Sequence record: MN871445.1
DNA: 64,000 nucleotides
Direction: 5' to 3' (one strand)
Shown piece by piece: positions 1 through 64,000 of this stretch. Made by a program: the position numbers and the translations under genes. Numbering within the stretch: the first letter of the stretch is position 1; each line of letters starts with the position of its first letter. A model generated the notes under the pieces. That model saw only the letters and a list, made by a program, of their open reading frames with translations. It had not been told where the DNA came from and made no database searches.

Positions 1-15
1 GGGGACACCTACGCC

Positions 16-794
16 ATGGTCGCGGTGGACTGGCATGTTGGTCGTGGAGAGTATGCGCATTACGAGGTCTGGGCCGCCACGTTACATGAGGCACTCACCG
101 CGACAGTCAACCATCTACAGGCATTTGGTGTGGAGTCCGACGTTCTAGTGGACGTCACAGCCGGGCATGGGTTGGATACACTCATACCCAAATGTAAGCG
201 GGGGCTATCTATCTGTCGTTGGGATTTTACTCACACGGCGGGATGCGATAAGTGGGATGTACTTCACGAATATGGGGATGAGCTATCAGCTGAATTGTTG
301 GAGGACATACTTGAAACAAATTGTTTCGTGGATGTGGACTTCGGCGTAGTAGGTACCCGCAATCGTGGGGTTGAGTTAGGGTCATCTCTGGACGTATTGA
401 TAGAAAACGTATAATTGGGAGGGCGTTTGCCCTCCCTTTATTTTTTGGAGATATTAGAATGAGTTTATATGTGCGCGATGTATTAGCGATGGAAGTTGCC
501 AACCAAATCGCAAATGAGCATGAAGATTACGGTCCTTTGGATGATTCAGTTGAGAAATTTGTCCACGGGATTGCCATGTATGCGTGCCGAGAAGTACTTC
601 CTACCGAAGAGCAATTGATTGATTGTAGCAAAGAAATTATTGCTATGATTCAATTATCGGGGTCGAAAGCCGATCCTGATAATGAAGAATACGTCCGATC
701 AATTGCAGATACTTTAACCGGTTCACTATTTCCGTATTTCAAACCAACTGCGGTACAAGATCCAGAACGTGGGTTTGAATTACCGGATGTCTAA
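16..794 (+). CDS. Two hypothetical proteins (16..414, 459..794)
   Basis: Open frames separated by a terminator hairpin; GGAG SD before 459; no recognisable motif. Confidence 0.6.
417..445 (+). terminator. Intrinsic terminator
   Basis: GGGAGGGC-GTTT-GCCCTCCC followed by TTTATTTTTT, just after the stop at 414. Confidence 0.85.
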
Positions 795-1154
795 ACCCGC
801 TTCTTGTTTCTCGGCAAAGTGGCTACCACCAAACAACCTCACAAATACCCACATGACCAACCAATAACGCCAAGACATCTTTAACCGATACCGGATATTA
901 TCTCGCAATGTAGCATCCGCATCTTTACGCGATACGGTGCCTACCGTGTACATGTAATCGTGAACTGCTGCAGCTGGGAAATAAAAATAATAAGGAGGAT
1001 ATAAGTTTTGGATGAATCGTGGAATGCTCGCCCCATCCGTTACGAACCCCTTTGGGATAGTAACTTCTGGCGTGACATAATCCTCAAGAAACTGAAACTG
1101 GTCTTCTTTTACTAAGTATTTTACCGGCATATCAGCAAACTGAAATTCTGTCAT
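780..1154 (-). CDS. DUF1353 family protein
   Basis: IPKGFVTDGASIPR...AAAVHDYMY...RKDADA signature. Confidence 0.85.
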   Translation of the reverse strand: MTEFQFADMPVKYLVKEDQFQFLEDYVTPEVTIPKGFVTDGASIPRFIQNLYPPYYFYFPAAAVHDYMYTVGTVSRKDADATLRDNIRYRLKMSWRYWLVMWVFVRLFGGSHFAEKQEAGLDIR

Positions 1155-1200
1155 TTTTTATTCCCCCCAAGTAAAGTGTGACACAAAATTCGCTAACCAC

Positions 1201-2356
1201 GTGAGTCTCTTAACTATGAGTGAAACTATTCTTGGTGGTAAGACCTACCACACGGCTGTTTATTATGCACTACAGTCAGAAGTGCTACAGCGTTTTTCTG
1301 ATCGGGTTCTGCCCCTGGTGCGCATGAACAATAAGCCCATAGAAAAACTCCCCTTGGAAATTACGGGGGTCGCTTACGGGCTTATCAACAACATCCCGGT
1401 GTTGTATGTTGAAGTTCATGCCTACGGGAAACCTAAAGACGACGACAACACCAAAGTGGTTATCGTTTATAACCCGGGAAATTTATTGGATTATCTGACG
1501 GATGATGCAATCACTTATAAGGGTGAAGTGTATTATGCCGGCGATAACTTCTGGCGGCTATGTGCCGAAGGAGAACGTCCATGGTAGATTCTATCTCTAA
1601 ACCGTTAGCTCAGGAAGATGAAGCACTCATCCAGGAGCTTTTGGAAAAACAGGCTGCCGAATATATCGTTGAAATAGTAAATGTAGCCGTGCCAGCCTTC
1701 CACAAAAATGCGGTCGTGGGTATGAGTCAAAAAGATTTTGCTCGTAGCCTGGCAGCTATCATGCATGCGGCAGTTTTTCCTCTAATGAAAGAAAAGCAAG
1801 ACAGCGCTCTGAAATTAGCCGATTGCTATGCCATGTTTAACGAACTGGCCGTATTGACTGGAGTAGTGCCTCCAGGTACTCCAGCAACCGCAAACCATCG
1901 CCGAGCTATCGGTGCGTTCACCGCCGCGGTAGAAGCCATCAAACAAAAGGATGCGTCATGAGTCTTGAAGTTACTTATGGGGAATATAAAAAACCCCAGG
2001 TCGGCGTGAAATACCCGGTCCTGATTTGGGAAATCAGCGACGCCGCTAAGCAGTATATGTTTGATCATTTGCGTAAAGTGGTCGCCGTAACTTGTTTTAA
2101 AAACACCGATGATGCAAAACGAGCATTGGATGTTATTGTTATTGACAATGTGGCCACTGGCGAAATAGATGGTAATACAGTCCTGTGGGTCAATTGCTCC
2201 GTTGATGGTGTTTATCGCCGAATACTGGTCAATACCCCGCAACTGAAAACTTTTGAACCTTATTTCATCGACGGCAAAGTGACGGTGGAAGCCACGGCGC
2301 TACTGTCGCCGAGTGGTACCTGGGGGTTCTATAACCTGGAAGATGCACATGAATAA
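1201..2356 (+). CDS. Three overlapping hypothetical proteins (1201..1587, ~1580..1961, 1958..2356)
   Basis: Translationally coupled ORFs (ATGA overlap at 1958), no motif. Confidence 0.6.
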
Positions 2357-2672
2357 AGTCAATATCACTATTTCGGGTCCAGTTGGATCGGGGAAATCGG
2401 CTCTTTATGCAGAATTGGTTGTTGCACTAACTGCATTGGGTTTGCCTATAGAGCATCAGGACCTTAAAGCATGGAATGCTGAAATGAATTCTGGGGCATT
2501 TACTGAAGCTCAGAACATGTTGGAAATGTATAAACCAACTGTGGTGTTATCTGAAACGGTAGATACCGCTATGGTATTGAAACAACAACTTTTGGGTCGA
2601 GCACAATTTCTCCGAGATAAAGGAGAGATCAAAACGCCCGAATTATTAGAACGCGCCGCCGCGGCTTTATGA
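2349..2672 (+). CDS. Small P-loop protein (Walker A only)
   Basis: NITISGPVGSGKS near the N-terminus; paralog at 37654. Confidence 0.6.
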   Translation: MNKVNITISGPVGSGKSALYAELVVALTALGLPIEHQDLKAWNAEMNSGAFTEAQNMLEMYKPTVVLSETVDTAMVLKQQLLGRAQFLRDKGEIKTPELLERAAAAL

Positions 2673-2685
2673 TTATCACTCTATT

Positions 2686-2715
2686 GGTGGGGGAGTTTAC
2701 CCCACCTTTTATGCC
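2686..2715 (+). terminator. Hairpin with TTTTATGCC tail
   Basis: GGTGGGG/CCCCACC stem then TTTTATGCC. Confidence 0.8.
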
Positions 2716-2767
2716 ATTTTTTATATTTGGTTTAAAAACTATGTAATCAATTCATGGGGATTAGAAG

Positions 2768-3484
2768 ATGTCTAAGAAACGCAAAGGCGTAAAAGATGCT
2801 GACGCTAAACGCATCGCAATGGCTAAGAAGCGCGGTGACTGGGTAGAAACTCAGTGTCCGGAAGTATCTGAAATTGAGCCTACTGAGAATAAGGTCGATT
2901 ACGATACTTTCCTTAAAATGCTAGACGCTGAACGTCGAGCTAATGTTGGCGGCGAAGATGAATTCATCTGGAAAGAGGGGTTTAACTACCATCCGGCACA
3001 TCCTGGTATTTGGGTACCGTATAACGGCTGGCGCGTAAAATTCCAACACGATATCCGGTTACGTGATGGCCGGGTGATTGAGAACTGCTACCCCAACGCC
3101 ACCGCCTGGCACGGTAAAGAAGGGCGTTTCACCGATGAAGAGGTCGTTGAAATCAGACTCTGCCCACCTGACGAGCAACTATTCGCTGATTTGGATTATC
3201 TGGTTTCCCACAGCCTGGAGTCTTTCGGGGAGCATTGTTTCCCAGAGATTATCATTTCTGAAGGCGGGGTGATTTCATTCAAACCCAAACGGTATCGTTA
3301 TTTCGAAAAAGGAATTATCGATGAGCGTGGCGAGGTTGCCTACACGCTTTGGGAGGGAACACTTACTGCGGTTGAAGCAGCGGCCAGTAAGGTGTATAAA
3401 AACCTCAGTGAGCAATCTGAACCTTTAGATGAAGCGTTTTCTAAAGTGCTGAACGATAATATTGATGATTTATATTTGGAGTAA
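2768..3484 (+). CDS. Hypothetical protein with basic N-terminus
   Basis: 238-aa ORF with SD; no assignable domain. Confidence 0.7.
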   Translation: MSKKRKGVKDADAKRIAMAKKRGDWVETQCPEVSEIEPTENKVDYDTFLKMLDAERRANVGGEDEFIWKEGFNYHPAHPGIWVPYNGWRVKFQHDIRLRDGRVIENCYPNATAWHGKEGRFTDEEVVEIRLCPPDEQLFADLDYLVSHSLESFGEHCFPEIIISEGGVISFKPKRYRYFEKGIIDERGEVAYTLWEGTLTAVEAAASKVYKNLSEQSEPLDEAFSKVLNDNIDDLYLE

Positions 3485-3489
3485 TTATC

Positions 3490-3978
3490 ATGTTGTTGCA
3501 TATAAGTTTTAAGAATAATTTAGCCGGGAAACTTATTCCGAGGGCAGTTGCTGGAAGTGAGCTAGGTATTTCAACGACATACCCAGAACCAACCACCCCA
3601 CGGGTGTGTTTCGGGCCGACGGTCCTGAAGTGTTTTCAGGCAATATACCCCAACATCTCAGATTTTTTTGAAATTAAAAATTATCCATATATGGATTTCT
3701 ACGTTTACAAAACAAAAACAAATAATCCCCCAGGATATGTACCTAATTCAAAAATAGTAGAAGAACGCTGGGTACATGACGCACATGTTACTGGGGAGTC
3801 CTGGGTAATCGAACCGGTGGTCGTTTATCTGCATCAAAAAGTACGTATTCATAATACAAATAATGTTGATAGTTTACGCTACCATCCTTTTGGCGATCCC
3901 AAGGAACCACTTAGGACACTAGCCCCCAAAACAGCAATAATTGATTACCTGCCGTTAAGTGGAAGTGCTAAATGGTAA
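3490..3978 (+). CDS. Putative ADP-ribosyltransferase-fold protein (His-type first strand)
   Basis: LLHIS...PRVCFG...FYVY...HVTGESW spacing resembles the conserved ART strands; fold inferred by eye. Confidence 0.4.
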   Translation: MLLHISFKNNLAGKLIPRAVAGSELGISTTYPEPTTPRVCFGPTVLKCFQAIYPNISDFFEIKNYPYMDFYVYKTKTNNPPGYVPNSKIVEERWVHDAHVTGESWVIEPVVVYLHQKVRIHNTNNVDSLRYHPFGDPKEPLRTLAPKTAIIDYLPLSGSAKW

Positions 3979-3998
3979 CCCGAGTAATAGGATAAATT

Positions 3999-4613
3999 AT
4001 GTCTAAACTTACCAAAGAACAGTTATACGAGCAGATTCTATTTTTATCTAATGAAGATATCATCTTTGTCAGGAAAAAAGCAGATAGTCCCAAAGGCTTT
4101 CGTTTGTCGGTGATCTGCAATGATATCTTTGCCTATGCCTGCTCCGATTCCAAAGCTATCGATGATAGCCAGATACCGTTAATTCACCATCTGTATAAAA
4201 CGTATTCTTTTTATGGGGTGATTGCCTGGCTGGCATATGTCCGAAAACAAAAACCACTGAAAGTGCACATTACCGAGAATTACAAGCGGGCTTTCCGGGA
4301 GTTAAAGGAGCACAGATTTGCGCTGCCCGAAATCATCGGTGAATCTACTAAGTTAACCGATGAGCTTGACCTTTTATTATTGGCTGATGCTCTAGGTATC
4401 GTTGATTGGTGTATCGAAGAAGGGCAGTGCCCGATACGCCCTCAGTGGGGGCAATATGTATTGTCGAATGGACAAATAATCGACATGCTATTCTCTAAAG
4501 ACTATCGGGCCAGTATAAGAACTAAATCAGAAGTAACCGAGTATGTTTCAATCTATAAACAATCTGGGTTGCAGGCCTGTATCGATAAATTAAACTTGGA
4601 ACAAACATCATGA
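3999..4613 (+). CDS. Hypothetical protein
   Basis: 204-aa ORF, ATGA-coupled to the next gene. Confidence 0.7.
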   Translation: MSKLTKEQLYEQILFLSNEDIIFVRKKADSPKGFRLSVICNDIFAYACSDSKAIDDSQIPLIHHLYKTYSFYGVIAWLAYVRKQKPLKVHITENYKRAFRELKEHRFALPEIIGESTKLTDELDLLLLADALGIVDWCIEEGQCPIRPQWGQYVLSNGQIIDMLFSKDYRASIRTKSEVTEYVSIYKQSGLQACIDKLNLEQTS

Positions 4614-5404
4614 CCAAACAAGAATACATCGACCAGTACGTAGCATTGAATGGCCCCATCCCACCTCATTGTTCGGTTATTCCATCTCCGTTAGGGTGGC
4701 AAATAATCGATGATGATTGCCACGCAAACCTTGTGGTTTACCCGACTAAAGAAAGTATTGAATCATCTATATCTAAATCACTGCTTCCAGAGCACATAAC
4801 CCCGTTCTATCAATTCATGCATGATTATCGGGACACCATCGACTGGGTGTTGTGGTACAACGAAACTGACCCTAATACCACTACGCCATCTTACCACAAT
4901 AGTCGTCATTTGATTGGCGCTGCGTTTATTGCGCATTTATTGAGTGATGGTGACCCTAAATGTATCCAGGCCATGTTCATTCATGATTTTCAACATCCAA
5001 AAGCAGCGAGTGATTTAGATAATATTATCCATTCACTTAGTGTAGCAAAACAATGCGATTATCCTCACGAAATTGATGATGTATTAACGACATTGGTCTT
5101 CGGCACTCAATACAACCCTCAAGACCCATATCCCGCGGTTGAAGATCCGAAGATTGCCTTATGTCGAGATGCTGACCAAATCTACGCTACTATGATGTTT
5201 AATTTGGGGGTTTACTTGGGCCTCGAACATGAAGTAGGAGGTAAGTTGGGTTTGTCTGGGTCCGATTTTCTTCTGCGCAATATGAATTATGTCAGAAATA
5301 TCGGGGATAATCTGTATTTGCCTCAAAGCAAAGATCTACATAAACAATATCGGCAGAAATGCCTGAACGAACATCTCGTATTTTCTTCAATTTATATTAA
5401 CTAA
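4610..5404 (+). CDS. HD-domain metal-dependent phosphohydrolase
   Basis: YHNSRH...MFIHDFQH...CRDAD: the H, HD and D ligands of HD/PDEase folds. Confidence 0.7.
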   Translation: MTKQEYIDQYVALNGPIPPHCSVIPSPLGWQIIDDDCHANLVVYPTKESIESSISKSLLPEHITPFYQFMHDYRDTIDWVLWYNETDPNTTTPSYHNSRHLIGAAFIAHLLSDGDPKCIQAMFIHDFQHPKAASDLDNIIHSLSVAKQCDYPHEIDDVLTTLVFGTQYNPQDPYPAVEDPKIALCRDADQIYATMMFNLGVYLGLEHEVGGKLGLSGSDFLLRNMNYVRNIGDNLYLPQSKDLHKQYRQKCLNEHLVFSSIYIN

Positions 5405-5462
5405 TTTATCGCAGCGGGGATAGATATGAGTATAGTCATCAAGTAGGAAAACGTATAACAAC

Positions 5463-5495
5463 GGGAGGCTTCGGCCTCCCATTATTTTCGCTTTT
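5463..5495 (+). terminator. Intrinsic terminator
   Basis: GGGAGGC-TTCG-GCCTCCC followed by a T-rich tract. Confidence 0.85.
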
Positions 5496-5526
5496 TTATT
5501 TTGATTAAATAAAACAATTACACCCT

Positions 5527-5534
5527 TATATTAC
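5527..5534 (+). promoter_or_regulatory. phiKZ-type early promoter box TATATTAC
   Basis: Exact motif, intergenic, A-rich upstream, 44 nt before the ATG at 5578. Confidence 0.7.
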
Positions 5535-5577
5535 TTACGGGACTAAGTAAACCACCCCATAACTGAGGATTTTTAAA

Positions 5578-6039
5578 ATGGCAGATTGCAGCATTGGTCC
5601 AGTATCCACTCTCCCAGGGTCTATCCGTGCAGTTCCTGTAGGAACCGAGTGCGATGAACACCCAGGGGTATTGGCCGTAAAACGGGTTCAAGGCGAAACT
5701 GATTCTTTTGGGTGTGAGTATTTGGATATGTGTCAGGAGTGTTACGACAAATATAAGGAAGAAATGCGCAACGTGGATAACTCAGGCACTTGTGATTGGT
5801 GTAAGAAAAGTGCCGATCAAGTGTTTAACCACAGGGATATAGAAGAAGGGAGTTGTGGGCGGGTCTATCAAGTATGCCAAGCATGTATCGATGCCGAAAA
5901 GAAAGAATGGGCTGAAGAACGTGATTGCCTGGATGATGATGATGAGTGGTGGGATTCTCGGGACTTGGATGATGAATTAGGTCCAGAAGATTTTGAGGAC
6001 TTCGACGATGACCGGTATGCTGAGCGGCTCGGAGAATAA
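5578..6039 (+). CDS. Cys-rich putative zinc-binding protein with acidic tail
   Basis: CDEH, CQEC, CDWC and CQAC pairs; D/E-rich C-terminus. Confidence 0.65.
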   Translation: MADCSIGPVSTLPGSIRAVPVGTECDEHPGVLAVKRVQGETDSFGCEYLDMCQECYDKYKEEMRNVDNSGTCDWCKKSADQVFNHRDIEEGSCGRVYQVCQACIDAEKKEWAEERDCLDDDDEWWDSRDLDDELGPEDFEDFDDDRYAERLGE

Positions 6040-6042
6040 TAA

Positions 6043-6633
6043 ATGAACAATGATGTAATTTCACTGATTTTGAGTGTTAACGAACATATCGACGCACGTC
6101 GGTCAATTCAGAAACACAGTTCATTACTGGACAACAATCTGTCATTTGACGGTCAGTGGCCAGTGACGAAAGTGGACCGGGATAAGATGATAGAGACCAA
6201 CACAAGCACTACACTGTGGGTAGTGGTGCTTTCTGGTGAAAGGTTGCGGATATTATCTCCAACTGTCGCAGATGCCATGGTCGAATTAGAAACCAGGTAC
6301 CCCGAAATCCGTAGCCAAATTCCAGATTTTGATCTTGTTTCATTTGGTGAAAAAGCGCGGCGGTTTCCAGGACATGTAGCTCTGCATTATGGTTGCTATC
6401 CTCAACCTGAGTTAGATGCTGAGTTACTTGCAACATTGGGTTGGTTGCAATGCCCCGATTACCCGCAAGATAAACTCTACTTTGGATACCAAACCACCGA
6501 AGAGTTTATTGCGGGCCTCGCAGAAACGCGTGCATTAACCAACATTACAGTATACTCCGCTGGAGGTTGTCATCGGCATTGGTATGGCACCGATCTACCT
6601 ACAGTCGTCGATGGCTATATTAACCAGGAATAA
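6043..6633 (+). CDS. Hypothetical protein, family A copy 1
   Basis: Shares LRI.(S/A)PTV..AM..LE.RYP....QIP.FD with 7178..7762. Confidence 0.75.
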   Translation: MNNDVISLILSVNEHIDARRSIQKHSSLLDNNLSFDGQWPVTKVDRDKMIETNTSTTLWVVVLSGERLRILSPTVADAMVELETRYPEIRSQIPDFDLVSFGEKARRFPGHVALHYGCYPQPELDAELLATLGWLQCPDYPQDKLYFGYQTTEEFIAGLAETRALTNITVYSAGGCHRHWYGTDLPTVVDGYINQE

Positions 6634-6637
6634 AAAA

Positions 6638-7093
6638 ATGAGCGCACGTCTAAATTTTTATAGCATCCCCAAAAATAAGGTTCCTCAGAAGCAACTCGAG
6701 GCCCTAGTATTGGACCAGTGTGAATCCGATGTAGCAAAACATAGCAAGGCCACTTTTGTTGACCTCGTTATTCTCGAGGACGCAATGGATGAGTTGGATG
6801 ACACTTACATTGATTGGTACACCGGCCTTCACCCGTATGGCCAGGCCAGGCAAGTGATATCGGCATTCATGTCAGACAAAGGCATTACTGGTAGTATCTA
6901 TAATACCAGCATGGTTATGTCCAAGCAGTTAGTCACCGAATTGCTTGATTATGTTATCACTTCGCCGCTATGGGGCGTAGATAATGATTTTTATCTATAC
7001 CACGAAAAAGAAGGAATTGAACTGTTTTTACAACACATCGTAAATAAACATGACTTTGATGCCGCCTATTTCTTTTATGTCTACGGTAGGTAA
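6638..7093 (+). CDS. Hypothetical protein, family B copy 1
   Basis: Shares LDQCESD, IYNTSMVMSK.LV.ELL and HDFD..YFFY with 7769..8203. Confidence 0.8.
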   Translation: MSARLNFYSIPKNKVPQKQLEALVLDQCESDVAKHSKATFVDLVILEDAMDELDDTYIDWYTGLHPYGQARQVISAFMSDKGITGSIYNTSMVMSKQLVTELLDYVITSPLWGVDNDFYLYHEKEGIELFLQHIVNKHDFDAAYFFYVYGR

Positions 7094-7138
7094 CGGCATA
7101 TCTCCTGTCTCGTTAATTAACGAGACAGTTTTTGTTTT
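7094..7138. terminator. CGGCATA + perfect 24-bp palindrome + T tract
   Basis: CTGTCTCGTTAATTAACGAGACAG (7105-7128) followed by TTTTTGTTTT. Confidence 0.75.
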
Positions 7139-7177
7139 AATGTTTTATGACATAAACAAGTTTAAGGAGATACGAAA

Positions 7178-7762
7178 ATGAATGATTTAGTTGTTTGTGA
7201 GTTTGTTGTTGTCGTAAAACCGTATACTGATAACTACTACGACATTGATGAGCATGTTCAGATAATAACGTGGAATGAAGCGTGGGGTCGCAAATGGAAA
7301 GTTCCCCAGGAACATAAAGATAAAATGCTTGAATTAAACAGTGCCGTAGTGCTATTTATTAGCGCAGTTAATAGCCCAAAATTTCTACGAATTCATGCTC
7401 CAACCGTGAAGACGGCCATGGAATTGTTGGAAGAACGATATCCGAAAGTACATGCACAGATACCTTCTTTTGATGCGGATAAATTTGAATCTATCGGTGC
7501 AGCGTGTAAGGGGTCATCCAATTTGTCTTACTTTTTTATTCCAGAGGATAATGACGATGATAATATTCTGTGGCTCCTTCCTGATGACATGGATGAAGAT
7601 GATTATGTCGGTAATTTCCCCAACATTGGTGCATTTATTGCCGCAGTAAAAGAAAAAAGAAAGGTTCTATGCATTCATTGCTACCCCGACACTCCGGTAG
7701 GAAGTTGGTCCTATTATGGCTTCGATTTTAACGAGCTTATGAACCACGTTATTAAGGAATAA
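7178..7762 (+). CDS. Hypothetical protein, family A copy 2
   Basis: Paralog of 6043..6633. Confidence 0.75.
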   Translation: MNDLVVCEFVVVVKPYTDNYYDIDEHVQIITWNEAWGRKWKVPQEHKDKMLELNSAVVLFISAVNSPKFLRIHAPTVKTAMELLEERYPKVHAQIPSFDADKFESIGAACKGSSNLSYFFIPEDNDDDNILWLLPDDMDEDDYVGNFPNIGAFIAAVKEKRKVLCIHCYPDTPVGSWSYYGFDFNELMNHVIKE

Positions 7763-7768
7763 ACGATC

Positions 7769-8203
7769 ATGGGTACTTTTTTAGAATTCTATAAAGTAGA
7801 TAAAAATAAAGTTTCAAGCAAAGCATTGAAATACCTCAAACTAGACCAGTGTGAAAGTGATGAAGCCCTGGATGAAGACGTCAGTTTCTTTGACTTAACA
7901 TTAGACATGGATTATCCAGACATCGAACAGCTTAATCGATTCCCGCGTACCGGTTTGATTAGAAGTGTTATAAATGCATTCATGCGGAGTAAAGGCATTG
8001 CCGATGATATTTATAACACCAGTATGGTCATGTCAAAATCACTGGTCAGTGAATTGCTGGCGCACCTCTCTACATCTCCATTATGGGACCCAGAAGAGTT
8101 CTTCTTCACCGCTGGAGAGAAAGAATGTGCGGTGGCTTTCTTCCAAGATATCTTAGATACCCATGATTTCGATAATGAATACTTCTTTTATACTTACTAT
8201 TAG
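7769..8203 (+). CDS. Hypothetical protein, family B copy 2
   Basis: Paralog of 6638..7093. Confidence 0.8.
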   Translation: MGTFLEFYKVDKNKVSSKALKYLKLDQCESDEALDEDVSFFDLTLDMDYPDIEQLNRFPRTGLIRSVINAFMRSKGIADDIYNTSMVMSKSLVSELLAHLSTSPLWDPEEFFFTAGEKECAVAFFQDILDTHDFDNEYFFYTYY

Positions 8204-8299
8204 AATAACAGCATATTTCCTGTCTCGTTAGCGTTAGCTCGCTAGAGAAAAAGATTTTAGTTTTTTTCTCAAAAGATAGATTCGACCGATAAAAATAAT

Positions 8300-8329
8300 C
8301 CCACCAGTTTTTACTGGTGGGCAATATGC
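8300..8329. terminator. Hairpin with AATATGC tail
   Basis: CCCACCAGT-TTTT-ACTGGTGGG (8300-8321) then CAATATGC. Confidence 0.55.
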
Positions 8330-8341
8330 TGTAACTTATAG

Positions 8342-10365
8342 ATGTCAGTAACACCAAAGAGGTCAAATATGCTGGATTCTATTTTAGAAGTTGGAGATGC
8401 CGTTACCGTAAAACACGCTTCCAATGGATGGGTGGTTGAAAAGATCGATAAAGATACCGCGGCATCATGCGTAATAGTTAAGGTTATAGAAGAAGGTTAC
8501 ATTTTTCAACGTCCAGGTGTGGTAGGCACATATCGGGCTTTATTGAAAAAAGCTGGGACTGATAGATTTATAATAGCACCAGCCTTTTTAACCTCGCCTG
8601 GTGAATTTGTTTTTTAGATCTGGAGTGAAAAATGAAGTGGTTTCTTATTGCAGCTTACGTTATCGGGGCGTTGATTACTTACACCATCATGGTTGGGTTT
8701 AAACCCAAAAGCATCAAGTTGGTGTTGGTGGGTTGTTTGCTTTCAGTATTGTGGTTTTTTGTGTTGCTTGAATTAATAAGCAAAGCGGTAAACTACTATA
8801 CATTCAAATTGTGGAGAACGATGAATGGAAGGCAAAAATAATAACGTGGATTGTGGGGTGGGTCAGAATATCACGTCTGGATGTGTGGAGGGGGATTGCT
8901 TAAAGCCTTTCGTCAGAAAAGTGCTGTTGACATCACCCTCACCGCTAAGACCGCGGCTCTGCTCACTGGACTTCCGTGATGACGAACTCAGATTAAACTA
9001 TCACGATTGGGGGTTGCCGTATCCCGAAAGTGTTCGCCTACTCACGTCTATCGGGAAGCCCATCAAGGTGTGGAATACCGAATATCTGAGAAAGGCTAGG
9101 CTATACTTTAAAGAGTTAGCCCAGTTTAGTGAAAACGGATATGAAATCGTCTTAATCGAGTATCTAGCCCCTGAAGACGTCTGGCAATCTTTACGTGCCG
9201 GTGCCGGTAGTATTAACATCCATACCTTCAGATCGGTGGAACATAAATGCATGTTTAACATCGATGATGGTGAACTTCAGATTACTCGATTTTAAAGAAG
9301 GAGTTATAGTTATGCCCAATTTACATGTTGAAGTCATTCCACGCGATGATGGCCTGGAAGATATAGAAGTCACGCTGACCAATGCAACAAAAGAAGAAGC
9401 GGAAGCATTCTATTCCGACTTAGCCGCCAAGGCTAAAGAACTAGGAGTTTCCATGGACCCACAATCCGGCATCTATCGAGCCAATTAGGGGTGAACCCAA
9501 TTAAATTAATCGATCTTGATTTTTGCCACCACAAGGTCACCCTGCCTGATACGGAAAATTGAAAAAATGACTAAAACACAGAAGCGCATACTGGAATTGG
9601 CCAAACGAATGCATTCTGATGGCGTTACAAAATGGGATTTGCAAATGCGTGGAATTTCTATTTCTGCGGCTGATGCTTTGGTCAATAAAGGTCATTTGAC
9701 CAAAGCCAATGATGTTTACCACATACCCCAGGAGCAATAACATGAAAAATACACGCACCAAAGGATGCCATCACCTCACCACCAAGGAAGAACTTTTCAG
9801 TCAATCAAATGAACTGCTGATGCATGCCTTTGTAGAAACCGGATTGCGCAAAGGTAAAAAGGTGGTTATCCTTGCCGACAAGAATATCCGGGAATGGATG
9901 GAAGCAGCAAAACTGATGTCCTTTATTTTACCTGATGTTACTCTCAAGGCCATGCCTATCGATCGTAAAGGCGCCATCAATTTTGGTCGCGGGATGACGG
10001 ACCTGCACGTGCTGATAGTAAGTACCCGCCCGAGTGCACTGATAAAAGATCTGATAATGTCTGCAGCGGTCTGTTTTAATGCTAACATCCTGGTGGTACA
10101 TACCGATCCGATGTGATTATTTTTTATGGGTGGTGGAAACCACCCATCCACATTAAGGTAACAGTCCGTGATTAATACAGTGCTACACCCAATGCTGAAG
10201 TATTACCATAATTGTTCCAACGCTCAGAAAAAGATATTGAAGTTGATGTTATTTTTATTTCTTTTTCAAACAGCCATCGGTTGGGGCGACTGGGTATGGT
10301 TGACGACTCATACTGTCGGGATGCTTGGCGTCTTCTACGTAGGTTATCGATTATCTCGCATTTAA
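8342..10365 (+). CDS. Run of short hypothetical proteins (about 8342..8617, 8632..8841 membrane, 8825..9295, 9312..9488, 9567..9740, 9742..10116, 10168..10365 membrane)
   Basis: Contiguous coupled ORFs with SD motifs; two are hydrophobic. Confidence 0.6.
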
Positions 10366-10411
10366 TGTACTAAAAAAGAAGCGACTGGGCAAATACCAAA
10401 TAGGAAGAATA

Positions 10412-11266
10412 ATGAAACAATATTTAAATGCAGTGCGACGTGTTGTGGATGAAGGCGTTTGGGTAGAAAACAAACGTACTGGCGAACGCTGTCTGACGGT
10501 AGTCAATGTCGACATGGAATACAATGTCGGTGCAGGTGACTGCCCTATAGTGACCACTCGCAAGGTCAACCCACGTCCCGCTATTGCGGAACTACTGGGA
10601 TATTTGCGCGGTTGCAGTAGTGCTGCCGAATTCCGTGCCCTCGGTACTCGGACTTGGGATGCTAACGCCAATGAAAACAACGCATGGCTGAACAATCCCA
10701 ACCGGAAAGGTACCGACGATATGGGTCGGGTATATGGGGTTCAAATGCGTAACTGGACCCGCCCCGATGGGTCTCAAGTGGACCAACTCCAGAAAGTCTA
10801 CGACCATCTCAAAGCAGGTGTTGATGACCGTGGGGAAATCCTCTCGATGTGGAATCCCGGTGAGTTTCATCTGGGTTGCCTACGCCCCTGCATGTACGAA
10901 CATCAATTCTCACTACTGGGCGACACCCTCTTCCTGAATTCCACCCAACGTAGTAACGACATTTTATTGGGTGGCGTCTTTAATGCCATTCAGGTTTATA
11001 CCCTGCTGGCGCTCATGGCACAAATCACAGGACATAAACCCGGGATTGCCAGACACCGCAGTGTAAATACCCACATCTATGAACCGCAATATACGGTGCT
11101 GATGCGGGAAGGTCAACTGGATCGTGAACCTTATCCCTCCCCTACTTTGAAAATCAACCCCTCCATTAAAACGTTGGAAGACGTACTTACGTGGGTAACG
11201 GTTGATGACTTTGTGGTTGAAGGGTATCAACACCATCCAGCTATTGTTTATCCGTTCAGCGTATAA
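10412..11266 (+). CDS. thyA: Thymidylate synthase
   Basis: [28 protein letters not shown], catalytic LRPCMY, QRSND, FN (dUMP-specifying Asn), NTHIY. Confidence 0.97.
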
Positions 11267-11277
11267 GGGTTAATAAA

Positions 11278-14200
11278 ATGACTGAGTCTATTTCAGAATA
11301 CCCACTGGCCCTAGAAGGCCAGACTTTTATTTACGTCATGCATATGGCTTTTCCAACCAATCCCCGCGGTAAACACATCCCAGTTAACGTTGCTGAACTT
11401 AAAGCAACTAATGTCATTCAGACTGCCGAAAATACCTGGGAGTTTGACTTGACTGGACTGCCTGGCCGATATGAAACCCACTACGGTTGGTCGCTGTGTC
11501 CCGATACCCCAGAAAACCGAACCCACATTCACGATTATCTGGAACTTAGACAGAAACAACAGCAGCTAGCAGGGCAGTGTGCTGCAGCGCATAAGCGGAT
11601 TGTATCTTTAAATGTGAGAGAAGATATATCCGACGTCTTCGGAGAGGTTTAGTGCGGAGGTTATATGCATGTGGTATCTTGCCCTACTTGCCACAAATAC
11701 ACGTGTATTTGTGGCAAACAATATTGCCTTCTATCCGATGAAGACCTAGAGTCACTCATCATTGCTCTGCGAGACCTACGGCGTACCCGTCAAGGTGATG
11801 GGGCTAACATGACGGAGGTAAGTCCGGGAATGTACGTGGTGCGTACCCAAGCTGGATTTAAGCAAGCGTTACGACACTACGTCGACGACGATGTAAAATT
11901 TAAATCCCTGTTGGAATACCCCCACAACTACCCGACCTCTTATCCATCATTGATTAGCATTTCCATCGAGTATCGCGGCTACGAATATTTCAAAGTCAAT
12001 ACCGTACACCTTAATTCCATAGTGGGTTAACACCATAAAAGGGAGGGTGAAAGCCCTCCCAATATGTTGTTTCTTTTTTATAGTCATGATTTAAAATATA
12101 ATTCCGAGGAAAAAAAGAATGCCATTTAAACTGAAGCAGGCTGAAGTCAACGCACAGAAAATCACTGATATTTCCCCAACCTTCTCTGGACACGACATAA
12201 CGTTGGAAGATGGTTCAACTTACTACGCCCACAGCGTCCCCGATGACATCGGACCCGGGGATTATTTCATCCCCCTAGAAAATGTAGTTTATGATGGATA
12301 CGACAGTGACTTTGTTCTCATGGAGAAACGCCAGTTTGAATCCATGTTTGTTGAAAAACAAACCAAAACAATCTGCCGGCGGTGTGGGTATGACATTTCT
12401 CCAGTGACTGATATTAACAGCAGGTGCCGATGCCACCCCAGCAAAGTCCAGCCATTTACCATTGACGAATAAAAAACTAAGGAGTAGGTATGTCGGACGC
12501 ACCACTCAAAGTGTTTGTATGTGTTAAATTTAAAGGATATTCTCCGGTAGGGAGCGCTGCTGTCGTGGTTGCAACAGATAAGGCCGAGGCCTGTGAGTTA
12601 TTAATGGTTGAACTGGCCAAATATGGGTTAAAGCAAGATATCACCGAAGACATGATAATCGAACTTAATACTTTAACCCGAAAGGCCGTTATTTTAGTCG
12701 ATGGGGATTATTAAATAAAAGGTAACACAATAATGATTAATTTACGTGATGACTACCCCAATATTAAAGCTACACAAATCCGGGAATTGGAACGTGCAAT
12801 AAATTCCACAAACTTAAAAGCTTATTCATGGCATCTTTTTACTAAGACCTACGCGGCAAATCCAACAGCGACATTAGATTGTCGCCGGGTTTCAGTTTCT
12901 AGATCGGGAGAATTGATGCTCTGGGGTGGGGCGCCGTACGGTCATGTGGACCTTACATTTACGCGAGGAGGGGTTGAGTTATCTGCTTCCAGGAATGTCT
13001 ATATGTCTCCTGAAGAAGCTGCGGTATATTTAGATGTCAACACCAATACTTATTTTGTCACCGTTACACCAACTTCTTGGAGCTAAAAATGCACATTGAT
13101 AAATATGTAAAATTAATCACGTCAGGAAGTTCAAATAACGAATTGACCGTAGACATCGATAGCGGTAAGTTCAGGGTCTATGGTGGGTGGAATTGGAATA
13201 CTGAAAATCTATCCATGCCTGGGCATGTAGAGTGTCTGATTCGTGCACGCCATGCATTAATTGCTAATCACATGGATGCAATTACGGTTTGCGATGGTGA
13301 CCCACGACATGCTATTTGGTATCTTGATGGGGCAATCGATGCACTTCTGGGAAGAAATATGTTTCCCGAATGCATACCCAACGAAGTGTGGGCTAAAGTT
13401 ACAATTAAGCACGACGAAAAATTAGTTGACGTCTTTAAAACCACGACCTGGAAAAACTGGGAAGCGGGGTTTATTACCACCCGTTTCGAGTATATTCCTC
13501 AGGCGCAAGAGGGGTTACGTTTAAAAATATCCACCGCTGTTACAATGGATTATAAATTTGACGAATGGATAGAATACGTAGCAGGTAGAAAAACCAAGGA
13601 ACTGGCGCTGGATGTACTAACTCAAGTGATGGAGCGTTAACAATGTCAACGCACATGTATATCTGCTCTTACCCTAAAGAAAAACTACCCCCAGAAATAT
13701 GCACCTCATGGAACCTGCATCTGGGAATAGACCATTATTCTATTCCTAGCGTTTGTATAGCACGGAGTGTTTACCTGTGGGACCACCGATTAAGTTACGT
13801 GTGCGAAGCGTTTGTTAAGTCCTTTCCTAAGCATACTGTACTTTCTCCGGATATGGAATTTTCAGTCAATGAAATGATGATACGCAAATTCATCTTGGAA
13901 ATGGAAGCCACATACTCAAACGCCGGCGGTATTGCTGAATTAAAAAGCATAGTTCGAAAATTTAATTTTGAAACGCACTACATGACCGTTTGGTGCGGTT
14001 GATAAAATTCAAACAATGGGTGGGGGTACCGCCCCCTTTATGCCGTTATCCAAAATTAACTGGTAAATTGAATAATAGAGGAGGTGGTCTATGCGACCAT
14101 TAAAACCGGGTATGTTGGCAATGGTAATCGGGTTGAAAAATAATCCAGAATTGAATGGGCGGTGCGTGAAACTCATTCAACTCGTGGAACCTGATGAGTC

Positions 14201-14429
14201 GTTTGTCATGCCGGTAGCCCCATTCGAAGTTAGACGGTATGGAAAAAATAATCCATCAGGATGGGTGTGTACTGGGGATATTCCTAAACGCCTTAATTCA
14301 ATTGTGGGTGGTTGGGGTATTTTTGGACCACAGAATTTGATGCCTCTGGAAGATGACGACCATCACTTTTGGGATGATACTGGGATTTATAATGATGCTC
14401 CTGGGTTTATTCGGAGTACGGTAAAATAA
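11278..14429 (+). CDS. Run of hypothetical proteins (11278..11652, 11665..12030, 12119..12472, 12490..12714, 12733..13086, ~13089..13640, 13643..14002, 14091..14429)
   Basis: Consecutive ORFs with SD sites; hairpins at 12041 and 14018. Confidence 0.65.
12041..12080 (+). terminator. Hairpin with AATATGTTG-T-rich tail
   Basis: GGGAGGGT-GAAA-GCCCTCCC then AATATGTTGTTTCTTTTT. Confidence 0.75.
14018..14046 (+). terminator. Hairpin with TTTATGCCG tail
   Basis: G-rich/C-rich stem then TTTATGCCG, after the stop at 14002. Confidence 0.65.
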
Positions 14430-15008
14430 ATGAATGAAATAACTTCCCTGAAGGAATATTTTTGTGGGGGAGAATATCTACAAAATATTCTTTTTTATAG
14501 AAAATGGTGCCATCACGGAACTGGGTTTGAACAATTCATTTCTGAGCACGTTTACCCTAAAGTGCCTTATGGCGAATTAAATTACGACTCCATTATCGAT
14601 TCCCCAGAATTTATTGACCGATTAACCAAATGGATACCCAATCGTTTTCAGTTTGTTTGCACTATGCTACTTCAAGATTTAAATAAATGCAAAGTAACTG
14701 AGTCTACTTGGGAAATCAACCGGGTAATAAGATGTCCTTCTACAAGTATAGAATCGTTATTTAGTAAACCTAAATATTACGGAAAATATTGGTCTGCCGG
14801 TATAGTTCCTTCACCGTGGGGTATCGGAGAATCGGTAGTAAATGACGCGACCATCTGGATTACAGCCATCGCACACGCCAAAGATATAAATTGGTTAGAG
14901 ACGGTACGTTCTAGAATGGACTTCGACAATGGTGATGATGAGCACGAAATCCAGTTATTTGAAGGTACTATATTACCCGACTTCACTTATTCTGCAGTAG
15001 CGTGTTAA
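14430..15008 (+). CDS. Putative R-S-ExE ADP-ribosyltransferase-fold protein
   Basis: EINRVI (R), GKYWSA (aromatic-S) and DDEHEIQL (ExE) in the order expected for cholera-toxin-like/T4 Alt-Mod ARTs. Confidence 0.5.
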   Translation: MNEITSLKEYFCGGEYLQNILFYRKWCHHGTGFEQFISEHVYPKVPYGELNYDSIIDSPEFIDRLTKWIPNRFQFVCTMLLQDLNKCKVTESTWEINRVIRCPSTSIESLFSKPKYYGKYWSAGIVPSPWGIGESVVNDATIWITAIAHAKDINWLETVRSRMDFDNGDDEHEIQLFEGTILPDFTYSAVAC

Positions 15009-15017
15009 GGAGCTATA

Positions 15018-17927
15018 ATGCAGCCATCTCTTCAAAGAACCGTGGAGTTCTTTTCTGAATTATCGAAAAGTCCATCTACGGTATTAGTTGCTACCAAAAC
15101 CACCATATTCGAGCGGCCCACGGATCATGGTGGAAATACCTATTCTGTTTCGATTCTACGAAACGTGATTACCTTACCCCGCAAAATAAATACCCTACAA
15201 ATGTCAATCGATGGCGCTAATCTTAGTATAGCAACACACTACGATAGCGAGATGGATTTGATCAATGACCAGATAGACCTTACCATCCGCATTGGGTTTT
15301 TACCTCGCGAAGATGAGTGGGCTGAGTTCCGCGGGATAAATGGAGCAAAAAAGGAATTAGGGTCTATACTGGATAAGACAATATCCGCATTACTTAGCCC
15401 CGAATACATCCCAATCGATCCGCATCAAATCTGTGAACGGATAATTGAGGTGATAAAGCAGGTTGACAAATATCAGGTGAGCAAACATGAAAATATGGCA
15501 TAGGTTATTTTCTACGTTGGTGGCGATACTGATGGTTCTTGTCGTCATCGTGGGCTGGTATGACTGGCCATGGATTGCCCAAAACATCGGCGTCATTACC
15601 TTTGCGTTAGCTATCGGGTATGGCGCAAGCAAATTCACTTCTTAAGGGGGTGCTATGACGCACGAAATCGAGTTAATCCGATATCAAAAAGGCCTTCCAC
15701 ACCCCTGGGTGGGAGTACCCCGCAAGAAGCGTCCGCGAGGTACTGCAGTAACGGTTGAACTTCAACGTGCCTGGTATCGGATTTATAAGGAAGAGTTGCA
15801 TAAAAAGAAATACCACATCTTCGATAAAACGCCGGAAGGTAAACGTTTGCGTAAATTGCGTAAATCGCAGATAGCAGCAACCAAAAACAAACTGAATTTT
15901 AGTTAAAGGGGAAATATCATGAGCAATAAATTTACCAAACAAAAATTCAACCCACTGGAACTGATTGAAAAAATGACTGGGGTAAATTCATCTCAAATAC
16001 CCCACGTCGCGTATGATCCAACTCTGCGACGTGCAGATTGCGATTATCGCATCATCCGCCAGCAATCCAACGACGGGACGCTGATCTTTACCCACGACCT
16101 TCTTTTGAAGACGTTGGCTCCCGTGGTAGAAAAAACGTCGTATTTTAAAGGTAATCCCCCAGAAGAAGGCCGCACATTAAAAGATATCAAATATACCGTA
16201 GGGCCGCTTTGGTTATCCACGGTGTTTGGTACGGTAGATCTTCCGGCGGGGCATTATCCGGGGCAGCGTGAACGCACCCGCATGCCGGTTAAAGTTGAAT
16301 ATATTTACGCGGAGTGAGATCATGGAAACTGGAAAAAGACAAACCATCATTATGGAAGCGGCGCTTGCCGATGGCGGAAAATTGCTGATGTTCGTCGATC
16401 GCCCGATTTACGACCATACCGATACTACGTTGAAAGGTGTGGGGGGTGATTTCTATTACTACGATATGCACACTTGCCCCATCAACTGGTTGCGTGAGGT
16501 AAGGCAGATTGCGTATGTTAGCCCAGAAGGTCAAGTAGAGATGGACCCTCACGGGGTGTTGCATTTTGCCGGCGCTATCCACAATACTGAAGTTCCTGAC
16601 GGATGTATGGAACGCGATGACTATTACTTGGGTATGGCCATCGAATACGTTCGCGAAGAGAAGTCTGTAGTTGATTTCCTGGATGGTATTGAAGCTGGCG
16701 TCCCTAACAGTGCATTGCGCAAACGTTGGCTGGAAATAATTTCTTCTAAGGCGGCATTGACTTCACTGGCTAAAAATTTGGTTACTCGTGGCGATGAATT
16801 GGTTTTGGAAGTAACTAAAATGGGATACAATCTCAGCATCCTGGGCGGCCATCCGTTCCTGGAAGTCGGATTTCCACCCACCACCGAATATGACTTGGTG
16901 AAAGAAATAGCTGAGTCTGATATATTGCAGGCTGGTTATCGGGGACAGTAATAGTTTAAATCAAAGCGGGCGACACCAATGAATATTAATCGACTTCCAG
17001 AACATCACTATACTCTCTCTTCTATGCAACATCCGATTAGTCCTGGCGAAACAATGTGGTTTGTTACCAGTCCTAAAGTGGTCACTTATCGTGATGTGGA
17101 TATTTGGATCTGCGATAAAGATTCGGGGAAAGTAAAAGAGATTGTTCCTTACACTGGGTTTACGGACTGGAGAACCGCCAACCGCCTGGAAGCACATGTA
17201 GAAGCTAATGCAGTTAACTTCTTATATCCGGCAGTAATCCTTCCACTTTCCCCAGAACTAGCTAAACTGACAAAATCTGGCTACAAGGGATTACTACAAA
17301 TTAAATAAGTAAATGAGGGACTGGCAACGTGGAAAGTAAGGATTGGAAAATCAATGCGGGGAGCTATCAAGCAGACTGGATGAAACTCCACAAAGGATTG
17401 AAAAAGCTAATCGACCCGGTCGCAAGTATCTCGGTAGTGCGGTGGATTGCTTACGACACCACCAATGGCGGCCACATAACCAAAGGCCATGACTTGAACG
17501 CTAATACTAACATCTCTGATTTTTTCACCGTACCTAACATCATCCCTAATCTATCCGACATCATTCGACACATCGACCAATCCGGAGGTGTTCGGGTACC
17601 GATGTGGAATGGTAGCATTAAAATGGATTTGGTTGTTCGGGTGACTTATGGCGCACAAAAAATCAAGAAAGGGAAACAAACAAAATGATCGAATTAGAAC
17701 CGAATGACCTGCAAGACATGAAAGATACGCTGAATGACGTACTTCTCGAAATGGGTCTTGACCCCGATAAATTCCTCGATCGCGCTACAAATATCGTATT
17801 AAATAAAGTCCCACTGCATATCGTCGCAACTGCCATTGAATGGGGGTGGAGCGATACGGTAGTGGGTGATGAACTGCTGGAATTCATGCGTGGCCAGAAA
17901 CAAGCATTGATTTCCCCAACCAATTAA
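15018..17927 (+). CDS. Run of hypothetical proteins (15018..15503, 15655..15906, 15919..16317, ~16322..16951, 16979..17308, 17329..17688, 17685..17927)
   Basis: Coupled ORFs with SD sites. Confidence 0.65.
15487..15645 (+). CDS. Small two-helix membrane protein, 52 aa (below ORF-track cutoff)
   Basis: Manual translation MKIWHRLFSTLVAILMVLVVIVGWYDWPWIAQNIGVITFALAIGYGASKFTS; fills the gap between 15503 and 15655. Confidence 0.65.
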   Translation: MKIWHRLFSTLVAILMVLVVIVGWYDWPWIAQNIGVITFALAIGYGASKFTS

Positions 17928-17944
17928 TAGTCTCGGACGATAGC

Positions 17945-18448
17945 ATGAAAAGAACCCGCGATATCAGGCATGTTCGGTTTAGAAAATGTCATAAAGTGGT
18001 ATTCATCATTGGGGCTTTAGGTTTGGCCGGATGTGATGATAGTCCAATCACCCCATTTTCAACAATCAGCCAATGCCAACAAACCTACCAATATAGTGCA
18101 GCACAGTGCCGCTCTATTTATGGTCAAGCAGTAGACCGGGCTAAAATAGACGGTAAACAATACCGTAGTCGCCAAGACTGCTTGGATGACAACCGTAATG
18201 AAGCAGACAAATACCAACGATGCCAATATACGGTACATGGGTCTTCTCCACATTACTTTTACGTACCCAAGTATTATAGCTATCGTCCCGGGTCTTACGC
18301 ACAACCGTTTTACCGGTCCAGAAATAGCAGTGAATTCACGTCGGCCACGGGTAAATCATTTACCTCAAAGTCAGGTGGTTTTAAAAGTACTAGCGTGCGT
18401 GGTGGGTTTGGCCGTTCAGTAAGTAGTCATGCTTCTTTTGGCGGATAA
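17945..18448 (+). CDS. DUF1190 (YgiB-like) lipoprotein
   Basis: Lipobox LGLAGC, Cys pairs, and a Ser/Gly-rich tail ending RGGFGRSVSSHASFGG. Confidence 0.75.
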   Translation: MKRTRDIRHVRFRKCHKVVFIIGALGLAGCDDSPITPFSTISQCQQTYQYSAAQCRSIYGQAVDRAKIDGKQYRSRQDCLDDNRNEADKYQRCQYTVHGSSPHYFYVPKYYSYRPGSYAQPFYRSRNSSEFTSATGKSFTSKSGGFKSTSVRGGFGRSVSSHASFGG

Positions 18449-18452
18449 ACTG

Positions 18453-18480
18453 GTGGGGGCAATTGCCCCCACTTTATATT
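18453..18480 (+). terminator. Intrinsic terminator
   Basis: GTGGGGGC-AATT-GCCCCCAC then TTTATATT. Confidence 0.75.
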
Positions 18481-18491
18481 GAGGTAGTGTT

Positions 18492-19277
18492 ATGAGCATT
18501 CCAAAAATACACGCAGTTCTTGAGCAATTGGAGCATGAGCACAACATCAGGATTTTATATGCGTGTGAGTTAGGTAGCCGTGTTTGGGGGTTTTCTTCAC
18601 CGAATAGCGATTACGATGTTCGGTTTATTTATGTTCGTCGTCCTGAAGACTATCTGTTAATACAGCCAAAGAAAGACACCATCACAACGTTTGCCGAAAA
18701 CAACACGTTAGACTTGGTGGGCTGGGATTTACGTAAAGTCCTCCATGAATTGTCTAAGAGTTCAATGGCTATCTTTGAATGGATTCATAGCCCCACGATA
18801 TATCGTCGTTCCGATCTTCATGCCGATCTGGTATTACGGTCCTCACAGTGGTTCTCCAGTATTCGGGCAGAATACTACTATAAAAATTTAGTCAAAACAA
18901 ATGTGGTCAGATACACTAACAATAAAGATGCAGTTATCTGGAAAAAGTATTTTACAGTAATACGTCTTATTTTGGCTGCAATGTGGATAGAGCAATACAA
19001 GGTGCCGCCCCCGTACTCCATCGATGCTTTATTGACTATTTTACCTGAGGCTGAAAGTGACATGGTGGATGTCATCCAAGGGTTGGTCGTGGCTTTATCA
19101 TCCAATCCGTACAATCACGTTCTTGTCGGCCCTGCAATCAAATCGATCCACGAGTTCACTGATAGATATCTAAATGGTCAGTTGGGCGGTGCGTATACCC
19201 TACCCGAGGTTATTCCGCACAACGTTGATATTAGTCAATTAGATGCCATTGCTGCAAAATACATACTGGAGAAATAA
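18492..19277 (+). CDS. DNA polymerase beta-superfamily nucleotidyltransferase (YcgL/COG3541-like)
   Basis: ILYACELGSRVWGFSSPNSDYDVRFIY (GS...DxD); LDLVGWDLRK. Confidence 0.9.
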   Translation: MSIPKIHAVLEQLEHEHNIRILYACELGSRVWGFSSPNSDYDVRFIYVRRPEDYLLIQPKKDTITTFAENNTLDLVGWDLRKVLHELSKSSMAIFEWIHSPTIYRRSDLHADLVLRSSQWFSSIRAEYYYKNLVKTNVVRYTNNKDAVIWKKYFTVIRLILAAMWIEQYKVPPPYSIDALLTILPEAESDMVDVIQGLVVALSSNPYNHVLVGPAIKSIHEFTDRYLNGQLGGAYTLPEVIPHNVDISQLDAIAAKYILEK

Positions 19278-19279
19278 AA

Positions 19280-19798
19280 ATGTTCGACATTGGTGCTGGA
19301 CAACATATTGCTTCGGGGCGAATGACCTTTACCGCAGATGCAGAAGAGATTGCGGAATACATTCGATTGGTTGTGGATTGGCCATACACCGAAAAATCTA
19401 TGGCTAAATTAAAATCAAACCATCCGTTTTTTTCAGACCCCCATTCTAAAGTTCTATTTAGAACCAGTACAGCCATTCCATCGATAATCCCGACACATGC
19501 AAGAGATCTTACTTTACTTGCATCTGGCGAATGGCTGTTTCAATTTGTGGCGGTATCTCAGGCCACATTGGAAACATACGAATTATTTTTAGATTGGGTG
19601 CGGCCACACCTCACCGCCGATAGTATCGAAACCCCATTAATTCGTTTCAGTGATCTAAAACGTAATTTTTGGGGGACTAAATATAAGTGGCATCAGTTAT
19701 TTATCTCTGGCACGGATATGATTGTAGAAAAGAAATATTATCCGGTTGAAGATGATAGCTGGGAGCGGCCGTGGAATCTGTACATTAGTAATTATTAA
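19280..19798 (+). CDS. Hypothetical protein, family C copy 1
   Basis: HPFFSD, TYE.FLDW..PH, TPLI and W..LFI.G shared with the next ORF. Confidence 0.8.
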   Translation: MFDIGAGQHIASGRMTFTADAEEIAEYIRLVVDWPYTEKSMAKLKSNHPFFSDPHSKVLFRTSTAIPSIIPTHARDLTLLASGEWLFQFVAVSQATLETYELFLDWVRPHLTADSIETPLIRFSDLKRNFWGTKYKWHQLFISGTDMIVEKKYYPVEDDSWERPWNLYISNY

Positions 19799-19811
19799 GG
19801 GGGATAAATAA

Positions 19812-20309
19812 ATGGGCCATCATTTTACTACTATGGGTAAAATCACACTACGTTCGGATACGCCGCAAGAAGTGTTGGATTTTATCGTAGCGTCTAAAGA
19901 CGCATCTGATTTTTATGTACCGCGACTGACGGATATCTCTCACCCTTTCTTTTCGGATACGAGGAAGTACGATCTATTTATGTGGTCCCGAGAAGAAAAC
20001 CCCTGCGTGACCCGCCGGTTTTCACTGATAACTCAAGCCGACGGTAACCATCTCTTGCATTTCGCATCGATGTCAAAAACAACATCGCACACGTACGAGG
20101 ATTTTTTGGATTGGTTGAAACCACACGTTATTATTGTGGACCCCAAAACACCATTGATTGGCGTACAGCCAGACGATGATGAATATGATAGCAATGGCCC
20201 TTCGTATTGGTGGTCAGAGCTATTTATTGTTGGTGGTGCGGTTGTGCGTAAAGACAAAAAATCCCGGCATGAAATGTGGTACAGCAAACCCTGGGATTCG
20301 TTTGACTAG
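19812..20309 (+). CDS. Hypothetical protein, family C copy 2
   Basis: Tandem paralog of 19280..19798. Confidence 0.8.
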   Translation: MGHHFTTMGKITLRSDTPQEVLDFIVASKDASDFYVPRLTDISHPFFSDTRKYDLFMWSREENPCVTRRFSLITQADGNHLLHFASMSKTTSHTYEDFLDWLKPHVIIVDPKTPLIGVQPDDDEYDSNGPSYWWSELFIVGGAVVRKDKKSRHEMWYSKPWDSFD

Positions 20310-20360
20310 CGGCATATAGGGAGGGCAATTGCCCTCCCTCATTTATATTGGCTTTTTTTT
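20310..20360. terminator. Bidirectional terminator at a convergent junction
   Basis: CGGCATAT + AGGGAGGGC-AATT-GCCCTCCCT + T-rich tract. Confidence 0.8.
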
Positions 20361-20799
20361 ATTTCAGTGCATGTACTGTTTTGCCATTGCTATTGACGAT
20401 GTAGAGTTCATCGCCCGGGTAAAAGAACTCGTAATCCACAGTACATTCTTCAGGACCATTGATGTGAGTCACTAATACCCCGATGGCGTCAGTAACCTCG
20501 TTGGTGCCTGGGGACGCACCTAACAGCACCGTTTCTTTACCATATACGTTGTCGCGATATACGGTAACACCAGAAATCTGAAATGATTCCATACCACCCA
20601 ACTCAACCGTCTCACCCTGAACTTCACGGACTGATTCTGCTGTCCGTAGAATTTCATCAAAATCGTCTGGGTCAGTAGGATTTTTGGTGTAGTTGATGGC
20701 TTCGTTGTAGGCTTTCCCGTGCCGGGTGCCGATGGTGATGTCTTCATCGTGTTCTGATAAATGGATATCGCCATTGATAATACGTTTTACTGTTAACAT
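20359..20799 (-). CDS. Hypothetical protein (solitary minus-strand gene)
   Basis: 146-aa ORF with upstream AGGAA SD, ending at the bidirectional hairpin; no competing + strand gene. Confidence 0.75.
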   Translation of the reverse strand: MLTVKRIINGDIHLSEHDEDITIGTRHGKAYNEAINYTKNPTDPDDFDEILRTAESVREVQGETVELGGMESFQISGVTVYRDNVYGKETVLLGASPGTNEVTDAIGVLVTHINGPEECTVDYEFFYPGDELYIVNSNGKTVHALK

Positions 20800-20951
20800 A
20801 GTTTATATTCCTGTTGCTATTAATAGTGCTAGTAGTGGTGAGTTGTGGCAATAAACCACATAGTATTGTGTGGTTTTAATGATGAAGTTATTTTTTACTG
20901 GGTTGTAGTATCACATGACATATCCAACATTCCTCTGAGGGGAGCACTAAC

Positions 20952-23900
20952 ATGTCTCTTATTTCTTATGTTGTTGATTTTTTCACTCCAGCGTCGGTTA
21001 AGAAAAGACGTGCAGATGCCGAATTACGTCACGATATATATTCCATTCTGGAAGCAATTCGATTTTTACTCGGCATCAGTATTGGTTCAGCTAAACGCGA
21101 TAAACATCCGGTTTACGGTCGGTGGGATGAATTCCATGGTCAGGTTGGCTCGTGCGGACTATTGACTGAAGTTGCCCCGGGGGTCATCCTAGTTACCCAT
21201 GCGGCAGGTTCCACCCTACCTAAAGAGTTATTGGTGGACAAGTTGCAACAATATGCTCTTACCTCTGGATTCGATGGTTATACTTTTCAATTATCCATGC
21301 AGCGTGGCATGCACCGGCTGGAGGGGGTTCCCGGAGAAGAAGCCTCTGGCACCGTCGGGTACCTAATAGATGAAAGTAAATTCAAAGCATTTATTAAACG
21401 AACCCCCAACAAAGGTTTGCGAGTATCGGCATTGCGCGCCCACCTAACGGACCTATTGACTATCGCCAGCAGGCACAATTATCAACTACCGTTTGGTGGC
21501 TGGTCGCCAGTGATCGTTAATACCGGCGACGGTGTGGTATCGGTGACCTTTTTTTACTCGGGGTCTTTACCCTACTGCGATGCTGCAGCCACCATTAAAA
21601 TACTGGGTAAATCTTTGGTTGGGGCATTTCCCAAATACGATGTTATGCCCGGTAGTATGGTCGATAGGACCCTTACATTCAAACTGCACCAAACACAAAC
21701 AACCGATTGAAAATAATTATGCGGCTATATTACTGTAATGATAACCAGTAATGAGGTATAGCCCCATGAGTAACCAAAATTATTTTCCGTGGATGCAATC
21801 TAAAGTCGCTAAATTATATCCCGATCTTACCGCAAAACAAGTAAGGCATATTTGCAATATTATCACCAACTACCTCAGATCTTTTAAAAATGATATCTGG
21901 GGGGTTGAGGTAGCAAATATGCCGTTTAATCGAAATGACCCCGGTTATTTTTCTTATCATAAGGTATCGGTGTGTGGGGTTACTGTGTTTATAAGAATAA
22001 CGGTGGATTAGCGATGGATTCCAAACAGCAATTACGCGCGGAATATTTCTTTATGGGTTTGGTAAAGGAATATCGTAGAACATTCAAACCGTGTAGTGAC
22101 CCCTCATGGAGACAGGTTTCTGTATGGCAATATGCTCCTCACCTGAAACCTAGTCGGGCGTGGGAGCGTAGTCTGGCAGAAATGAACGGCGTGTGCTGGA
22201 ATGACCCATGGCATACTGGGATTTGTTTGCCGATAGCCTTGTTTGCCAAGGCTTGGTTTAAAGATGTTTTGGGATTGTCTGCCGAACTCTGCGCAATTAA
22301 AACCAGAATGGATTTATGTGGGATTATATTACCCAACATGCCTTGGTCATTTTTACATGCGGTGATTAAATGTAATGGGCGGTTTTATGACACTTTCATC
22401 CCCCGGGGAACAACGTCATTTAAAAAAGTCTATGGTGGAGATGTAGCCCATCAAGGTATGTCGTCTAAAATAGTACCGCACAGCCATACTGAGTTTAATG
22501 TAGGCCAGATGAAAGCCATATTCCAAGATTTTATTTTACCGATGAAACAGAAGATGTATCCAGAAGGTATTGCGGATACTGAGTTTCAATCGATATTTAA
22601 GGAACTGCTATGATCGAATGGTTCTTTTTAAAAACGTATATTTCTGAGGCGTACCAGGCAATCAGAAAGTGGTTTCGCAAAGATACTAAAGTAAAGAATA
22701 TCTTTGCCCACAGTGCAAATGGCGAGTTATGTCGCCATTGTCATCAACCGATGTACACTAAGCAGGGTATTATAAAAACCCCAGCCTCTGGAAAAATCCA
22801 TCAGGCCTGTTACTCTGGTTTTCTTGAGGGCTATGTCGATGAGATAATAGCTAAACGTAAAGAAAAGGAAAAGACAAATGCCGATTAAACTATCTGGGTG
22901 TAATTTTACTGGGAATGACACCAATTCAGTCAATATGACGCTGCCCGCGGGAACCAAGATCAAGTGCGATTCTTGTGGCAAAACAACCACGGTTGAAAAA
23001 GGAGGAACTACAGACGTCAGATGTACTGAGTGCCAATCCACCAATGTTACCGTCACCACTCCATGAGGTATTTATGCCAAATCTTAAATTAGCGGGATGT
23101 CGGGTTAGTCTCTATGACTACGACCATACCGGGCACCCACAAAAATACATGAAATCACTGGGTATCGATGTCGGGCTTGCCGTACCTCAAAGCCTGCACG
23201 ATTCATGGTGGTTTTTCATGTGCAGCAATGTACCCGATCCACTGCCGGAATACATCACCGAAATGAAACCATTCAACCCATTGGATTATGTTGGGTATGG
23301 GTTGTCTCAAGAAGATGCCGAAAAGATAACCAGTTGGATGGTTGAAAACCAAATCGAAGTGCCGCCAAGAAAAGCGTAATTACCCATCGCAGTGTAATAA
23401 CCCATAAGCCACTCCATTATCGGTTTGTTGGCTTCTACCTATAGAGGAAAAGAATCATGTTGAATTTAAACGATGTACTGCCAGATACCCCAGTCCGTTC
23501 TGATTACGACAAATATAAAAACGGCAAAGATTTGCATTTATCCGGTTTCCCGTCCCCGCTGGACCGGACTATTAATGATCCACTTTACTTCATTTCAGCG
23601 GATATCGCTTTACGCTATTTCAAAGCCATCGCCACTCGGTTTGACTACGACCCGGTACACACTGCCGAACACGTCACCAAAAGCCTGCAGGTTGAGTTTC
23701 TGAAGTACGCCCGCCGGGTGGGTTGGTGGACTGCCCATGTGTGCGGTGGCATGATTGTGTTGGAAGCCCGGATTGAACATAACGGGAAGCGGATAGCCGT
23801 GTATCCAGAAACCCTACGCCAGACCAAAGTGTATCGCGGGTTAACTGTAAGTTTGACTGGTTCTGGTAGCTCTTCGTTGCATGGGCTCATTACTGCGGGC

Positions 23901-25504
23901 GATTTCCATAAACATATTTACCCAGAAGGTTCCTTTATTTTGGGCATCAATAATACAGCCTGTAATGGCGAAGTACTCGGTAACCGAGACGGGTTGTGGA
24001 CCAACGGCCGCGATTGTGTGGAGTTCGATTTGGCCGCAGGTAATTTTGGCTGGAATGTTTCCGCCGACCAGGTAGAACTGACCTTTGATCTGTTGGTTGA
24101 TTGTCCGGTGGAGTAAAAAAACATGACGACATTATCGGTGATAGTTGGTCGGTTTGGTATCCCAAACCGCAATGGCGATATTTTCCAGATTGATGAAGAA
24201 GTGCTTCGGTCTCGGATGGATAAAATGGTGGGTACCTGTGTGGGGGAGGTTGGCCAGAAAAATATCTGTTGGGAGGCATCGCAATTCGAGGACTTTGCTG
24301 AAAGACGCCACAGAATGGAAACCGTGGATACTTCGAAAAGCGCCGGAGTTTTGATGGGTTACCAAGTCTACCATGACTTGGATGACAATCTTATTGTTAT
24401 TGGTGAGATTTCACCATCATCACAATTATTGGGTCTTTTGGAGTGCGACCCATCGCCAACTTTCGGCATCCGAAGCGTAACCCGTTCATTAGATTCGGAG
24501 CAAAAGGCCCGTGAGATTCTGAAATTAATCTCGTTTGATTATTTACCGCCCACTGAGAGATAAAACGAATATGGACTTAGATGGCGTTGAAATTGAAGAT
24601 GTGTTTAATCGGGAGGAGGGTGTCGAGGAGATTCCGGCAGAAATAGACATGTCCGAACTAACCCGACTGGGTATCCCGATAGGATACTGGGGTCTTCGTA
24701 CATTAATCCCCCACCCACCAGAAAAAAGTTTCCCGTATATTCGCTTCTTTAAGGAAGGCAAACATTCTACGGGTAAACGTTCCAAAACCAAATCCAAGCG
24801 GAGAAAATAAATGCAGTACTATCAAGTGCGTCCTCGATTACCTACGTAATCGGAGATATCGACATGTCAAGAACGAAACGCGGTTCCAAACCGGCAGGGT
24901 ACGACTACTTTGGCCCCAGACCATATTCTCAGGGCGCCATAGGAAAAGAAACAAAAGTCATTACCCATCGGATAGAGCGCCGTCGTTCTAAAAACCTGGT
25001 ACGAAAAGAATTATCAGAATTGTAAGTTCGGGAGGGGGATAACCCCCTCCCTTTTATGCCGATCTTTTGGGAGAAACCCGTATGGCCAGAATCACTACAA
25101 CCAAAAAACCACGCGCCCGGGACTTAATGGAAGTTGCCATTTTATTGGTTACCTTACTCGTCGCCGTGCATTACGATTATGAATTACTTACGTTCATATC
25201 CTCAGTATACACCATCGCCGCCTGTTTGGGCATGTTGCTAGGATGCGCCATTACCACAATCAAAGTAGTAATGGCTCCACCCGAAAGGACTCCCTTATTT
25301 AACGAATTGTTGTACAGATGCCGCCCCAATGACGGATGGCAGGCAATACACGCAGGTATCTGGTGTTTGTGTAGTATAATTTTTATTCATAGCCATCATC
25401 CTACGATTGCCATGTTTGCAATATTCCACGGCATTTTCTTTATGGGATGGTGGTGGTGGATTGTAAGTTATTCCGATAATAGATTGCGGAATGAAATTAA
25501 ATGA
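20952..25504 (+). CDS. Run of hypothetical proteins (20952..21710, 21751..22011, ~22014..22613, 22610..22888, ~23073..23379, 23457..24116, ~24571..24810, ~25082..25504 membrane)
   Basis: Consecutive ORFs with SD sites. Confidence 0.6.
21726..21733 (+). promoter_or_regulatory. Early promoter box TATATTAC
   Basis: Exact motif, intergenic, preceded by GAAAATAATT. Confidence 0.7.
22878..23066 (+). CDS. Small zinc-ribbon protein
   Basis: CDSC...CTEC. Confidence 0.65.
   Translation: MPIKLSGCNFTGNDTNSVNMTLPAGTKIKCDSCGKTTTVEKGGTTDVRCTECQSTNVTVTTP
24123..24563 (+). CDS. Degenerate prohead-protease-like protein (T4 gp21/phiKZ gp175 fold), probably inactive
   Basis: PNRNGDIF, VGEVG, IGEISP, TFGIRS and LISFDY match the family pattern; no His at the usual catalytic position (TSKSAG). 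Confidence 0.5.
   Translation: MTTLSVIVGRFGIPNRNGDIFQIDEEVLRSRMDKMVGTCVGEVGQKNICWEASQFEDFAERRHRMETVDTSKSAGVLMGYQVYHDLDDNLIVIGEISPSSQLLGLLECDPSPTFGIRSVTRSLDSEQKAREILKLISFDYLPPTER
24864..25025 (+). CDS. Small basic protein, 53 aa (below ORF-track cutoff)
   Basis: Manual translation MSRTKRGSKPAGYDYFGPRPYSQGAIGKETKVITHRIERRRSKNLVRKELSEL; GGAG SD; terminator follows. Confidence 0.75.
   Translation: MSRTKRGSKPAGYDYFGPRPYSQGAIGKETKVITHRIERRRSKNLVRKELSEL
25030..25061 (+). terminator. Hairpin with TTTTATGCCG tail
   Basis: GGGAGGGGG-ATAA-CCCCCTCCC then TTTTATGCCG. Confidence 0.85.
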
Positions 25505-25540
25505 GCATTCTGATATTGAATCAGAATTTGTGAGGTATTT

Positions 25541-26911
25541 TTGATGAACAAAAATAAACATGAATTGATGGCTGAAGTGCAGAAATTCCTCGACAATAAA
25601 GGATATGAATATCGCATGCCTTTTGCCCTCAAACGGGCCATCGAAGATACTTTGGCTGACGCGAGGACGTGTAAGGACGATGATGATGTTAAGTGGGTCG
25701 AAAACACTTTGGATATTATCGTTGAAGGCATTACTCACTTCAAAGAAGAAGTTCTGAAGCAAGCTAGATATTCTGCACAATGCCCGCACGCCGAATATCT
25801 GCCGGCCACATACACTCATCAGCGTAGGGTGATGGGCTACATGTTCGTATATCAACATAAATGCGCTGCGTGCGGATATGTTGAAACAGTACAAGTGCGG
25901 GACGACAAAGATAAACCAGATTGGGCCGCCGATGCACGTCAAGAGTACTACAACAATTCTATTTAGGGGGGTAAAAATGAACGTTATCAAAATCGGTGAC
26001 GAGTTAGCTAAAAACCTGAGTCTTTTAAAGGTAACCCTGGCCAGCTGTAACCGGCTAAACTATTATGGTACCGCATTGGTTGATTTGGAACGTTCCCGCG
26101 ATGAAGTCCTTGCGGTGACTAAAAACATCACCCACATTTTCAACACAATAGCTCTGGGGCAAGATACCTGGACTAAAGCAGAGCTTGTCGATTTATTTAA
26201 TCGAGAGATGTCGACCAATATGGTGCGCCAATACAACATCTGGGTGAATATAGATGGCAATCATAATTGGGCACTATACGGCACCGGTGAAGGCACTTCT
26301 TTTGAAGAAGCGTGCGAGTCCTTCTTTAAAAATCACGTAGTGGCGTTTGATAGAACCACCATGACTGTGGAAGGTCGTGCGGTTAAATCACATCCGGATG
26401 AGTAATTGATGGGGGTAAGATGATCATTGCTTATTTGAAAGGAAAATATTTCGTCAGTATTTTTGGTAAAGTGTATACCAATGAAATAGGTGTGATGAAA
26501 GTCCCCCTAAACCCAAATGCGTTTTCATTCCAGACCCATAAAGGGGTAATCGGAATATCTGCCTTTGGTTATCATCGAATGGTTCAATTACGAAGTTTAT
26601 TGCCGGGGTATGGTGGCAAATCCGTCTTCGCGACGGAGCCCACCGGTGGGTCATTTGAGGTCAACTATCTGGGCAATATATATCTGGTTCAGAAAACTAA
26701 GCAATATATTGTCCACGGTAAACGATTAAACTATCTTCAGGACCAATATACTGTTTTATCCATCAATGGGGTGTCGGAACAACCTTTCACCAACACGTGC
26801 TTCGCACAAAAATCAGATATATTGACCATCAAACATTATCTCCAAATGAGAAAGTTGTTTAAGCCTGGTTTTATCGAGGTATCGACAATAACCGTAATGT
26901 ATTTGTTTTAA
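25541..26911 (+). CDS. Three hypothetical proteins (25541..25966 Cys/His-rich, ~25977..26405, 26420..26911)
   Basis: Coupled ORFs with SD sites. Confidence 0.65.
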
Positions 26912-26923
26912 GGTTGAGTAAAT

Positions 26924-27277
26924 ATGAACGTATATATCGATGACTTGCGTGACCCCGTGAAATACCTTTCACCAGAGTTGGCAAAGGACATTATCTGGGT
27001 AAAGAAATGGTGGGACGCTAAGGCATTCCTGCACGACAATCAAGATAAAATCGAAGTGATCCATTTCGATCATTACATGGACGTGCGAGACCACACTGGC
27101 GGGGATCTACTGGAAATGGTTTATTTCTATAAGACCCGTGTTGATGAATTCCCGTTGTTGAAAACGGTGTATTTACATTCCAGCGACAGTACCGTGGTGG
27201 AGCGTTTGATTACCCGGTTCAAAGATAAGTTCGCCAAACATGGCGTTGAGATGGTTAATAACTCCCAGCGGTTTTAG
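26924..27277 (+). CDS. Cyclic-phosphate-processing receiver-like domain protein
   Basis: VYIDDLR.P...WVK...IHFDHYM...TGGDLL...VYLHSS pattern. Confidence 0.7.
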   Translation: MNVYIDDLRDPVKYLSPELAKDIIWVKKWWDAKAFLHDNQDKIEVIHFDHYMDVRDHTGGDLLEMVYFYKTRVDEFPLLKTVYLHSSDSTVVERLITRFKDKFAKHGVEMVNNSQRF

Positions 27278-27317
27278 TTAGTTGAATGCATTAAGATTCC
27301 AAACGAGGGAATCAATC

Positions 27318-27689
27318 ATGGCAGAAGAAAACAAAATAGTACTTAAAGGGTGTAGTTTACGTTTACCGTATGGTATCAAAACCGGAGAAGTATCCGATGG
27401 GTACCATACCTTCGATGAGCTTTATGCACACCGAATACGGTTGTTTTCCACCCTCATGCATGCCTACCCACATTTATCCTGGTGGAGCAGAAAACAGTCT
27501 GATGGGCAGGAATTCAAGGGTTGGGTATTGGCGGGGATTAAAACACCTACCGGTGAGGTTACCTACTGCCTGCCAGAATCCGAGGTGATGTATTTACCGG
27601 AAGGGACGGAGCTGGAAGTCGGTAAAGAATGGGACGGACATGTTGGGGATGATGTCCTCAAACGACTGTTATCTCTGCGCATGGAATAA
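27318..27689 (+). CDS. WDGH-domain protein
   Basis: SDGYHTFDELYAHR...EVTY...EWDGH...DVLKRL. Confidence 0.75.
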   Translation: MAEENKIVLKGCSLRLPYGIKTGEVSDGYHTFDELYAHRIRLFSTLMHAYPHLSWWSRKQSDGQEFKGWVLAGIKTPTGEVTYCLPESEVMYLPEGTELEVGKEWDGHVGDDVLKRLLSLRME

Positions 27690-27699
27690 CGATATATCT

Positions 27700-27728
27700 G
27701 GGAGGGCGAAAGCCCTCCCTTTATGCCA
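27700..27728 (+). terminator. Hairpin with TTTATGCC tail
   Basis: GGGAGGGC-GAAA-GCCCTCCC then TTTATGCC. Confidence 0.85.
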
Positions 27729-27783
27729 TCTCTTTTTTATTTGTCGTCACAACAATATAGGGTATTACTACAGGAATATAATT

Positions 27784-28035
27784 GTGGCCACATTCGTTAA
27801 ACTCAAACCTGGAATATATTTGGTGGATAACAACAGTTCATTTAATTTAGCTGTCCGTGATTTTACCTACCCAGCAAAAGAATGTAAAATAAAACCCAGC
27901 GCCAGGCCGGGTACATTTCCTTCAATGGTAATCCTCAGTATTGGATATAATCTCGGGGATTATTATCTCGATGTAAAATTCATGAAGGTTGATGCATTAG
28001 CCGAAATACTAAGACAATATCAGCATGCTAAATAG
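27784..28035 (+). CDS. Small hypothetical protein (PG.Y.V family)
   Basis: GTG start with CAGGA SD; similar to the C-terminal part of 11665..12030 and the N-terminus of 49247. Confidence 0.55.
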   Translation: MATFVKLKPGIYLVDNNSSFNLAVRDFTYPAKECKIKPSARPGTFPSMVILSIGYNLGDYYLDVKFMKVDALAEILRQYQHAK

Positions 28036-28044
28036 TTATACCTT

Positions 28045-28058
28045 TATATTACTTTGGT
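28045..28058 (+). promoter_or_regulatory. Early promoter box TATATTAC(TTTGGTG)
   Basis: Exact motif 30 nt upstream of the NADAR start. Confidence 0.72.
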
Positions 28059-28081
28059 GACTCTGGCTGGGAATAAATATC

Positions 28082-28591
28082 ATGTTAATTACAGATGCCC
28101 ACGTATTTTTCTTTTCCTACAAGGACCAATATAGTAACCATTATCGGTCCCCATTTTCCGTACCTACTGAACCAGGGATAGTATTCCATACCGTCGAACA
28201 TTACATGATGTTCATTAAGGCTACAATGTTTTGTGCGCCAGATATAGCCGAAAAAATCATAAATGCGTCATCACCGATGGATGCTAAAAAATTAGGGCGG
28301 CAGGTTAAAAACTATGATGATTCAGTGTGGTCTCTGTGCCGAGAAAAAGTGGTCACAAAAGGGCTCTTTTATAAGATGCGCTGCCATCCTGATATTCGAA
28401 TAGCCGCCCTCAAGTTTAGGGTGGAAGGGAAACGGTTCGTCGAGGCAAGTCCATATGACCGTATATGGGGTGTGGGCTTAGCTGAGACAGACCCGCTCAT
28501 TGTAGACCCAGCTAACTGGAAAGGTCAAAACCTGCTGGGTAAATGTTGGGAGAAAGCAATTGATTTGACTTTACTGGGGGAATTACCATGA
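28082..28591 (+). CDS. NADAR (YbiA/T4 gp30.3-like) family protein
   Basis: TVEHYMMFIKA, AKKLGRQVKNYD, FVEASPYDRIWGVG, NWKGQNLLG. Confidence 0.93.
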   Translation: MLITDAHVFFFSYKDQYSNHYRSPFSVPTEPGIVFHTVEHYMMFIKATMFCAPDIAEKIINASSPMDAKKLGRQVKNYDDSVWSLCREKVVTKGLFYKMRCHPDIRIAALKFRVEGKRFVEASPYDRIWGVGLAETDPLIVDPANWKGQNLLGKCWEKAIDLTLLGELP

Positions 28592-30802
28592 TTACATTTT
28601 TATGTATGTTTTTAGATCGGCATTATGACTTGAATGCCTGGTGGTTGTTTTATATTCCACCAGTGTTGTGGGATGCGATTATTTTTATGGTGTTGGGGAT
28701 AAAAGCACTAAATGGCGGAGGTGCTGTGGGGTTAGAAAAAAGTTGGTATTGGGCACGGGATGAAAAGCGGCAGGTAACCCGCGTGCGAGTAGTGCAGACG
28801 AAAGTCGCCTGGTGGAAAGCATGTCGGCGTTTTACCCTCAATTATTGGATTGATGGTTCCGAATGCAATGTCGGGTTATTTATCTGCATTCCATTTCTAT
28901 TTTCTCTATGTGTGACACTGCATTGTGAAACAGATTGGTTTAAACGCAAATTCCCAAAAACCTATGCGGCCGATGCGATTACGGATTGGCAAATATCCAT
29001 ATCAGCAGAGTACATTTGTCTGCGCTGGGCTGATATGGATACCATGGATTCTTCCACCCGAACAGGATTTCATTGGGTCAAATCCTGGGATGATATTTTC
29101 AAAGGCGACGCGACATCCAATGTTCGAGATAAACCCTACGCCGTCCACGAAGAGAGTCGGTTCATTAAGATCGGGTATCCGAATAAAGGCGAAAAACCAC
29201 AACTCATCACCTTTACCGTCTATAAGCAAAATATCCATCGATATTATCGGCGGTGGTTCCCGCAGACGTCGGTGCGGTACCATGTTGCTACAGACATTCA
29301 ACTTCGGGTGCCTGGGGATGGTGAAAATGAATGGGATTTAGATGATGAGCTTATTGGTGGGCCTTTTCATGAAGCTTCGGAATCTGCAGACCTTGTCGTT
29401 TGCGCCGCTACCCCAAAAGCCGCAGTTGACCAAGTGATTGCCGATTACTATCGGCGAGTAGGTTATCATGGTTAACATACCGCCCCTGGATGGGGCGTTT
29501 TATGTCACCCCAGAAGGGTGCAACATCAACGGTCAGTTTAAACCCGATAACGAAACTATCCCCATTTCCTTTATTACGGAGAACAAAAAAAACATGATGA
29601 CTGAACAACAACTCACCAGCATTCAAGCTGAAGCAATCGTGCCCGTGGTGGTACTTAAATTACGTTACATTGAACTTCCACCAGAAGAAGGCGAGAACGT
29701 ATGGTCGGTTGTTGCTAAAACCGAACGCTGCACCGATGAACTGTTAAAGCGGGTTATGCCCAAAATTGGGTTTCGACCAACCGATGCAGACGCCAGGGAT
29801 TATCTTACCCTCACCGCAGATGCCTTCGAAGGTGGAATCTGCACATTAATGCCGGGTGACTTTGTGGTCATCCATTCCAATGGCAGTTATAATTTCATTA
29901 TGGGTAAAGGCCTGACCGCCAGCATCCAGTTGGACCGTTTAACCTTAACCGTCAATTAACGTGAGGTGAGTATGTTACAATATCGCGGTGGTATTTTCCT
30001 AATCTCGGCAGACCCGGCCCGCAGTCAATTCATCGGATACCGGCCTCGTACAGGTTGTATCGATAAGATACTCAATCCGGTTGATGTGGCCGAGTGGTTT
30101 GATAAGCTACTTCAACAGTACGGCAATGAAAAAGTTGGTGGCCGGGCAATGTTCGAATGCAGTTATACCCCAGTCCCCGATCTGGATATGGTCGGCTACA
30201 TCGCCATGGTTGTTATTGACCTACCCAATGAACGACTGCAGGTTTATCTGGCGGAAGGAGCCAAACTCCCAAAAACCAAAAATGCCGAGTACGCTGCCTG
30301 CTTGGCGATTCAGGAATGCGGTATCCTGCAAAATGGATTAACCGGTGGGGTGGATGCATTGATTGCGTTGACCTTGGAACAGCCTTTGATGCGCCCGTAT
30401 AGCGCGCCCACAAATACGTCCCGCAAAAATAAGGTTGCTTTTATTGCCGCCACATTGGGGATGTTGGGCTATGCCGGTTATCCGTTTGCCAAAGCTGCCG
30501 TTGCCGAACAACCGCGCAAACATTCCTCTAATCAGCGTCGTTGGCGGCGCAATAATTCTAAACGTACAGGGTGAATCCACATGAAATATATTTGGTTGTT
30601 GCTAGTCACGGTTACGTGTAATGTCTTCGCACGCCCAGATTACCCGGATGTGAATCGTTTTGTGCAGTACAATGTTCCAAATACTGCTGCCTACATCATC
30701 GTGGATACAAAGACCGGGTGTGAATACATTAGCAATAGTGGTGAGGGCGCCACCTGGTCTCTACTACAGGGTACCTGCAAAATACCCGAGGAGAAAAAAT
30801 AA
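28588..30802 (+). CDS. Four hypothetical proteins (28588..29475 membrane-anchored, 29468..29959, 29966..30574, 30581..30802 with signal peptide)
   Basis: Coupled ORFs. Confidence 0.65.
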
Positions 30803-30803
30803 A

Positions 30804-31100
30804 ATGGGTAAGACAACATACGAGATAGTCAAGTGGGGTGATGAACGTGGCTATGGCTGTGTAGTTAAACAAATTACCAAAGGGTGGTTTAAAACAACTA
30901 CTAAAACGTGGACTTTGATTCCCAGTTATGGCGGTCAGCATCTGTATAGTCGCTGGACCTGTCTTGAAACCGGGGAAAGTATTCTCGTGGGTGAATTGTT
31001 TAAAGTGGAATTGGTGTATATAGCCAGATACTCATTAAGAAAAAATCCAACGATAGCGTTACCGTATCCAACAAGAGATGCGGACGCGTGTTCGTTGTGA
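30804..31100 (+). CDS. Hypothetical protein, family D copy 1
   Basis: Y.(I/V)...GD..G.G.(V/I).....G(W/F)..T....W...W.C.ETG shared by three ORFs. Confidence 0.75.
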   Translation: MGKTTYEIVKWGDERGYGCVVKQITKGWFKTTTKTWTLIPSYGGQHLYSRWTCLETGESILVGELFKVELVYIARYSLRKNPTIALPYPTRDADACSL

Positions 31101-31135
31101 TTTGTCGAAATATTTATCTTAAGTGAGGGGGGATA

Positions 31136-31432
31136 ATGATTAAAAAATATAAGGTACTTAAATATGGCGATGCCCGTGGGGTTGGGGCAATTGTCGAAGA
31201 AACCGTCGGGTTTTTATGGCGTACCCAGATACGTACCTGGACCTGTGTATCCGCCCCCGGGTTTGAAGATGATTCAGATTTTGACCAGTGGGTGTGCAGA
31301 GAAACTGGACAGAGCATCGAGGCCGACCCTCTATATGGCGAAGCCATTCCAGCATTCTATCGCGCAAACTACAATACCTACACTAAGGAAGAACGCACAT
31401 GTGCGACAACGTCCATGCCGTCCGCAGATTGA
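31136..31432 (+). CDS. Hypothetical protein, family D copy 2
   Basis: Paralog of 30804..31100. Confidence 0.75.
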   Translation: MIKKYKVLKYGDARGVGAIVEETVGFLWRTQIRTWTCVSAPGFEDDSDFDQWVCRETGQSIEADPLYGEAIPAFYRANYNTYTKEERTCATTSMPSAD

Positions 31433-31771
31433 AACACATCAGCGCCAGAGATTGGATAAAAAGAAAATCAGAGGGGCTATTGCTCTGCGATATTACTGAC
31501 CCCGTTGCGGGGTATCCAGTACACAACGATCATTCCATCATTAACGACGTGACTACCAGCTATAATTCATCAAGTGATAAAATGTCGTATAGTTTCGGTA
31601 ACCATCACATGTCTCCAGGAGACCTGATTGTCTTTTACGCTGATGGGCAAGTTGCATTTATCAGTGCGTCAGCAGAAACATTACACCTCCCATATTTTAA
31701 ATTGGTGTAAATTAAACGCACCATAGGTACAATACGTCTTGATGAGACGCAAATCTTTACCTGTAGGGGGA

Positions 31772-32029
31772 ATGATGGCCAAAATAACATATCGAGTTAT
31801 CCGCAATGGAGATCTATATGGACGTGGTGCGGTAATCGAAGAAAAAAGAAAAGGATGGTTTAGAACCCAAATCAAACGGTGGGAAAGAATACCCAGCGCG
31901 GAACTTACCGAATTCCCCGGGCTCGATCAATGGTTCTGTTTAGAAACGGGCGAACATGCCCTCATCAATTCAATTCGCATGTCTGATATGACTAATTTCT
32001 ATCGAGACCACCCCAAGGAAAAATCATGA
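31772..32029 (+). CDS. Hypothetical protein, family D copy 3
   Basis: Paralog of 30804..31100; ATGA-coupled to 32026..32514. Confidence 0.75.
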   Translation: MMAKITYRVIRNGDLYGRGAVIEEKRKGWFRTQIKRWERIPSAELTEFPGLDQWFCLETGEHALINSIRMSDMTNFYRDHPKEKS

Positions 32030-32506
32030 TTGATATTACAAAATCCAAAATGGCTCTCCACATTACCAACTCGGCCGATATCCCGGTAGTCGGCCGAATG
32101 CAATACGGTAACGTGATTACCGATGACGGCCCTGAGAAAGGGGTTGCTATTCGTACTTCTCCCGTTACGCGACTGGAAGAAGTGGATGGGCGAACGTTTG
32201 TAAAAACCCTCAGTGATTCCGTATACGAAGTAGTAAACGATATCACTCCAGAAACTGATGGTAAAATCTATACGCCACGTCAGATCGCCGCAGATACCTT
32301 CGATATTTGCAAGCAGTGGGCTGGCAAACCGGACATCCCGCGGATGGATGCTGTCACTGGGGCGGTACAGGACGTATTGCTGCACATGGGGTTCTCTGAA
32401 GATAATTCACGTAACCGTCTGGTGGGGCATTCCGTGGATGTGGAAGTGAATGACATTTTATTGTCATTCCATGATCTGAAAAAAGAAGCAGCGGATGGGA
32501 TCGCGG

Positions 32507-32773
32507 ATGATTAAAATCACTTCTTATGTTGCCGGTATGGCCATAGTCGCAGCGCTTGTTTTCATCAATGCGCCGACGGATAGTCAACTGGCAAAGGTCC
32601 TTGAAGACCAAAATTATGCCAATATCGTTATCCACGGATATTCGTATTTTGGTTGCGGCCAAGATGTATATTCGTATTCATTTACCGCAACGCGGCTGGA
32701 TAATGGGCGTACCGTAAATGGGTATCTCTGCAGTGGTATCATGAAGGGATACACTACTCGTCTGGAGGAATAA
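32507..32773 (+). CDS. Membrane-anchored periplasmic protein with two Cys
   Basis: N-terminal hydrophobic helix; GYSYFGC...F.AT...G..V.G.LCSG..KG.T.R. Confidence 0.7.
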   Translation: MIKITSYVAGMAIVAALVFINAPTDSQLAKVLEDQNYANIVIHGYSYFGCGQDVYSYSFTATRLDNGRTVNGYLCSGIMKGYTTRLEE

Positions 32774-32774
32774 A

Positions 32775-33212
32775 ATGGCGTCAAAAGAAGAAACAAAATC
32801 GTTTGTGATGGGGTTTGCTATTGTAGTTGGGGTTATGGTTCTCGGGGTTGCCCTGTACTCCGTAACGTTAGGTATTCGCTACTTCATGGCGGAGCCCACC
32901 GGTAAAGTCCAGATGGAAGAATCTGTGACTTCTGGCAATGCTCAGATTTATTCGTACAATCATTTCTTTGACATGTGCGCTGCGGTGCAGGGATATGAAC
33001 AGACCCTGAAAGTTCAGCAGGCGATGTTGGTTGATGCTACCGACGATAAAGCTCGTATTCGTTCGAACATCGCTGCCATCAGTGGCGCGCGGTCCAGTTT
33101 GATTGCGCAGTATAATGCCGATGCTGGCAAAATCAAAACGCTGGCTCGTTTTAAAGACGATAACCTCCCCAACCATCTTTCAGAAAGTGAGAACACCGTA
33201 TGCGCACAGTAA
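32775..33212 (+). CDS. Single-TM membrane protein with helical periplasmic domain
   Basis: TM FVMGFAIVVGVMVLGVALY; helical region ending QYNA...RF....LP. Confidence 0.7.
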   Translation: MASKEETKSFVMGFAIVVGVMVLGVALYSVTLGIRYFMAEPTGKVQMEESVTSGNAQIYSYNHFFDMCAAVQGYEQTLKVQQAMLVDATDDKARIRSNIAAISGARSSLIAQYNADAGKIKTLARFKDDNLPNHLSESENTVCAQ

Positions 33213-33739
33213 ATCGTAATCTCCTGATCGGCCTCGCTTTGGCATCTATTGGACTGTTCACCATGGGCAACACCGGATGCGATGACCAATCCAGCCGGCA
33301 GCAGATGGCGCAAGAGCGTGAGTCTAATACTGATTCAGCTATTGCTTCGGTACCGGTACCGAAAATTCATAACTACGCGGCGCGTGAAGCCGTAGCACGT
33401 CAGGTTAAACGGATGGACCAGGTAGGTAAGTTGTATTACATCTATCTGATGTCGCAAAACGGGTCTATTATCGGATACTACATTTCAGAAACCAGACCCA
33501 TATCTGTTTGTGCCGCGTTGACCCCGGTGGATGATGTTCAACAAAGTTCCAGCGGCAGTTTGGCGGTAACTAAAGCCCCCGGCTTGCAGGGAACTTACGG
33601 CGGTAGTGATTGTGGCAGGTACTTCTTTTTCGATGCTGAAACCAAAGCCCTGGGTGAAGTTCCGTCGGCTCTCATGCTGTGGTTTGACGCACCATTAGCA
33701 GTTAATGCACCGCAAATCAAAGTGACTATCAGTAAATAA
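33200..33739 (+). CDS. Putative lipoprotein
   Basis: Basic N-terminus, hydrophobic stretch and NTGC lipobox-like Cys; overlaps the previous gene by 13 nt. Confidence 0.65.
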   Translation: MRTVNRNLLIGLALASIGLFTMGNTGCDDQSSRQQMAQERESNTDSAIASVPVPKIHNYAAREAVARQVKRMDQVGKLYYIYLMSQNGSIIGYYISETRPISVCAALTPVDDVQQSSSGSLAVTKAPGLQGTYGGSDCGRYFFFDAETKALGEVPSALMLWFDAPLAVNAPQIKVTISK

Positions 33740-33748
33740 CATCATAAC

Positions 33749-33770
33749 GGGAGAGGCGTTCGCCTCTCCC
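33749..33770 (+). terminator. Hairpin terminator
   Basis: GGGAGAGGC-GTTC-GCCTCTCCC after the stop at 33739; weak U tract. Confidence 0.6.
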
Positions 33771-33796
33771 AAATATATCGAAATAAGGAAACAAAC

Positions 33797-35417
33797 ATGC
33801 AAGTCATGACGATGCAATTCCCAAAAGGCCTCGGAAAATTCTACGGCGGTCAACCCCTCCCAGTCACTGAATTTATTGCGAATTACACTACGCATAAAGC
33901 AATTCAAGAAATGGACAACGATAACCATGCTTATTTTGTCCAGGGTGGCCGAGTAATTGGCGACCTGTACATGTACGATATTCATCCGTTCATGTATGAT
34001 GCAATGAATCGCCCAGGAGTGCATGTTCTGGCGGTGGGGCGTGCGACAAATATCATTGCCGGACTATGGTTCGCTGAACGTACGCACGCGTTACGGGCAA
34101 TGCGCGACCCGGCGGTCAACACCGGAACCCCGGTCAAAATTCGCATCTCATTCCAACTGGACCCCCAAGCAGAAATTCTTGATGGATTATTGACCTATTT
34201 AAGCCGCCGTGGTATTGATGGGTACAGCATGCCGAAAGATACCGCAATGGAACAAACCATGGTGTCCCTTTTCACTAATCGTGCAACACAGCAGCATGCG
34301 GGTGGGATTTATACATCCGAGTCACATGACATGTGGGATTGTGTCATTGAATTTACTTCAGTGAGTGACGCACGTAAATTCTTGGCGCGGATGCCGCAAG
34401 TAATGGAACAGTTAATTAAATAGTTGCTTAGGTAACGATACCCCAACTCAAGTCGTAATGACAGGTCCAATAACGGAATCATGATTGTTATGATTGAGAT
34501 TAAAACTGAGGAGTAAAATCATGTTAGTGAAAAAACTGGAATCTAATACCGTCGGTGAAGATAAATATCTGGTTACTTTGGATATTCGAGACACCGCAGC
34601 GAAAATAGGCGTCGATCCAAGAATAGTGCTTGATGCACTAATTAGTTACGACCCACAAGTGACTTATTATGGTACTCTGAGTTCTAGCGAATACTTTAAA
34701 GGATTAAGTGAGCAATGTCAGACATTGCCGACAAATTATAAACGAGCATTTAAATTAGACGATATAGTACTACGGCTTAGCGAAAAAGCAATTCGACTTG
34801 ATGCAACCAAGTCAATTGTGACCGTTTCTATTATTGTGTCTAATAGCACCTTCGTTGGTGACCTGACCCATCCCGGGTGGACATTAGTTCCAGCAATAGC
34901 CAAAATTGATTCAAATGAAGTTGATACTTATTTGTTTGGGGGAGAAGATAGGAGATTTGGGGCCTATAGTTACGACCCTGACCTGTATCGATATAAATTA
35001 CTGGGATTCGATTTACTTACAGAATCCACGATTTTCCCAGGTACGAAATACCCGGTAGTGGAAGAACCCAGATATCACATTAAAACCTGTGATTTTGGAT
35101 TTGGTATAAAAGTGCATTACGCTATCAATAAAGCACCAGATTTAACAAATCCTAGGGACAGGGAAGGATATCGGGTGTTCCAATATCAAGTGGTAATACA
35201 TGGGATTAAACTGGGTGTTGGGGCAATTGATAAGTGCAATAATGAAGAAGCAGTGCATGTATTGAATATTATTTCTAATAGAACCTCGGAAGGGTTATGT
35301 GGTGTTCTTGAACAGATCCCAGCAATACGCACGATATTGCGAGATATGACCCCGATGGATTCCACTTGGCATAGTTCCACCATAACGGAATCAGAATACC
35401 AGAAATTGTTTAGTTAA
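33797..35417 (+). CDS. Two hypothetical proteins (33797..34423, ~34521..35417)
   Basis: SD sites AAGGA and GAGGAG; long open frames. Confidence 0.7.
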
Positions 35418-35425
35418 TTTCGCCT

Positions 35426-35453
35426 GGGGTGGATAAACCACCCCATTATGCCC
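35426..35453 (+). terminator. Hairpin with ATTATGCC tail
   Basis: GGGGTGG-ATAAA-CCACCCC then ATTATGCCC. Confidence 0.7.
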
Positions 35454-35462
35454 GGAGGCAAC

Positions 35463-35762
35463 ATGGAATCGCGCTTAATTCTTCCCGTTAATGGGATTTA
35501 TTTTGACCAAATGGTGGCGGGTACGAAGCCGTTCGAATTTCGTTTACGAAATGAATATTGGTCTAAAAGACTGGTAAACCGACATTATGATCGTTTAATC
35601 ATTACCCGCGGATACCCCAAAAATACAGAATATAATAAACGGCTGGTGCTTCCGTATCTGGGATATGAACTCCAGACCATCAACCATCCTCACTTCAATA
35701 ACATTCCGGTAGACGTTTATGCCATCATCATCGACCACAAGCAGCGCATCTTTGAAGTCTAA
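35463..35762 (+). CDS. ASCH-domain protein
   Basis: LILPV...YFDQMVAGTKPFEFR...YW..RL (GxKxxExR). Confidence 0.88.
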   Translation: MESRLILPVNGIYFDQMVAGTKPFEFRLRNEYWSKRLVNRHYDRLIITRGYPKNTEYNKRLVLPYLGYELQTINHPHFNNIPVDVYAIIIDHKQRIFEV

Positions 35763-36122
35763 AGTACTGGAAGAGGTTTTTCCTCGGCTAGATATAGAAA
35801 CCAGTCGTTGGGGGAATCATTCCCTAGAAACCATTCACTCAATGAACGATACGTACCATCGCGTAGACGTTCGATTAATTGCTCCAGGAACTAGTACAGG
35901 TAATGGAGAACTTATTGTAGTACTGCACGCTAGTTTCTGGAAGAAAAAGAAACAATATAAGTATTATGAAATCGATCGTTCTGAGCGTACGGCAGTTAGG
36001 GTATTGGCCAACACTATCGCGGCAGCATCAGATACTGCCATCGCCTGGTGGGAATCTAAGGAAGGATTGAATCTGGATGAGTATGATTATCAAACCACCT
36101 CATTTGAAAAATAACAAAAACG

Positions 36123-36139
36123 TATATTACTAATTGGAC
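36123..36139 (+). promoter_or_regulatory. Early promoter box TATATTAC(TAATTGGAC)
   Basis: Exact motif, intergenic, A-rich upstream. Confidence 0.72.
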
Positions 36140-36168
36140 AATCGCCGCATAACCTAAGGTTCGCTATC

Positions 36169-37610
36169 ATGATGACTATCAACCACCACAGTAATTCGGT
36201 AACCATTGATGCACATGTATCAATGGAAATTATTATGGGCCATTTATCTATACCGCAAGCTAAATTGGACCACGCCCTTACAAAAGCCGCCAATCGGGAT
36301 TGGACATTATTATTCTCAAACCTGTCTACCTTAATTGACGAACCACCAATCAGCGATAAGCGTTTGACGGGTCCATGGGTAGTGGGCTCCACCTACAACA
36401 TGCGATTCACGGATGACATTTTGCATGTTCAGGGATGTTTTAGTAAAGACTTAATTGACCCACTGGGCTTCTCGGAAACCGATGCATTTATGGTGATGCC
36501 TGTATTAAAGGCGACGATGACCCGAGGTAGAATTCATGTGGGGGAATTCAGCCTTAACCACAATGTTCCACGTGGAATGACCGAATTAAACAACCTCATG
36601 GCCCTCTTAGATTTGGGTTATTATCTCACCGTAACTGATTTTGAAATCATAAAGGTATAAAAAATGATTACTGAAATTATTCAAGGGTTAGTTGTCATGG
36701 GTTCTAAAGACATCGTCTTGTTAAACCCCAACAGTCTCGATGATTTTGCCAGACGGAAAATCATCCCGCTATATTTGGGAGTAACGGATTATGAAAACCC
36801 GGCACTCAAACAAGAACCAGCTCACGAATACATCAGGAATATCTTTGCCGAAATACCCGATGTTGCTGACGATACTTATATCGGCAACCTGTTTAATTTT
36901 CGATTTGTTGACAATCAACTGCAGGCGGATTTGTCGGTATCGACCAAATTCAAGCGTGAGACGGTATTGCGGGCATTGTCGAGCTTTCGGTACAACAAAT
37001 TCAAAACCGTGGCACGATTCATACCCATCGCTAGGGGCGGTCGGATTACCACCATGTGTCAGCATAACTCGCGGGTTACCGATGGCACCGTATACGACGT
37101 CCGGTTAACTTCTTTTCATTTTACTTGGCGATAAGATTATGTACCGTAAAGCACATCTCTTAAGTACAACAATTAGTGTGCGGGTGTACGCTCAGGAAGC
37201 CACTAATTCTGATGAAGTGTCGGCAGAAGATATTGCCTTTTTAAAGGAACTCATGGGAGACGTTTCGTTACCAACGATAACGAAACGGGCTTTGAAGAAA
37301 TATATCGACGAATTGCCGGATATGCTGCTTGAGCAGCAAAAACAGACTGTCGAACAACAACTCGCTGAACTCGAGCGTATTCGAAGTATAACTGGGAGGA
37401 AGTAATATGGATAGACAAAAGCCACGAGTCAAAGCAACTGACCCCAGCTGGTATTGGGTTGTGGTTGGTCCCGGAGAAGATCCGCAATCCTTACGTGAAC
37501 AAGGCTATATTACCATCATGAGTAAGGGTGCCTTGGTCAGAACCAGCGTCCCCGTTGAAGATGATTTCCCATCAACAGGCGATCCGCATGCCGCCAATCG
37601 GTGGCAATAA
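36169..37610 (+). CDS. Four hypothetical proteins (36169..36660, 36664..37134, 37139..37405, 37407..37610)
   Basis: Tightly packed ORFs downstream of the promoter box. Confidence 0.7.
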
Positions 37611-37653
37611 TTTACGGTTCATCGAAACAATATACTTCTAAGAGGAAAACACC

Positions 37654-38082
37654 ATGGCCGATATTAACATTACGGTAAGTGGCTTACCCAATAAAGGCAA
37701 ATCAGTTATAGTTGCGGAAATTGTGACTCACTTGAGATCCTTGGGTGTAAATGTTACTTTTCAGGATTTTGAAGGAGAAGAATGTATTCAGGGACTTCTC
37801 GATGCTCCTGACCTGAGGGATTTGTGTCTGGGAAAACTCATTCAACGCGGTGCAAAAATCCATACTCGAGAACAACACATCTATCGCGGGCAAGAATCTA
37901 TCCCCATAAGTTCGGCAGATTGGCATTGGGTTCCCGTACCCCCCGCAGAAAACTCAATGATGTACCTGAATTCTGGTTACGTTATTACTCATAAAAAAGA
38001 TGGGAGTAGATACCGCAGTAGCCGACCAGTTGACGGACTACTCCGCGACGATCCATTTGCCGATTTACGCAGATTCGCATAA
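37654..38082 (+). CDS. Small P-loop protein fused to a short W-containing domain
   Basis: NITVSGLPNKGKS; N-half like 2349..2672, C-half like 37407..37610. Confidence 0.6.
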   Translation: MADINITVSGLPNKGKSVIVAEIVTHLRSLGVNVTFQDFEGEECIQGLLDAPDLRDLCLGKLIQRGAKIHTREQHIYRGQESIPISSADWHWVPVPPAENSMMYLNSGYVITHKKDGSRYRSSRPVDGLLRDDPFADLRRFA

Positions 38083-38112
38083 TTTCATTCACCCATAAAA
38101 GGTATTTAGTAC

Positions 38113-38865
38113 ATGTATAACAACCACGCTAACTACATCCCAACCATCACTTCTGCACACATTGCGCAGCGCGAGCAAATTGAAGCCATGGTGCTGGAAT
38201 TCCACAATGTATTCCAACAGGATATCAATCAACCCATCACATCAGAACGACTGTTTTACCGGGCCCGGCTGATTAATGAAGAAGCCTGGGTGGAAGGCAT
38301 TCCCGCCAATTGGAATGCTGACCTCGAAAAGATCCTGGATTCGATGGGCGATACGCTGTATGTGTTAGCTGGCACTCTGGTGACTTTCATCGATGCGGGT
38401 CGTACTGGACATATGACCGATATTGAAATTGAGGACCTGGGTAGTTCGGAAATCCCTAACTTCATTGCCGACCCGTTGGATGCGTTACACACTGCGCGTG
38501 AGACGGTTAATGTGTTGCGCCACTGCGCCACCGTAGCGGGAGAAAGTCGATCTGAGTGTTTTGATTCCTACGCAATAGATTCGATGTATGCTATCCAGTG
38601 GGCGCTAGAACAAATGGGTGTTGACCCAGTTGCGCTGGTCAGTGAAATCCATCGCAGTAACATGACCAAACTTTGGCCGGAAGACGCCGTGGTCGATAAT
38701 CCTGAGGTGGTGTACACCAGCGTAGGTAACGGCCTGGTTTTATGTAACCGCAAAAGCGATGGTAAAGTGATTAAATCACCTACCTATTCCAAAGCTGATC
38801 TGTCTCCATTCGTCGCTCAAGTGAAAGCCGGCCCGCACGGCAGCATCTACGGCGAACAAAAGTAA
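38113..38865 (+). CDS. MazG-like / PRA-PH family NTP pyrophosphohydrolase
   Basis: EFHNVF, RARLINEE, ILDSMGDTLYV, EIHRSNMTK, DGKVIKSPTY. Confidence 0.88.
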   Translation: MYNNHANYIPTITSAHIAQREQIEAMVLEFHNVFQQDINQPITSERLFYRARLINEEAWVEGIPANWNADLEKILDSMGDTLYVLAGTLVTFIDAGRTGHMTDIEIEDLGSSEIPNFIADPLDALHTARETVNVLRHCATVAGESRSECFDSYAIDSMYAIQWALEQMGVDPVALVSEIHRSNMTKLWPEDAVVDNPEVVYTSVGNGLVLCNRKSDGKVIKSPTYSKADLSPFVAQVKAGPHGSIYGEQK

Positions 38866-38874
38866 TCGTAACCT

Positions 38875-38903
38875 GGTAGGGGAAACCCTACCTTTTTATG
38901 CCT
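38875..38903 (+). terminator. Hairpin with TTTTTATGCC tail
   Basis: GGTAGGG-GAAA-CCCTACC then TTTTTATGCC. Confidence 0.85.
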
Positions 38904-38928
38904 GTTGACCTAATAAAAGGAACGCATC

Positions 38929-40187
38929 ATGTCTGAACCCATCACCGTCACCACCACTACCTATTGCAACCCTTCTTTAGTGGTGGGTGGTGAGGAACCC
39001 CTAACCGAAGCGGAGCAGGCCGATATTGACCGCTACACAAAAGCCGTACTAAATGGCGGAATTATTGGTGAAGAAAGCGAGGATACAATTAAAATTATTC
39101 CGTTCTCAGGAATAACCAAGATATATAAGTCCTCGGACGATTTTATTTGTGTAAGTTATTTGGGTGAAGGTAGGGCTTTTTACTTCGCTTCTCTCCGGGT
39201 GCGGGATGCGGTTTATACTTACATGGTAGATATGTTGAAACACTATCTATCGAGGCCTGCCTTTCTCCCGGTTTCTACCAGCACGAAAAAATACGAAATG
39301 GGAATTTAATTGCTTTAATGGGGGTGGTTGGTGGGTGATAACCTAACAAAACAACACTGGGGTAAAATCGACGTGACGTGGGGAAAACTACGGCATCAAA
39401 GTTCCCGGAATCTTCGTCGTATGTTAAACAAACCAAAAAAGGCATCCTGATGGCAATCAAAACACAAGAGGAATTACTCAATGAATTTATGGATCAAATC
39501 CTACATCAACGGTTCCTTGCCTTGCGTCAGGCAGAAACCAAAGAAGAAGCGGTCGACCAAATCATCATCGGCATCCTCTCGACCATCGACGGCGTCAGCG
39601 GTCAGTGGCCTGACCCCATCACCCTGGTGGTTGAACCTACACCCGAAGCCGAAATCGAAGAAATCCAAGCGGAAGGTCGTAGTTGGATAGAAGCACCAAC
39701 CCCAATCAACCTCGATTGTTATCTTCACGATCTTTACGGTGCCGAATTACGTAAACGTTTTAAATCTTAATAGGGAAGTCACCATATGTTTTTAAGCAAA
39801 GATACCATCAAAAATGTCCAGCATTTAGTCGAAGCAAATACCTGCACCATTGAGTCCGTGACGGTGGAAGCCATTTATAGTCAGCGTGGCGAAACTTACG
39901 TGAAGATGGCTATTGATGGCTCGGGTGCGGTTGCTGTATTTACGGTCAAGCCGGGTCAGAAATTGCATGACCACATACTGGACGCGGTAAGATGGAAATC
40001 GTATTACTTACTCAATGAAGTTTATGGTGGTCTAGAGTGTGACGACTCTGCTGAGAAAATCCTGGAGTTATGGCCCGCTGCCGATGGAAATGTTCGCGAA
40101 ATAAAAAGTCCGCTGAGTGCGCCTATCGAACAGATAGACGATGCACGATTCAAACAACTCCAGAAAAAGTTTAATAAACATTACTGA
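38929..40187 (+). CDS. Hypothetical proteins (38929..39309, ~39450..39770, 39786..40187)
   Basis: ORFs with SD sites. Confidence 0.65.
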
Positions 40188-40190
40188 TTG

Positions 40191-40244
40191 ACGGCATAGG
40201 AGGAGGCTTACGCCTCCTCCAGTTATGTTGTCTTTTTATTTTTT
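40191..40244. repeat. Bidirectional terminator element, copy 1
   Basis: ACGGCATAGGAGGAGGC-TTAC-GCCTCCTCCAGTTATGTTGTCTTTTTATTTT, nearly identical to 48307-48360. Confidence 0.9.
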
Positions 40245-40856
40245 GCGTTTAAACGCATAGGTACCAATGCCATCGCGACCCAAATCAGTTTCAATGGTAT
40301 TATGCTCCACCAAATCAAAACCTTCACCACCCATAAACCGAATAAGGCCGGCATGAGTGAAATACCAGATATGTTCATCTTTGCGGTAATGGATGGATTT
40401 AGTGATGTGTTCTGCATCAGTAAAAATAGGGATGGATACGAATACCCAATCTGTTGCTTGGGCAAGCGCAACATCAGGTTCATCGATGTGCTCTAACGCA
40501 TCCCAAAAGGTCAATGCGTCAATAGGGGATTGATAGAAATCGTGAAACTTATTCTGATCAGCTAACCAAGCGATACCTGCCGGATTAACATCAAACCCAA
40601 CGGCTCCTTCGCAGTTGTCTACGAATTGGCCCGCCCCGATACCCACATCACACACTGGACCGGACCAGTACTTCTTAACTAAAGCCACCCGGGCTTTAGT
40701 TAGGGCGTCGCCCATCGGAGTAGCTGCGCGTTCACGATAGCGTGCGAAGTATTCTGCATCATAAGGGCGTGCATCTTTGGGTACTGGATAATGTCCGATA
40801 CCCAGCTCAGGAAAGAAAGAAAGTTCGGCGTTGAGTAACTCAGAGACCTTGCGCAT
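40236..40856 (-). CDS. Class I SAM-dependent methyltransferase (small-molecule/sugar type)
   Basis: VCDVGIGAGQF (motif I), GFDVNP, DALTFWDALEHI; no DPPY/NPPY or PC motif. Confidence 0.88.
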   Translation of the reverse strand: MRKVSELLNAELSFFPELGIGHYPVPKDARPYDAEYFARYRERAATPMGDALTKARVALVKKYWSGPVCDVGIGAGQFVDNCEGAVGFDVNPAGIAWLADQNKFHDFYQSPIDALTFWDALEHIDEPDVALAQATDWVFVSIPIFTDAEHITKSIHYRKDEHIWYFTHAGLIRFMGGEGFDLVEHNTIETDLGRDGIGTYAFKRKK

Positions 40857-41730
40857 TTAACCACCCGTTAATTTTTCCAGTGACGTTACTGATGTATTTG
40901 TTGCACGCATGCTTCATTTCATAACACATACAGTACTTGTCAGGATAAACAAACAAGCAGTTGTGTAAGCTCATAATTCTTGGGTCGGTGATTTTAGTGT
41001 GATGATTACAACCACCGCAACCACCCCCTAAGAAAATAGTGGGCCGACGATAGGCAAAGGCAGCTTGAGATATTAAGCAAGGCCCAGTCACCACAATATC
41101 AGCGCGTTCCACTAAGGCCATCAATTCAGTGATTGATAGCTCCCCTTTATGTATCTTTAAATGTGCGAATGGTTCCACATCTGGAATCCACTCCGCACCC
41201 GGTTCCAAGTCGGCTACGCTGATACAGAAATATCCGCGAGCCTGCAGCGCTCTAGAAACCTCATCAACATGCTTATTGAGCGGCCCTCGTGATTGGTGGT
41301 GCCACTCTTTACGTTCGGTAGTCGGGCGTATCAGTGCAAGTTTCTTGATGTTGCCCGGAATGTATTTGTTGGGTAATTGAAAGTGAGGCATATCCAATGC
41401 TACAGGTTCCACGCCGAATTGGCGACGACCGGCAGCGAACACAGAACCATTCTCCAGATCTTTAATCCCATAAAAGATTTTCTTCGTGATAAGTTTCAGG
41501 TCACGGGGAACCTCTTCATATTTAACCTGCGTCCTGCTTTCATTTTTCTTTTGTGTACGCAGAGTAGTGTTCGCTCTAACAAAATGAACATTAGGGATGT
41601 CCTGATAGAATTCTGGGATAGGAGTTTGAATCCAGACCTCATTGCCGGACATTACTAGCCGCTTAATAAATGGGCGCTGAAGTAGTTGATCGCCGATGCC
41701 CTGCATTCCATTGATTAGGTATCTTGCCAT
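40840..41730 (-). CDS. GT-B fold glycosyltransferase, GT9 (heptosyltransferase)-like
   Basis: N-terminal QGIGDQL; C-terminal LSITELMALVERADIVVTG...AAFAYRRPTIFLGG. Confidence 0.72.
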   Translation of the reverse strand: MARYLINGMQGIGDQLLQRPFIKRLVMSGNEVWIQTPIPEFYQDIPNVHFVRANTTLRTQKKNESRTQVKYEEVPRDLKLITKKIFYGIKDLENGSVFAAGRRQFGVEPVALDMPHFQLPNKYIPGNIKKLALIRPTTERKEWHHQSRGPLNKHVDEVSRALQARGYFCISVADLEPGAEWIPDVEPFAHLKIHKGELSITELMALVERADIVVTGPCLISQAAFAYRRPTIFLGGGCGGCNHHTKITDPRIMSLHNCLFVYPDKYCMCYEMKHACNKYISNVTGKINGWLNAQGL

Positions 41731-41748
41731 GGTAATTACCCTCTATTG

Positions 41749-42321
41749 TTATAATCGAATACTCGAGGACCATAACTCATCCTCTAATGTATTAGTTTTA
41801 AATGTTTTCAATTCCGTATATCGAGAACAGTTAATGACTGACATAGTTCCAATGATGTCTGGGACTTGGTTAAAACAGCCATGCCATTTTTCGATATCGC
41901 TGTCTTTAGGATTCGAAAGGTCATCGATATGGGGTCCGTGCCAATGTAGCCCATTAGCCAGAGAACAATCATAACCCAATAACAATACTCTCTCAGCACC
42001 GAGATTGTGAGCCAAACAAATAGCGCGCATGCCTGAGTTGAATGGTCCTTTTGCGGGTATTGGCATGTACTGAATATCTGGGTAATCTTTTATTGTGGTT
42101 CTGATAGAAGTCCATTTCACCATCGTATTAGGTACCTCATCGTGATATTTGCGCCACCATGTTAAATCTCCGGCATAGATGTGGTCACAAGTAGGCACTT
42201 TACGCCAACTATTATTGACCGCGATAATCGGATAATTAGTTCGCATGATGAGATGGCAGTCCTCATCAGTGAGTGATGGCCCTGAGGCTACACAAATGAA
42301 CGTCTTTTTATCGAGTGGCAT
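41749..42321 (-). CDS. MptE/DUF115 (Maf/sialyltransferase-related) protein
   Basis: ICVASGPSL, IIAVNN, IYAGD, FNSG..AI.LA..LGAERVLLLGYDC, HWHG, INCS. Confidence 0.72.
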   Translation of the reverse strand: MPLDKKTFICVASGPSLTDEDCHLIMRTNYPIIAVNNSWRKVPTCDHIYAGDLTWWRKYHDEVPNTMVKWTSIRTTIKDYPDIQYMPIPAKGPFNSGMRAICLAHNLGAERVLLLGYDCSLANGLHWHGPHIDDLSNPKDSDIEKWHGCFNQVPDIIGTMSVINCSRYTELKTFKTNTLEDELWSSSIRL

Positions 42322-42391
42322 GAGATAAGCCTTACAGTAGTGGACGTTAAAACCTATATCATTTTTCCATTAAACAAAACAAACATGGAAC

Positions 42392-42408
42392 TATATTACT
42401 GATTGGAC
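42392..42408 (+). promoter_or_regulatory. Early promoter box TATATTAC(TGATTGGAC)
   Basis: Exact motif in the divergent intergenic region. Confidence 0.72.
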
Positions 42409-42438
42409 ATATACTGCGTATATCCGGAGGTATTTAAC

Positions 42439-43702
42439 ATGAGCGAAAATAACGTTGTTCCTTTTACTGGGAAGAAATTGATGTCCAATTACCCCGCAAC
42501 AACCATGAACAGTGAAACAACTGACCATATGGCCAGGCTGTCATTCAGCATGACTGCGATGCAATCGTCGTTACGCCGGAAGCCAAACGTACTTCAGTAC
42601 GATGATTGGGTAAAAACCATGATTGGTTCCACACAAATGGTTAGACTGGGTGTCCTTGACGTTCGCTTGCGTAACCGGTTCTTTGACGCATTCGAATCCG
42701 GTGGATTGACACTAACCCGATGGTTAAACGAGGCGCGGTATCTCAGTCAACTACCATTGTGCGATATCGTAGTGGATTATAGTCACTATGATGAATTTAA
42801 CGGTTGGGTTGATGTAGACCGACCAACAATGCGGTTTAATCTCGGTAAAGGGGTTTCTATTATCCAAGAATCTTTTTTGTTGGGGAAAGAATCAGAATAT
42901 CCGGAAACTGCACTTGAAGATTACCGTAAATCAAATGTAGGGTGTGTGGAGATTGATGATATCTGGGATTCATGTAATGCCGACCCGAGGGGCTCGATTA
43001 TTGAACCGCGGTTAGTAGAGCAACTAGCGGACTGCTTTTATCTGGATGCGCTGGCGTGTGGTGGTGGGTGGGAAGTAGAAAGAACGGAGAAAGAAACCAC
43101 GTTCTGTTTTTTGGAAGCCATCACCCCGAAGCACATCAAGCGCTGGACATTATCGTTTAACAACGAATACTACACTCTTTTCTTAACTGGGGATATTTAA
43201 AATGAACACTTCTAATTGGTCGGCTTACCTGCATGATGACCGTGTCGTGATTGAATCACCATCAGGATGCACATACGACATCCCAGCATCTGATACCAGG
43301 TATACGTTGTCATTAGTCGCCGGCGGGTACCTCTACCTCCTTACCACCAAACCCAGTTTCACCACACGGCATCTACTCGTGCCGGCAGGTAACCTTAGCA
43401 TTGAACTATTCCGGGACATGACTTATTTGCAGGGTGCGTTAAATCAGTACTTTACCCCTGATGAAGCCGAACTGTTTACCGGTGTTCAAACAAAACCCAA
43501 AAAGTACATGCGCCTGCCTAATAGCGGTACGCTTGTCTATTTGGTGGACATTTTATCTGTGAACAGATTGGTTCATGGTGACCACAACGGAACCGCGCTA
43601 CTTATTAAATACCCCATCGGTGAAATCATTATTGCCTGCGACACTATCGAAAACGCTGTCGCTGATGAACGTGCGCTGACAGAATATCTGCTTTCGTTGT
43701 AG
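42439..43702 (+). CDS. Two hypothetical proteins (42439..43200, 43202..43702)
   Basis: GGAGG SD at 42426; coupled. Confidence 0.7.
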
Positions 43703-43713
43703 TGGGGGCGTTT

Positions 43714-44157
43714 ATGCCAATTATGGTTTATGCTGGTTCGGTATTTGATGTACCCGCACAGACGGTCATCAATACGGTTAACTGTGTGGGGGTAATGGGA
43801 AAGGGGTTGGCTAAGGAATGTGCTATTCGTTTTCCAGAGATGGAATCAATCTATAAAGATAAATGTCGGCGTCGGGTGTTATCCCCAGGTAAGTTATACC
43901 TGTATACTGCCGGTACGCCGTGGATACTGAACTTCCCAACCAAAATACATTGGCGCAACCCTTCTCAGATAGAATGGATTGAATCTGGGTTAGCGACGTT
44001 ACGTAGGGTTTACCCACAAATGGGACTAACTTCGCTGAATGTTCCGCAGTTGGGTTGTGCTAACGGTGGGTTGGCATGGCCTGAGGTAAAAGACCTAATC
44101 TATCTATATCTAGATTTGCCTGATTTGCAAGTGAACATTTGTCTAAACAACCTTTAG
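43714..44157 (+). CDS. Stand-alone DarG-like macrodomain (ADP-ribosylhydrolase)
   Basis: VINTVNCVGVMGKGLA, ILNFPTKIHWRNPS, VPQLGCANGGLAW. Confidence 0.92.
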   Translation: MPIMVYAGSVFDVPAQTVINTVNCVGVMGKGLAKECAIRFPEMESIYKDKCRRRVLSPGKLYLYTAGTPWILNFPTKIHWRNPSQIEWIESGLATLRRVYPQMGLTSLNVPQLGCANGGLAWPEVKDLIYLYLDLPDLQVNICLNNL

Positions 44158-44165
44158 GGGCTGCA

Positions 44166-44726
44166 ATGAAAGAATATTTAGTTTACCGTGGAGAACATGG
44201 TTCTAAGGCAGTGCTGATGACACATCTGGGTTCGCTAACTTTTGTCGATGACCGCACTGTAGCTGAGCGTTACGCCAGGGTACCTAACCAACGGCAATAT
44301 TCCGGCCTCAAAGAGCCTAAACTCATCACCGCGAAGGTCACCATTAACCGACCTTTCATCAACACCCCTGATGATTCGTTTATCGAATTTAAAGCCATCC
44401 GGGCGCATTTAGGTCCAACCCACGCAATCAGAATCGCCCGTAAGTTTGCTGATAGTATCGTGGAGACGGATGCTTGGGCCGTATTAGCCAAGAAACGCCG
44501 AGTCAATACCTTGGATGAATATTTGGCGCTACCCGATGCGTCCACCCAGAAACTCTGTATGCAAGCATATCGGTATTTTGACGACCCTGAAGAAATAGAG
44601 GTGTTGGTGAAACATCATTTTGATGGGGCTATCTATCGAGGGTCTGGCGAAAGCATGGGCTGTGTTGAGTATCGTCCATTTAATCGAGACAGCATCATGG
44701 TGTTGGTAATATCTTCGGTGAGGTGA
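44166..44726 (+). CDS. Putative ADP-ribosyltransferase-fold protein (polyvalent-protein ART-like)
   Basis: VYRG, GSLTF....VAERYA, VTINRPF, FDGAIY, CVEYRPF; the longer frame (44139) overlaps the macrodomain gene. Confidence 0.6.
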   Translation: MKEYLVYRGEHGSKAVLMTHLGSLTFVDDRTVAERYARVPNQRQYSGLKEPKLITAKVTINRPFINTPDDSFIEFKAIRAHLGPTHAIRIARKFADSIVETDAWAVLAKKRRVNTLDEYLALPDASTQKLCMQAYRYFDDPEEIEVLVKHHFDGAIYRGSGESMGCVEYRPFNRDSIMVLVISSVR

Positions 44727-44728
44727 CC

Positions 44729-45187
44729 ATGTACGGTGTGATAGACGGTATCTTTGAAGGGGATACACTCAAAGCGCGGCTTTATGACGAAGATCATGAT
44801 CATGAGTTTTTCGATGTGTGCATCGTCACTAAAACGGACTTTTCTGAAAAAGACTGGAACGAGATTATGATTGCTCCTGAAGCCGGATTCATTTTTCTGA
44901 TAGTTAACAATAAATGCATATTGAGGAGAAAAAACATGACTACTGAAACTAAAACCACCGAGACCAAATACATCACACTTCCATCGGGAAAGACCGTATG
45001 TCTGGATAAGATTCTGGTCGTTAGTGAAGTAAAGAAAATAGAAGGCCTCTGCACTGAGTCTTATATTTTCCACATTCACTATAGCGGACAAACCTCACCG
45101 GTAGTGATGTCGTATGGCGATAATAAATACATCGCTAGTATGGACTGTGCCGCATTATCTCGTAAATTAACCGGAGAAAAAGAATAG
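44729..45187 (+). CDS. Hypothetical protein, family E copy 1, fused to a second domain with its own RBS/ATG at 44936
   Basis: YGVIDGI N-terminus like 45188 and 45580; GAGGAG-N7-ATG in frame at 44923-44938. Confidence 0.65.
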   Translation: MYGVIDGIFEGDTLKARLYDEDHDHEFFDVCIVTKTDFSEKDWNEIMIAPEAGFIFLIVNNKCILRRKNMTTETKTTETKYITLPSGKTVCLDKILVVSEVKKIEGLCTESYIFHIHYSGQTSPVVMSYGDNKYIASMDCAALSRKLTGEKE

Positions 45188-45583
45188 ATGAAATACTACG
45201 GGATTGTTAACGCGATAAATGACGGCATGGTCACATCCACCATCTATGATGCTTATAGTAATAAGCAGTACCGTTTTGAATGTCAGTTATCTCGGTTTAA
45301 AGACCCAACTCAGGTAATTCCCGGTTATTTGTTTGTGCGGAGAAGAACCGCTGAGGTAGATTATTTTGAGTGGTATTGGTCCTGGAGGGCACGGGAGCTG
45401 TACGCCCCAATCAAAGCCTGCGTCACAGTAAAACCGTTAGAAGACTACGTGATGACCAATGAAGTCATGGCGGAGATAGACGAATCCATCAAATCAGGGT
45501 TTGTGGAAATTCCAGAGAACATAAATACAGTGGAAGAAATGGATGCTTGGCTGACGGGACTTAATCTTGGGGACAGTAAATGA
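45188..45583 (+). CDS. Hypothetical protein, family E copy 2
   Basis: MKYYGIVNAI...PGYLF...YFEWYWSW. Confidence 0.72.
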   Translation: MKYYGIVNAINDGMVTSTIYDAYSNKQYRFECQLSRFKDPTQVIPGYLFVRRRTAEVDYFEWYWSWRARELYAPIKACVTVKPLEDYVMTNEVMAEIDESIKSGFVEIPENINTVEEMDAWLTGLNLGDSK

Positions 45584-45900
45584 GATATTACGGAATCATT
45601 GAAAGCATTCAAGGTGATGAATTCACTGCGGGTGTTTACTCCATATCTGGAGATAAGATCGTCGCATTTACGAGCAAACTGAGGGTTTTTAAAGGGGTGT
45701 TAGTTCCCAGGGTTGGTGCTGCATTTTGCCGAATAAATGGACTCACTGAAGATTATTATGAAGTCAGCCTATATTGGTCATGGTGGAACCAAAGAAAACT
45801 TGATACTACACCCAAAACCCCACTCCCCGATTGGTTACAAAAACACATGGTCGATATGGCGTTGGACGCGTATTTAAAAGATATCCCTAAAGGTCAATAA
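45580..45900 (+). CDS. Hypothetical protein, family E copy 3
   Basis: MRYYGIIESI...VGAAF...LYWSW. Confidence 0.72.
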   Translation: MRYYGIIESIQGDEFTAGVYSISGDKIVAFTSKLRVFKGVLVPRVGAAFCRINGLTEDYYEVSLYWSWWNQRKLDTTPKTPLPDWLQKHMVDMALDAYLKDIPKGQ

Positions 45901-46020
45901 TTACTACCCTACGCTATAATGCGATAAAAAGAAAAGTCGGCCCATGAGCCAGACAGCCGTACGTCTTCAGGACGCTAAACACTCAATAATAAATAGTCTA
46001 AACCCATGAGGATTACAAAT

Positions 46021-47205
46021 ATGTCATATGAAAGTCATTTCCTATCAGAAGCAAAACTGGCCTGCGTTGCCAAAGCAGACCAAGAGCTGGTCTTGAAGAT
46101 GCTGAAACCCATTTCAGATGAGGGGCATTCTGGCGGCAGTATGAGCATTTTTATCCAGTGGTTGGAAGACTGGGCTAATAACCCACAACCCATCACAGAT
46201 AAACGCAGTATGCTCTACCCCGTACAGGAATCGGTCAAAGGTTTGCCCTACGAGGATTTGAAACGGATTGCCGGGTACGTTTATAAGACTTGCGCCTTTG
46301 AACCACTTACTCCATTGACTGGGGTAGATAGTGAGTGGATAGATCATGGAGATGGCTACTATCAAAATCGCCGTTATTCTAAAGTATTTAAAGAAGGGAA
46401 AGACGCCACCCCATATTGCATTGACCGCGTGGTTTGGTGCTACCCTTACAATGATTTCTCTGGTTGGGGTGGGTGTACCCGCGGGGGTGGTTTAAGCTCT
46501 AAAGATATTACCTTCCCGTACGATCCAGCGGCTCCAGAAAATGCTACGGAATATAAATATTTCTTAGCGGATGACTGGCGTGAAGAACTTCCCGTAGAGA
46601 TACCACCAAAAGCATGGCTAAAATGGCAGCGTCAACGGTACCATGCCGGTACTGACCTCACCACGGGGAAACTGCGCCTGGGCGTCGTATGTTTGGGTGA
46701 TGTACGCCTTAACGAAATAATCATTGCCTACGCTGCAGTTAAAACACACATTGAGGTTACAGAAGGCCTCACTGTGGAACGCGCAATTCGTAAGCTTGGG
46801 TGGGTATGGGACTGCGACGATGAAACCTGGTTGGATTGTGGTTGTACCACCATAAAAACTGCGGATCTCGCTCAAAAGGTTATTTATCTACTAACGACAG
46901 AGCCGAAAGATATCGCTGGTTATGCGGTGCAACAAACTAAGATCCTGAAACCGGGGAAAATGTATCAACGATGGTCTCACTATCGGGATGATTATTTTGG
47001 GTGGATGCCGAACTCGGATAAACCTACCCCCATCTATGTGGAAAATGATAGAATTATCACCGGCGATCATGATGACTATTTGTTCCAACAACGTCGCAAA
47101 TATGGCTATGCACACCCCAAACGTAAAGAGCATACGCTTTCATCAGAGAACATAATAGCATGTTCTGGTGGCCTACCACCACTGGATGCTGCCGACCCGG
47201 CATAA
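46021..47205 (+). CDS. Conserved phage hypothetical protein (GHSG...PLTPLTG...YQN.R motif)
   Basis: EGHSGGS, FEPLTPLTGVDSEW, YQNRRYSKVFK. Confidence 0.75.
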   Translation: MSYESHFLSEAKLACVAKADQELVLKMLKPISDEGHSGGSMSIFIQWLEDWANNPQPITDKRSMLYPVQESVKGLPYEDLKRIAGYVYKTCAFEPLTPLTGVDSEWIDHGDGYYQNRRYSKVFKEGKDATPYCIDRVVWCYPYNDFSGWGGCTRGGGLSSKDITFPYDPAAPENATEYKYFLADDWREELPVEIPPKAWLKWQRQRYHAGTDLTTGKLRLGVVCLGDVRLNEIIIAYAAVKTHIEVTEGLTVERAIRKLGWVWDCDDETWLDCGCTTIKTADLAQKVIYLLTTEPKDIAGYAVQQTKILKPGKMYQRWSHYRDDYFGWMPNSDKPTPIYVENDRIITGDHDDYLFQQRRKYGYAHPKRKEHTLSSENIIACSGGLPPLDAADPA

Positions 47206-47218
47206 CAAATAACCCCAC

Positions 47219-47240
47219 AGGGAGGGCGATTGCCCTCCCT
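47219..47240. terminator. Hairpin
   Basis: AGGGAGGGC-GATT-GCCCTCCCT; CGGCATA 20 nt upstream. Confidence 0.65.
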
Positions 47241-47527
47241 CTATACCCTGGAGATAAATATCATGAATATTCGACAACGCCGTAAACGCATTGCCCGCTC
47301 ACGTAAAGTCGGAGGGTTCGTACTGGACTTTGACGACGGCACTACATTACAAGTTCCTATCTTCGATTCACGGATAGCCAAAGAAGGTTGTGATGTCGCC
47401 ATCGCAAAAGCGGTTAAATCTGCGTTACTGCTGGATGCGCTACGTAAAGGCGCAACAGGCATTATTGATGTGGAAGTAAACGTCCAAGGTAAGGACATCC
47501 AAATTGATTGGATAGGAGAAGTTTAAT

Positions 47528-48307
47528 ATGCCAGATGTGATTGCCCACCCAAATAAAGGCACTGTTGAAATCTCAGCTGATGTCTATGAAGCTTTACGTG
47601 CGTACCATCAGGGTCGGGTCTTAGTGCCCGAACGCTTGACCGACTATCGTAAACAAAATGGACTCAAAATTGGTGAATTCAGTCAGGCGATTGGGTACAG
47701 TTGTATATCGGCCATTGAGCGACATGGCACCCAACCCAGCTCCCCGGTGATGGACCGACTTCAGGTAGTTTACCCTAAAGCGAAGTTCGTGGTGGAACTC
47801 CCTGAACTCTCACCCCAAAAAAGACAAAACCCATGTATTGATGTTGATAAACTAGCACGACATTTGAAACGGAAATATCCCGGGTATAGTCGAAATGAAT
47901 TATGCGACATTACTGGCCTCGCCATGTCTCAGTTATTTAAAGTACTGGCTGGGAGCTACCGGGATTTTAAGCCGGCGACCGTTGGAACGGTATTCCGGAA
48001 CCTGGGGTTGGTACCTGAGCGTTATATTCTCGGGGTTATATTGCCCGAAAAAATGACGTCGGAGTATGCCGACATTCAGGAATCCGCAGCGAAAAAAGGA
48101 ATTACAATATTTCAGGAATTCACCACCACCGTGGATGGAGTGATGAATGACCTAACCACTGATTTGGGTCTCTCATCACAAATCATCCGATACTACCAGG
48201 CCGGTAAGTCTTTTCCTCTGCTGTCAAATTACTTGAAGATTTGTGAGTACTATGGATTACCTTTTTATTACTTCGAACAAGATTGGTTGAATTACAATTT
48301 GCGGTAA
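47528..48307 (+). CDS. Protein with three Cro/C1 (XRE) helix-turn-helix-like repeats
   Basis: YRKQNGLKIGEFSQAIG..ISAIER...P; YSRNELCDITGLAMSQLFKVLAG; LTTDLGLSSQIIRYYQAGKSFP...LKICEYYGL. Confidence 0.75.
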   Translation: MPDVIAHPNKGTVEISADVYEALRAYHQGRVLVPERLTDYRKQNGLKIGEFSQAIGYSCISAIERHGTQPSSPVMDRLQVVYPKAKFVVELPELSPQKRQNPCIDVDKLARHLKRKYPGYSRNELCDITGLAMSQLFKVLAGSYRDFKPATVGTVFRNLGLVPERYILGVILPEKMTSEYADIQESAAKKGITIFQEFTTTVDGVMNDLTTDLGLSSQIIRYYQAGKSFPLLSNYLKICEYYGLPFYYFEQDWLNYNLR

Positions 48308-48360
48308 CGGCATAGGAGGAGGCGAAAGCCTCCTCCAGTTATGTTGTCTTTTTTATTTTG
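48307..48360. repeat. Bidirectional terminator element, copy 2
   Basis: ACGGCATAGGAGGAGGC-GAAA-GCCTCCTCCAGTTATGTTGTCTTTTTTATTTT; differs from copy 1 only in the loop and T-run length. Confidence 0.9.
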
Positions 48361-49165
48361 GGAAAAAACCAATTACTTCCCGAACTTTTTCCCTGGACTT
48401 GGCCCCGATGCTACGTTGCACTTGAATCACCTCAAATTCCATGCCTTTGTATACTTCACGAGTCCCAACAGTATCAGACCCCGATACGATGACTTTATGG
48501 CCATCATTGGACAATTGACGCATACAGGACATAAGTTGTTCATGGTCTCTAAAAGAGAACCCACTAGATTCGTAGTTCGTGAAATTGGAAGTAGGATTCC
48601 ACGGGACGTAAGGTGGGTCACAATAAATAGTACTTCCCTGAGGGAATGTCTGTTTGGTCAAAATAGAATCAAACGCACCACATAAAAACCGAGTATCTGT
48701 TCTACGTATTTTATCGTGCATTTCTAATACTGCGGCTTTGGGGTAAAGCGGTTTGGTTCTACGGCCAAACGGAACATTAATTTCGTTTCGACGGTTATAC
48801 CGACATAACCCATTAAAGCCGTGTCGGTTTAAATACATGAACATGGCGGATTGAACAACCTTATCTTCGGTACGGGCATTGAACTTATCTTTAGTTTCCA
48901 GGTAAGTGTCAAGATTATTACCGGTGGCAAATAAAGGTTCGGCGCACGCCAGTAAATCATGCGGGTTCTCGTCGACAGTTTCATAGAAAGTGATTAAATC
49001 TTTATTGATGTCGGCTAGAATATAACTTGGATAATCCGTATTAAGAAATACCGCGGCACTCCCCACGAAAGGTTCTACCAGACAGGACACCTCACCAAAG
49101 TGGGGTTTTAATGCATAGACTATTTTGCTTTTACCGCCAGGCCATAATAACGGGGCTGTTTTCAT
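48353..49165 (-). CDS. dam: Dam-family (D12 class) DNA N6-adenine methyltransferase
   Basis: WPGGK, LVEPFVGSAAVF, ADIN.DLI, YLNRHGFNGLCRYN...NVPFG, IYCDPPY, FTNY. Confidence 0.95.
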   Translation of the reverse strand: MKTAPLLWPGGKSKIVYALKPHFGEVSCLVEPFVGSAAVFLNTDYPSYILADINKDLITFYETVDENPHDLLACAEPLFATGNNLDTYLETKDKFNARTEDKVVQSAMFMYLNRHGFNGLCRYNRRNEINVPFGRRTKPLYPKAAVLEMHDKIRRTDTRFLCGAFDSILTKQTFPQGSTIYCDPPYVPWNPTSNFTNYESSGFSFRDHEQLMSCMRQLSNDGHKVIVSGSDTVGTREVYKGMEFEVIQVQRSIGAKSREKVREVIGFFPK

Positions 49166-49191
49166 TCTATCATCCTAATATTTTTAAGGAA

Positions 49192-49206
49192 TATATTACT
49201 TTGGTG
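49192..49206 (+). promoter_or_regulatory. Early promoter box TATATTAC(TTTGGTG)
   Basis: Exact motif 27 nt from the dam start, divergent to it. Confidence 0.72.
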
Positions 49207-49246
49207 AATGTACTATATACGATCCATCTATTGAGGGTAAAATAAA

Positions 49247-49825
49247 ATGACTGCAACTAAAGTATTTGACGATATTTATCTGGTTCGGGACTATAATGAA
49301 TTTGTGGCATTAGCTGAACAATTAAGCGTACATGTCGCATATCACCGGAATACCAATATAAGTGGGTACCCGGCGTTGGTAGATACCCGCGGTACCTGGG
49401 AAATCAAATCTCTCGGTGACGTAGTTGCAACACAAAACGTAGACGCCGAACCTACTCCAAACAACATTCAAACCACCCCCGTAGTATTGGAGGTAGGCGG
49501 GGGCTTGTTAGAAGGGGGGCGTTTGTTAACGCAAGCACTTCCGGCCGGACACCATGTTGTTGGGGTTGACATAACCGGGGTTGCTTCCGTGGGGGTTCCA
49601 ACCAAACTTCCGATCAAGTGTCTTATCACAACAGAAAACGAAGGTACTGCGGTGATGTCAGCAGTACGTGATATTCCGTGTGAAGACGGTGATTTCATGC
49701 CATTGTGGTTTAAGGCCACTTATGCCAATGGTCGGTTCAAAGCAGCCAAACTCATGCATAGCGATTCTAATGGACATACATTCCGTTCCGTTACGCTGGC
49801 CATTCACACCTATAAACCGTTTTAA
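49247..49825 (+). CDS. Hypothetical protein
   Basis: GAGGG SD; 192-aa ORF. Confidence 0.7.
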   Translation: MTATKVFDDIYLVRDYNEFVALAEQLSVHVAYHRNTNISGYPALVDTRGTWEIKSLGDVVATQNVDAEPTPNNIQTTPVVLEVGGGLLEGGRLLTQALPAGHHVVGVDITGVASVGVPTKLPIKCLITTENEGTAVMSAVRDIPCEDGDFMPLWFKATYANGRFKAAKLMHSDSNGHTFRSVTLAIHTYKPF

Positions 49826-49860
49826 CTGACAGCTCACCCCATAAGCCTAGGACAATTATC

Positions 49861-51087
49861 ATGACCACCAAATCCAAATTCAGTCGATTTCTGATGCGCT
49901 CTATTTCCTGCGGTATCACTAACCAGCTCGGCAATAAAGTTTTATACCGTATCAATCTCAAAACCGACCTCGCAGCTTTATTTCTGGAATCCATCCCCGA
50001 CGATAATTTACGTGATGTATGTAAATGTACCCGCTGCTTAGATAACTTACGTCAGTGGGGTAATACGGCGTATTTTGATGAAAGCCGTGGTACGTATAAC
50101 AGTGTCTTCTTCGATTACACCGGGGATTCCGCCGGGTACATGGATCTGCCGGATGATGAATTCTGGCCCTTTGTTAAAACGCTGCACAAACTACTAAACC
50201 ACGACCCTGAAGTGACTGAGGTCATAGCTGCCCAGGTCGGCAGTAAGCCCACTTTAAATAACGTTGGGTATGAGCATTTTCACATTAAACCAACGGATGG
50301 TTGGAAAGACTGCGTACGGCGCCCGGATATGCCCCGTGTATTGAACATTCAATCGCGGTGGTTTAGTAAGTGGGGTAATAATGACTCACTCATCCGAGAA
50401 GCTTCTGATGTGATGGTCAAGGTAACTGAAGAACTGAAAAAACGTACGGATATGCAAACAGCCGCGGTCCGTCTTTTGCGGCAATTTACTGGGTTTGAAT
50501 CTATTTGGCGTAACCAGCAATTTGTCCGCACCAAAGCCATGTCCGATGGTTCGGATTCGATGATGCTTCCGGTCAAGTATGCATTACATTACACGTATAC
50601 TGAACATCGTTCACCCTACATTCTCAGTATTTTGGATTCTCTTTATTCAGACCCCGAGGGTAAATATCGTGAAGGCTTGGTTGAAAGGACGGTAAACCGG
50701 ATTTTAATGGACGTTGAAGCCAACAAAGCTAAAGATGCCGAAGAACATATTGCCCACCATCAAGCTATGTTTGATGAATGGGTAGTGTGGTTGGCGGCGG
50801 CTAAATTATCGGCTCCAACACCGAATGGCTTCGCTAAGTTAATTACCATCATGGCTGACCTGGATTCCATAGAAGAGGAATCTTTGCCGCTGGTTCAAGA
50901 AGCATTTGATGGTTTCGAGATCGGCGAGATTGAAACCATGCCGGATTCTCTCCGCAACTCTGCTGCGATTCGATGGATGTTGAGTGAAAACTATTTAAGT
51001 TCAACATTTAAACCGGGGTTGCAACCGGCGTTTACTTTAACCGAAAACGGCGTTCTTGCAAAACACCTGTTGGCCGCAAAGAAATAA
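49861..51087 (+). CDS. Hypothetical protein, family F copy 1 (CxCxxC + HFH)
   Basis: CKCTRC...WG...S.FFD and GYEHFH. Confidence 0.75.
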   Translation: MTTKSKFSRFLMRSISCGITNQLGNKVLYRINLKTDLAALFLESIPDDNLRDVCKCTRCLDNLRQWGNTAYFDESRGTYNSVFFDYTGDSAGYMDLPDDEFWPFVKTLHKLLNHDPEVTEVIAAQVGSKPTLNNVGYEHFHIKPTDGWKDCVRRPDMPRVLNIQSRWFSKWGNNDSLIREASDVMVKVTEELKKRTDMQTAAVRLLRQFTGFESIWRNQQFVRTKAMSDGSDSMMLPVKYALHYTYTEHRSPYILSILDSLYSDPEGKYREGLVERTVNRILMDVEANKAKDAEEHIAHHQAMFDEWVVWLAAAKLSAPTPNGFAKLITIMADLDSIEEESLPLVQEAFDGFEIGEIETMPDSLRNSAAIRWMLSENYLSSTFKPGLQPAFTLTENGVLAKHLLAAKK

Positions 51088-51153
51088 ATTACAGTCGGTG
51101 GTCAGTTTATGACCACCGTTTTAATAAAACAACCACAAAGTAAGGATTCAACA

Positions 51154-52749
51154 ATGAATGTTACTGTAGCCTTGGATTATTCCAAACTGTTAGAACACGT
51201 AAAAGCAACCGCCGCCAAAAATCTCACGGATCAATCCGTGGCGTTATTCGCGACCGCCCCCGAAACCAAACTGTATCAGACCTACCTCGATGCGTTTGAA
51301 GACGCCGATCGTCAATCCCACACCTGCAACACCTGCGCTGGGTTCTTTCGCAAATACGGCGGCCTGGTAGCCATCAACCCGGTTACTGGTGAACAAGCAT
51401 CGGTGCTATGGGACGAAACTGATGCACCTGAAGGGTACGCCACCATCATCACGGCACTTCGTTGTGCGGTGGAAGGGGCCCCGGTGTCTTACCCGTTCTT
51501 CACTGATCGTATCGCGCTGGGCGATGAAGAGAAAGGTGGTTTTGGCCACTTCCATTTCGACGCGCCGCTGACGGTTGTCAAAGACAGCGATTTCGACGCA
51601 CGGAAAGCCTTGGCTGAAGCCATTGAAAATCGTGGCCTGTTTAAGCGCAGTCTGGGTCTTTTCAAAAACAGTTCACTGCAGCAGTTACTGCATAAGTTCA
51701 CCTATGACGCGGCATTACGTCACCTGGAAGCCGAGCGGGAACGCGTAGAAGCCTTCACCGAATTTCTGGCATTCATCCGAAGCACCCCCAATCGTAAAGC
51801 TCAGGAAAACCTCATCTGGTTGAAAGCGGCGACCGACCATGGGTACATCACCGGTTTCAAAAACGATCTTATCGGCCAGCTGGCGATAGATTTCAGTGAA
51901 GGTGACTCGAACGCGGTTTCTCAATACCTCCACCGCCGTAAGGGTGAAAACTACATGCGCCCTAAAGCGGAAGTTGACGATAACCAACTGGACGTGGCTC
52001 AGAAGCTGATCGTGGACCTAAACCTTCAGACGGCTTTGCAACGTAAAGTCGTTACCGCCGACGAAATTCCAGATACTGCCATTATCTGGACTGCATCTCC
52101 AGAAACCGAAACTCCGACGGATACCACCGATCTATTTAGTGAGTTGCGGACCAACCAAAAGGCACCGGATACGGCACCTACGGTTATGGGACCTCAGGAT
52201 TGGGGTACCGTAATGCGTGATCTACTACCTAAAGCAACGAAAATTCGTTACTTTGTCCCTCAACAGGTAGTCCTCGGCGGGATGATAACTGCAGAAGTGG
52301 AATCTTCTGAGCCAATCATTAAATGGGATACTCCGGAACACCGTAACCCAGTGTCCCCATGGGGACACATCGATCGCAGTTTGCCGCACGTTTATGGCCT
52401 GAATAACGGGTGGACCGACGTGGCATGTATTACCCGGCAGGTAGATGCTTGGGGTACACCGGATGTTGAACCTACTTCTGTGTTCCTGCATTTACCTAAA
52501 GCACACATCACCGAAGAACAGCACGCCCCAGGCCTGGGGTTGTTCCCCGAAATTCTCCGTTCTGAACTATACCCCATTCGCGCTGTGATGGAACGTTATT
52601 CCAACTCCAAACGGGCCGCGGGTTGGGAGCACAGTGCATTATTTGCATTTTGGCATAAAGGGTTCAATCTGGCTAACGGCGCCGTAGCCCGTCTGTGGAT
52701 GACACTGCCGACAGGCGATGTCGTCGTTGATATTTCTCGCTGGGAATAA
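51154..52749 (+). CDS. Hypothetical protein, family F copy 2 (HxCxxC + HFH)
   Basis: HTCNTC...YG...SVLWD and GFGHFH; AAGGA SD. Confidence 0.8.
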   Translation: MNVTVALDYSKLLEHVKATAAKNLTDQSVALFATAPETKLYQTYLDAFEDADRQSHTCNTCAGFFRKYGGLVAINPVTGEQASVLWDETDAPEGYATIITALRCAVEGAPVSYPFFTDRIALGDEEKGGFGHFHFDAPLTVVKDSDFDARKALAEAIENRGLFKRSLGLFKNSSLQQLLHKFTYDAALRHLEAERERVEAFTEFLAFIRSTPNRKAQENLIWLKAATDHGYITGFKNDLIGQLAIDFSEGDSNAVSQYLHRRKGENYMRPKAEVDDNQLDVAQKLIVDLNLQTALQRKVVTADEIPDTAIIWTASPETETPTDTTDLFSELRTNQKAPDTAPTVMGPQDWGTVMRDLLPKATKIRYFVPQQVVLGGMITAEVESSEPIIKWDTPEHRNPVSPWGHIDRSLPHVYGLNNGWTDVACITRQVDAWGTPDVEPTSVFLHLPKAHITEEQHAPGLGLFPEILRSELYPIRAVMERYSNSKRAAGWEHSALFAFWHKGFNLANGAVARLWMTLPTGDVVVDISRWE

Positions 52750-52750
52750 C

Positions 52751-52790
52751 CGGCATATCGGGTAGGGCTTTACCCCTACCCTTATTTATT
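52751..52790. terminator. CGGCATA + hairpin + T tract
   Basis: GGGTAGGG-CTTTAC-CCCTACCC then TTATTTATTT. Confidence 0.75.
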
Positions 52791-52810
52791 TAAACAAAAG
52801 GTAACCCTCA

Positions 52811-53359
52811 ATGGCTACTGAGACTGAACGCGTATACCGCGGTATTTTTTCATCTATTCCCGAAGGGGGTAGTTACACCATCATTCAACAGTGGGAAGGG
52901 TTTGTCCATCGTGATGATGGAATGATCACGAACCGCTGTCGCGCGTGTTTGGCAATTAACGACGGCGTGAAAGGCGAAAAGACATTTAGCGCCTGCACCA
53001 AGTATACCTACAGCCGGGATGACTTGGATAAATCTGCGGTCGAGCTGGAAACCGATAACCTCACTGAAAGTCAGATTGAGATCATCTCCAGTATGCTGGA
53101 CGTCTCGATATTCAAAAAACGCTACGTGCTGCAAGGTAACGGCCTGACTTTGGATGTGGATGTTTTCTATGACCAAATCCATAAAGAATGGCTGAACGCG
53201 TTTAAGGTCGATATTGAGGGTGGAGAAACGCCATCTGAAGAAGATGTTAAAAACATTCTGGCCGAACATGGATTTGTGGTCGAAGCTTTCATTCCAGTGC
53301 AAGAATTTGGTAAACGGTTTAACGCCATCACCCGGATAGAGCAGTTTAAAAATAATTAA
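52811..53359 (+). CDS. CYTH-like (triphosphate tunnel metalloenzyme) protein
   Basis: N-terminal ETER, TK, VELE, IFKKRY, LDVDVF, KVDIE. Confidence 0.6.
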   Translation: MATETERVYRGIFSSIPEGGSYTIIQQWEGFVHRDDGMITNRCRACLAINDGVKGEKTFSACTKYTYSRDDLDKSAVELETDNLTESQIEIISSMLDVSIFKKRYVLQGNGLTLDVDVFYDQIHKEWLNAFKVDIEGGETPSEEDVKNILAEHGFVVEAFIPVQEFGKRFNAITRIEQFKNN

Positions 53360-53363
53360 TCTG

Positions 53364-53390
53364 AAGGTGGGGTAACCCCACCTTTTTTAT
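53364..53390 (+). terminator. Intrinsic terminator
   Basis: GGTGGGG/CCCCACC stem then TTTTTT. Confidence 0.8.
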
Positions 53391-53407
53391 ATCGTAGGGG
53401 TACTAAT

Positions 53408-55017
53408 ATGTTTCAATTCAATATTTGGCGTAATGCGGTAGTGGTCACCGAAGAAATGGGCAAAGCTTACGTCGGACTTTCAGACGAATTGAAGAAAGAC
53501 TTTCTTACGATTCGCGAAGCCTGCGAAACTATGCTAGTTGAATGTAGTGCTTTGGAAGATGGTGCGGACAAATTGACCTCTCGAATTTGTCATTTCAAAC
53601 GCATTGGGATATGGAACTTGGATATGGTCATAACCATAGGTTCCCCCATACGGGTTTTGGGTTTAAAGCGTGTTCTTATAGACCCATCCATTGATTTTCC
53701 AGACCACTATCCGCTATTTAAAATTGATATCTCACCAGCTGTTCGTACCTCCCCCGCGGAAACCATACTTACGGAAAGAAAGGCGACTTACATTACCTGG
53801 GATGAATTCGATTTTCTTCAGAAGAAAGCGAAAGAATATTCAAACAGTGCCTCGGTGCTAATAGCCTATTTAAATAGTCACTTTCAATCAAAAATAAATG
53901 AATCGGTTCGACCGATTCCCTTCTACCCCGAATTGATATCCAGATACCGCGCCATGGCTGAGTCCTGCGGCCCTAGCGAAGAAACGCTACACCTGCTGGA
54001 TATGCTCAATACCCTGGAGCATTCACCAGAACAGTCTTTAACCAAAAAGCATCGCTGGCTCGGATGGATTCAGGGTGAATTGATTCATCTTGGTGCAACC
54101 ACCGTTCAAGCAGAGCGTGATTTTACTCGTGATATATTTAAGGGGGCTTAAATGTTAATTAAGATTTTGGGTATCGTTATTGCAACGGGCCGAGATAAGT
54201 CATTATTGAGTGAACGGTCAGAAAGAATCGATCCGGGTATTGCCCAAACTACCTCTACCGGTTTGTGCGTTATTTCCGATATGCCGAAATCGGAGTTACT
54301 GACCCCAAAGAAAAATACAGTCATGGGGGTTAAAGTCAATCCGTTGGTGGCGGCCATCCCGTGGCCGGATGTGGGTGATGACTCGTGGGGACAGACCTAT
54401 CTACTCAATGCGGTTGTTGAGTTCGACAGCCATGAGTGGTTTAGCATCTGCATAGTGGACCGCCTCAAGAAAAACTTAGGCTTTATGCTAGACCTGCCTG
54501 GGCAGATAGCCTACGATAAATTGTATTCGTTACACTGTGTCCATTATTCAAAAATGCATCCCGACGTCTTACGTGAAATTCCACAACTCATGGGACATAT
54601 TCTGAATTGCTACAATAATGGCCCATTTAGTCGTCGAGGGAGGGCATAATGCAAACCGAAACCGAAAAGCAAGAAATAATTGCGGGTTTAAATAAAACCA
54701 TGATCGCCATGGGGTTGGACCCCAATAAAGTAAATGAATGGAATTATGGCTTGACGATAATTCGTCTAGCCCGCAGCTGGCTGCAACCGGGGAACGCTCA
54801 GCTCCGGGATACTTTAATTGCTATAGCCGAAACCGCTCCCATCGTAGAGGCGGACCTATTGGCTACTTTTAAAGATCTGCAAGTTGAAAACATGTATCAT
54901 TTAAAAGAACGGGGATTAACTGCGCGTGTGGTTATTGGTTATCAACACCACTATTGGGCATGCACCCCAGAAGGGTTCGACGTTTATCGCGCAATGAAAA
55001 TAGAAGGGAAGGAGTAA
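53408..55017 (+). CDS. Three hypothetical proteins (53408..54151 with C-terminal K.HRWLGWIQG...ERDFTR domain, 54152..54649, 54649..55017)
   Basis: Coupled ORFs. Confidence 0.7.
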
Positions 55018-55020
55018 GTT

Positions 55021-55473
55021 ATGAAATTATCAGATTGGTTGCCTGGGGTTCCGGTAGAATCTAACGTGATGGAACCTTGCCCTTGTTGTGGTTCGGAAAA
55101 AACCACAATCAGACAGAGGCCTGATGGGCAAGCGGAAGGCGGTTGTCTGGAATGCGGTTTGGCAATGTTCTCCTCCACAGTTAGTGGGGTATTACTCAAA
55201 TGGAATAAACGGCACGTTCCATGGGTCGACCCGAAAGTCAGGCTGCCAGAAAAACCCAGGCTGGGCAACCCTTACGTTCCAGTGTTGGTTTTACTCGACG
55301 GCGAATTAAGTAGCGACTTTGCTTTCTACTCAACATCCGAGGCCTTTTTCTCATGGGAGCGCGGAGGGGAAGCAGTAACAGATACTATCGTCGGATGGAT
55401 GTACCTCCCACTAATCAATAACGTTCAAGAGTACTACGAACGTTCAAAAAAGGATGCGGATGATGCAGAATAA
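55021..55473 (+). CDS. Lar-like zinc ribbon fused to a DUF551-like domain
   Basis: PCPCCGS...CLECG...KWN.R, then PWVDPKVRLPE...VLV...VGWMYLP. Confidence 0.65.
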   Translation: MKLSDWLPGVPVESNVMEPCPCCGSEKTTIRQRPDGQAEGGCLECGLAMFSSTVSGVLLKWNKRHVPWVDPKVRLPEKPRLGNPYVPVLVLLDGELSSDFAFYSTSEAFFSWERGGEAVTDTIVGWMYLPLINNVQEYYERSKKDADDAE

Positions 55474-55576
55474 AGATACGTCATTAATATCGTGCTTTGT
55501 GGGCGGTACGCTGTTCGGTGTTGTGGTAACCGTGCTGATTGCGGTGTTGAGTCAATTACTTATCGCCTCACTGTAA
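55463..55576 (+). CDS. Small single-TM protein, 37 aa (below ORF-track cutoff)
   Basis: Manual translation MQNKDTSLISCFVGGTLFGVVVTVLIAVLSQLLIASL. Confidence 0.5.
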   Translation: MQNKDTSLISCFVGGTLFGVVVTVLIAVLSQLLIASL

Positions 55577-55993
55577 TCGGGTGGTCGGTATGTGTGACTA
55601 TCTCACCGATAGACAAAATGCCCGTGAGGTTATGCGGAAAATTGCACGGGCTGTAGACCGAAGTGACGTTAATCAACTTCTTGCGGAACTTCGGACAGAG
55701 CCTACAACAACTATCCGGGTATTGACTGCGGCATTACGGTGTACCTATATGGGTAGACACAGGCTATCCGAATGGGCTTTGTTATTTGAACACATCAAAG
55801 TTAAATTTCCGCATCTGGCCGATGACTACCTCATCGGTCTATCGGTAGATTAAAAAAACAACTTGCTTTAAATTGTATGAATAAACAGGAAATCCCAAAT
55901 GGTGAGAGGCCCCAGAACCCCTCAATATCCATCCTGTTTATTCCGCACTGGATGATATCATCCAGGACATAAACTAACCATAAGGTATTTACT

Positions 55994-56755
55994 ATGGGTC
56001 GTCAAAAAGCTAAGGCTAATGCTCGTCGTCGCGACAACAATGTGGTACATCTTGGGGCACCATTCAATCACCCCGGAGATGCGCTGTTGGAACAAACTCT
56101 GGGTACGAAAGAACGACGTAATGATAGCCCTCTGGAAGCGCGTAATGAGAACCAGCAACTCTTTCTGGATCTCCTGGCTGAAAAAGACCTCGTATTTGCA
56201 TCGGGCAGCGCTGGTTGCGGTAAAACATATCTGTCGGCGTCCTGGGCTGCTGAGCGCCTGAAAGCAAAAGAAATCGACCGTATCATCGTAACGCGCCCGG
56301 TATTACAGTCTGGCGAAGACCTGGGTTTCTTACCGGGAACTATTCACGAAAAATTCCTGCCGTTCTTCCGGCCAGTCTACGACGTACTGCGGGAACGTTT
56401 GGGTGCTTCTTTCCTGGAATACTGTCTGAAGCCTGAAGTGGGTAAAGTTGAGATTGCGCCATTCGCGTATATGCGCGGGCGCAACTTCGATCGTGCCGTC
56501 GTGCTGTTGGATGAAGCACAAAACGCCACTGCCTCCCACATGAAGATGTTTCTCACCCGCATCGGTGAAGATACTCAGGTTATTGTCTCTGGTGACCATA
56601 ACCAAATTGATTTGCCTGGCCACGTAAAATCTGGTCTGGTCGATGCACTGAGTCGTTTCAAATACGGCCCACAGGTGGGTCGGGTCTCTTTCCTGGATGC
56701 GGACTGTGTGCGTTCTGTACTGTGTTCTGAAGCACTGCTGGCGTACAAAGACTAA
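55994..56755 (+). CDS. phoH: PhoH-family ATPase
   Basis: GSAGCGKT, RPV...GEDLGFLPG, APFAYMRGRNF, LLDEAQN, LTRIGE, SGD..QIDL. Confidence 0.96.
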   Translation: MGRQKAKANARRRDNNVVHLGAPFNHPGDALLEQTLGTKERRNDSPLEARNENQQLFLDLLAEKDLVFASGSAGCGKTYLSASWAAERLKAKEIDRIIVTRPVLQSGEDLGFLPGTIHEKFLPFFRPVYDVLRERLGASFLEYCLKPEVGKVEIAPFAYMRGRNFDRAVVLLDEAQNATASHMKMFLTRIGEDTQVIVSGDHNQIDLPGHVKSGLVDALSRFKYGPQVGRVSFLDADCVRSVLCSEALLAYKD

Positions 56756-56773
56756 GATGCCTTATGGTTCTGA

Positions 56774-56803
56774 GGGAGGCTTCGGCCTCCCTTTTATGCC
56801 GTC
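56774..56803 (+). terminator. Hairpin with TTTTATGCCG tail
   Basis: GGGAGGC-TTCG-GCCTCCC then TTTTATGCCGTC. Confidence 0.85.
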
Positions 56804-56847
56804 TTTTTTTTATTTTGTCAAAACCACATACTAAAAAAGCTCACACC

Positions 56848-56862
56848 TATATTACTTTGGTG
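56848..56862 (+). promoter_or_regulatory. Early promoter box TATATTAC(TTTGGTG)
   Basis: Exact motif after the terminator, before the ATG at 56899. Confidence 0.72.
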
Positions 56863-56898
56863 GTTAATGTGACCATCATCTTTCGTGAGGATTTTACC

Positions 56899-58324
56899 AT
56901 GGAACATTATATTTTTGATGCAGACGACTATATTGAAATGTATAGCCATTATGGTATTTCAGTATATCGGTTTGACTACCCCGCTCTTTTGGAGCGTTAC
57001 AATGACATCCCCGCGGTTGTTGTGACCTACAACAACGAGTACTTCGGTGAGCTGAGTAACGTACCTACGTTCATGCGTAACGTGCGTGATATCTTATTGC
57101 ATTTCTATAAGGGATTTGCATATGAGTATTTTCAGAAAGGCGATACTTGGCGAGGATCAACGCTGGAGTTGGCTATCCGGGAGGCCTACACTACTCTGGT
57201 AGGCAATGATATTTGGCATATCGCCGCAGGAGGAAACTGGTATAGCCGCTGGAACAGTCTTCCTCTGGACCAACTTGATACGTTATCCCAAAGTGAGCTT
57301 GAACACGCCATGCGGCTATGTACCGATAATGGTGACATCGTGGAAGTGAAACCATCGGTGACTGCTATGGGTACGTTACAATTCATGGGGGGTACGGGGG
57401 CCGGTATGTCAAATTCTAGTTTGATGATGACTATGACCATCTCAACCAACCTCACAGAAATTCCTTCTATGGGTGGTCCTCGCGAATACAGCAAACATCG
57501 GTTGGTGTTGTCTGATGCTGTCGCGATGGGCCATCGCCTACCTACCTGGAAAGAACTGTATCTGCGTAATCGCAATCTGATCGATGCATTTTTATCTGCG
57601 ACAAATAAAGGATAGTAAAATGAAACCATTTGTATTTCCAACCGAAGAACCTACGGTAGATGTTGTTGCCTACCCCTTCTTGAAAACAATCGTCAATCAG
57701 TTGGAGACGGCTGTGGGTGCACACTCTCCGTACGCCCGCGATATGCTGTTTCATAGCGGTAACTGCGATAGCAACATCGATACTGAAGTATTCAAACTGC
57801 GCGCTCACGATTACTCCGCGGAAGGTGACAATAACACCTGGAACTTCATCTGGGGTGATTTCGCTATTCAGTGGTACAAACACAGCGGCCGTTGCTTGGT
57901 CTGCACCCGTAAGCTGTCACACGCTGAATTTGTGCAGATGTTAGCTGAGGTGCGTGCAACCCTCGAAACCTTGACATTCACCCAATATTCACGGCGTGAT
58001 TCTCAGGGTGAGGAACTGCCGTTAACGCCGCGGGACGTTCAACAAAGACTGCTATCGTTGCAACTCAACAGTCAGTATGGTGCGTATGGTAATGCATACC
58101 CAGGTAGCACCCCAACGCTAACCTCGGCACTCAAACGGGCTGAAGGTGATGGTGCTTTGCCTGCTGACGTGAATCCGTTCTTAATCGATGGGGATCTTAA
58201 TGTCCTGTATCCTCCCAGGGCTATAGACCACCTGATTTCAACCCCTACGTCAGCAGAAGACCCGACCCCTAACCTGATGATGCGTTTACTCAAACGTAGA
58301 AAAGAGCTGAAACAACAACGATGA
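56899..58324 (+). CDS. Two hypothetical proteins (56899..57615, 57620..58324)
   Basis: SD sites; the second contains LNSQYG. Confidence 0.7.
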
Positions 58325-58863
58325 CTGACACTCACATCCCGCAAGTATACTTCGTCGGTGACAACCATATCGGCGATAAAATCATGCTGAAATATCGACC
58401 TTATTTCAAAACCATGAAAGACCACAACAATGCCACCTGGGGGTTATTGGACCAGGTTACCGCTGAAGATGTTGTTTGTTTCATGGGTGATAATTTCTTA
58501 ACACCTGAATCCCTAGAACGGTTGGCAACTTACCCGTTCAAGAAAATTCAATTGTTGGGGAACCACGAATTTGAAAAAGGCGTGACTATCCACCAGTTGG
58601 CTAAAGTCATGGATGAGGTCCACGGTTGTTTAAAATGGGAAGAGTTTTGGTTATCTCATCTTCCTGTACACAAGCGCGTGTTGGGTCCCGGGATGTTTAA
58701 CATCCACGGACACTTCCATGAAAATGCCATCTCCATGGATAAGCGATATATCAACGTTTCTATGGAAGCCACCTATTTCCGACTGATCTCCCTGGAAGAT
58801 ATCCGGACTGGCGTTTATATCCCATTCCAAAACCCCTATGAGGAAAGACATCATGGCAGTTAA
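58321..58863 (+). CDS. Calcineurin-like metallophosphoesterase
   Basis: GDNH, MGDNF, LGNHE, LSH.P, NIHGHFH, YINVS.E. Confidence 0.92.
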   Translation: MTDTHIPQVYFVGDNHIGDKIMLKYRPYFKTMKDHNNATWGLLDQVTAEDVVCFMGDNFLTPESLERLATYPFKKIQLLGNHEFEKGVTIHQLAKVMDEVHGCLKWEEFWLSHLPVHKRVLGPGMFNIHGHFHENAISMDKRYINVSMEATYFRLISLEDIRTGVYIPFQNPYEERHHGS

Positions 58864-59682
58864 CACATTTAACTACGCTCCTAAGTTTTATATGCCGTAC
58901 CCCGAGTCAAAAAAGACTCGGATTAGCGCTCGTTCAATTGGCGATTGTTTAATCGCCACCACCTTTAAATTCGATGAAGAGTCGGATAGCTACATGACTG
59001 TTCTGGAAGTGCTCGGTATTCCGGGACATGATAATGGCGTTGAACTCTTCCGACAATACCATCAAGAACCAGAACTGGACAAAGTTATTGGTGTGCTGTT
59101 AACTCACGTCTATCACGGCCTGCTGGATGCCATTAATTTTGGCATCAGGCGCGCCGATAAAAATCACATGCGTATTGCGCAACGGTGCGTTTTAGATAAT
59201 TTCAACGCGCTATCATCCCGGTATGGTATTGAGTTCCGGGTAGAGCGTCAGGACAGTTTTGAGGGCCGCACTGACCGGATGGTTTATACGCAACGGGTAG
59301 TCTCTGAACGCCGACATGGGTGTTGTGAATATACCTATCAGTTGGATGTAAAAAATAAAGAGACGGGGGTTACTCGCAGCGTACGCTGGGATGTGGTAAA
59401 TACCGACTATCTTCCGATGTTTTCATGTTACGACCTTCATCGCCAGCACACCAAAGAAATCGATCGGCTGTTCCTCGACCTGGAAAAATCCACCAACTAA
59501 AAGGTACTGCCATGTTAGAAACACTCCTGCCATTCCTACCCGTGGTTTGGGTAGGAATGTTAATCTACGCCCTGGCCTCGGCAAGAGGGAACGCCGGTAC
59601 AACCCATCTGGTCTTATCCATGATTGGGTTGTGTTTCACCACCTACTGGATGATTTATCATTTCAGTGCTGATAAGTTATAG
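58853..59682 (+). CDS. Hypothetical protein (~58853..59500) and small two-TM protein (59512..59682)
   Basis: Coupled ORFs; the second is hydrophobic. Confidence 0.6.
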
Positions 59683-59695
59683 CGAGGTAATTTTA

Positions 59696-60295
59696 ATGTT
59701 TATTAATCACCCCAATGGTACTTTTGAACTCGGCAAAATCGTCTATGTTGGTGTAGCCACGAATTCAAGTGCGGCCGTTCAGGAAGGGTTAATCACCTGG
59801 GCGAAACAGTTGGATGCTTCCCCTGAGGAAATCGTCTATCTGGTAGAGGAAAACAGTTTGGGAAAGGCTATGCTGGACACATTCCCCAAACGCCCGCAAA
59901 GCATCATGGTTCGCATGGCGCCCCACGACATCGTGACCTCGGTGACTACAACACCACTCCCCACCGACACAAAAGTATTGGTGGTCGCTCACCTACACGG
60001 TGCATTTACCACTGACGACGATTTGAAAGCGCTTCGCCTGTTTGCCCAGAAATCGGGGATACTTCTCGTGGTACCGGCAATGTTGCGTGAAGATATAGAC
60101 CTATCGAAAGTTGACGTCGATAGTCTCGGGTATTATATCAAAACAAACATACCCTACAAATACTGGCGTGATGTCCTTCAGGTTGATGTCGGTATCGTGA
60201 CCGTTAACCCCAACGGCACCGGATGGTTGGGTGCGGTGGCAAAACATCGCGGTAAAGTGATACCCGAAAGTCAACGTGTTGTTCAACTATCGTAA
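59696..60295 (+). CDS. Degenerate DnaB/RecA-fold protein lacking Walker A
   Basis: KIVYVG, IVYLVEE, VLVVAHL, LKALRLFAQKSGILLVVPA, DVGIV and AVAKHRG follow the DnaB H1-H4 order; no GKT. Confidence 0.5.
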   Translation: MFINHPNGTFELGKIVYVGVATNSSAAVQEGLITWAKQLDASPEEIVYLVEENSLGKAMLDTFPKRPQSIMVRMAPHDIVTSVTTTPLPTDTKVLVVAHLHGAFTTDDDLKALRLFAQKSGILLVVPAMLREDIDLSKVDVDSLGYYIKTNIPYKYWRDVLQVDVGIVTVNPNGTGWLGAVAKHRGKVIPESQRVVQLS

Positions 60296-60322
60296 GTAAT
60301 TTACAACTTACGATAAATGTAT

Positions 60323-60350
60323 TGAGTGGGCATTCGTCCACTCATTTCTT
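60323..60350 (+). terminator. Hairpin terminator
   Basis: TGAGTGG/CCACTCA stem then TTTCTT. Confidence 0.6.
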
Positions 60351-60396
60351 AACTACTCACAATCGATAGCAATAGGTCTATTCGAAAGGAGCTAAT

Positions 60397-61689
60397 ATGT
60401 GTGAAGCAGTAAAATGTAAATCTAGTGAGATGACCCCAACCGGTTATTCCATGCGGTTTGAATCGGAAGAAGGCCTTATCTACACAATCAAAATAAACAA
60501 TAATACTATTTCCAAATTGACTACCCTCTTTGTTTTGTTACATAAAACAAAGGACCTTCAGCAGGAATTTGTTGTAGGGGTTCAGTTACCGATAGATGTT
60601 TCATCCCGGGATGAGGATGACCCTTTCGACTTAAGCTCGAAGAATTTCTGGGTGGCAAAGAAGGGGCGTGATGAATGTCTGATCAGTATTCCGGGATTCC
60701 CGCAGTCCATTTTAGTAAATTCATCAGGTTTATTTAAATCCCTTATTTACATCTACGACCAGATGTTTGGTGACGTGCCCCAAGCAACGGCTGTGAGGCA
60801 AGGCGCATTGTCTTTGGTTGAAAACACCCCATTCACATTTGATGCTACCTTATTTCATTTTCCTCGGTCCTATGGTGTTGTCAATGCATGCAGCAACCAT
60901 AAATGTCTGGTTATCCAACCTGTAATGCCTAATGGTAAATCGAAACATTATGTTCGACTGAATGGGCATCGCCTCGGGGTTACCCAATACGAGCTGGATG
61001 CTGATAATTGTTGGGTGGCCGTACCCAACTGGCCGAAAGCAGAAATTGCTCGCTTCGTAACCGGAACGTATGAATTCAAACTGATTTAAAACCATCGGGT
61101 GAGTGGCTTTGGCCACTCACCCTAACTGCTGTATTTTTTATTGGGGATTACGCACATGAACGATAACGTTGTATTTCGTAATGCTGTCGAATTAAAAACT
61201 GCCATTGGTGAAAAAGCACGACTGGGGAAAGGGAACATGTTTGGCATATCGGTCGAGCAATCTCCCCGCAACACCATTCTGATTGCCACCCAGCTGGTTG
61301 CTAAAATCACCGACCCCAAGGCCCCGGCGATTATCTATACCGATATTCCGGAGGATGTAAACGTCAGATTGACGATGCGGAAGGAACAAGCCATCATCGT
61401 CACTGATATGGGCGACTTGAAAAAAGAAGTTGTGCGTGTAGCTGAAGAAGAAAAAATAATCCCGACTGTACTGTTAGCCTGTTGTGACCGACCAAACCTT
61501 ATCACTTATAATGAAGAAGTCGGGGATAACGTATTTACTTTTTTGGCGGTTCCTGGAAAACACCCTAATGGATTGGGTCTGGGTTCTAATTTGTATTTAA
61601 CTGAGTATTTCATGGCCTATTTGCGGGGTGAGCGTTATTTGTTATGGCGCAACAGTACTGGAAATTCCGGCGTAATTATTGATTTTTAG
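60397..61689 (+). CDS. Two hypothetical proteins (60397..61089, ~61156..61689)
   Basis: AGGAG SD; separated by an 11-bp-stem hairpin at 61097-61122. Confidence 0.7.
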
Positions 61690-61699
61690 GAGAAAAACA

Positions 61700-62302
61700 A
61701 TGGGTTCCCTCTATTTCTATTATGGCGGAATGAATGCATCTAAGACCGCCCAGCTAGTTATGGCAGCGCACAATTATGAAGAGGCGGGGATGCGCCCTCT
61801 TTGCCTCAAGCCAAGACTGGATACGCGTGAGGGAGATACCCCCATGATTGTTTCCAGAATAGGTTTAAAACGAGAGGCTCTATGGATTACCCCACTAGAT
61901 GACCTGGCGTACGTTTATCGGTCTTATTGTGCTCATACCGGCCACCATCACCATTGTATCTTGGTGGACGAAGCCCAATTTCTCACAGTAGACCAAGTTA
62001 AGCAGTTGGCCTCACTCACCAACGATTTTGATGATTTGTCGATACTCTGTTACGGTCTGAGAACAGATTTCCAGGGAAAATTATTTCCTGGTAGTGCTGA
62101 ACTACTGGCCCAAGCGGAACATATTGGGGAAATCAAGGGAATGTGCGTTAACGGCTGCGGTAAGAAAAGTACGCACGTTCTGCGCTATAATAGTAGTGGG
62201 GTATTGGTTAAGGAAGGGCCTCAAGTACAGGTGGGTGGCAACGATGCTTATCGCGCTGTTTGCCGTAAATGTTTTGCAAAGGCGTGGGGTGGAAAGCCAT
62301 GA
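61700..62302 (+). CDS. tdk: Thymidine kinase (type II)
   Basis: YGGMNASKT, KP..DTR, CILVDEAQFL, YGLRTDFQG.LF.GS, Zn-binding C..C, QVGG..AYRAVCRKC. Confidence 0.96.
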   Translation: MGSLYFYYGGMNASKTAQLVMAAHNYEEAGMRPLCLKPRLDTREGDTPMIVSRIGLKREALWITPLDDLAYVYRSYCAHTGHHHHCILVDEAQFLTVDQVKQLASLTNDFDDLSILCYGLRTDFQGKLFPGSAELLAQAEHIGEIKGMCVNGCGKKSTHVLRYNSSGVLVKEGPQVQVGGNDAYRAVCRKCFAKAWGGKP

Positions 62303-62838
62303 AAAAAGATTGGTTTTATTGGGCGATGCGTATAGGCCTGTATTCCGGATACAGAAAAACCAGGCGGGATATGATGTTCACGCGACTGCTTGATCTTAAC
62401 ATGTTTAACCGTAAGACCTGGCAGGAACGTGGAAAAACAGAGACCCCCAAACACGTCGGTGTAAAACTCAGGCAGATGTTTCTGGATTACGAAAAGACAG
62501 ATGCCTGGAAATTACATCGTGTCGACCTAACGGTAACCCAGACTCACCGGCGGGTTGTCAGCCTGAGATTGAAATCACCGGACAGCGCCGAAATAAGCTT
62601 TACGATGTATTACTGGGATATCGGTTTATTTTTGCGTATCTGTGACGGCTTCATCGGGATAGATAACGATGAACTAAATTGGATGCTGAAGAAAATAAAT
62701 AGGGAATCCGCTTTATCGAGCCACCAACAAATCTACCATGCAATAAAAGGCCGGAGTAAACCCAGCCCTCGTGATTACACCCCTAAACCCGGCATGTCGG
62801 TCGATGAAATGTTGGCGGAAATTAACCAGCGACATTGA
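62299..62838 (+). CDS. Hypothetical protein
   Basis: ATGA-coupled to tdk. Confidence 0.7.
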   Translation: MKKDWFYWAMRIGLYSGYRKTRRDMMFTRLLDLNMFNRKTWQERGKTETPKHVGVKLRQMFLDYEKTDAWKLHRVDLTVTQTHRRVVSLRLKSPDSAEISFTMYYWDIGLFLRICDGFIGIDNDELNWMLKKINRESALSSHQQIYHAIKGRSKPSPRDYTPKPGMSVDEMLAEINQRH

Positions 62839-62857
62839 ATCAAAAATACTATAAATA

Positions 62858-62905
62858 CATATTACTGTATTGAATCCAGGGAGGTAAAATACCTCCCTTT
62901 TATGA
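62858..62905 (+). promoter_or_regulatory. CATATTAC promoter-like box followed by a hairpin and TTTTATG
   Basis: One mismatch to the consensus, A-rich upstream; GGGAGGTA-AAA-TACCTCCC at 62879-62897. Confidence 0.5.
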
Positions 62906-62936
62906 CCTAACCATAATTTACTACGGGATAAAAATC

Positions 62937-64000
62937 ATGACTACTAAATTACTGAATGACGTTTTTTCTTCTTTCGCTGAGGCCATTGGTGCGTTCCAAT
63001 CTATCACTGGAAAGTTTGACATCCACTATGGCGAACTCATCAAATCCTTTTGTGCAGCCAATTCAACCCCAATGACCACCATTGCGTCAACGCAGTTCCT
63101 TAACGTCAATGAATATTTCGACTCTACACTGTGGTTGAAATCATTTATTGACCGTCACGGTTTTCGTCACATCGGCATTGGGAATTACATCTGGTGCGAC
63201 AGCTACAATCGTCCGCTGGCGTTTATTAACCTAAATATCGACAGCCGTGAGAACTTCAAGTTCGAAGCATTCGGCGCCGAAAGAATTATTATTGGGCTGA
63301 TTGATGAAATTAAAGCTAACACAAAAACAGTGGATGAAGAAAGGGACCTACCCACTTACATTGAAATGGTGGACATTGATGAGGATGGTGATGTTGAACT
63401 TGAGCAACGTACCCTCTACAGTGACCGAGTATGTCGCCAGGAATACTACCCGTATCTAGAAGGCGGGGTCGAGTCACTATTGGCTGATTTTTTGCAAAGT
63501 GATGAAACAGTACTGATTCTGATGGGTCCTCCGGGTACAGGTAAATCCAGCGCGATTTTCTCCTCGGCCGAGGTATTCAATCTGGAACTTATCTACGCCA
63601 ACAGCGTGATGGTAACGCAACATCCAAAATTTGTTTCTGAGCTGTTTAAGCTAAGTGATGCTCGCATGGCCGAAGCCAGTAAGGACCTGCGCATAAATCG
63701 GTCATCGTTATTTATCGACCGCAGTCTTTTGTCCGACGTAAATCCCCGAACAAACTATCAATCGGTCGATAAGGATACGATCGATTCTTCGATTAATGCA
63801 AGCGTGACTAGTCACCGACAACTCGGTGGGTTGTTCAACTACTATAGTGAAAGTAGTTTTTCTCCAAGTATGGCTTCTTTAGCTAGCTCGGGTAAACGCA
63901 TTCCACTGGCCGTTGTAGAAGACGCAGACCTCCTGTTGCGTCCCCGTTCTGCCGGTAACGCGTACATGCAACAGCTGCTGAACGAAACTGATGGCGCCAA
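62937..64000 (+). CDS. AAA+ ATPase, truncated by the window end (absent from ORF track)
   Basis: Manual translation, open to 64000: LILMGPPGTGKSS (Walker A), LAVVEDAD (Walker B), LLNETDG. Confidence 0.88.
   Translation, partial: MTTKLLNDVFSSFAEAIGAFQSITGKFDIHYGELIKSFCAANSTPMTTIASTQFLNVNEYFDSTLWLKSFIDRHGFRHIGIGNYIWCDSYNRPLAFINLNIDSRENFKFEAFGAERIIIGLIDEIKANTKTVDEERDLPTYIEMVDIDEDGDVELEQRTLYSDRVCRQEYYPYLEGGVESLLADFLQSDETVLILMGPPGTGKSSAIFSSAEVFNLELIYANSVMVTQHPKFVSELFKLSDARMAEASKDLRINRSSLFIDRSLLSDVNPRTNYQSVDKDTIDSSINASVTSHRQLGGLFNYYSESSFSPSMASLASSGKRIPLAVVEDADLLLRPRSAGNAYMQQLLNETDGA

Follow-up and report, generated by a model that had tools for sequence, protein, structure and literature searches.

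The window, which is the whole stretch of 64,000 nucleotides that was analysed, originates from the giant Serratia/Klebsiella phage KpHz_2, which is related to the genus Eowynvirus. Eowynvirus is a nucleus-forming genus and thus phiKZ-like (PMC13757433). A cassette of three genes, oriented on the minus strand, is located between a + strand open reading frame that ends at position 40187 and another that starts after position 42403. The features of the locus are:

Positions 41749-42321, minus strand: gene 1, encoding a soluble protein of 190 residues with a single MptE-like (DUF115) domain.
Positions 40840-41730, minus strand: gene 2, encoding a GT-B glycosyltransferase of 296 residues from a discrete clade near GT9.
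Positions 40236-40856, minus strand: gene 3, encoding a class I SAM-dependent methyltransferase of 206 residues.
Positions ~40190-40232, both strands: a hairpin flanked by the convergent stop codons at 40187 and 40236.
Positions 42322-42391, minus strand: the spacer upstream of the cassette, near-invariant among three related jumbo phages.
Positions 42392-42399, + strand: a copy of the motif TATATTAC, which belongs to the adjacent + strand gene (start codon ATG at 42440) and marks the boundary of the cassette from outside.

Genes 1 and 2 are separated by a gap of 18 nt, and the last 17 nt of gene 2 are shared with the start of gene 3. The open reading frame coordinates and the tight coupling of the three genes reported in the initial annotation were thus reproduced, as were the family assignments, namely MptE-like and PHROG 4603 for gene 1, PHROG 6804 for gene 2, which reaches GT9 with an E-value of 0.058 only, and Methyltransf_23 for gene 3. 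Sequence analysis identified no membrane segments, and all three proteins are predicted to be soluble. Two of the three are named "hypothetical" by the NCBI pipeline. The cassette proteins have zero matches in NCBIfam and none among the PADLOC models of defence and counter-defence systems. The surroundings of the cassette in KpHz_2 are an accessory region that encodes a Macro domain protein, a Tad3-domain protein, a Dam methylase, and a MazG-like protein; the cassette is not placed among structural genes.

The hairpin downstream of the cassette is strong in either orientation, with a folding energy of -29.1 kcal/mol (z -6.3) for the + strand sequence and of -24.4 kcal/mol (z -5.9) for that of the minus strand. 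It is followed by a U-run on the + strand only, where it forms a classical intrinsic terminator. Of the bidirectional terminator that had been proposed, the hairpin is therefore established for both directions, whereas termination is not. The motif TATATTAC, which may be linked to the early promoters of phiKZ, occurs 10 times in the window, compared to 3.2 occurrences expected, and all of the copies are on the + strand. The copy at positions 42392-42399 had been interpreted as a divergent promoter; however, the motif lacks any minus-strand copy in the window and this copy faces the downstream + strand gene, so the interpretation does not hold. The placement of the cassette in an early region was likewise deduced from this motif rather than observed. 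The upstream spacer is almost unchanged in the alignment of KpHz_2, Eowyn, and KpGz_1. A search of positions 42322-42400 found no sigma-70-like site, and a promoter of the cassette was not identified.

The product of gene 3 matches the Pfam profile Methyltransf_23 with an E-value of 2.1e-10 and a score of 41 bits, above the cut-off of 27, and PHROG 6564 with an E-value of 5e-78. The glycine-rich SAM motif is formed by residues 69-77. The class I profile match above the threshold, together with the SAM-binding motif, establishes the third gene as the SAM methyltransferase that it had been proposed to be.

The gene 1 protein matches both core motifs of the Pfam MptE-like profile (E 4.9e-7), with a score of 30.1 bits that is under the gathering cut-off of 34.6. 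The MptE-like domain PF01973 is precomputed on many of its homologues, and the protein belongs to PHROG 4603, labelled "alpha-2,3-sialyltransferase" (E 3.7e-52). It is a homologue of PmgO of phage P1 (41% identity) and HdmB of phage P7; both PmgO and PmgP of P1 are MptE-like proteins of the PF01973/DUF115 group. The structure predicted by AlphaFold2 has a pLDDT of 92.2. Its top fold match in the PDB is the 6-hydroxymethyl-7,8-dihydropterin pyrophosphokinase (HPPK) MptE of M. jannaschii (8sd5; E 1.3e-5), with a TM-score of only 0.49, followed by thiamin pyrophosphokinases and then by ST6GALNAC2 at an E-value of 0.012. Although the archaeal HPPK is the best solved fold, there is no folate context around gene 1. 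The 50 best PDB fold matches include no Maf structures, and the profile of the gene 1 family reached nothing among PDB sequences. The earlier description of the protein as Maf-like is thus correct for the shared MptE-like core domain, but among solved folds it is nearest to pyrophosphokinases rather than to sialyl- or nonulosonate transferases. Furthermore, Maf flagellin nonulosonate transferases have flanking N- and C-terminal domains and are encoded in flagellin glycosylation islands, whereas the 190-residue gene 1 protein consists of the core only and is found in a phage context. Gene 1 may encode a transferase or, alternatively, an enzyme of the diphosphokinase type.

Gene 2 had been expected to encode a glycosyltransferase, and its AlphaFold2 model (pLDDT 95.4, pTM 0.92) is a confident GT-B fold of the GT9/heptosyltransferase kind. 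The top Foldseek match in the PDB is TibC, solved in complex with ADP-heptose (4rb4/4rap; E 4e-10, TMq 0.65), followed by the lipopolysaccharide heptosyltransferases WaaF (1psw; E 4e-8) and WaaC (2gt1/2h1h; ~3e-6); a Veillonella GT9 protein is also among the matches, which together span E-values from 4e-10 to 1e-5. At the sequence level, gene 2 matches PHROG 6804 (E 3.8e-68), and its score of 13.1 bits with the Pfam GT9 profile PF01075 is under the cut-off of 22 bits. A precomputed PF01075 match is present on a minority of its homologues. Single-sequence searches with all three cassette proteins against PDB sequences returned nothing meaningful. The profile of the gene 2 family reaches WaaF with an E-value of 0.0017, over the nucleotide-binding half, and does not reach TibC. 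The search of all databases with the gene 2 profile gave 858 clusters, of which 780 have an E-value of 1e-10 or lower. They form a closed family that shows no gradual transition into GT9, itself a very large family. The cluster look-up provided no names for its distant members. Three ~275-residue genes next to an MptE-like gene of the Caulobacter phage CcrSC were considered as relatives of gene 2 and rejected, as they have no detectable similarity to it.

The residues invariant in the gene 2 family are Gly11, Gly13, and Asp14 of the N-terminal G-x-G-D motif, Arg148 and Pro150 of an S-R-x-P segment, and Cys267, Cys269, His274, and Cys276, which form a C-x-C-x4-H-x-C cluster in the loop that precedes the last helix; the cluster is retained in distant members. 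The GT9 enzymes WaaC and WaaF share the GT-B fold and the G-D motif after the first strand, and the K-R-W-P segment of WaaF aligns with the S-R-x-P segment. Nucleotide binding by gene 2 is thus plausible from its sequence motifs. The sugar-side motif of GT9 enzymes is D-S-G-x-x-H. It is present in WaaF, whereas the aligned stretch of the gene 2 family is glycine-rich and lacks the Asp, Ser, and His residues; therefore, heptose is not established as the sugar used by gene 2.

TibC, a protein O-heptosyltransferase of the TibC/AAH family of bacterial autotransporter heptosyltransferases (BAHT), is the best solved structural match of gene 2 and shares the GT-B fold, with a sequence identity of only ~15%. 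It is a cytoplasmic enzyme that glycosylates serines of proteins from ADP-heptose, and its C-lobe carries a four-cysteine iron finger (PMC4358343). The cysteine-rich, possibly metal-binding cluster of gene 2 is at a comparable position in the C-lobe near the C-terminus; however, it is composed of three cysteines and a histidine within 10 residues, whereas the four cysteines of TibC are spread over ~30. TibC has 406 residues and gene 2 is ~110 residues shorter. The N-terminal beta-barrel and beta-hairpin thumb, which build the TibC dodecamer, are both missing from gene 2, in the model of which residue 3 already belongs to the first Rossmann strand. BAHT genes adjoin the gene of their autotransporter substrate, whereas the neighbours of gene 2 are late, lysis, structural, or accessory phage genes.

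The position of WaaF and WaaC as the next-best structural matches after TibC, and of WaaF as the sole solved protein reached by a sequence profile, is consistent with an alternative in which the cassette modifies a glycoconjugate of the host envelope. The inner core of lipopolysaccharide, or a related lipid-linked glycan, would receive a sugar and a further group and be capped by methylation. With the receptors of the infected cell or lysogen altered in this way, other phages would be excluded or fewer progeny lost on cell debris. The basic character of the gene 2 protein (pI 9.2) also agrees with an envelope substrate, but the top fold match, TibC, is not a lipopolysaccharide enzyme and membrane segments are absent. 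We consider modification of the envelope unlikely, also in view of the genomic contexts described below.

The three genes are conserved as one unit. Of the 80 best IMG/VR loci, 75 contain the complete trio, and all but one of these 75 keep the three genes adjacent and in the same order. The genome scan, seeded with an alignment of the closer family members, identified the complete trio in 32 of 36 loci in species-representative genomes of alpha-, beta-, and gamma-proteobacteria, again with few exceptions to the adjacency and order of the genes. Furthermore, members of the unit are naturally fused to each other. Gene 1 is joined to gene 2 in P0243 (E 1e-63) and P0246 (E 1e-38), an MptE-like domain to GT and GT9 domains in P0244, and the gene 2 homologue to a methyltransferase, in both orders, in P0053 and P0258. 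A fusion of LicD with a GT domain occurs in P0251. The ratio dN/dS among the three jumbo phages is 0.04-0.06 (about 0.05), and the cassette is thus under purifying selection. The best explanation of these observations is that the three genes constitute one self-contained, horizontally mobile module, which would build a glycan.

The cassette was found in at least 563 viral contigs. Its carriers are phages of Proteobacteria and one cyanophage. They include both temperate and lytic phages, among them D3, PAJU2, lambdoid prophages of enterobacteria, and jumbo phages; of the jumbo phages in the phage collection, only the three Eowynvirus-like genomes carry it. The phiKZ-like setting in which the cassette had been placed is thus correct for the nucleus-forming genus, but the cassette itself is not a phiKZ-like feature; rather, it is mobile and widespread among the phages of Proteobacteria. 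Its location in nearly all other phages is among genes for late functions or the virion. The copies of PAJU2 and D3 lie among the head-tail connector genes, and the cassette is found in a Klebsiella variicola prophage among baseplate and tail-fibre genes, in the T4-like cyanophage by the neck genes, and in Mulvp2 between the genes for the capsid and the tail tube. In lambdoid prophages, the insertion site is between antiterminator Q and holin, or between Rz and terminase. All of these sites should be expressed only during lytic growth and silent in lysogens. The gene 1 homologue of PAJU2 was labelled "structural protein" by the depositor. Some prophages carry genes for a DNA methylase and a ParB-like nuclease just downstream of the cassette.

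The restriction of the carriers to phages of Proteobacteria and one cyanophage, and the occupation of classic moron sites in lambdoid prophages, would fit the modification of the host envelope. In contrast, the Q-holin and structural-operon sites, the latter with overlapping stop and start codons, should become active only minutes before lysis, which would be too late to change the lipopolysaccharide, and some carriers, such as the jumbo phages and the T4-like cyanophage, are strictly lytic. A role of the module as a lysogenic-conversion moron was ranked low, because the sites that it occupies should give no expression in a lysogen and because lytic phages also carry it.

We tentatively propose, with a confidence somewhat short of even, that the cassette encodes a late-expressed pathway that attaches a short methylated glycan to proteins, most likely those of the virion. 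By analogy with its nearest solved relative, TibC, gene 2 would use an ADP- or NDP-sugar to glycosylate the hydroxyl groups of a protein. Among the candidate donors, ADP-heptose is foremost, since every proteobacterial host produces it. Gene 1 would attach a further group, either an acidic sugar activated with CMP, in the manner of Maf proteins and sialyltransferases, or a diphosphate, in the manner of MptE and thiamin pyrophosphokinases, and gene 3 would methylate the product with SAM. The acceptor is most likely at least one exposed virion protein, because the module is located in operons of late or virion genes in almost every other phage, and the glycan would alter the surface properties of the particle. 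A more specific version, in which proteins are O-glycosylated from host precursors of the lipopolysaccharide core, ADP-heptose and possibly a CMP-activated acidic sugar, to give a methyl-capped virion glycan, appears rather unlikely.

Several observations count against a virion target. The module has no constant structural neighbour, and a single specific target is hard to picture, because the module moves among phages with unrelated virion proteins. In KpHz_2, the cassette lies amid accessory genes of counter-defence type, away from the structural genes. Gene 2 lacks the beta-barrel and thumb of TibC and has not kept the D-S-G-x-x-H motif of WaaF, and the predicted fold of gene 1 is nearest to kinases rather than glycosyltransferases. 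A CRISPRi screen of P1 found that the homologue pmgO is not required for plaques to form (PMC10695390), which also counts against it.

The Macro domain, Tad3-domain, Dam methylase, and MazG-like genes that surround the cassette in the jumbo phage would agree with an alternative in which a non-virion protein, either of the host or a non-structural one of the phage, is glycosylated and thereby inactivated or shielded, for host takeover or counter-defence. The portability of the module among unrelated phages fits a target common to their hosts, and TibC, the closest relative by fold, acts by glycosylating a bacterial protein. However, models of defence and counter-defence systems give no match, the cassette is located in late operons of most phages rather than in early anti-defence islands, and a candidate target is lacking. 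A non-virion target is, in our view, distinctly unlikely.

Phages are known to encode GT-B enzymes that glycosylate DNA, and nucleus-forming phages wall their DNA off from cytoplasmic enzymes. The former would be consistent with hypermodification of the phage DNA or of a nucleotide precursor, by glycosylation and methylation, to protect the genome from restriction, as would the DNA methylase and ParB-like nuclease genes directly downstream of the cassette in some prophages and the nearest folds of gene 1, which phosphorylate hydroxymethyl-type groups. The latter speaks against it; furthermore, the conserved unit comprises three genes only, with which no gene for making a hydroxymethyl base co-travels, and the fold relatives of gene 2 heptosylate protein or lipopolysaccharide, not DNA. 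We regard a DNA target as highly improbable.

The initial annotation had regarded the cassette as an undescribed system, and our literature search agrees with this, as it found no paper that characterises the cassette or what it decorates. Searches on phage virion glycosylation, sialyl- and heptosyltransferases, DUF115/MptE proteins, and ADP-heptose in prophages found no characterised equivalent. Mycobacteriophages reportedly carry glycosyltransferases, some with methyltransferases, beside their structural genes, and their capsid and tail-tube proteins are said to be glycosylated. These phages infect actinobacteria and differ in this from the carriers of the cassette. We know of no documented case of virion glycosylation in phages of Gram-negative bacteria, and the literature search found none; for mycobacteriophages, it is documented (Freeman et al. 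2023, Cell Host Microbe, cited in PMC12801897).

If the proposed glycosylation of virion proteins from ADP-heptose is correct, the cassette would be without precedent as a virion glycosylation system in phages of Gram-negative bacteria, and also as an instance of protein heptosylation beyond the autotransporter adhesins. It would also provide a function for the long-unassigned genes pmgO and pmgP of P1 and orf7, orf12, and orf13 of D3. The decoration of virions would bear on the recognition of the particles by hosts and immune systems, and would thus be relevant to therapeutic phages of Klebsiella and Pseudomonas.

The window is 100% identical to Serratia phage KpHz_2 (MN871445; stated host Klebsiella pneumoniae), 92.7% identical to Klebsiella phage vB_KvM-Eowyn, and 87.6% identical to KpGz_1. 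A nuclear shell protein, PhuZ, and split RNA polymerases were reported for the genus Eowynvirus (PMC13757433), and the term phiKZ-like used in the initial annotation is therefore reasonable. The ORF table reproduced the cassette as three minus-strand genes, which are separated by a gap of 18 nt and then overlap by 17 nt, with plus-strand ORFs on either side:

41749-42321, minus strand, gene 1, MptE-like protein of 190 aa
40840-41730, minus strand, gene 2, predicted GT-B glycosyltransferase of 296 aa
40236-40856, minus strand, gene 3, predicted SAM methyltransferase of 206 aa

A Shine-Dalgarno-like AGAGGG is located ahead of the second start of the cassette.

The three genes form one co-conserved unit, as proposed initially, according to four independent lines of evidence: co-occurrence in the phage collection, IMG/VR loci, loci of species-representative genomes, and gene fusions. 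In the phage collection, genes 2 and 3 share records (29 and 32, respectively), including those of phages D3, PAJU2, PMG1, and Mulvp2, and a cyanophage. Gene 1 is present in nearly all of these records, and is also found without genes 2 and 3 in other phages, including P1-like ones. A relative of gene 2 was found in at least 563 IMG/VR contigs; all three genes are present in 75 of the 80 best IMG/VR loci, where, with one exception, they adjoin one another on a single strand in a constant order. The species-representative genomes, from alpha-, beta-, and gamma-proteobacteria, contain the three genes in 32 of 36 loci, a few of the 36 having a permuted order and two an incomplete copy.

In the two incomplete loci (L125 and L129), the match to gene 2 is partial, and gene 3 is absent from one and displaced in the other. 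Genes 2 and 3 of Pseudomonas phage PACT201 are also matched partially, and these copies indicate that the module also decays. The chromosome of Pantoea stewartii ATCC 8199 carries three separate complete cassettes of two sequence variants (L098, L102, and L106), presumably in three prophages. The sole non-proteobacterial genome match, from an assembly titled Chryseobacterium sp. 18061 (L105), scores near the enterobacterial variant (e.g., L106 and L110); the assembly may be contaminated or mislabelled rather than represent a true Bacteroidota host.

Fusions join gene 1 to gene 2 (proteins P0243 and P0246), the glycosyltransferase to a methyltransferase in either order (P0053 and P0258), and an MptE-like domain to a gene-2 type glycosyltransferase and a canonical GT9 (P0244). 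In the 544-aa P0251, the glycosyltransferase is preceded by an N-terminal LicD domain, a phospho-substituent transferase, and the 1032-aa P0292 consists of a canonical GT9, an intein (Hint, LAGLIDADG), and a gene-2-like domain. Among the jumbo phages, dN/dS values of 0.04-0.06 indicate strong purifying selection on the cassette genes, which also surpass the flanking genes in conservation: the nucleotide identity of the cassette is 94-99.8% to Eowyn and about 87-91% to KpGz_1, and that of the downstream plus-strand genes (window positions 42300-44200 compared with L001 and L091) is 76.6-76.7%.

The glycosyltransferase fold proposed for gene 2 was borne out by a confident AlphaFold2 model (pLDDT 95.4), which identifies the protein as a GT-B glycosyltransferase. 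Among solved structures, the 24 listed TibC chains match it best (E 4e-10, TMq 0.65), and they include the complex with ADP-heptose; TibC is an iron-containing protein O-heptosyltransferase from enterotoxigenic E. coli. WaaF, a Veillonella GT9, and WaaC rank next. The gene-2 family profile matches WaaF by sequence (E 0.0017), and the K-R-W-P of WaaF aligns to the invariant S-R-x-P of the family; the D-S-G-x-x-H stretch of WaaF is not kept in the aligned family. A G-x-G-D behind the first strand and a C-x-C-x4-H-x-C ahead of the last helix are kept down to about 30% identity. TibC requires its four-cysteine iron finger, an insert in the same lobe as the Cys/His cluster of gene 2, to assemble and to recognise its substrate (PMC4358343). 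Unlike TibC, the gene 2 protein lacks the beta-barrel and the thumb.

Gene 1 is predicted from Pfam and its model to encode a bare MptE-like domain. The solved structures closest to it in fold are archaeal MptE, a pterin diphosphokinase, and thiamin pyrophosphokinases; the match to a sialyltransferase has an E of only 0.012, and there are no Maf structures among the 50 best fold matches. The fold is common to many uncharacterised viral proteins. Gene 1 is homologous to HdmB of phage P7 and to PmgO of phage P1, which has two MptE-like paralogues, PmgO and PmgP, both dispensable in a CRISPRi screen (PMC10695390). The tandem pmgO and pmgP (L007, 4956-7514) belong to the late pmgL-pmgQ operon of P1, which also holds the phosphatase gene ppp and pmgQ; the latter is labelled 'glycosyltransferase' in RefSeq, but has no Pfam match. 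Gene 3 is assigned from its sequence to the class I SAM methyltransferases. None of the three proteins has a membrane segment. In Caulobacter phage CcrSC (L093, 4010-7635), an MptE-like gene lies directly behind a large tail-protein gene. Downstream come three genes of unknown family, each about 275 aa long and with no detectable similarity to gene 2, and then a methyltransferase; this cluster may be an analogous, longer pathway.

The initial annotation was wrong to regard the cassette as particular to a phiKZ-like phage, since the unit is found in D3, PAJU2, lambdoid prophages, and many other phages. It lies between the head-closure and tail-terminator genes in PAJU2, between the capsid and tail tube in Mulvp2, and after the neck and sheath-stabiliser genes in a T4-like cyanophage. 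In D3, gene 1 lies behind the major head gene, with genes 2 and 3 behind the head-closure gene. A Klebsiella variicola prophage, the gene-2 protein of which is among the closest to the window copy (64% identity), carries the cassette between Baseplate_J and a wedge and tail-fibre pair. Lambdoid prophages have two sites, one with antiterminator Q as the commonest upstream gene and holin and endolysin as the commonest downstream, and the other between Rz and the small terminase. In an E. coli example, the order is Q, gene 1, gene 2, methyltransferase, holin, with genes 1 and 2 called 'hypothetical' by PGAP; among complete E. coli genomes, 9 of 5426 contain this variant, a rare one in the species. 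These sites outside KpHz_2 are predicted to be transcribed in lytic growth together with late genes.

In KpHz_2, the cassette is counter-oriented among small plus-strand genes, and its surroundings include:

38113-38865, plus strand, PRA-PH / MazG-like pyrophosphohydrolase domain protein (E 5e-9)
43702-44157, plus strand, Macro-domain protein (E 1.6e-8)
46006-47205, plus strand, Tad3-domain protein of 399 aa, N-terminal 147 residues of which match Pfam Tad3, a type I Thoeris inhibitor (E 6.7e-27)
48353-49165, minus strand, D12-class Dam DNA methylase, the other clear minus-strand gene in the window
49192-49199, plus strand, TATATTAC copy a few tens of bases from the Dam methylase start

The Tad3-domain gene is likely to function in counter-defence, and together the four genes suggest an accessory or counter-defence character of the neighbourhood. 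The closest relatives of the jumbo-phage gene-2 copy are enterobacterial prophage proteins (61-66% identity), and no other jumbo phage in the phage collection has gene 2. The simplest history would be capture from a temperate enterobacterial phage.

The proposed bidirectional terminator was confirmed in part: the hairpin between the convergent stop codons is very stable in both orientations (-29.1 kcal/mol on the plus strand and -24.4 kcal/mol on the minus strand, z about -6), but a U-run follows the plus-strand version only. The proposed divergent promoter did not hold. The window contains 10 copies of TATATTAC, against 3.2 expected in either orientation, all 10 on the plus strand, and the copy at 42392 points toward the downstream gene; the cassette is thus left without an identified promoter. 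The strand bias would fit a promoter-like element that is specific to one strand and serves the plus-strand gene blocks. The spacer 42322-42391 is nearly invariant in the alignment of KpHz_2, Eowyn, and KpGz_1, despite synonymous differences of 0.23-0.53 in gene 2. The Dam methylase gene repeats the layout of the cassette, with a minus-strand start beside a plus-strand TATATTAC copy; the two compact divergent spacers resemble each other, and a common minus-strand motif was not established.

The three soluble enzymes very probably form one glycan-building pathway, as the initial annotation rightly judged. The GT-B enzyme would use a nucleotide sugar to glycosylate hydroxyl groups of proteins. 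The most favoured donor candidate is ADP-heptose, in view of the fold relatives, the conserved motif on the nucleotide side, and the confinement of the cassette to hosts that synthesise ADP-heptose. The MptE-like enzyme would attach a second substituent, by sugar transfer or, about equally likely, by diphosphoryl transfer, and the methyltransferase would cap the product. In most carriers, the module lies in a late or structural context, and this, together with the depositor's label of the PAJU2 gene-1 homologue, 'structural protein', points to virion proteins as the acceptor. The portability of the module across phages with unrelated virion proteins and its accessory-island location in KpHz_2 are real difficulties, which keep this possibility somewhat short of an even chance. 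Next in order rank host envelope glycoconjugates, then a non-virion protein target, and then DNA.

The folds of the cassette proteins belong to known kinds. Their assembly matches no characterised family: the glycosyltransferase scores below the Pfam GT9 threshold and falls in a sequence family that is closed in the profile search, with 858 clusters, the accessory domains and adjacent substrate gene of BAHT enzymes are missing, and the Maf architecture is absent. No published description of the cassette was found in the literature searched, in agreement with its initial designation as undescribed. We rate the cassette as a putative phage-encoded glycosylation system with a TibC-like enzyme.

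Follow-up and report, generated by a model that had tools for sequence, protein, structure and literature searches.

The window analysed here, a 64,000-nucleotide stretch of sequence record MN871445.1, matches Serratia phage KpHz_2 at 100% identity and Klebsiella phage Eowyn at 83%. KpHz_2 is a 270-kb relative of Eowyn within the Chimalliviridae, the family of nucleus-forming jumbo phages in which Eowynvirus is placed, which confirms the phage origin that an earlier note had attributed to this DNA. Two adjoining genes are considered (Table 1): ORF1, from an ATG at 43714 to a stop codon at 44155-44157, and ORF2, from an ATG at 44166 to a stop codon at 44724-44726. They are separated by exactly 8 nt (44158-44165) bearing an AGGGG Shine-Dalgarno-like run, and both ORFs, their spacing and all the motifs quoted in the earlier note were recovered in the sequence. 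This short spacing is not a special property of the pair, since the + strand between 42403 and 45900 is densely filled throughout, every gene there being spaced by -4 to +11 nt. A scan of positions 42200-47600 for sigma-70 promoters and terminators revealed nothing above shuffled expectation, with a tool that does not cover chimallivirus promoters.

Outside the pair itself, a gene starting 1.3 kb downstream encodes an N-terminal domain matching Tad3, the type I Thoeris inhibitor family (6.7e-27, 94 bits for a cut-off of 27, residues 6-147). This gene is also present in L013, another sequence of the Eowyn clade, and fits with a counter-defence neighbourhood. Our literature search retrieved neither functional or expression data for genes of Eowyn or KpHz_2, nor a paper connecting chimalliviruses with an ADP-ribosyltransferase (ART).

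Table 1. Position of the two genes, of the segments of ORF2 and of the Tad3-like neighbour in the window
Feature	Coordinates	Strand	Basis
ORF1, orphan DarG-type macrodomain, AdfM-like, predicted DNA ADP-ribosyl glycohydrolase, 147 aa	43714..44157	+	Pfam Macro, PADLOC DarG, PDB, homology to PhiKZ gp104
ORF2, predicted stand-alone ART-PolyVal-like ADP-ribosyltransferase, 186 aa, R-Y-D(+E) variant	44166..44726	+	phrog_8642, homologues, AF2/Foldseek
ORF2, N-terminal half of the ART core, residues 1-74	44166..44387	+	Alignment to the canonical ART-PolyVal repeats of Dfl-JY45; AF2 secondary structure
ORF2, helical insert, about residues 75-150, ~70 aa	44388..44615	+	Not in canonical ART-PolyVal repeats
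ORF2, C-terminal part of the ART core, residues 151-186	44616..44723	+	D153-G154 opens a strand; E168-Y169 on the next strand
Neighbour gene, N-terminal Tad3-like domain (type I Thoeris inhibitor family)	46006..47205	+	Pfam PF25185 Tad3

ORF1 is a macrodomain of the DarG type, as the earlier note had proposed. Its motifs are NTVNCVGVMGKG at residues 20-31, NFPTKIHW at 73-80 and LGCANGGLAW at 113-122, and it matches Pfam Macro (1.5e-8) as well as the PADLOC DarG profile (2.2e-49), of which it covers positions 3-141 of 329. The NCBIfam antitoxin_DarG model is also matched (2e-47), with a score of 162 bits that remains under the cut-off of 250 because the C-terminal half of DarG is absent from ORF1. 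Among solved structures, sequence matches were obtained with 5m3i (8e-32), 5m31 (3e-29) and 7omu (2e-26). In the alignment, N23, K30, T76-K77 and H79-W80 of ORF1 stand opposite N22, K29, T79-K80 and H82-W83 of TaqDarG, so that the catalytic residues are retained.

A published precedent from the same family is given by AdfM, the gp104 of PhiKZ, a macrodomain that counters DarT2 in this chimallivirus (Morgan et al., Cell Rep 2026, PMC13309987). AdfM strips the ADP-ribose deposited by DarT2 off DNA, enters the phage nucleus and confers protection from DarTG2; its nuclear localisation was also shown in PhiPA3 and Asesino, and N23 is the residue that was mutated in that study (PMC13309987). ORF1 is homologous to PhiKZ gp104 (PHIKZ104; tblastn 9e-21, 36-37% identity over 86% of the query), and N23 and K77 are invariant in an alignment of five chimallivirus macrodomains including gp104. 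The proposal, raised in the earlier note as an alternative, that the macrodomain acts as an anti-DarTG2 factor is thus reinforced by homology, and the glycohydrolase activity of ORF1, its role against DarTG2 and its import into the phage nucleus would be those of PhiKZ AdfM.

The fold of ORF2 was assessed by AlphaFold and Foldseek, the check named beforehand in the earlier note, and the ART fold proposed there was retrieved. The AF2 model, built on 74 diverse homologues, reached a pLDDT of 95.5 and a pTM of 0.89 (an alignment of 5 sequences gave a pLDDT of 37), and its Foldseek matches are exclusively ART folds, with low TM-scores to solved ARTs (0.33-0.49). The best match in the PDB is the ejection protein of cyanophage A4 (9k3a_B, 9.6e-6), followed among solved structures by MbcT (6fkg, E 1.7e-3, TM 0.44) and further by tankyrases and AcrIF11; in BFVD, proteins named ART-PolyVal-like were matched at 1e-6 to 1e-4. 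Sequence searches of the PDB with ORF2, either as a single sequence or as a profile, returned chance matches only, among which those to IMPDH (0.26) and to a designed helical bundle (profile match on the helical insert, per-domain i-E>1) were dismissed. In protein space, ORF2 matches phrog_8642 at 2.7e-37, and a search of 1.84 billion proteins returned 368 representative homologues for it at E<=1e-3. The family matches and features of both ORFs are not due to chance.

ORF2 belongs, on the basis of sequence comparisons, to a divergent and previously undescribed subfamily of ART-PolyVal. The ART-PolyVal family (PF18760), to which the N4-like ART domains are assigned, is found in polyvalent proteins of phages, which are large, combine many domains and are injected from the virion, and displays an H-Y-D active site, with the His on strand 1 and the Asp on strand 5 (Iyer et al. 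2017, PMC5512222). ORF2 has no Pfam match of its own at E<=1 and its assignment is therefore transitive: the homologous segment of Tunturi_5 gp225 matches PF18760 at 3.1e-11 (44.6 bits for a cut-off of 31.2), as do 32 of the 74 stand-alone homologues at E<=0.01, the best of them at 1.7e-10. The N-terminal half of the core holds strand 1 with Y7-R8-G9 (the YRG motif at residues 7-9), S23-x-T25-F26, a helix with Y36-A37, then P40-N41 and D70, while FDGAIY (152-157) and EY (168-169) lie in its C-terminal part. Between them, the AF2 model places helices at 75-82, 84-93, 95-99, 102-111, 116-120, 134-138 and 141-149, and the canonical repeats align solely to profile positions 3-79 and 145-193. D153 stands opposite the Asp of their G-[YF]-D-G motif and R8 occupies their His column, which across the subfamily contains Arg in 151 of 155 domain instances and His in only 3. 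With Arg in this column and both Y36 and D153 kept, ORF2 is therefore filed as a member of a variant subfamily and not as a typical ART-PolyVal.

Conservation in this subfamily is concentrated on the predicted site, R8, Y36, D153 and E168 being each kept in 94-99% of 155-161 domain instances (Y36 in 159/161, D153 in 160/161, E168 in 153/160), together with G9 (154/155) and F26 (161/161). Three comparisons gave a pN/pS of ~0.16-0.37, indicating that ORF2 is under purifying selection. The ARTs of the Eowyn clade are basic (pI 7.8-9.1), whereas the remaining family is acidic (median 5.15), a shift that could reflect a change of target, nucleic acid being one possibility. The 153 family representatives comprise 75 proteins of <=300 aa and 52 of >1000 aa.

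The R-S-E layout read by the earlier note from the motifs of ORF2 does not hold as ancestry: classical R-S-E descent was ruled out, since the canonical relatives carry His in the R8 column, and no Pfam, NCBIfam or PDB sequence match to R-S-E families was obtained. The R, S-x-[ST] and E of ORF2 are best explained as a convergence on an H-Y-D scaffold, and the ancestral catalytic acid is the Asp of FDG (D153) instead of the Glu of EY. A DarT-like reading of ORF2 was likewise abandoned: PADLOC gave nothing for DarT at E<=0.1, and the best 50 Foldseek matches in the PDB do not include a DarT structure.

The sequence and model of ORF2 point to a stand-alone ADP-ribosyltransferase from the ART-PolyVal lineage that is probably active. 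A competing view is that of a degenerate ART fold which would only bind NAD+, ADP-ribose or a partner protein, as a sponge, a decoy or a structural element, because the catalytic His of the family is lost. The general replacement of this His by Arg would agree with it, as would the missing direct Pfam match, the low TM-scores to solved enzymes and the nature of the best solved match, a structural ejection protein whose paper reports no ART activity. However, an Arg on strand 1 is the usual NAD+-binding residue across the R-S-E clade (Iyer 2017, PMC5512222), the ancestral Tyr and Asp are 99% conserved and the additional Glu is fixed at 96%, a pattern typical of a selected active site that, along with the low pN/pS, makes the loss of transferase function unlikely.

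The linkage of the two genes was surveyed through tblastn matches, annotated regions and contigs encoding homologues. The macrodomain gene directly precedes the ART gene, at 8-9 nt, in six sequences of the Eowyn clade (the window, KpGz_1, Eowyn, L013, L014 and L015), and synonymous divergence reveals recombination breakpoints between ORF1 and ORF2. Both genes occur in five other chimallivirus genera without being adjacent: in Machinavirus, Erskinevirus and Seoulvirus they are on the same strand at 9-11.5 kb from each other, and the distance is ~45 kb in PhiEaH1 (Iapetusvirus) and ~95-97 kb in 2050HW and Haymo (Moabitevirus). Conversely, PhiKZ, PhiPA3, 201phi2-1, Agricanvirus and Goslar encode the macrodomain and gave no tblastn match to ORF2 at E<=1e-3. 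On seven metagenomic contigs with stand-alone ORF2 homologues, the sequence on either side contained no macrodomain, nor was a DarG-like macrodomain fused to any of the 153 ORF2-family proteins, including those of >1000 aa. In Machina, EaH2 and SPLA5c, the ART homologue is flanked by genes of ~190 aa; their reading as an array of paralogues was rejected, a single ORF per locus matching the ART profile. The adjacency is thus a genus-level arrangement. The earlier note had itself named an absence of linkage in related phages as an argument against its proposal, and this is largely what the survey uncovered.

That proposal was a self-protecting module of reversible ADP-ribosylation. In the version weighed here, similar to a toxin and its antidote, ORF2 would ADP-ribosylate a substrate and ORF1 could reverse the mark; the upstream macrodomain would limit the ART or confine it in space, for example by shielding the phage DNA, and would act against DarT2 as a secondary function. 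Several observations fit with a functional link of this kind: the adjacency was kept in all six Eowyn-clade sequences despite the mosaic recombination that shuffled the block, a macrodomain is encoded in all six chimallivirus genera that bear the ART (6/6), the two genes share the same strand in the three genera with intermediate distances, and the ART of the Eowyn clade is unusually basic. However, the self-protection model is rendered less likely by the loss of linkage outside this clade, most pronounced in Iapetusvirus and Moabitevirus, by the seven stand-alone homologues devoid of a nearby macrodomain and by the lack of fusions. Moreover, the macrodomain is widespread without an ORF2-type ART, and an independent function has been demonstrated for it (AdfM, PMC13309987). 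ORF2 has no relationship to DarT, which alone is known to write the thymidine-ADPr bond that DarG-type macrodomains are described as reversing, and the close spacing is common to every gene of the block. We consider a true writer/eraser module improbable, and a phage "DarTG-like" module looked better founded from the adjacency on its own than it proved to be.

The explanation that we favour, with a probability of roughly 60%, is that ORF1 and ORF2 are two separate NAD+/ADP-ribose conflict genes which adjoin each other in a packed accessory block. ORF1 would hydrolyse the ADP-ribose that host DarT2 attaches to thymidines in single-stranded DNA of the phage, by means of a catalytic lysine of the DarG/TARG1 type (K77) together with N23, and this removal would allow replication and packaging to go ahead. 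ORF2 would bind NAD+ via R8, in replacement of the family His, Y36 and D153, with E168 as a subfamily-specific residue, and would transfer ADP-ribose onto a host or defence macromolecule, its helical insert likely being a target-recognition element. For phage ARTs, such a transfer is established in T4 Alt/Mod and is the proposed action of the ART domains carried by injected polyvalent proteins (PMC5512222). The pair is probably co-transcribed with the whole block, without forming an obligate toxin-antidote unit.

In a far more speculative scheme, which we regard as very unlikely, toxin and antidote would be separated by compartment: the basic ART of the Eowyn clade would mark nucleic acid in the host cytoplasm, such as host DNA or that of competing elements, and the AdfM-like macrodomain imported into the nucleus would clean the phage genome. 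If true, the phage would possess a weapon resembling DarT but derived from an ART scaffold of unrelated origin, and its nucleus would separate self from non-self. Finally, the view of ORF2 as an NADase or NAD+ phosphorylase akin to MbcT/RES toxins, consuming NAD+ with no transfer of ADP-ribose to a macromolecule, which could for example starve NAD+-dependent host signalling, is suggested by the second rank of MbcT among the solved structures and by the homologue of an inhibitor of Thoeris (whose signal derives from NAD+) in the neighbourhood, but is highly improbable given that ORF2 does not resemble the RES/MbcT families in sequence, that its family occurs in polyvalent proteins beside many macromolecule-modifying domains (Iyer 2017, PMC5512222), and that hosts deplete NAD+ against phages while jumbo phages tend to restore it.

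Under the favoured reading of two separate conflict genes, the role of ORF2 is modelled on T4 Alt, ModA and ModB, phage mono-ARTs devoted to host takeover which also carry a strand-1 Arg; these belong to the R-S-E clade, whereas ORF2 comes from the H-Y-[ED] clade and has no detectable sequence relationship with them. With ART-PolyVal, ORF2 shares the ART fold, the conserved Tyr and the Asp of G-[YF]-D-G, its profile aligning directly to the canonical repeats, and differs by the strand-1 Arg in place of His, the additional E168, the S-x-[ST]-F motif and the helical insert. Many members of its subfamily are, as in ART-PolyVal, embedded in proteins of 1000-4600 aa, in contrast to the stand-alone ORF2. 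To our knowledge, no ART-PolyVal domain has a measured activity or a known target, and the ORF2 subfamily offers a compact and well-folding entry point, at 186 aa, for learning what is modified by these very common ARTs of phages.

ORF1 shares its macrodomain fold and active site with the DarG of DarTG systems (TaqDarG 5m31, MtbDarG 5m3i), but DarG is a protein of ~330 aa with a C-terminal half that binds DarT, which is missing from the 147 aa of ORF1. DarG also has an adjacent cognate DarT gene and ORF1 has none, its neighbour being of the ART-PolyVal lineage; DarT (DUF4433), the writer of the mark erased by DarG-type macrodomains, has only the ART-superfamily fold in common with ORF2. The gene order in DarTG systems is darT-darG, reversed relative to that of ORF1 and ORF2, where the macrodomain comes first. 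G119 of TaqDarG is replaced in ORF1 by an Ala which is also found in PhiKZ AdfM. Beyond its genus, the closest phage relatives of ORF1 are found in the E. coli phages DE15 and phiEco32-like and in Agricanvirus (42-50%). Unlike ORF1, PhiKZ gp104 has no ART neighbour, but both are stand-alone DarG2-like macrodomains of ~150 aa from Chimalliviridae, with the catalytic Asn (N23), the Lys and an identical LGCANGGL loop in common. ORF1 would thus extend AdfM-type counter-defence, not new in kind, to chimalliviruses of Klebsiella and Serratia, and such an orphan macrodomain may help to predict which jumbo phages withstand DarTG2.

The window is 100% identical to Serratia phage KpHz_2 (MN871445.1, 270 kb, host Klebsiella pneumoniae) and shares 96% identity with KpGz_1 and 83% with Klebsiella phage vB_KvM-Eowyn; Eowynvirus is a genus of the Chimalliviridae, the nucleus-forming jumbo phages. 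The macrodomain gene (ORF1) and the following gene (ORF2) belong to an almost gapless run of + strand genes from 42403 to 45900, and no broken gene was met in their region. The motifs and the 8-nt gap reported for them in the earlier note were all recovered; this spacing is typical for the entire block and therefore does not by itself mark out the pair. A site scan, uninformative for this type of phage, gave no terminator-like site on the + strand within the block. The last two block genes are tandem paralogues (30% identity, E 1e-10) with a 4-nt overlap, and the gene preceding them has in common with them only an N-terminal M-x-Y-G-[IV] start; no family match in Pfam or PHROGs was found for those of the three that were tested. 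Upstream of the block, two divergently oriented genes (40840-42321, - strand) encode a protein of 190 aa, which gives a weak MptE-like match and is annotated 'alpha-2,3-sialyltransferase' in Eowyn, and one of 296 aa with no assigned function; in Eowyn and in the metagenomic contig L013, a methyltransferase is located beyond their counterparts.

Genes of the block and downstream Tad3-domain gene, in window coordinates
Feature	Position	Strand	Remark
Block gene	42403-43200	+	
Block gene	43202-43702	+	
ORF1, macrodomain	43714-44157	+	147 aa
ORF2, predicted ADP-ribosyltransferase (ART)	44166-44726	+	186 aa
Block gene	44723-45187	+	
Block gene	45188-45583	+	
Block gene	45580-45900	+	
Tad3-domain gene	46006-47205	+	399 aa; residues 6-147 match Pfam Tad3 PF25185 (6.7e-27, 94 bits, cut-off 27)

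Judging by its sequence, ORF1 is a macrodomain of DarG type, as previously proposed: it matches Pfam Macro (1.5e-8), PADLOC DarG (2.2e-49) and NCBIfam antitoxin_DarG (2e-47), and its closest solved relatives are the DarG macrodomains 5m3i of M. tuberculosis (8e-32) and 5m31 of T. aquaticus (3e-29), the 406-aa macro protein 7omu being also among the best. The antitoxin_DarG score nevertheless stays below the cut-off (162 versus 250 bits) since ORF1 spans no more than the N-terminal macro half of the 329/338-position models. In the PDB match alignment, N23, K30, K77, H79, W80 and A116 of ORF1 stand opposite N22, K29, K80 (catalytic), H82, W83 and G119 of TaqDarG, all of them either ADP-ribose-binding or impairing the protein when mutated (Jankevicius et al. 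2016, PMC5179494). The Ala replacing G119 is also found in PhiKZ gp104, whose LGCANGGL loop is identical to that of ORF1. This protein, AdfM, an orphan DarG2-like macrodomain imported into the nucleus, strips DarT2-made ADP-ribose off DNA and shields chimalliviruses from DarTG2, with homologues in about half of them (PMC13309987). Considering the match to PHIKZ104 (9e-21, 37% identity, 86% of ORF1 length) and the invariance, in an alignment of five chimallivirus macrodomains that includes PhiKZ gp104, of the catalytic Lys and of N23, mutated in the AdfM study (PMC13309987), ORF1 is best filed as an AdfM-type orphan DarG macrodomain, and by analogy would share the activity and localisation of AdfM. 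In the Streptomyces phages Frankenweenie (OQ921725.1, 163881-164243), Quantum and JustBecause, the macro tblastn match falls in a gene annotated 'ADP-ribosyltransferase'; this may reflect a wrongly annotated macrodomain, or else an ART fused to or lying beside a macro in these actinophages.

ORF2 itself has no match in Pfam, NCBIfam, PADLOC or PDB sequences, its sole family match being phrog_8642 (2.7e-37, function unassigned). HMMER, run over all 1.84 billion representatives, yielded 368 relatives at E<=1e-3, the best 150 of which, with three close relatives, form the family set (n=153), composed of 75 proteins of <=300 aa and 52 of >1000 aa, the longest reaching 4605 aa. Two annotated phages, Tunturi_5 (gp225, encoded directly upstream of the portal gene) and Dfl-JY45, harbour the ORF2-type domain inside giant proteins bearing PF18760 (ART-PolyVal, the ART domains of phage polyvalent proteins). 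The ORF2-homologous segment of gp225 matches PF18760 over positions 1-137 of 140 (44.6 bits, 3.1e-11), and 32 of the 74 stand-alone homologues also give a match to this model. The ART fold suspected earlier was recovered in the AlphaFold2 model (pLDDT 95.5, pTM 0.89; 74-sequence alignment), whose Foldseek matches are ART folds: the cyanophage A4 ejection protein 9k3a_B (9.6e-6), the NAD+ phosphorylase toxin MbcT, tankyrase and PARP catalytic domains, AcrIF11 and, in BFVD, many viral proteins named ART-PolyVal-like. TM-scores against solved structures are modest (0.33-0.49), and the assignment is made on the consistency of these matches together with sequence homology. In the giant proteins of Tunturi_5 (2402-6190) and Dfl-JY45 (260-7423), canonical H-type ART-PolyVal repeats coexist with one R-type, insert-bearing domain in the same polypeptide, and gp225 carries in addition a nucleoside 2-deoxyribosyltransferase-like domain at its N-terminus. 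The closest solved structural match, 9k3a_B, a pre-ejectosome protein of 1071 aa, may contain an unremarked ART-PolyVal-like domain, none of ADP-ribosyltransferase type being mentioned in the corresponding paper (PMC12002296).

Polyvalent-protein ARTs have a His in strand 1, a Tyr in strand 2 and an Asp in strand 5, and are placed in the H-Y-[EDQ] clade, separate from the R-S-E Alt/Mod enzymes (Iyer et al. 2017, PMC5512222). A profile alignment of the ORF2 family with the canonical repeats of the Dfl-JY45 and Tunturi_5 proteins puts R8 in the column of their His, Y36 in that of their conserved Tyr and D153 in that of the Asp of their G-[YF]-D-G motif; Y36, although helical in the model, would be the published 'Tyr in strand 2'. 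The R-S-E layout initially described is fair as sequence appearance but not as descent: from these columns, ORF2 is probably an H-Y-D enzyme that gained its Arg convergently, and its R-S-E-like look is possibly convergent too. The canonical repeats align only to residues ~1-70 and ~140-186, so residues ~75-150, entirely helical in the model, constitute an insertion; E168 is not kept in these repeats. Among subfamily domain instances, conservation is strong at R8 (151/155, His in 3), G9 (154/155), F26 (161/161), Y36 (159/161), D153 (160/161) and E168 (153/160), with Ser at position 23 in 125/160 and Ser or Thr at position 25 in 144/161. Together with a pN/pS of about 0.16-0.37 in three comparisons within the Eowyn clade (the window, KpGz_1, Eowyn and the contigs L013, L014 and L015), this argues for a functional active site and makes an inactive ART fold improbable. 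A DarT identity was rejected, as PADLOC gave no DarT match at E<=0.1 and the top 50 Foldseek PDB matches contained no DarT; the lineage is instead ART-PolyVal.

The most likely picture, with a probability of about 0.6, is that ORF1 and ORF2 are two independent effectors, neighbours within one genus. The order macro first, ART adjacent with an 8-9 nt gap holds throughout the Eowyn clade, including the three contigs (ARTs 78-87% identical), but not in the other chimalliviruses with both genes: they are on the same strand at 9.3 kb in Machina and SPLA5c, about 9 kb across record ends in SaP7, about 10 kb in pEa_SNUABM_43 and 11.5 kb in phiEaH2, and are separated by about 45 kb in PhiEaH1 and about 95-97 kb in 2050HW and Haymo. 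A true writer/eraser coupling, favoured by the presence of a macro in all six ART-bearing chimallivirus genera, is opposed by these distances, by the absence of macrodomains from the available flanks of stand-alone ORF2 homologues (38-41% identity) on seven metagenomic contigs, several of them short, and by the lack of fusions to a DarG-like macrodomain (0/153). It is further opposed by macro-bearing PhiKZ, PhiPA3, 201phi2-1, Agricanvirus phages and Goslar, without any ORF2 match (tblastn, 1e-3); no ART was found among the neighbours of PhiKZ gp104. Synonymous divergence of the window from Eowyn, L013 and L015 is mosaic across accessory genes: relative to Eowyn, pS is 0.20 for the macro and 0.55-0.84 for ORF2 and other neighbours, whereas relative to L013 it is 0.20 for ORF2, 0.35 for the macro and 0.14 for a 131-aa gene, which with the ART forms the segments nearest L013. 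This indicates recombination breakpoints between adjacent accessory genes, which have split the histories of ORF1 and ORF2 even while adjacent; conversely, that the adjacency outlasted recombination speaks for coupling, as does the basic pI of the Eowyn-clade ARTs (ORF2 and its relatives P0001-P0004, 7.8-9.1, versus a median of 5.15 in 74 stand-alone members), a shift specific to this clade in an otherwise acidic family. On balance, coupling appears unlikely, and a role of ORF2 as an NAD+-consuming enzyme very remote. The earlier interpretation is partly supported: for the nature of both domains, not for a DarT-like ORF2.

Next to these two presumably independent effectors, the Tad3-domain gene, 1.3 kb downstream and kept in the Eowyn clade (Eowyn gp014, L013), has an N-terminal Tad3 part, followed by ~250 aa without family assignment. 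Phages use Tad3 to inhibit type I Thoeris through binding of its TIR protein ThsB (PMC13728456). With this gene, the block resembles a counter-defence region built around NAD+/ADP-ribose biology, which fits ORF2 as a further conflict effector. The published AdfM work now accounts for the macrodomain half of the pair, ORF1 being an additional member of the already known AdfM/orphan-DarG group, and the ORF2 subfamily offers a tractable case for study: not DarT-like, it would be a new variant of the known ART-PolyVal, differing from the canonical domains by its stand-alone state, its Arg in place of His, its extra Glu and its helical insert.
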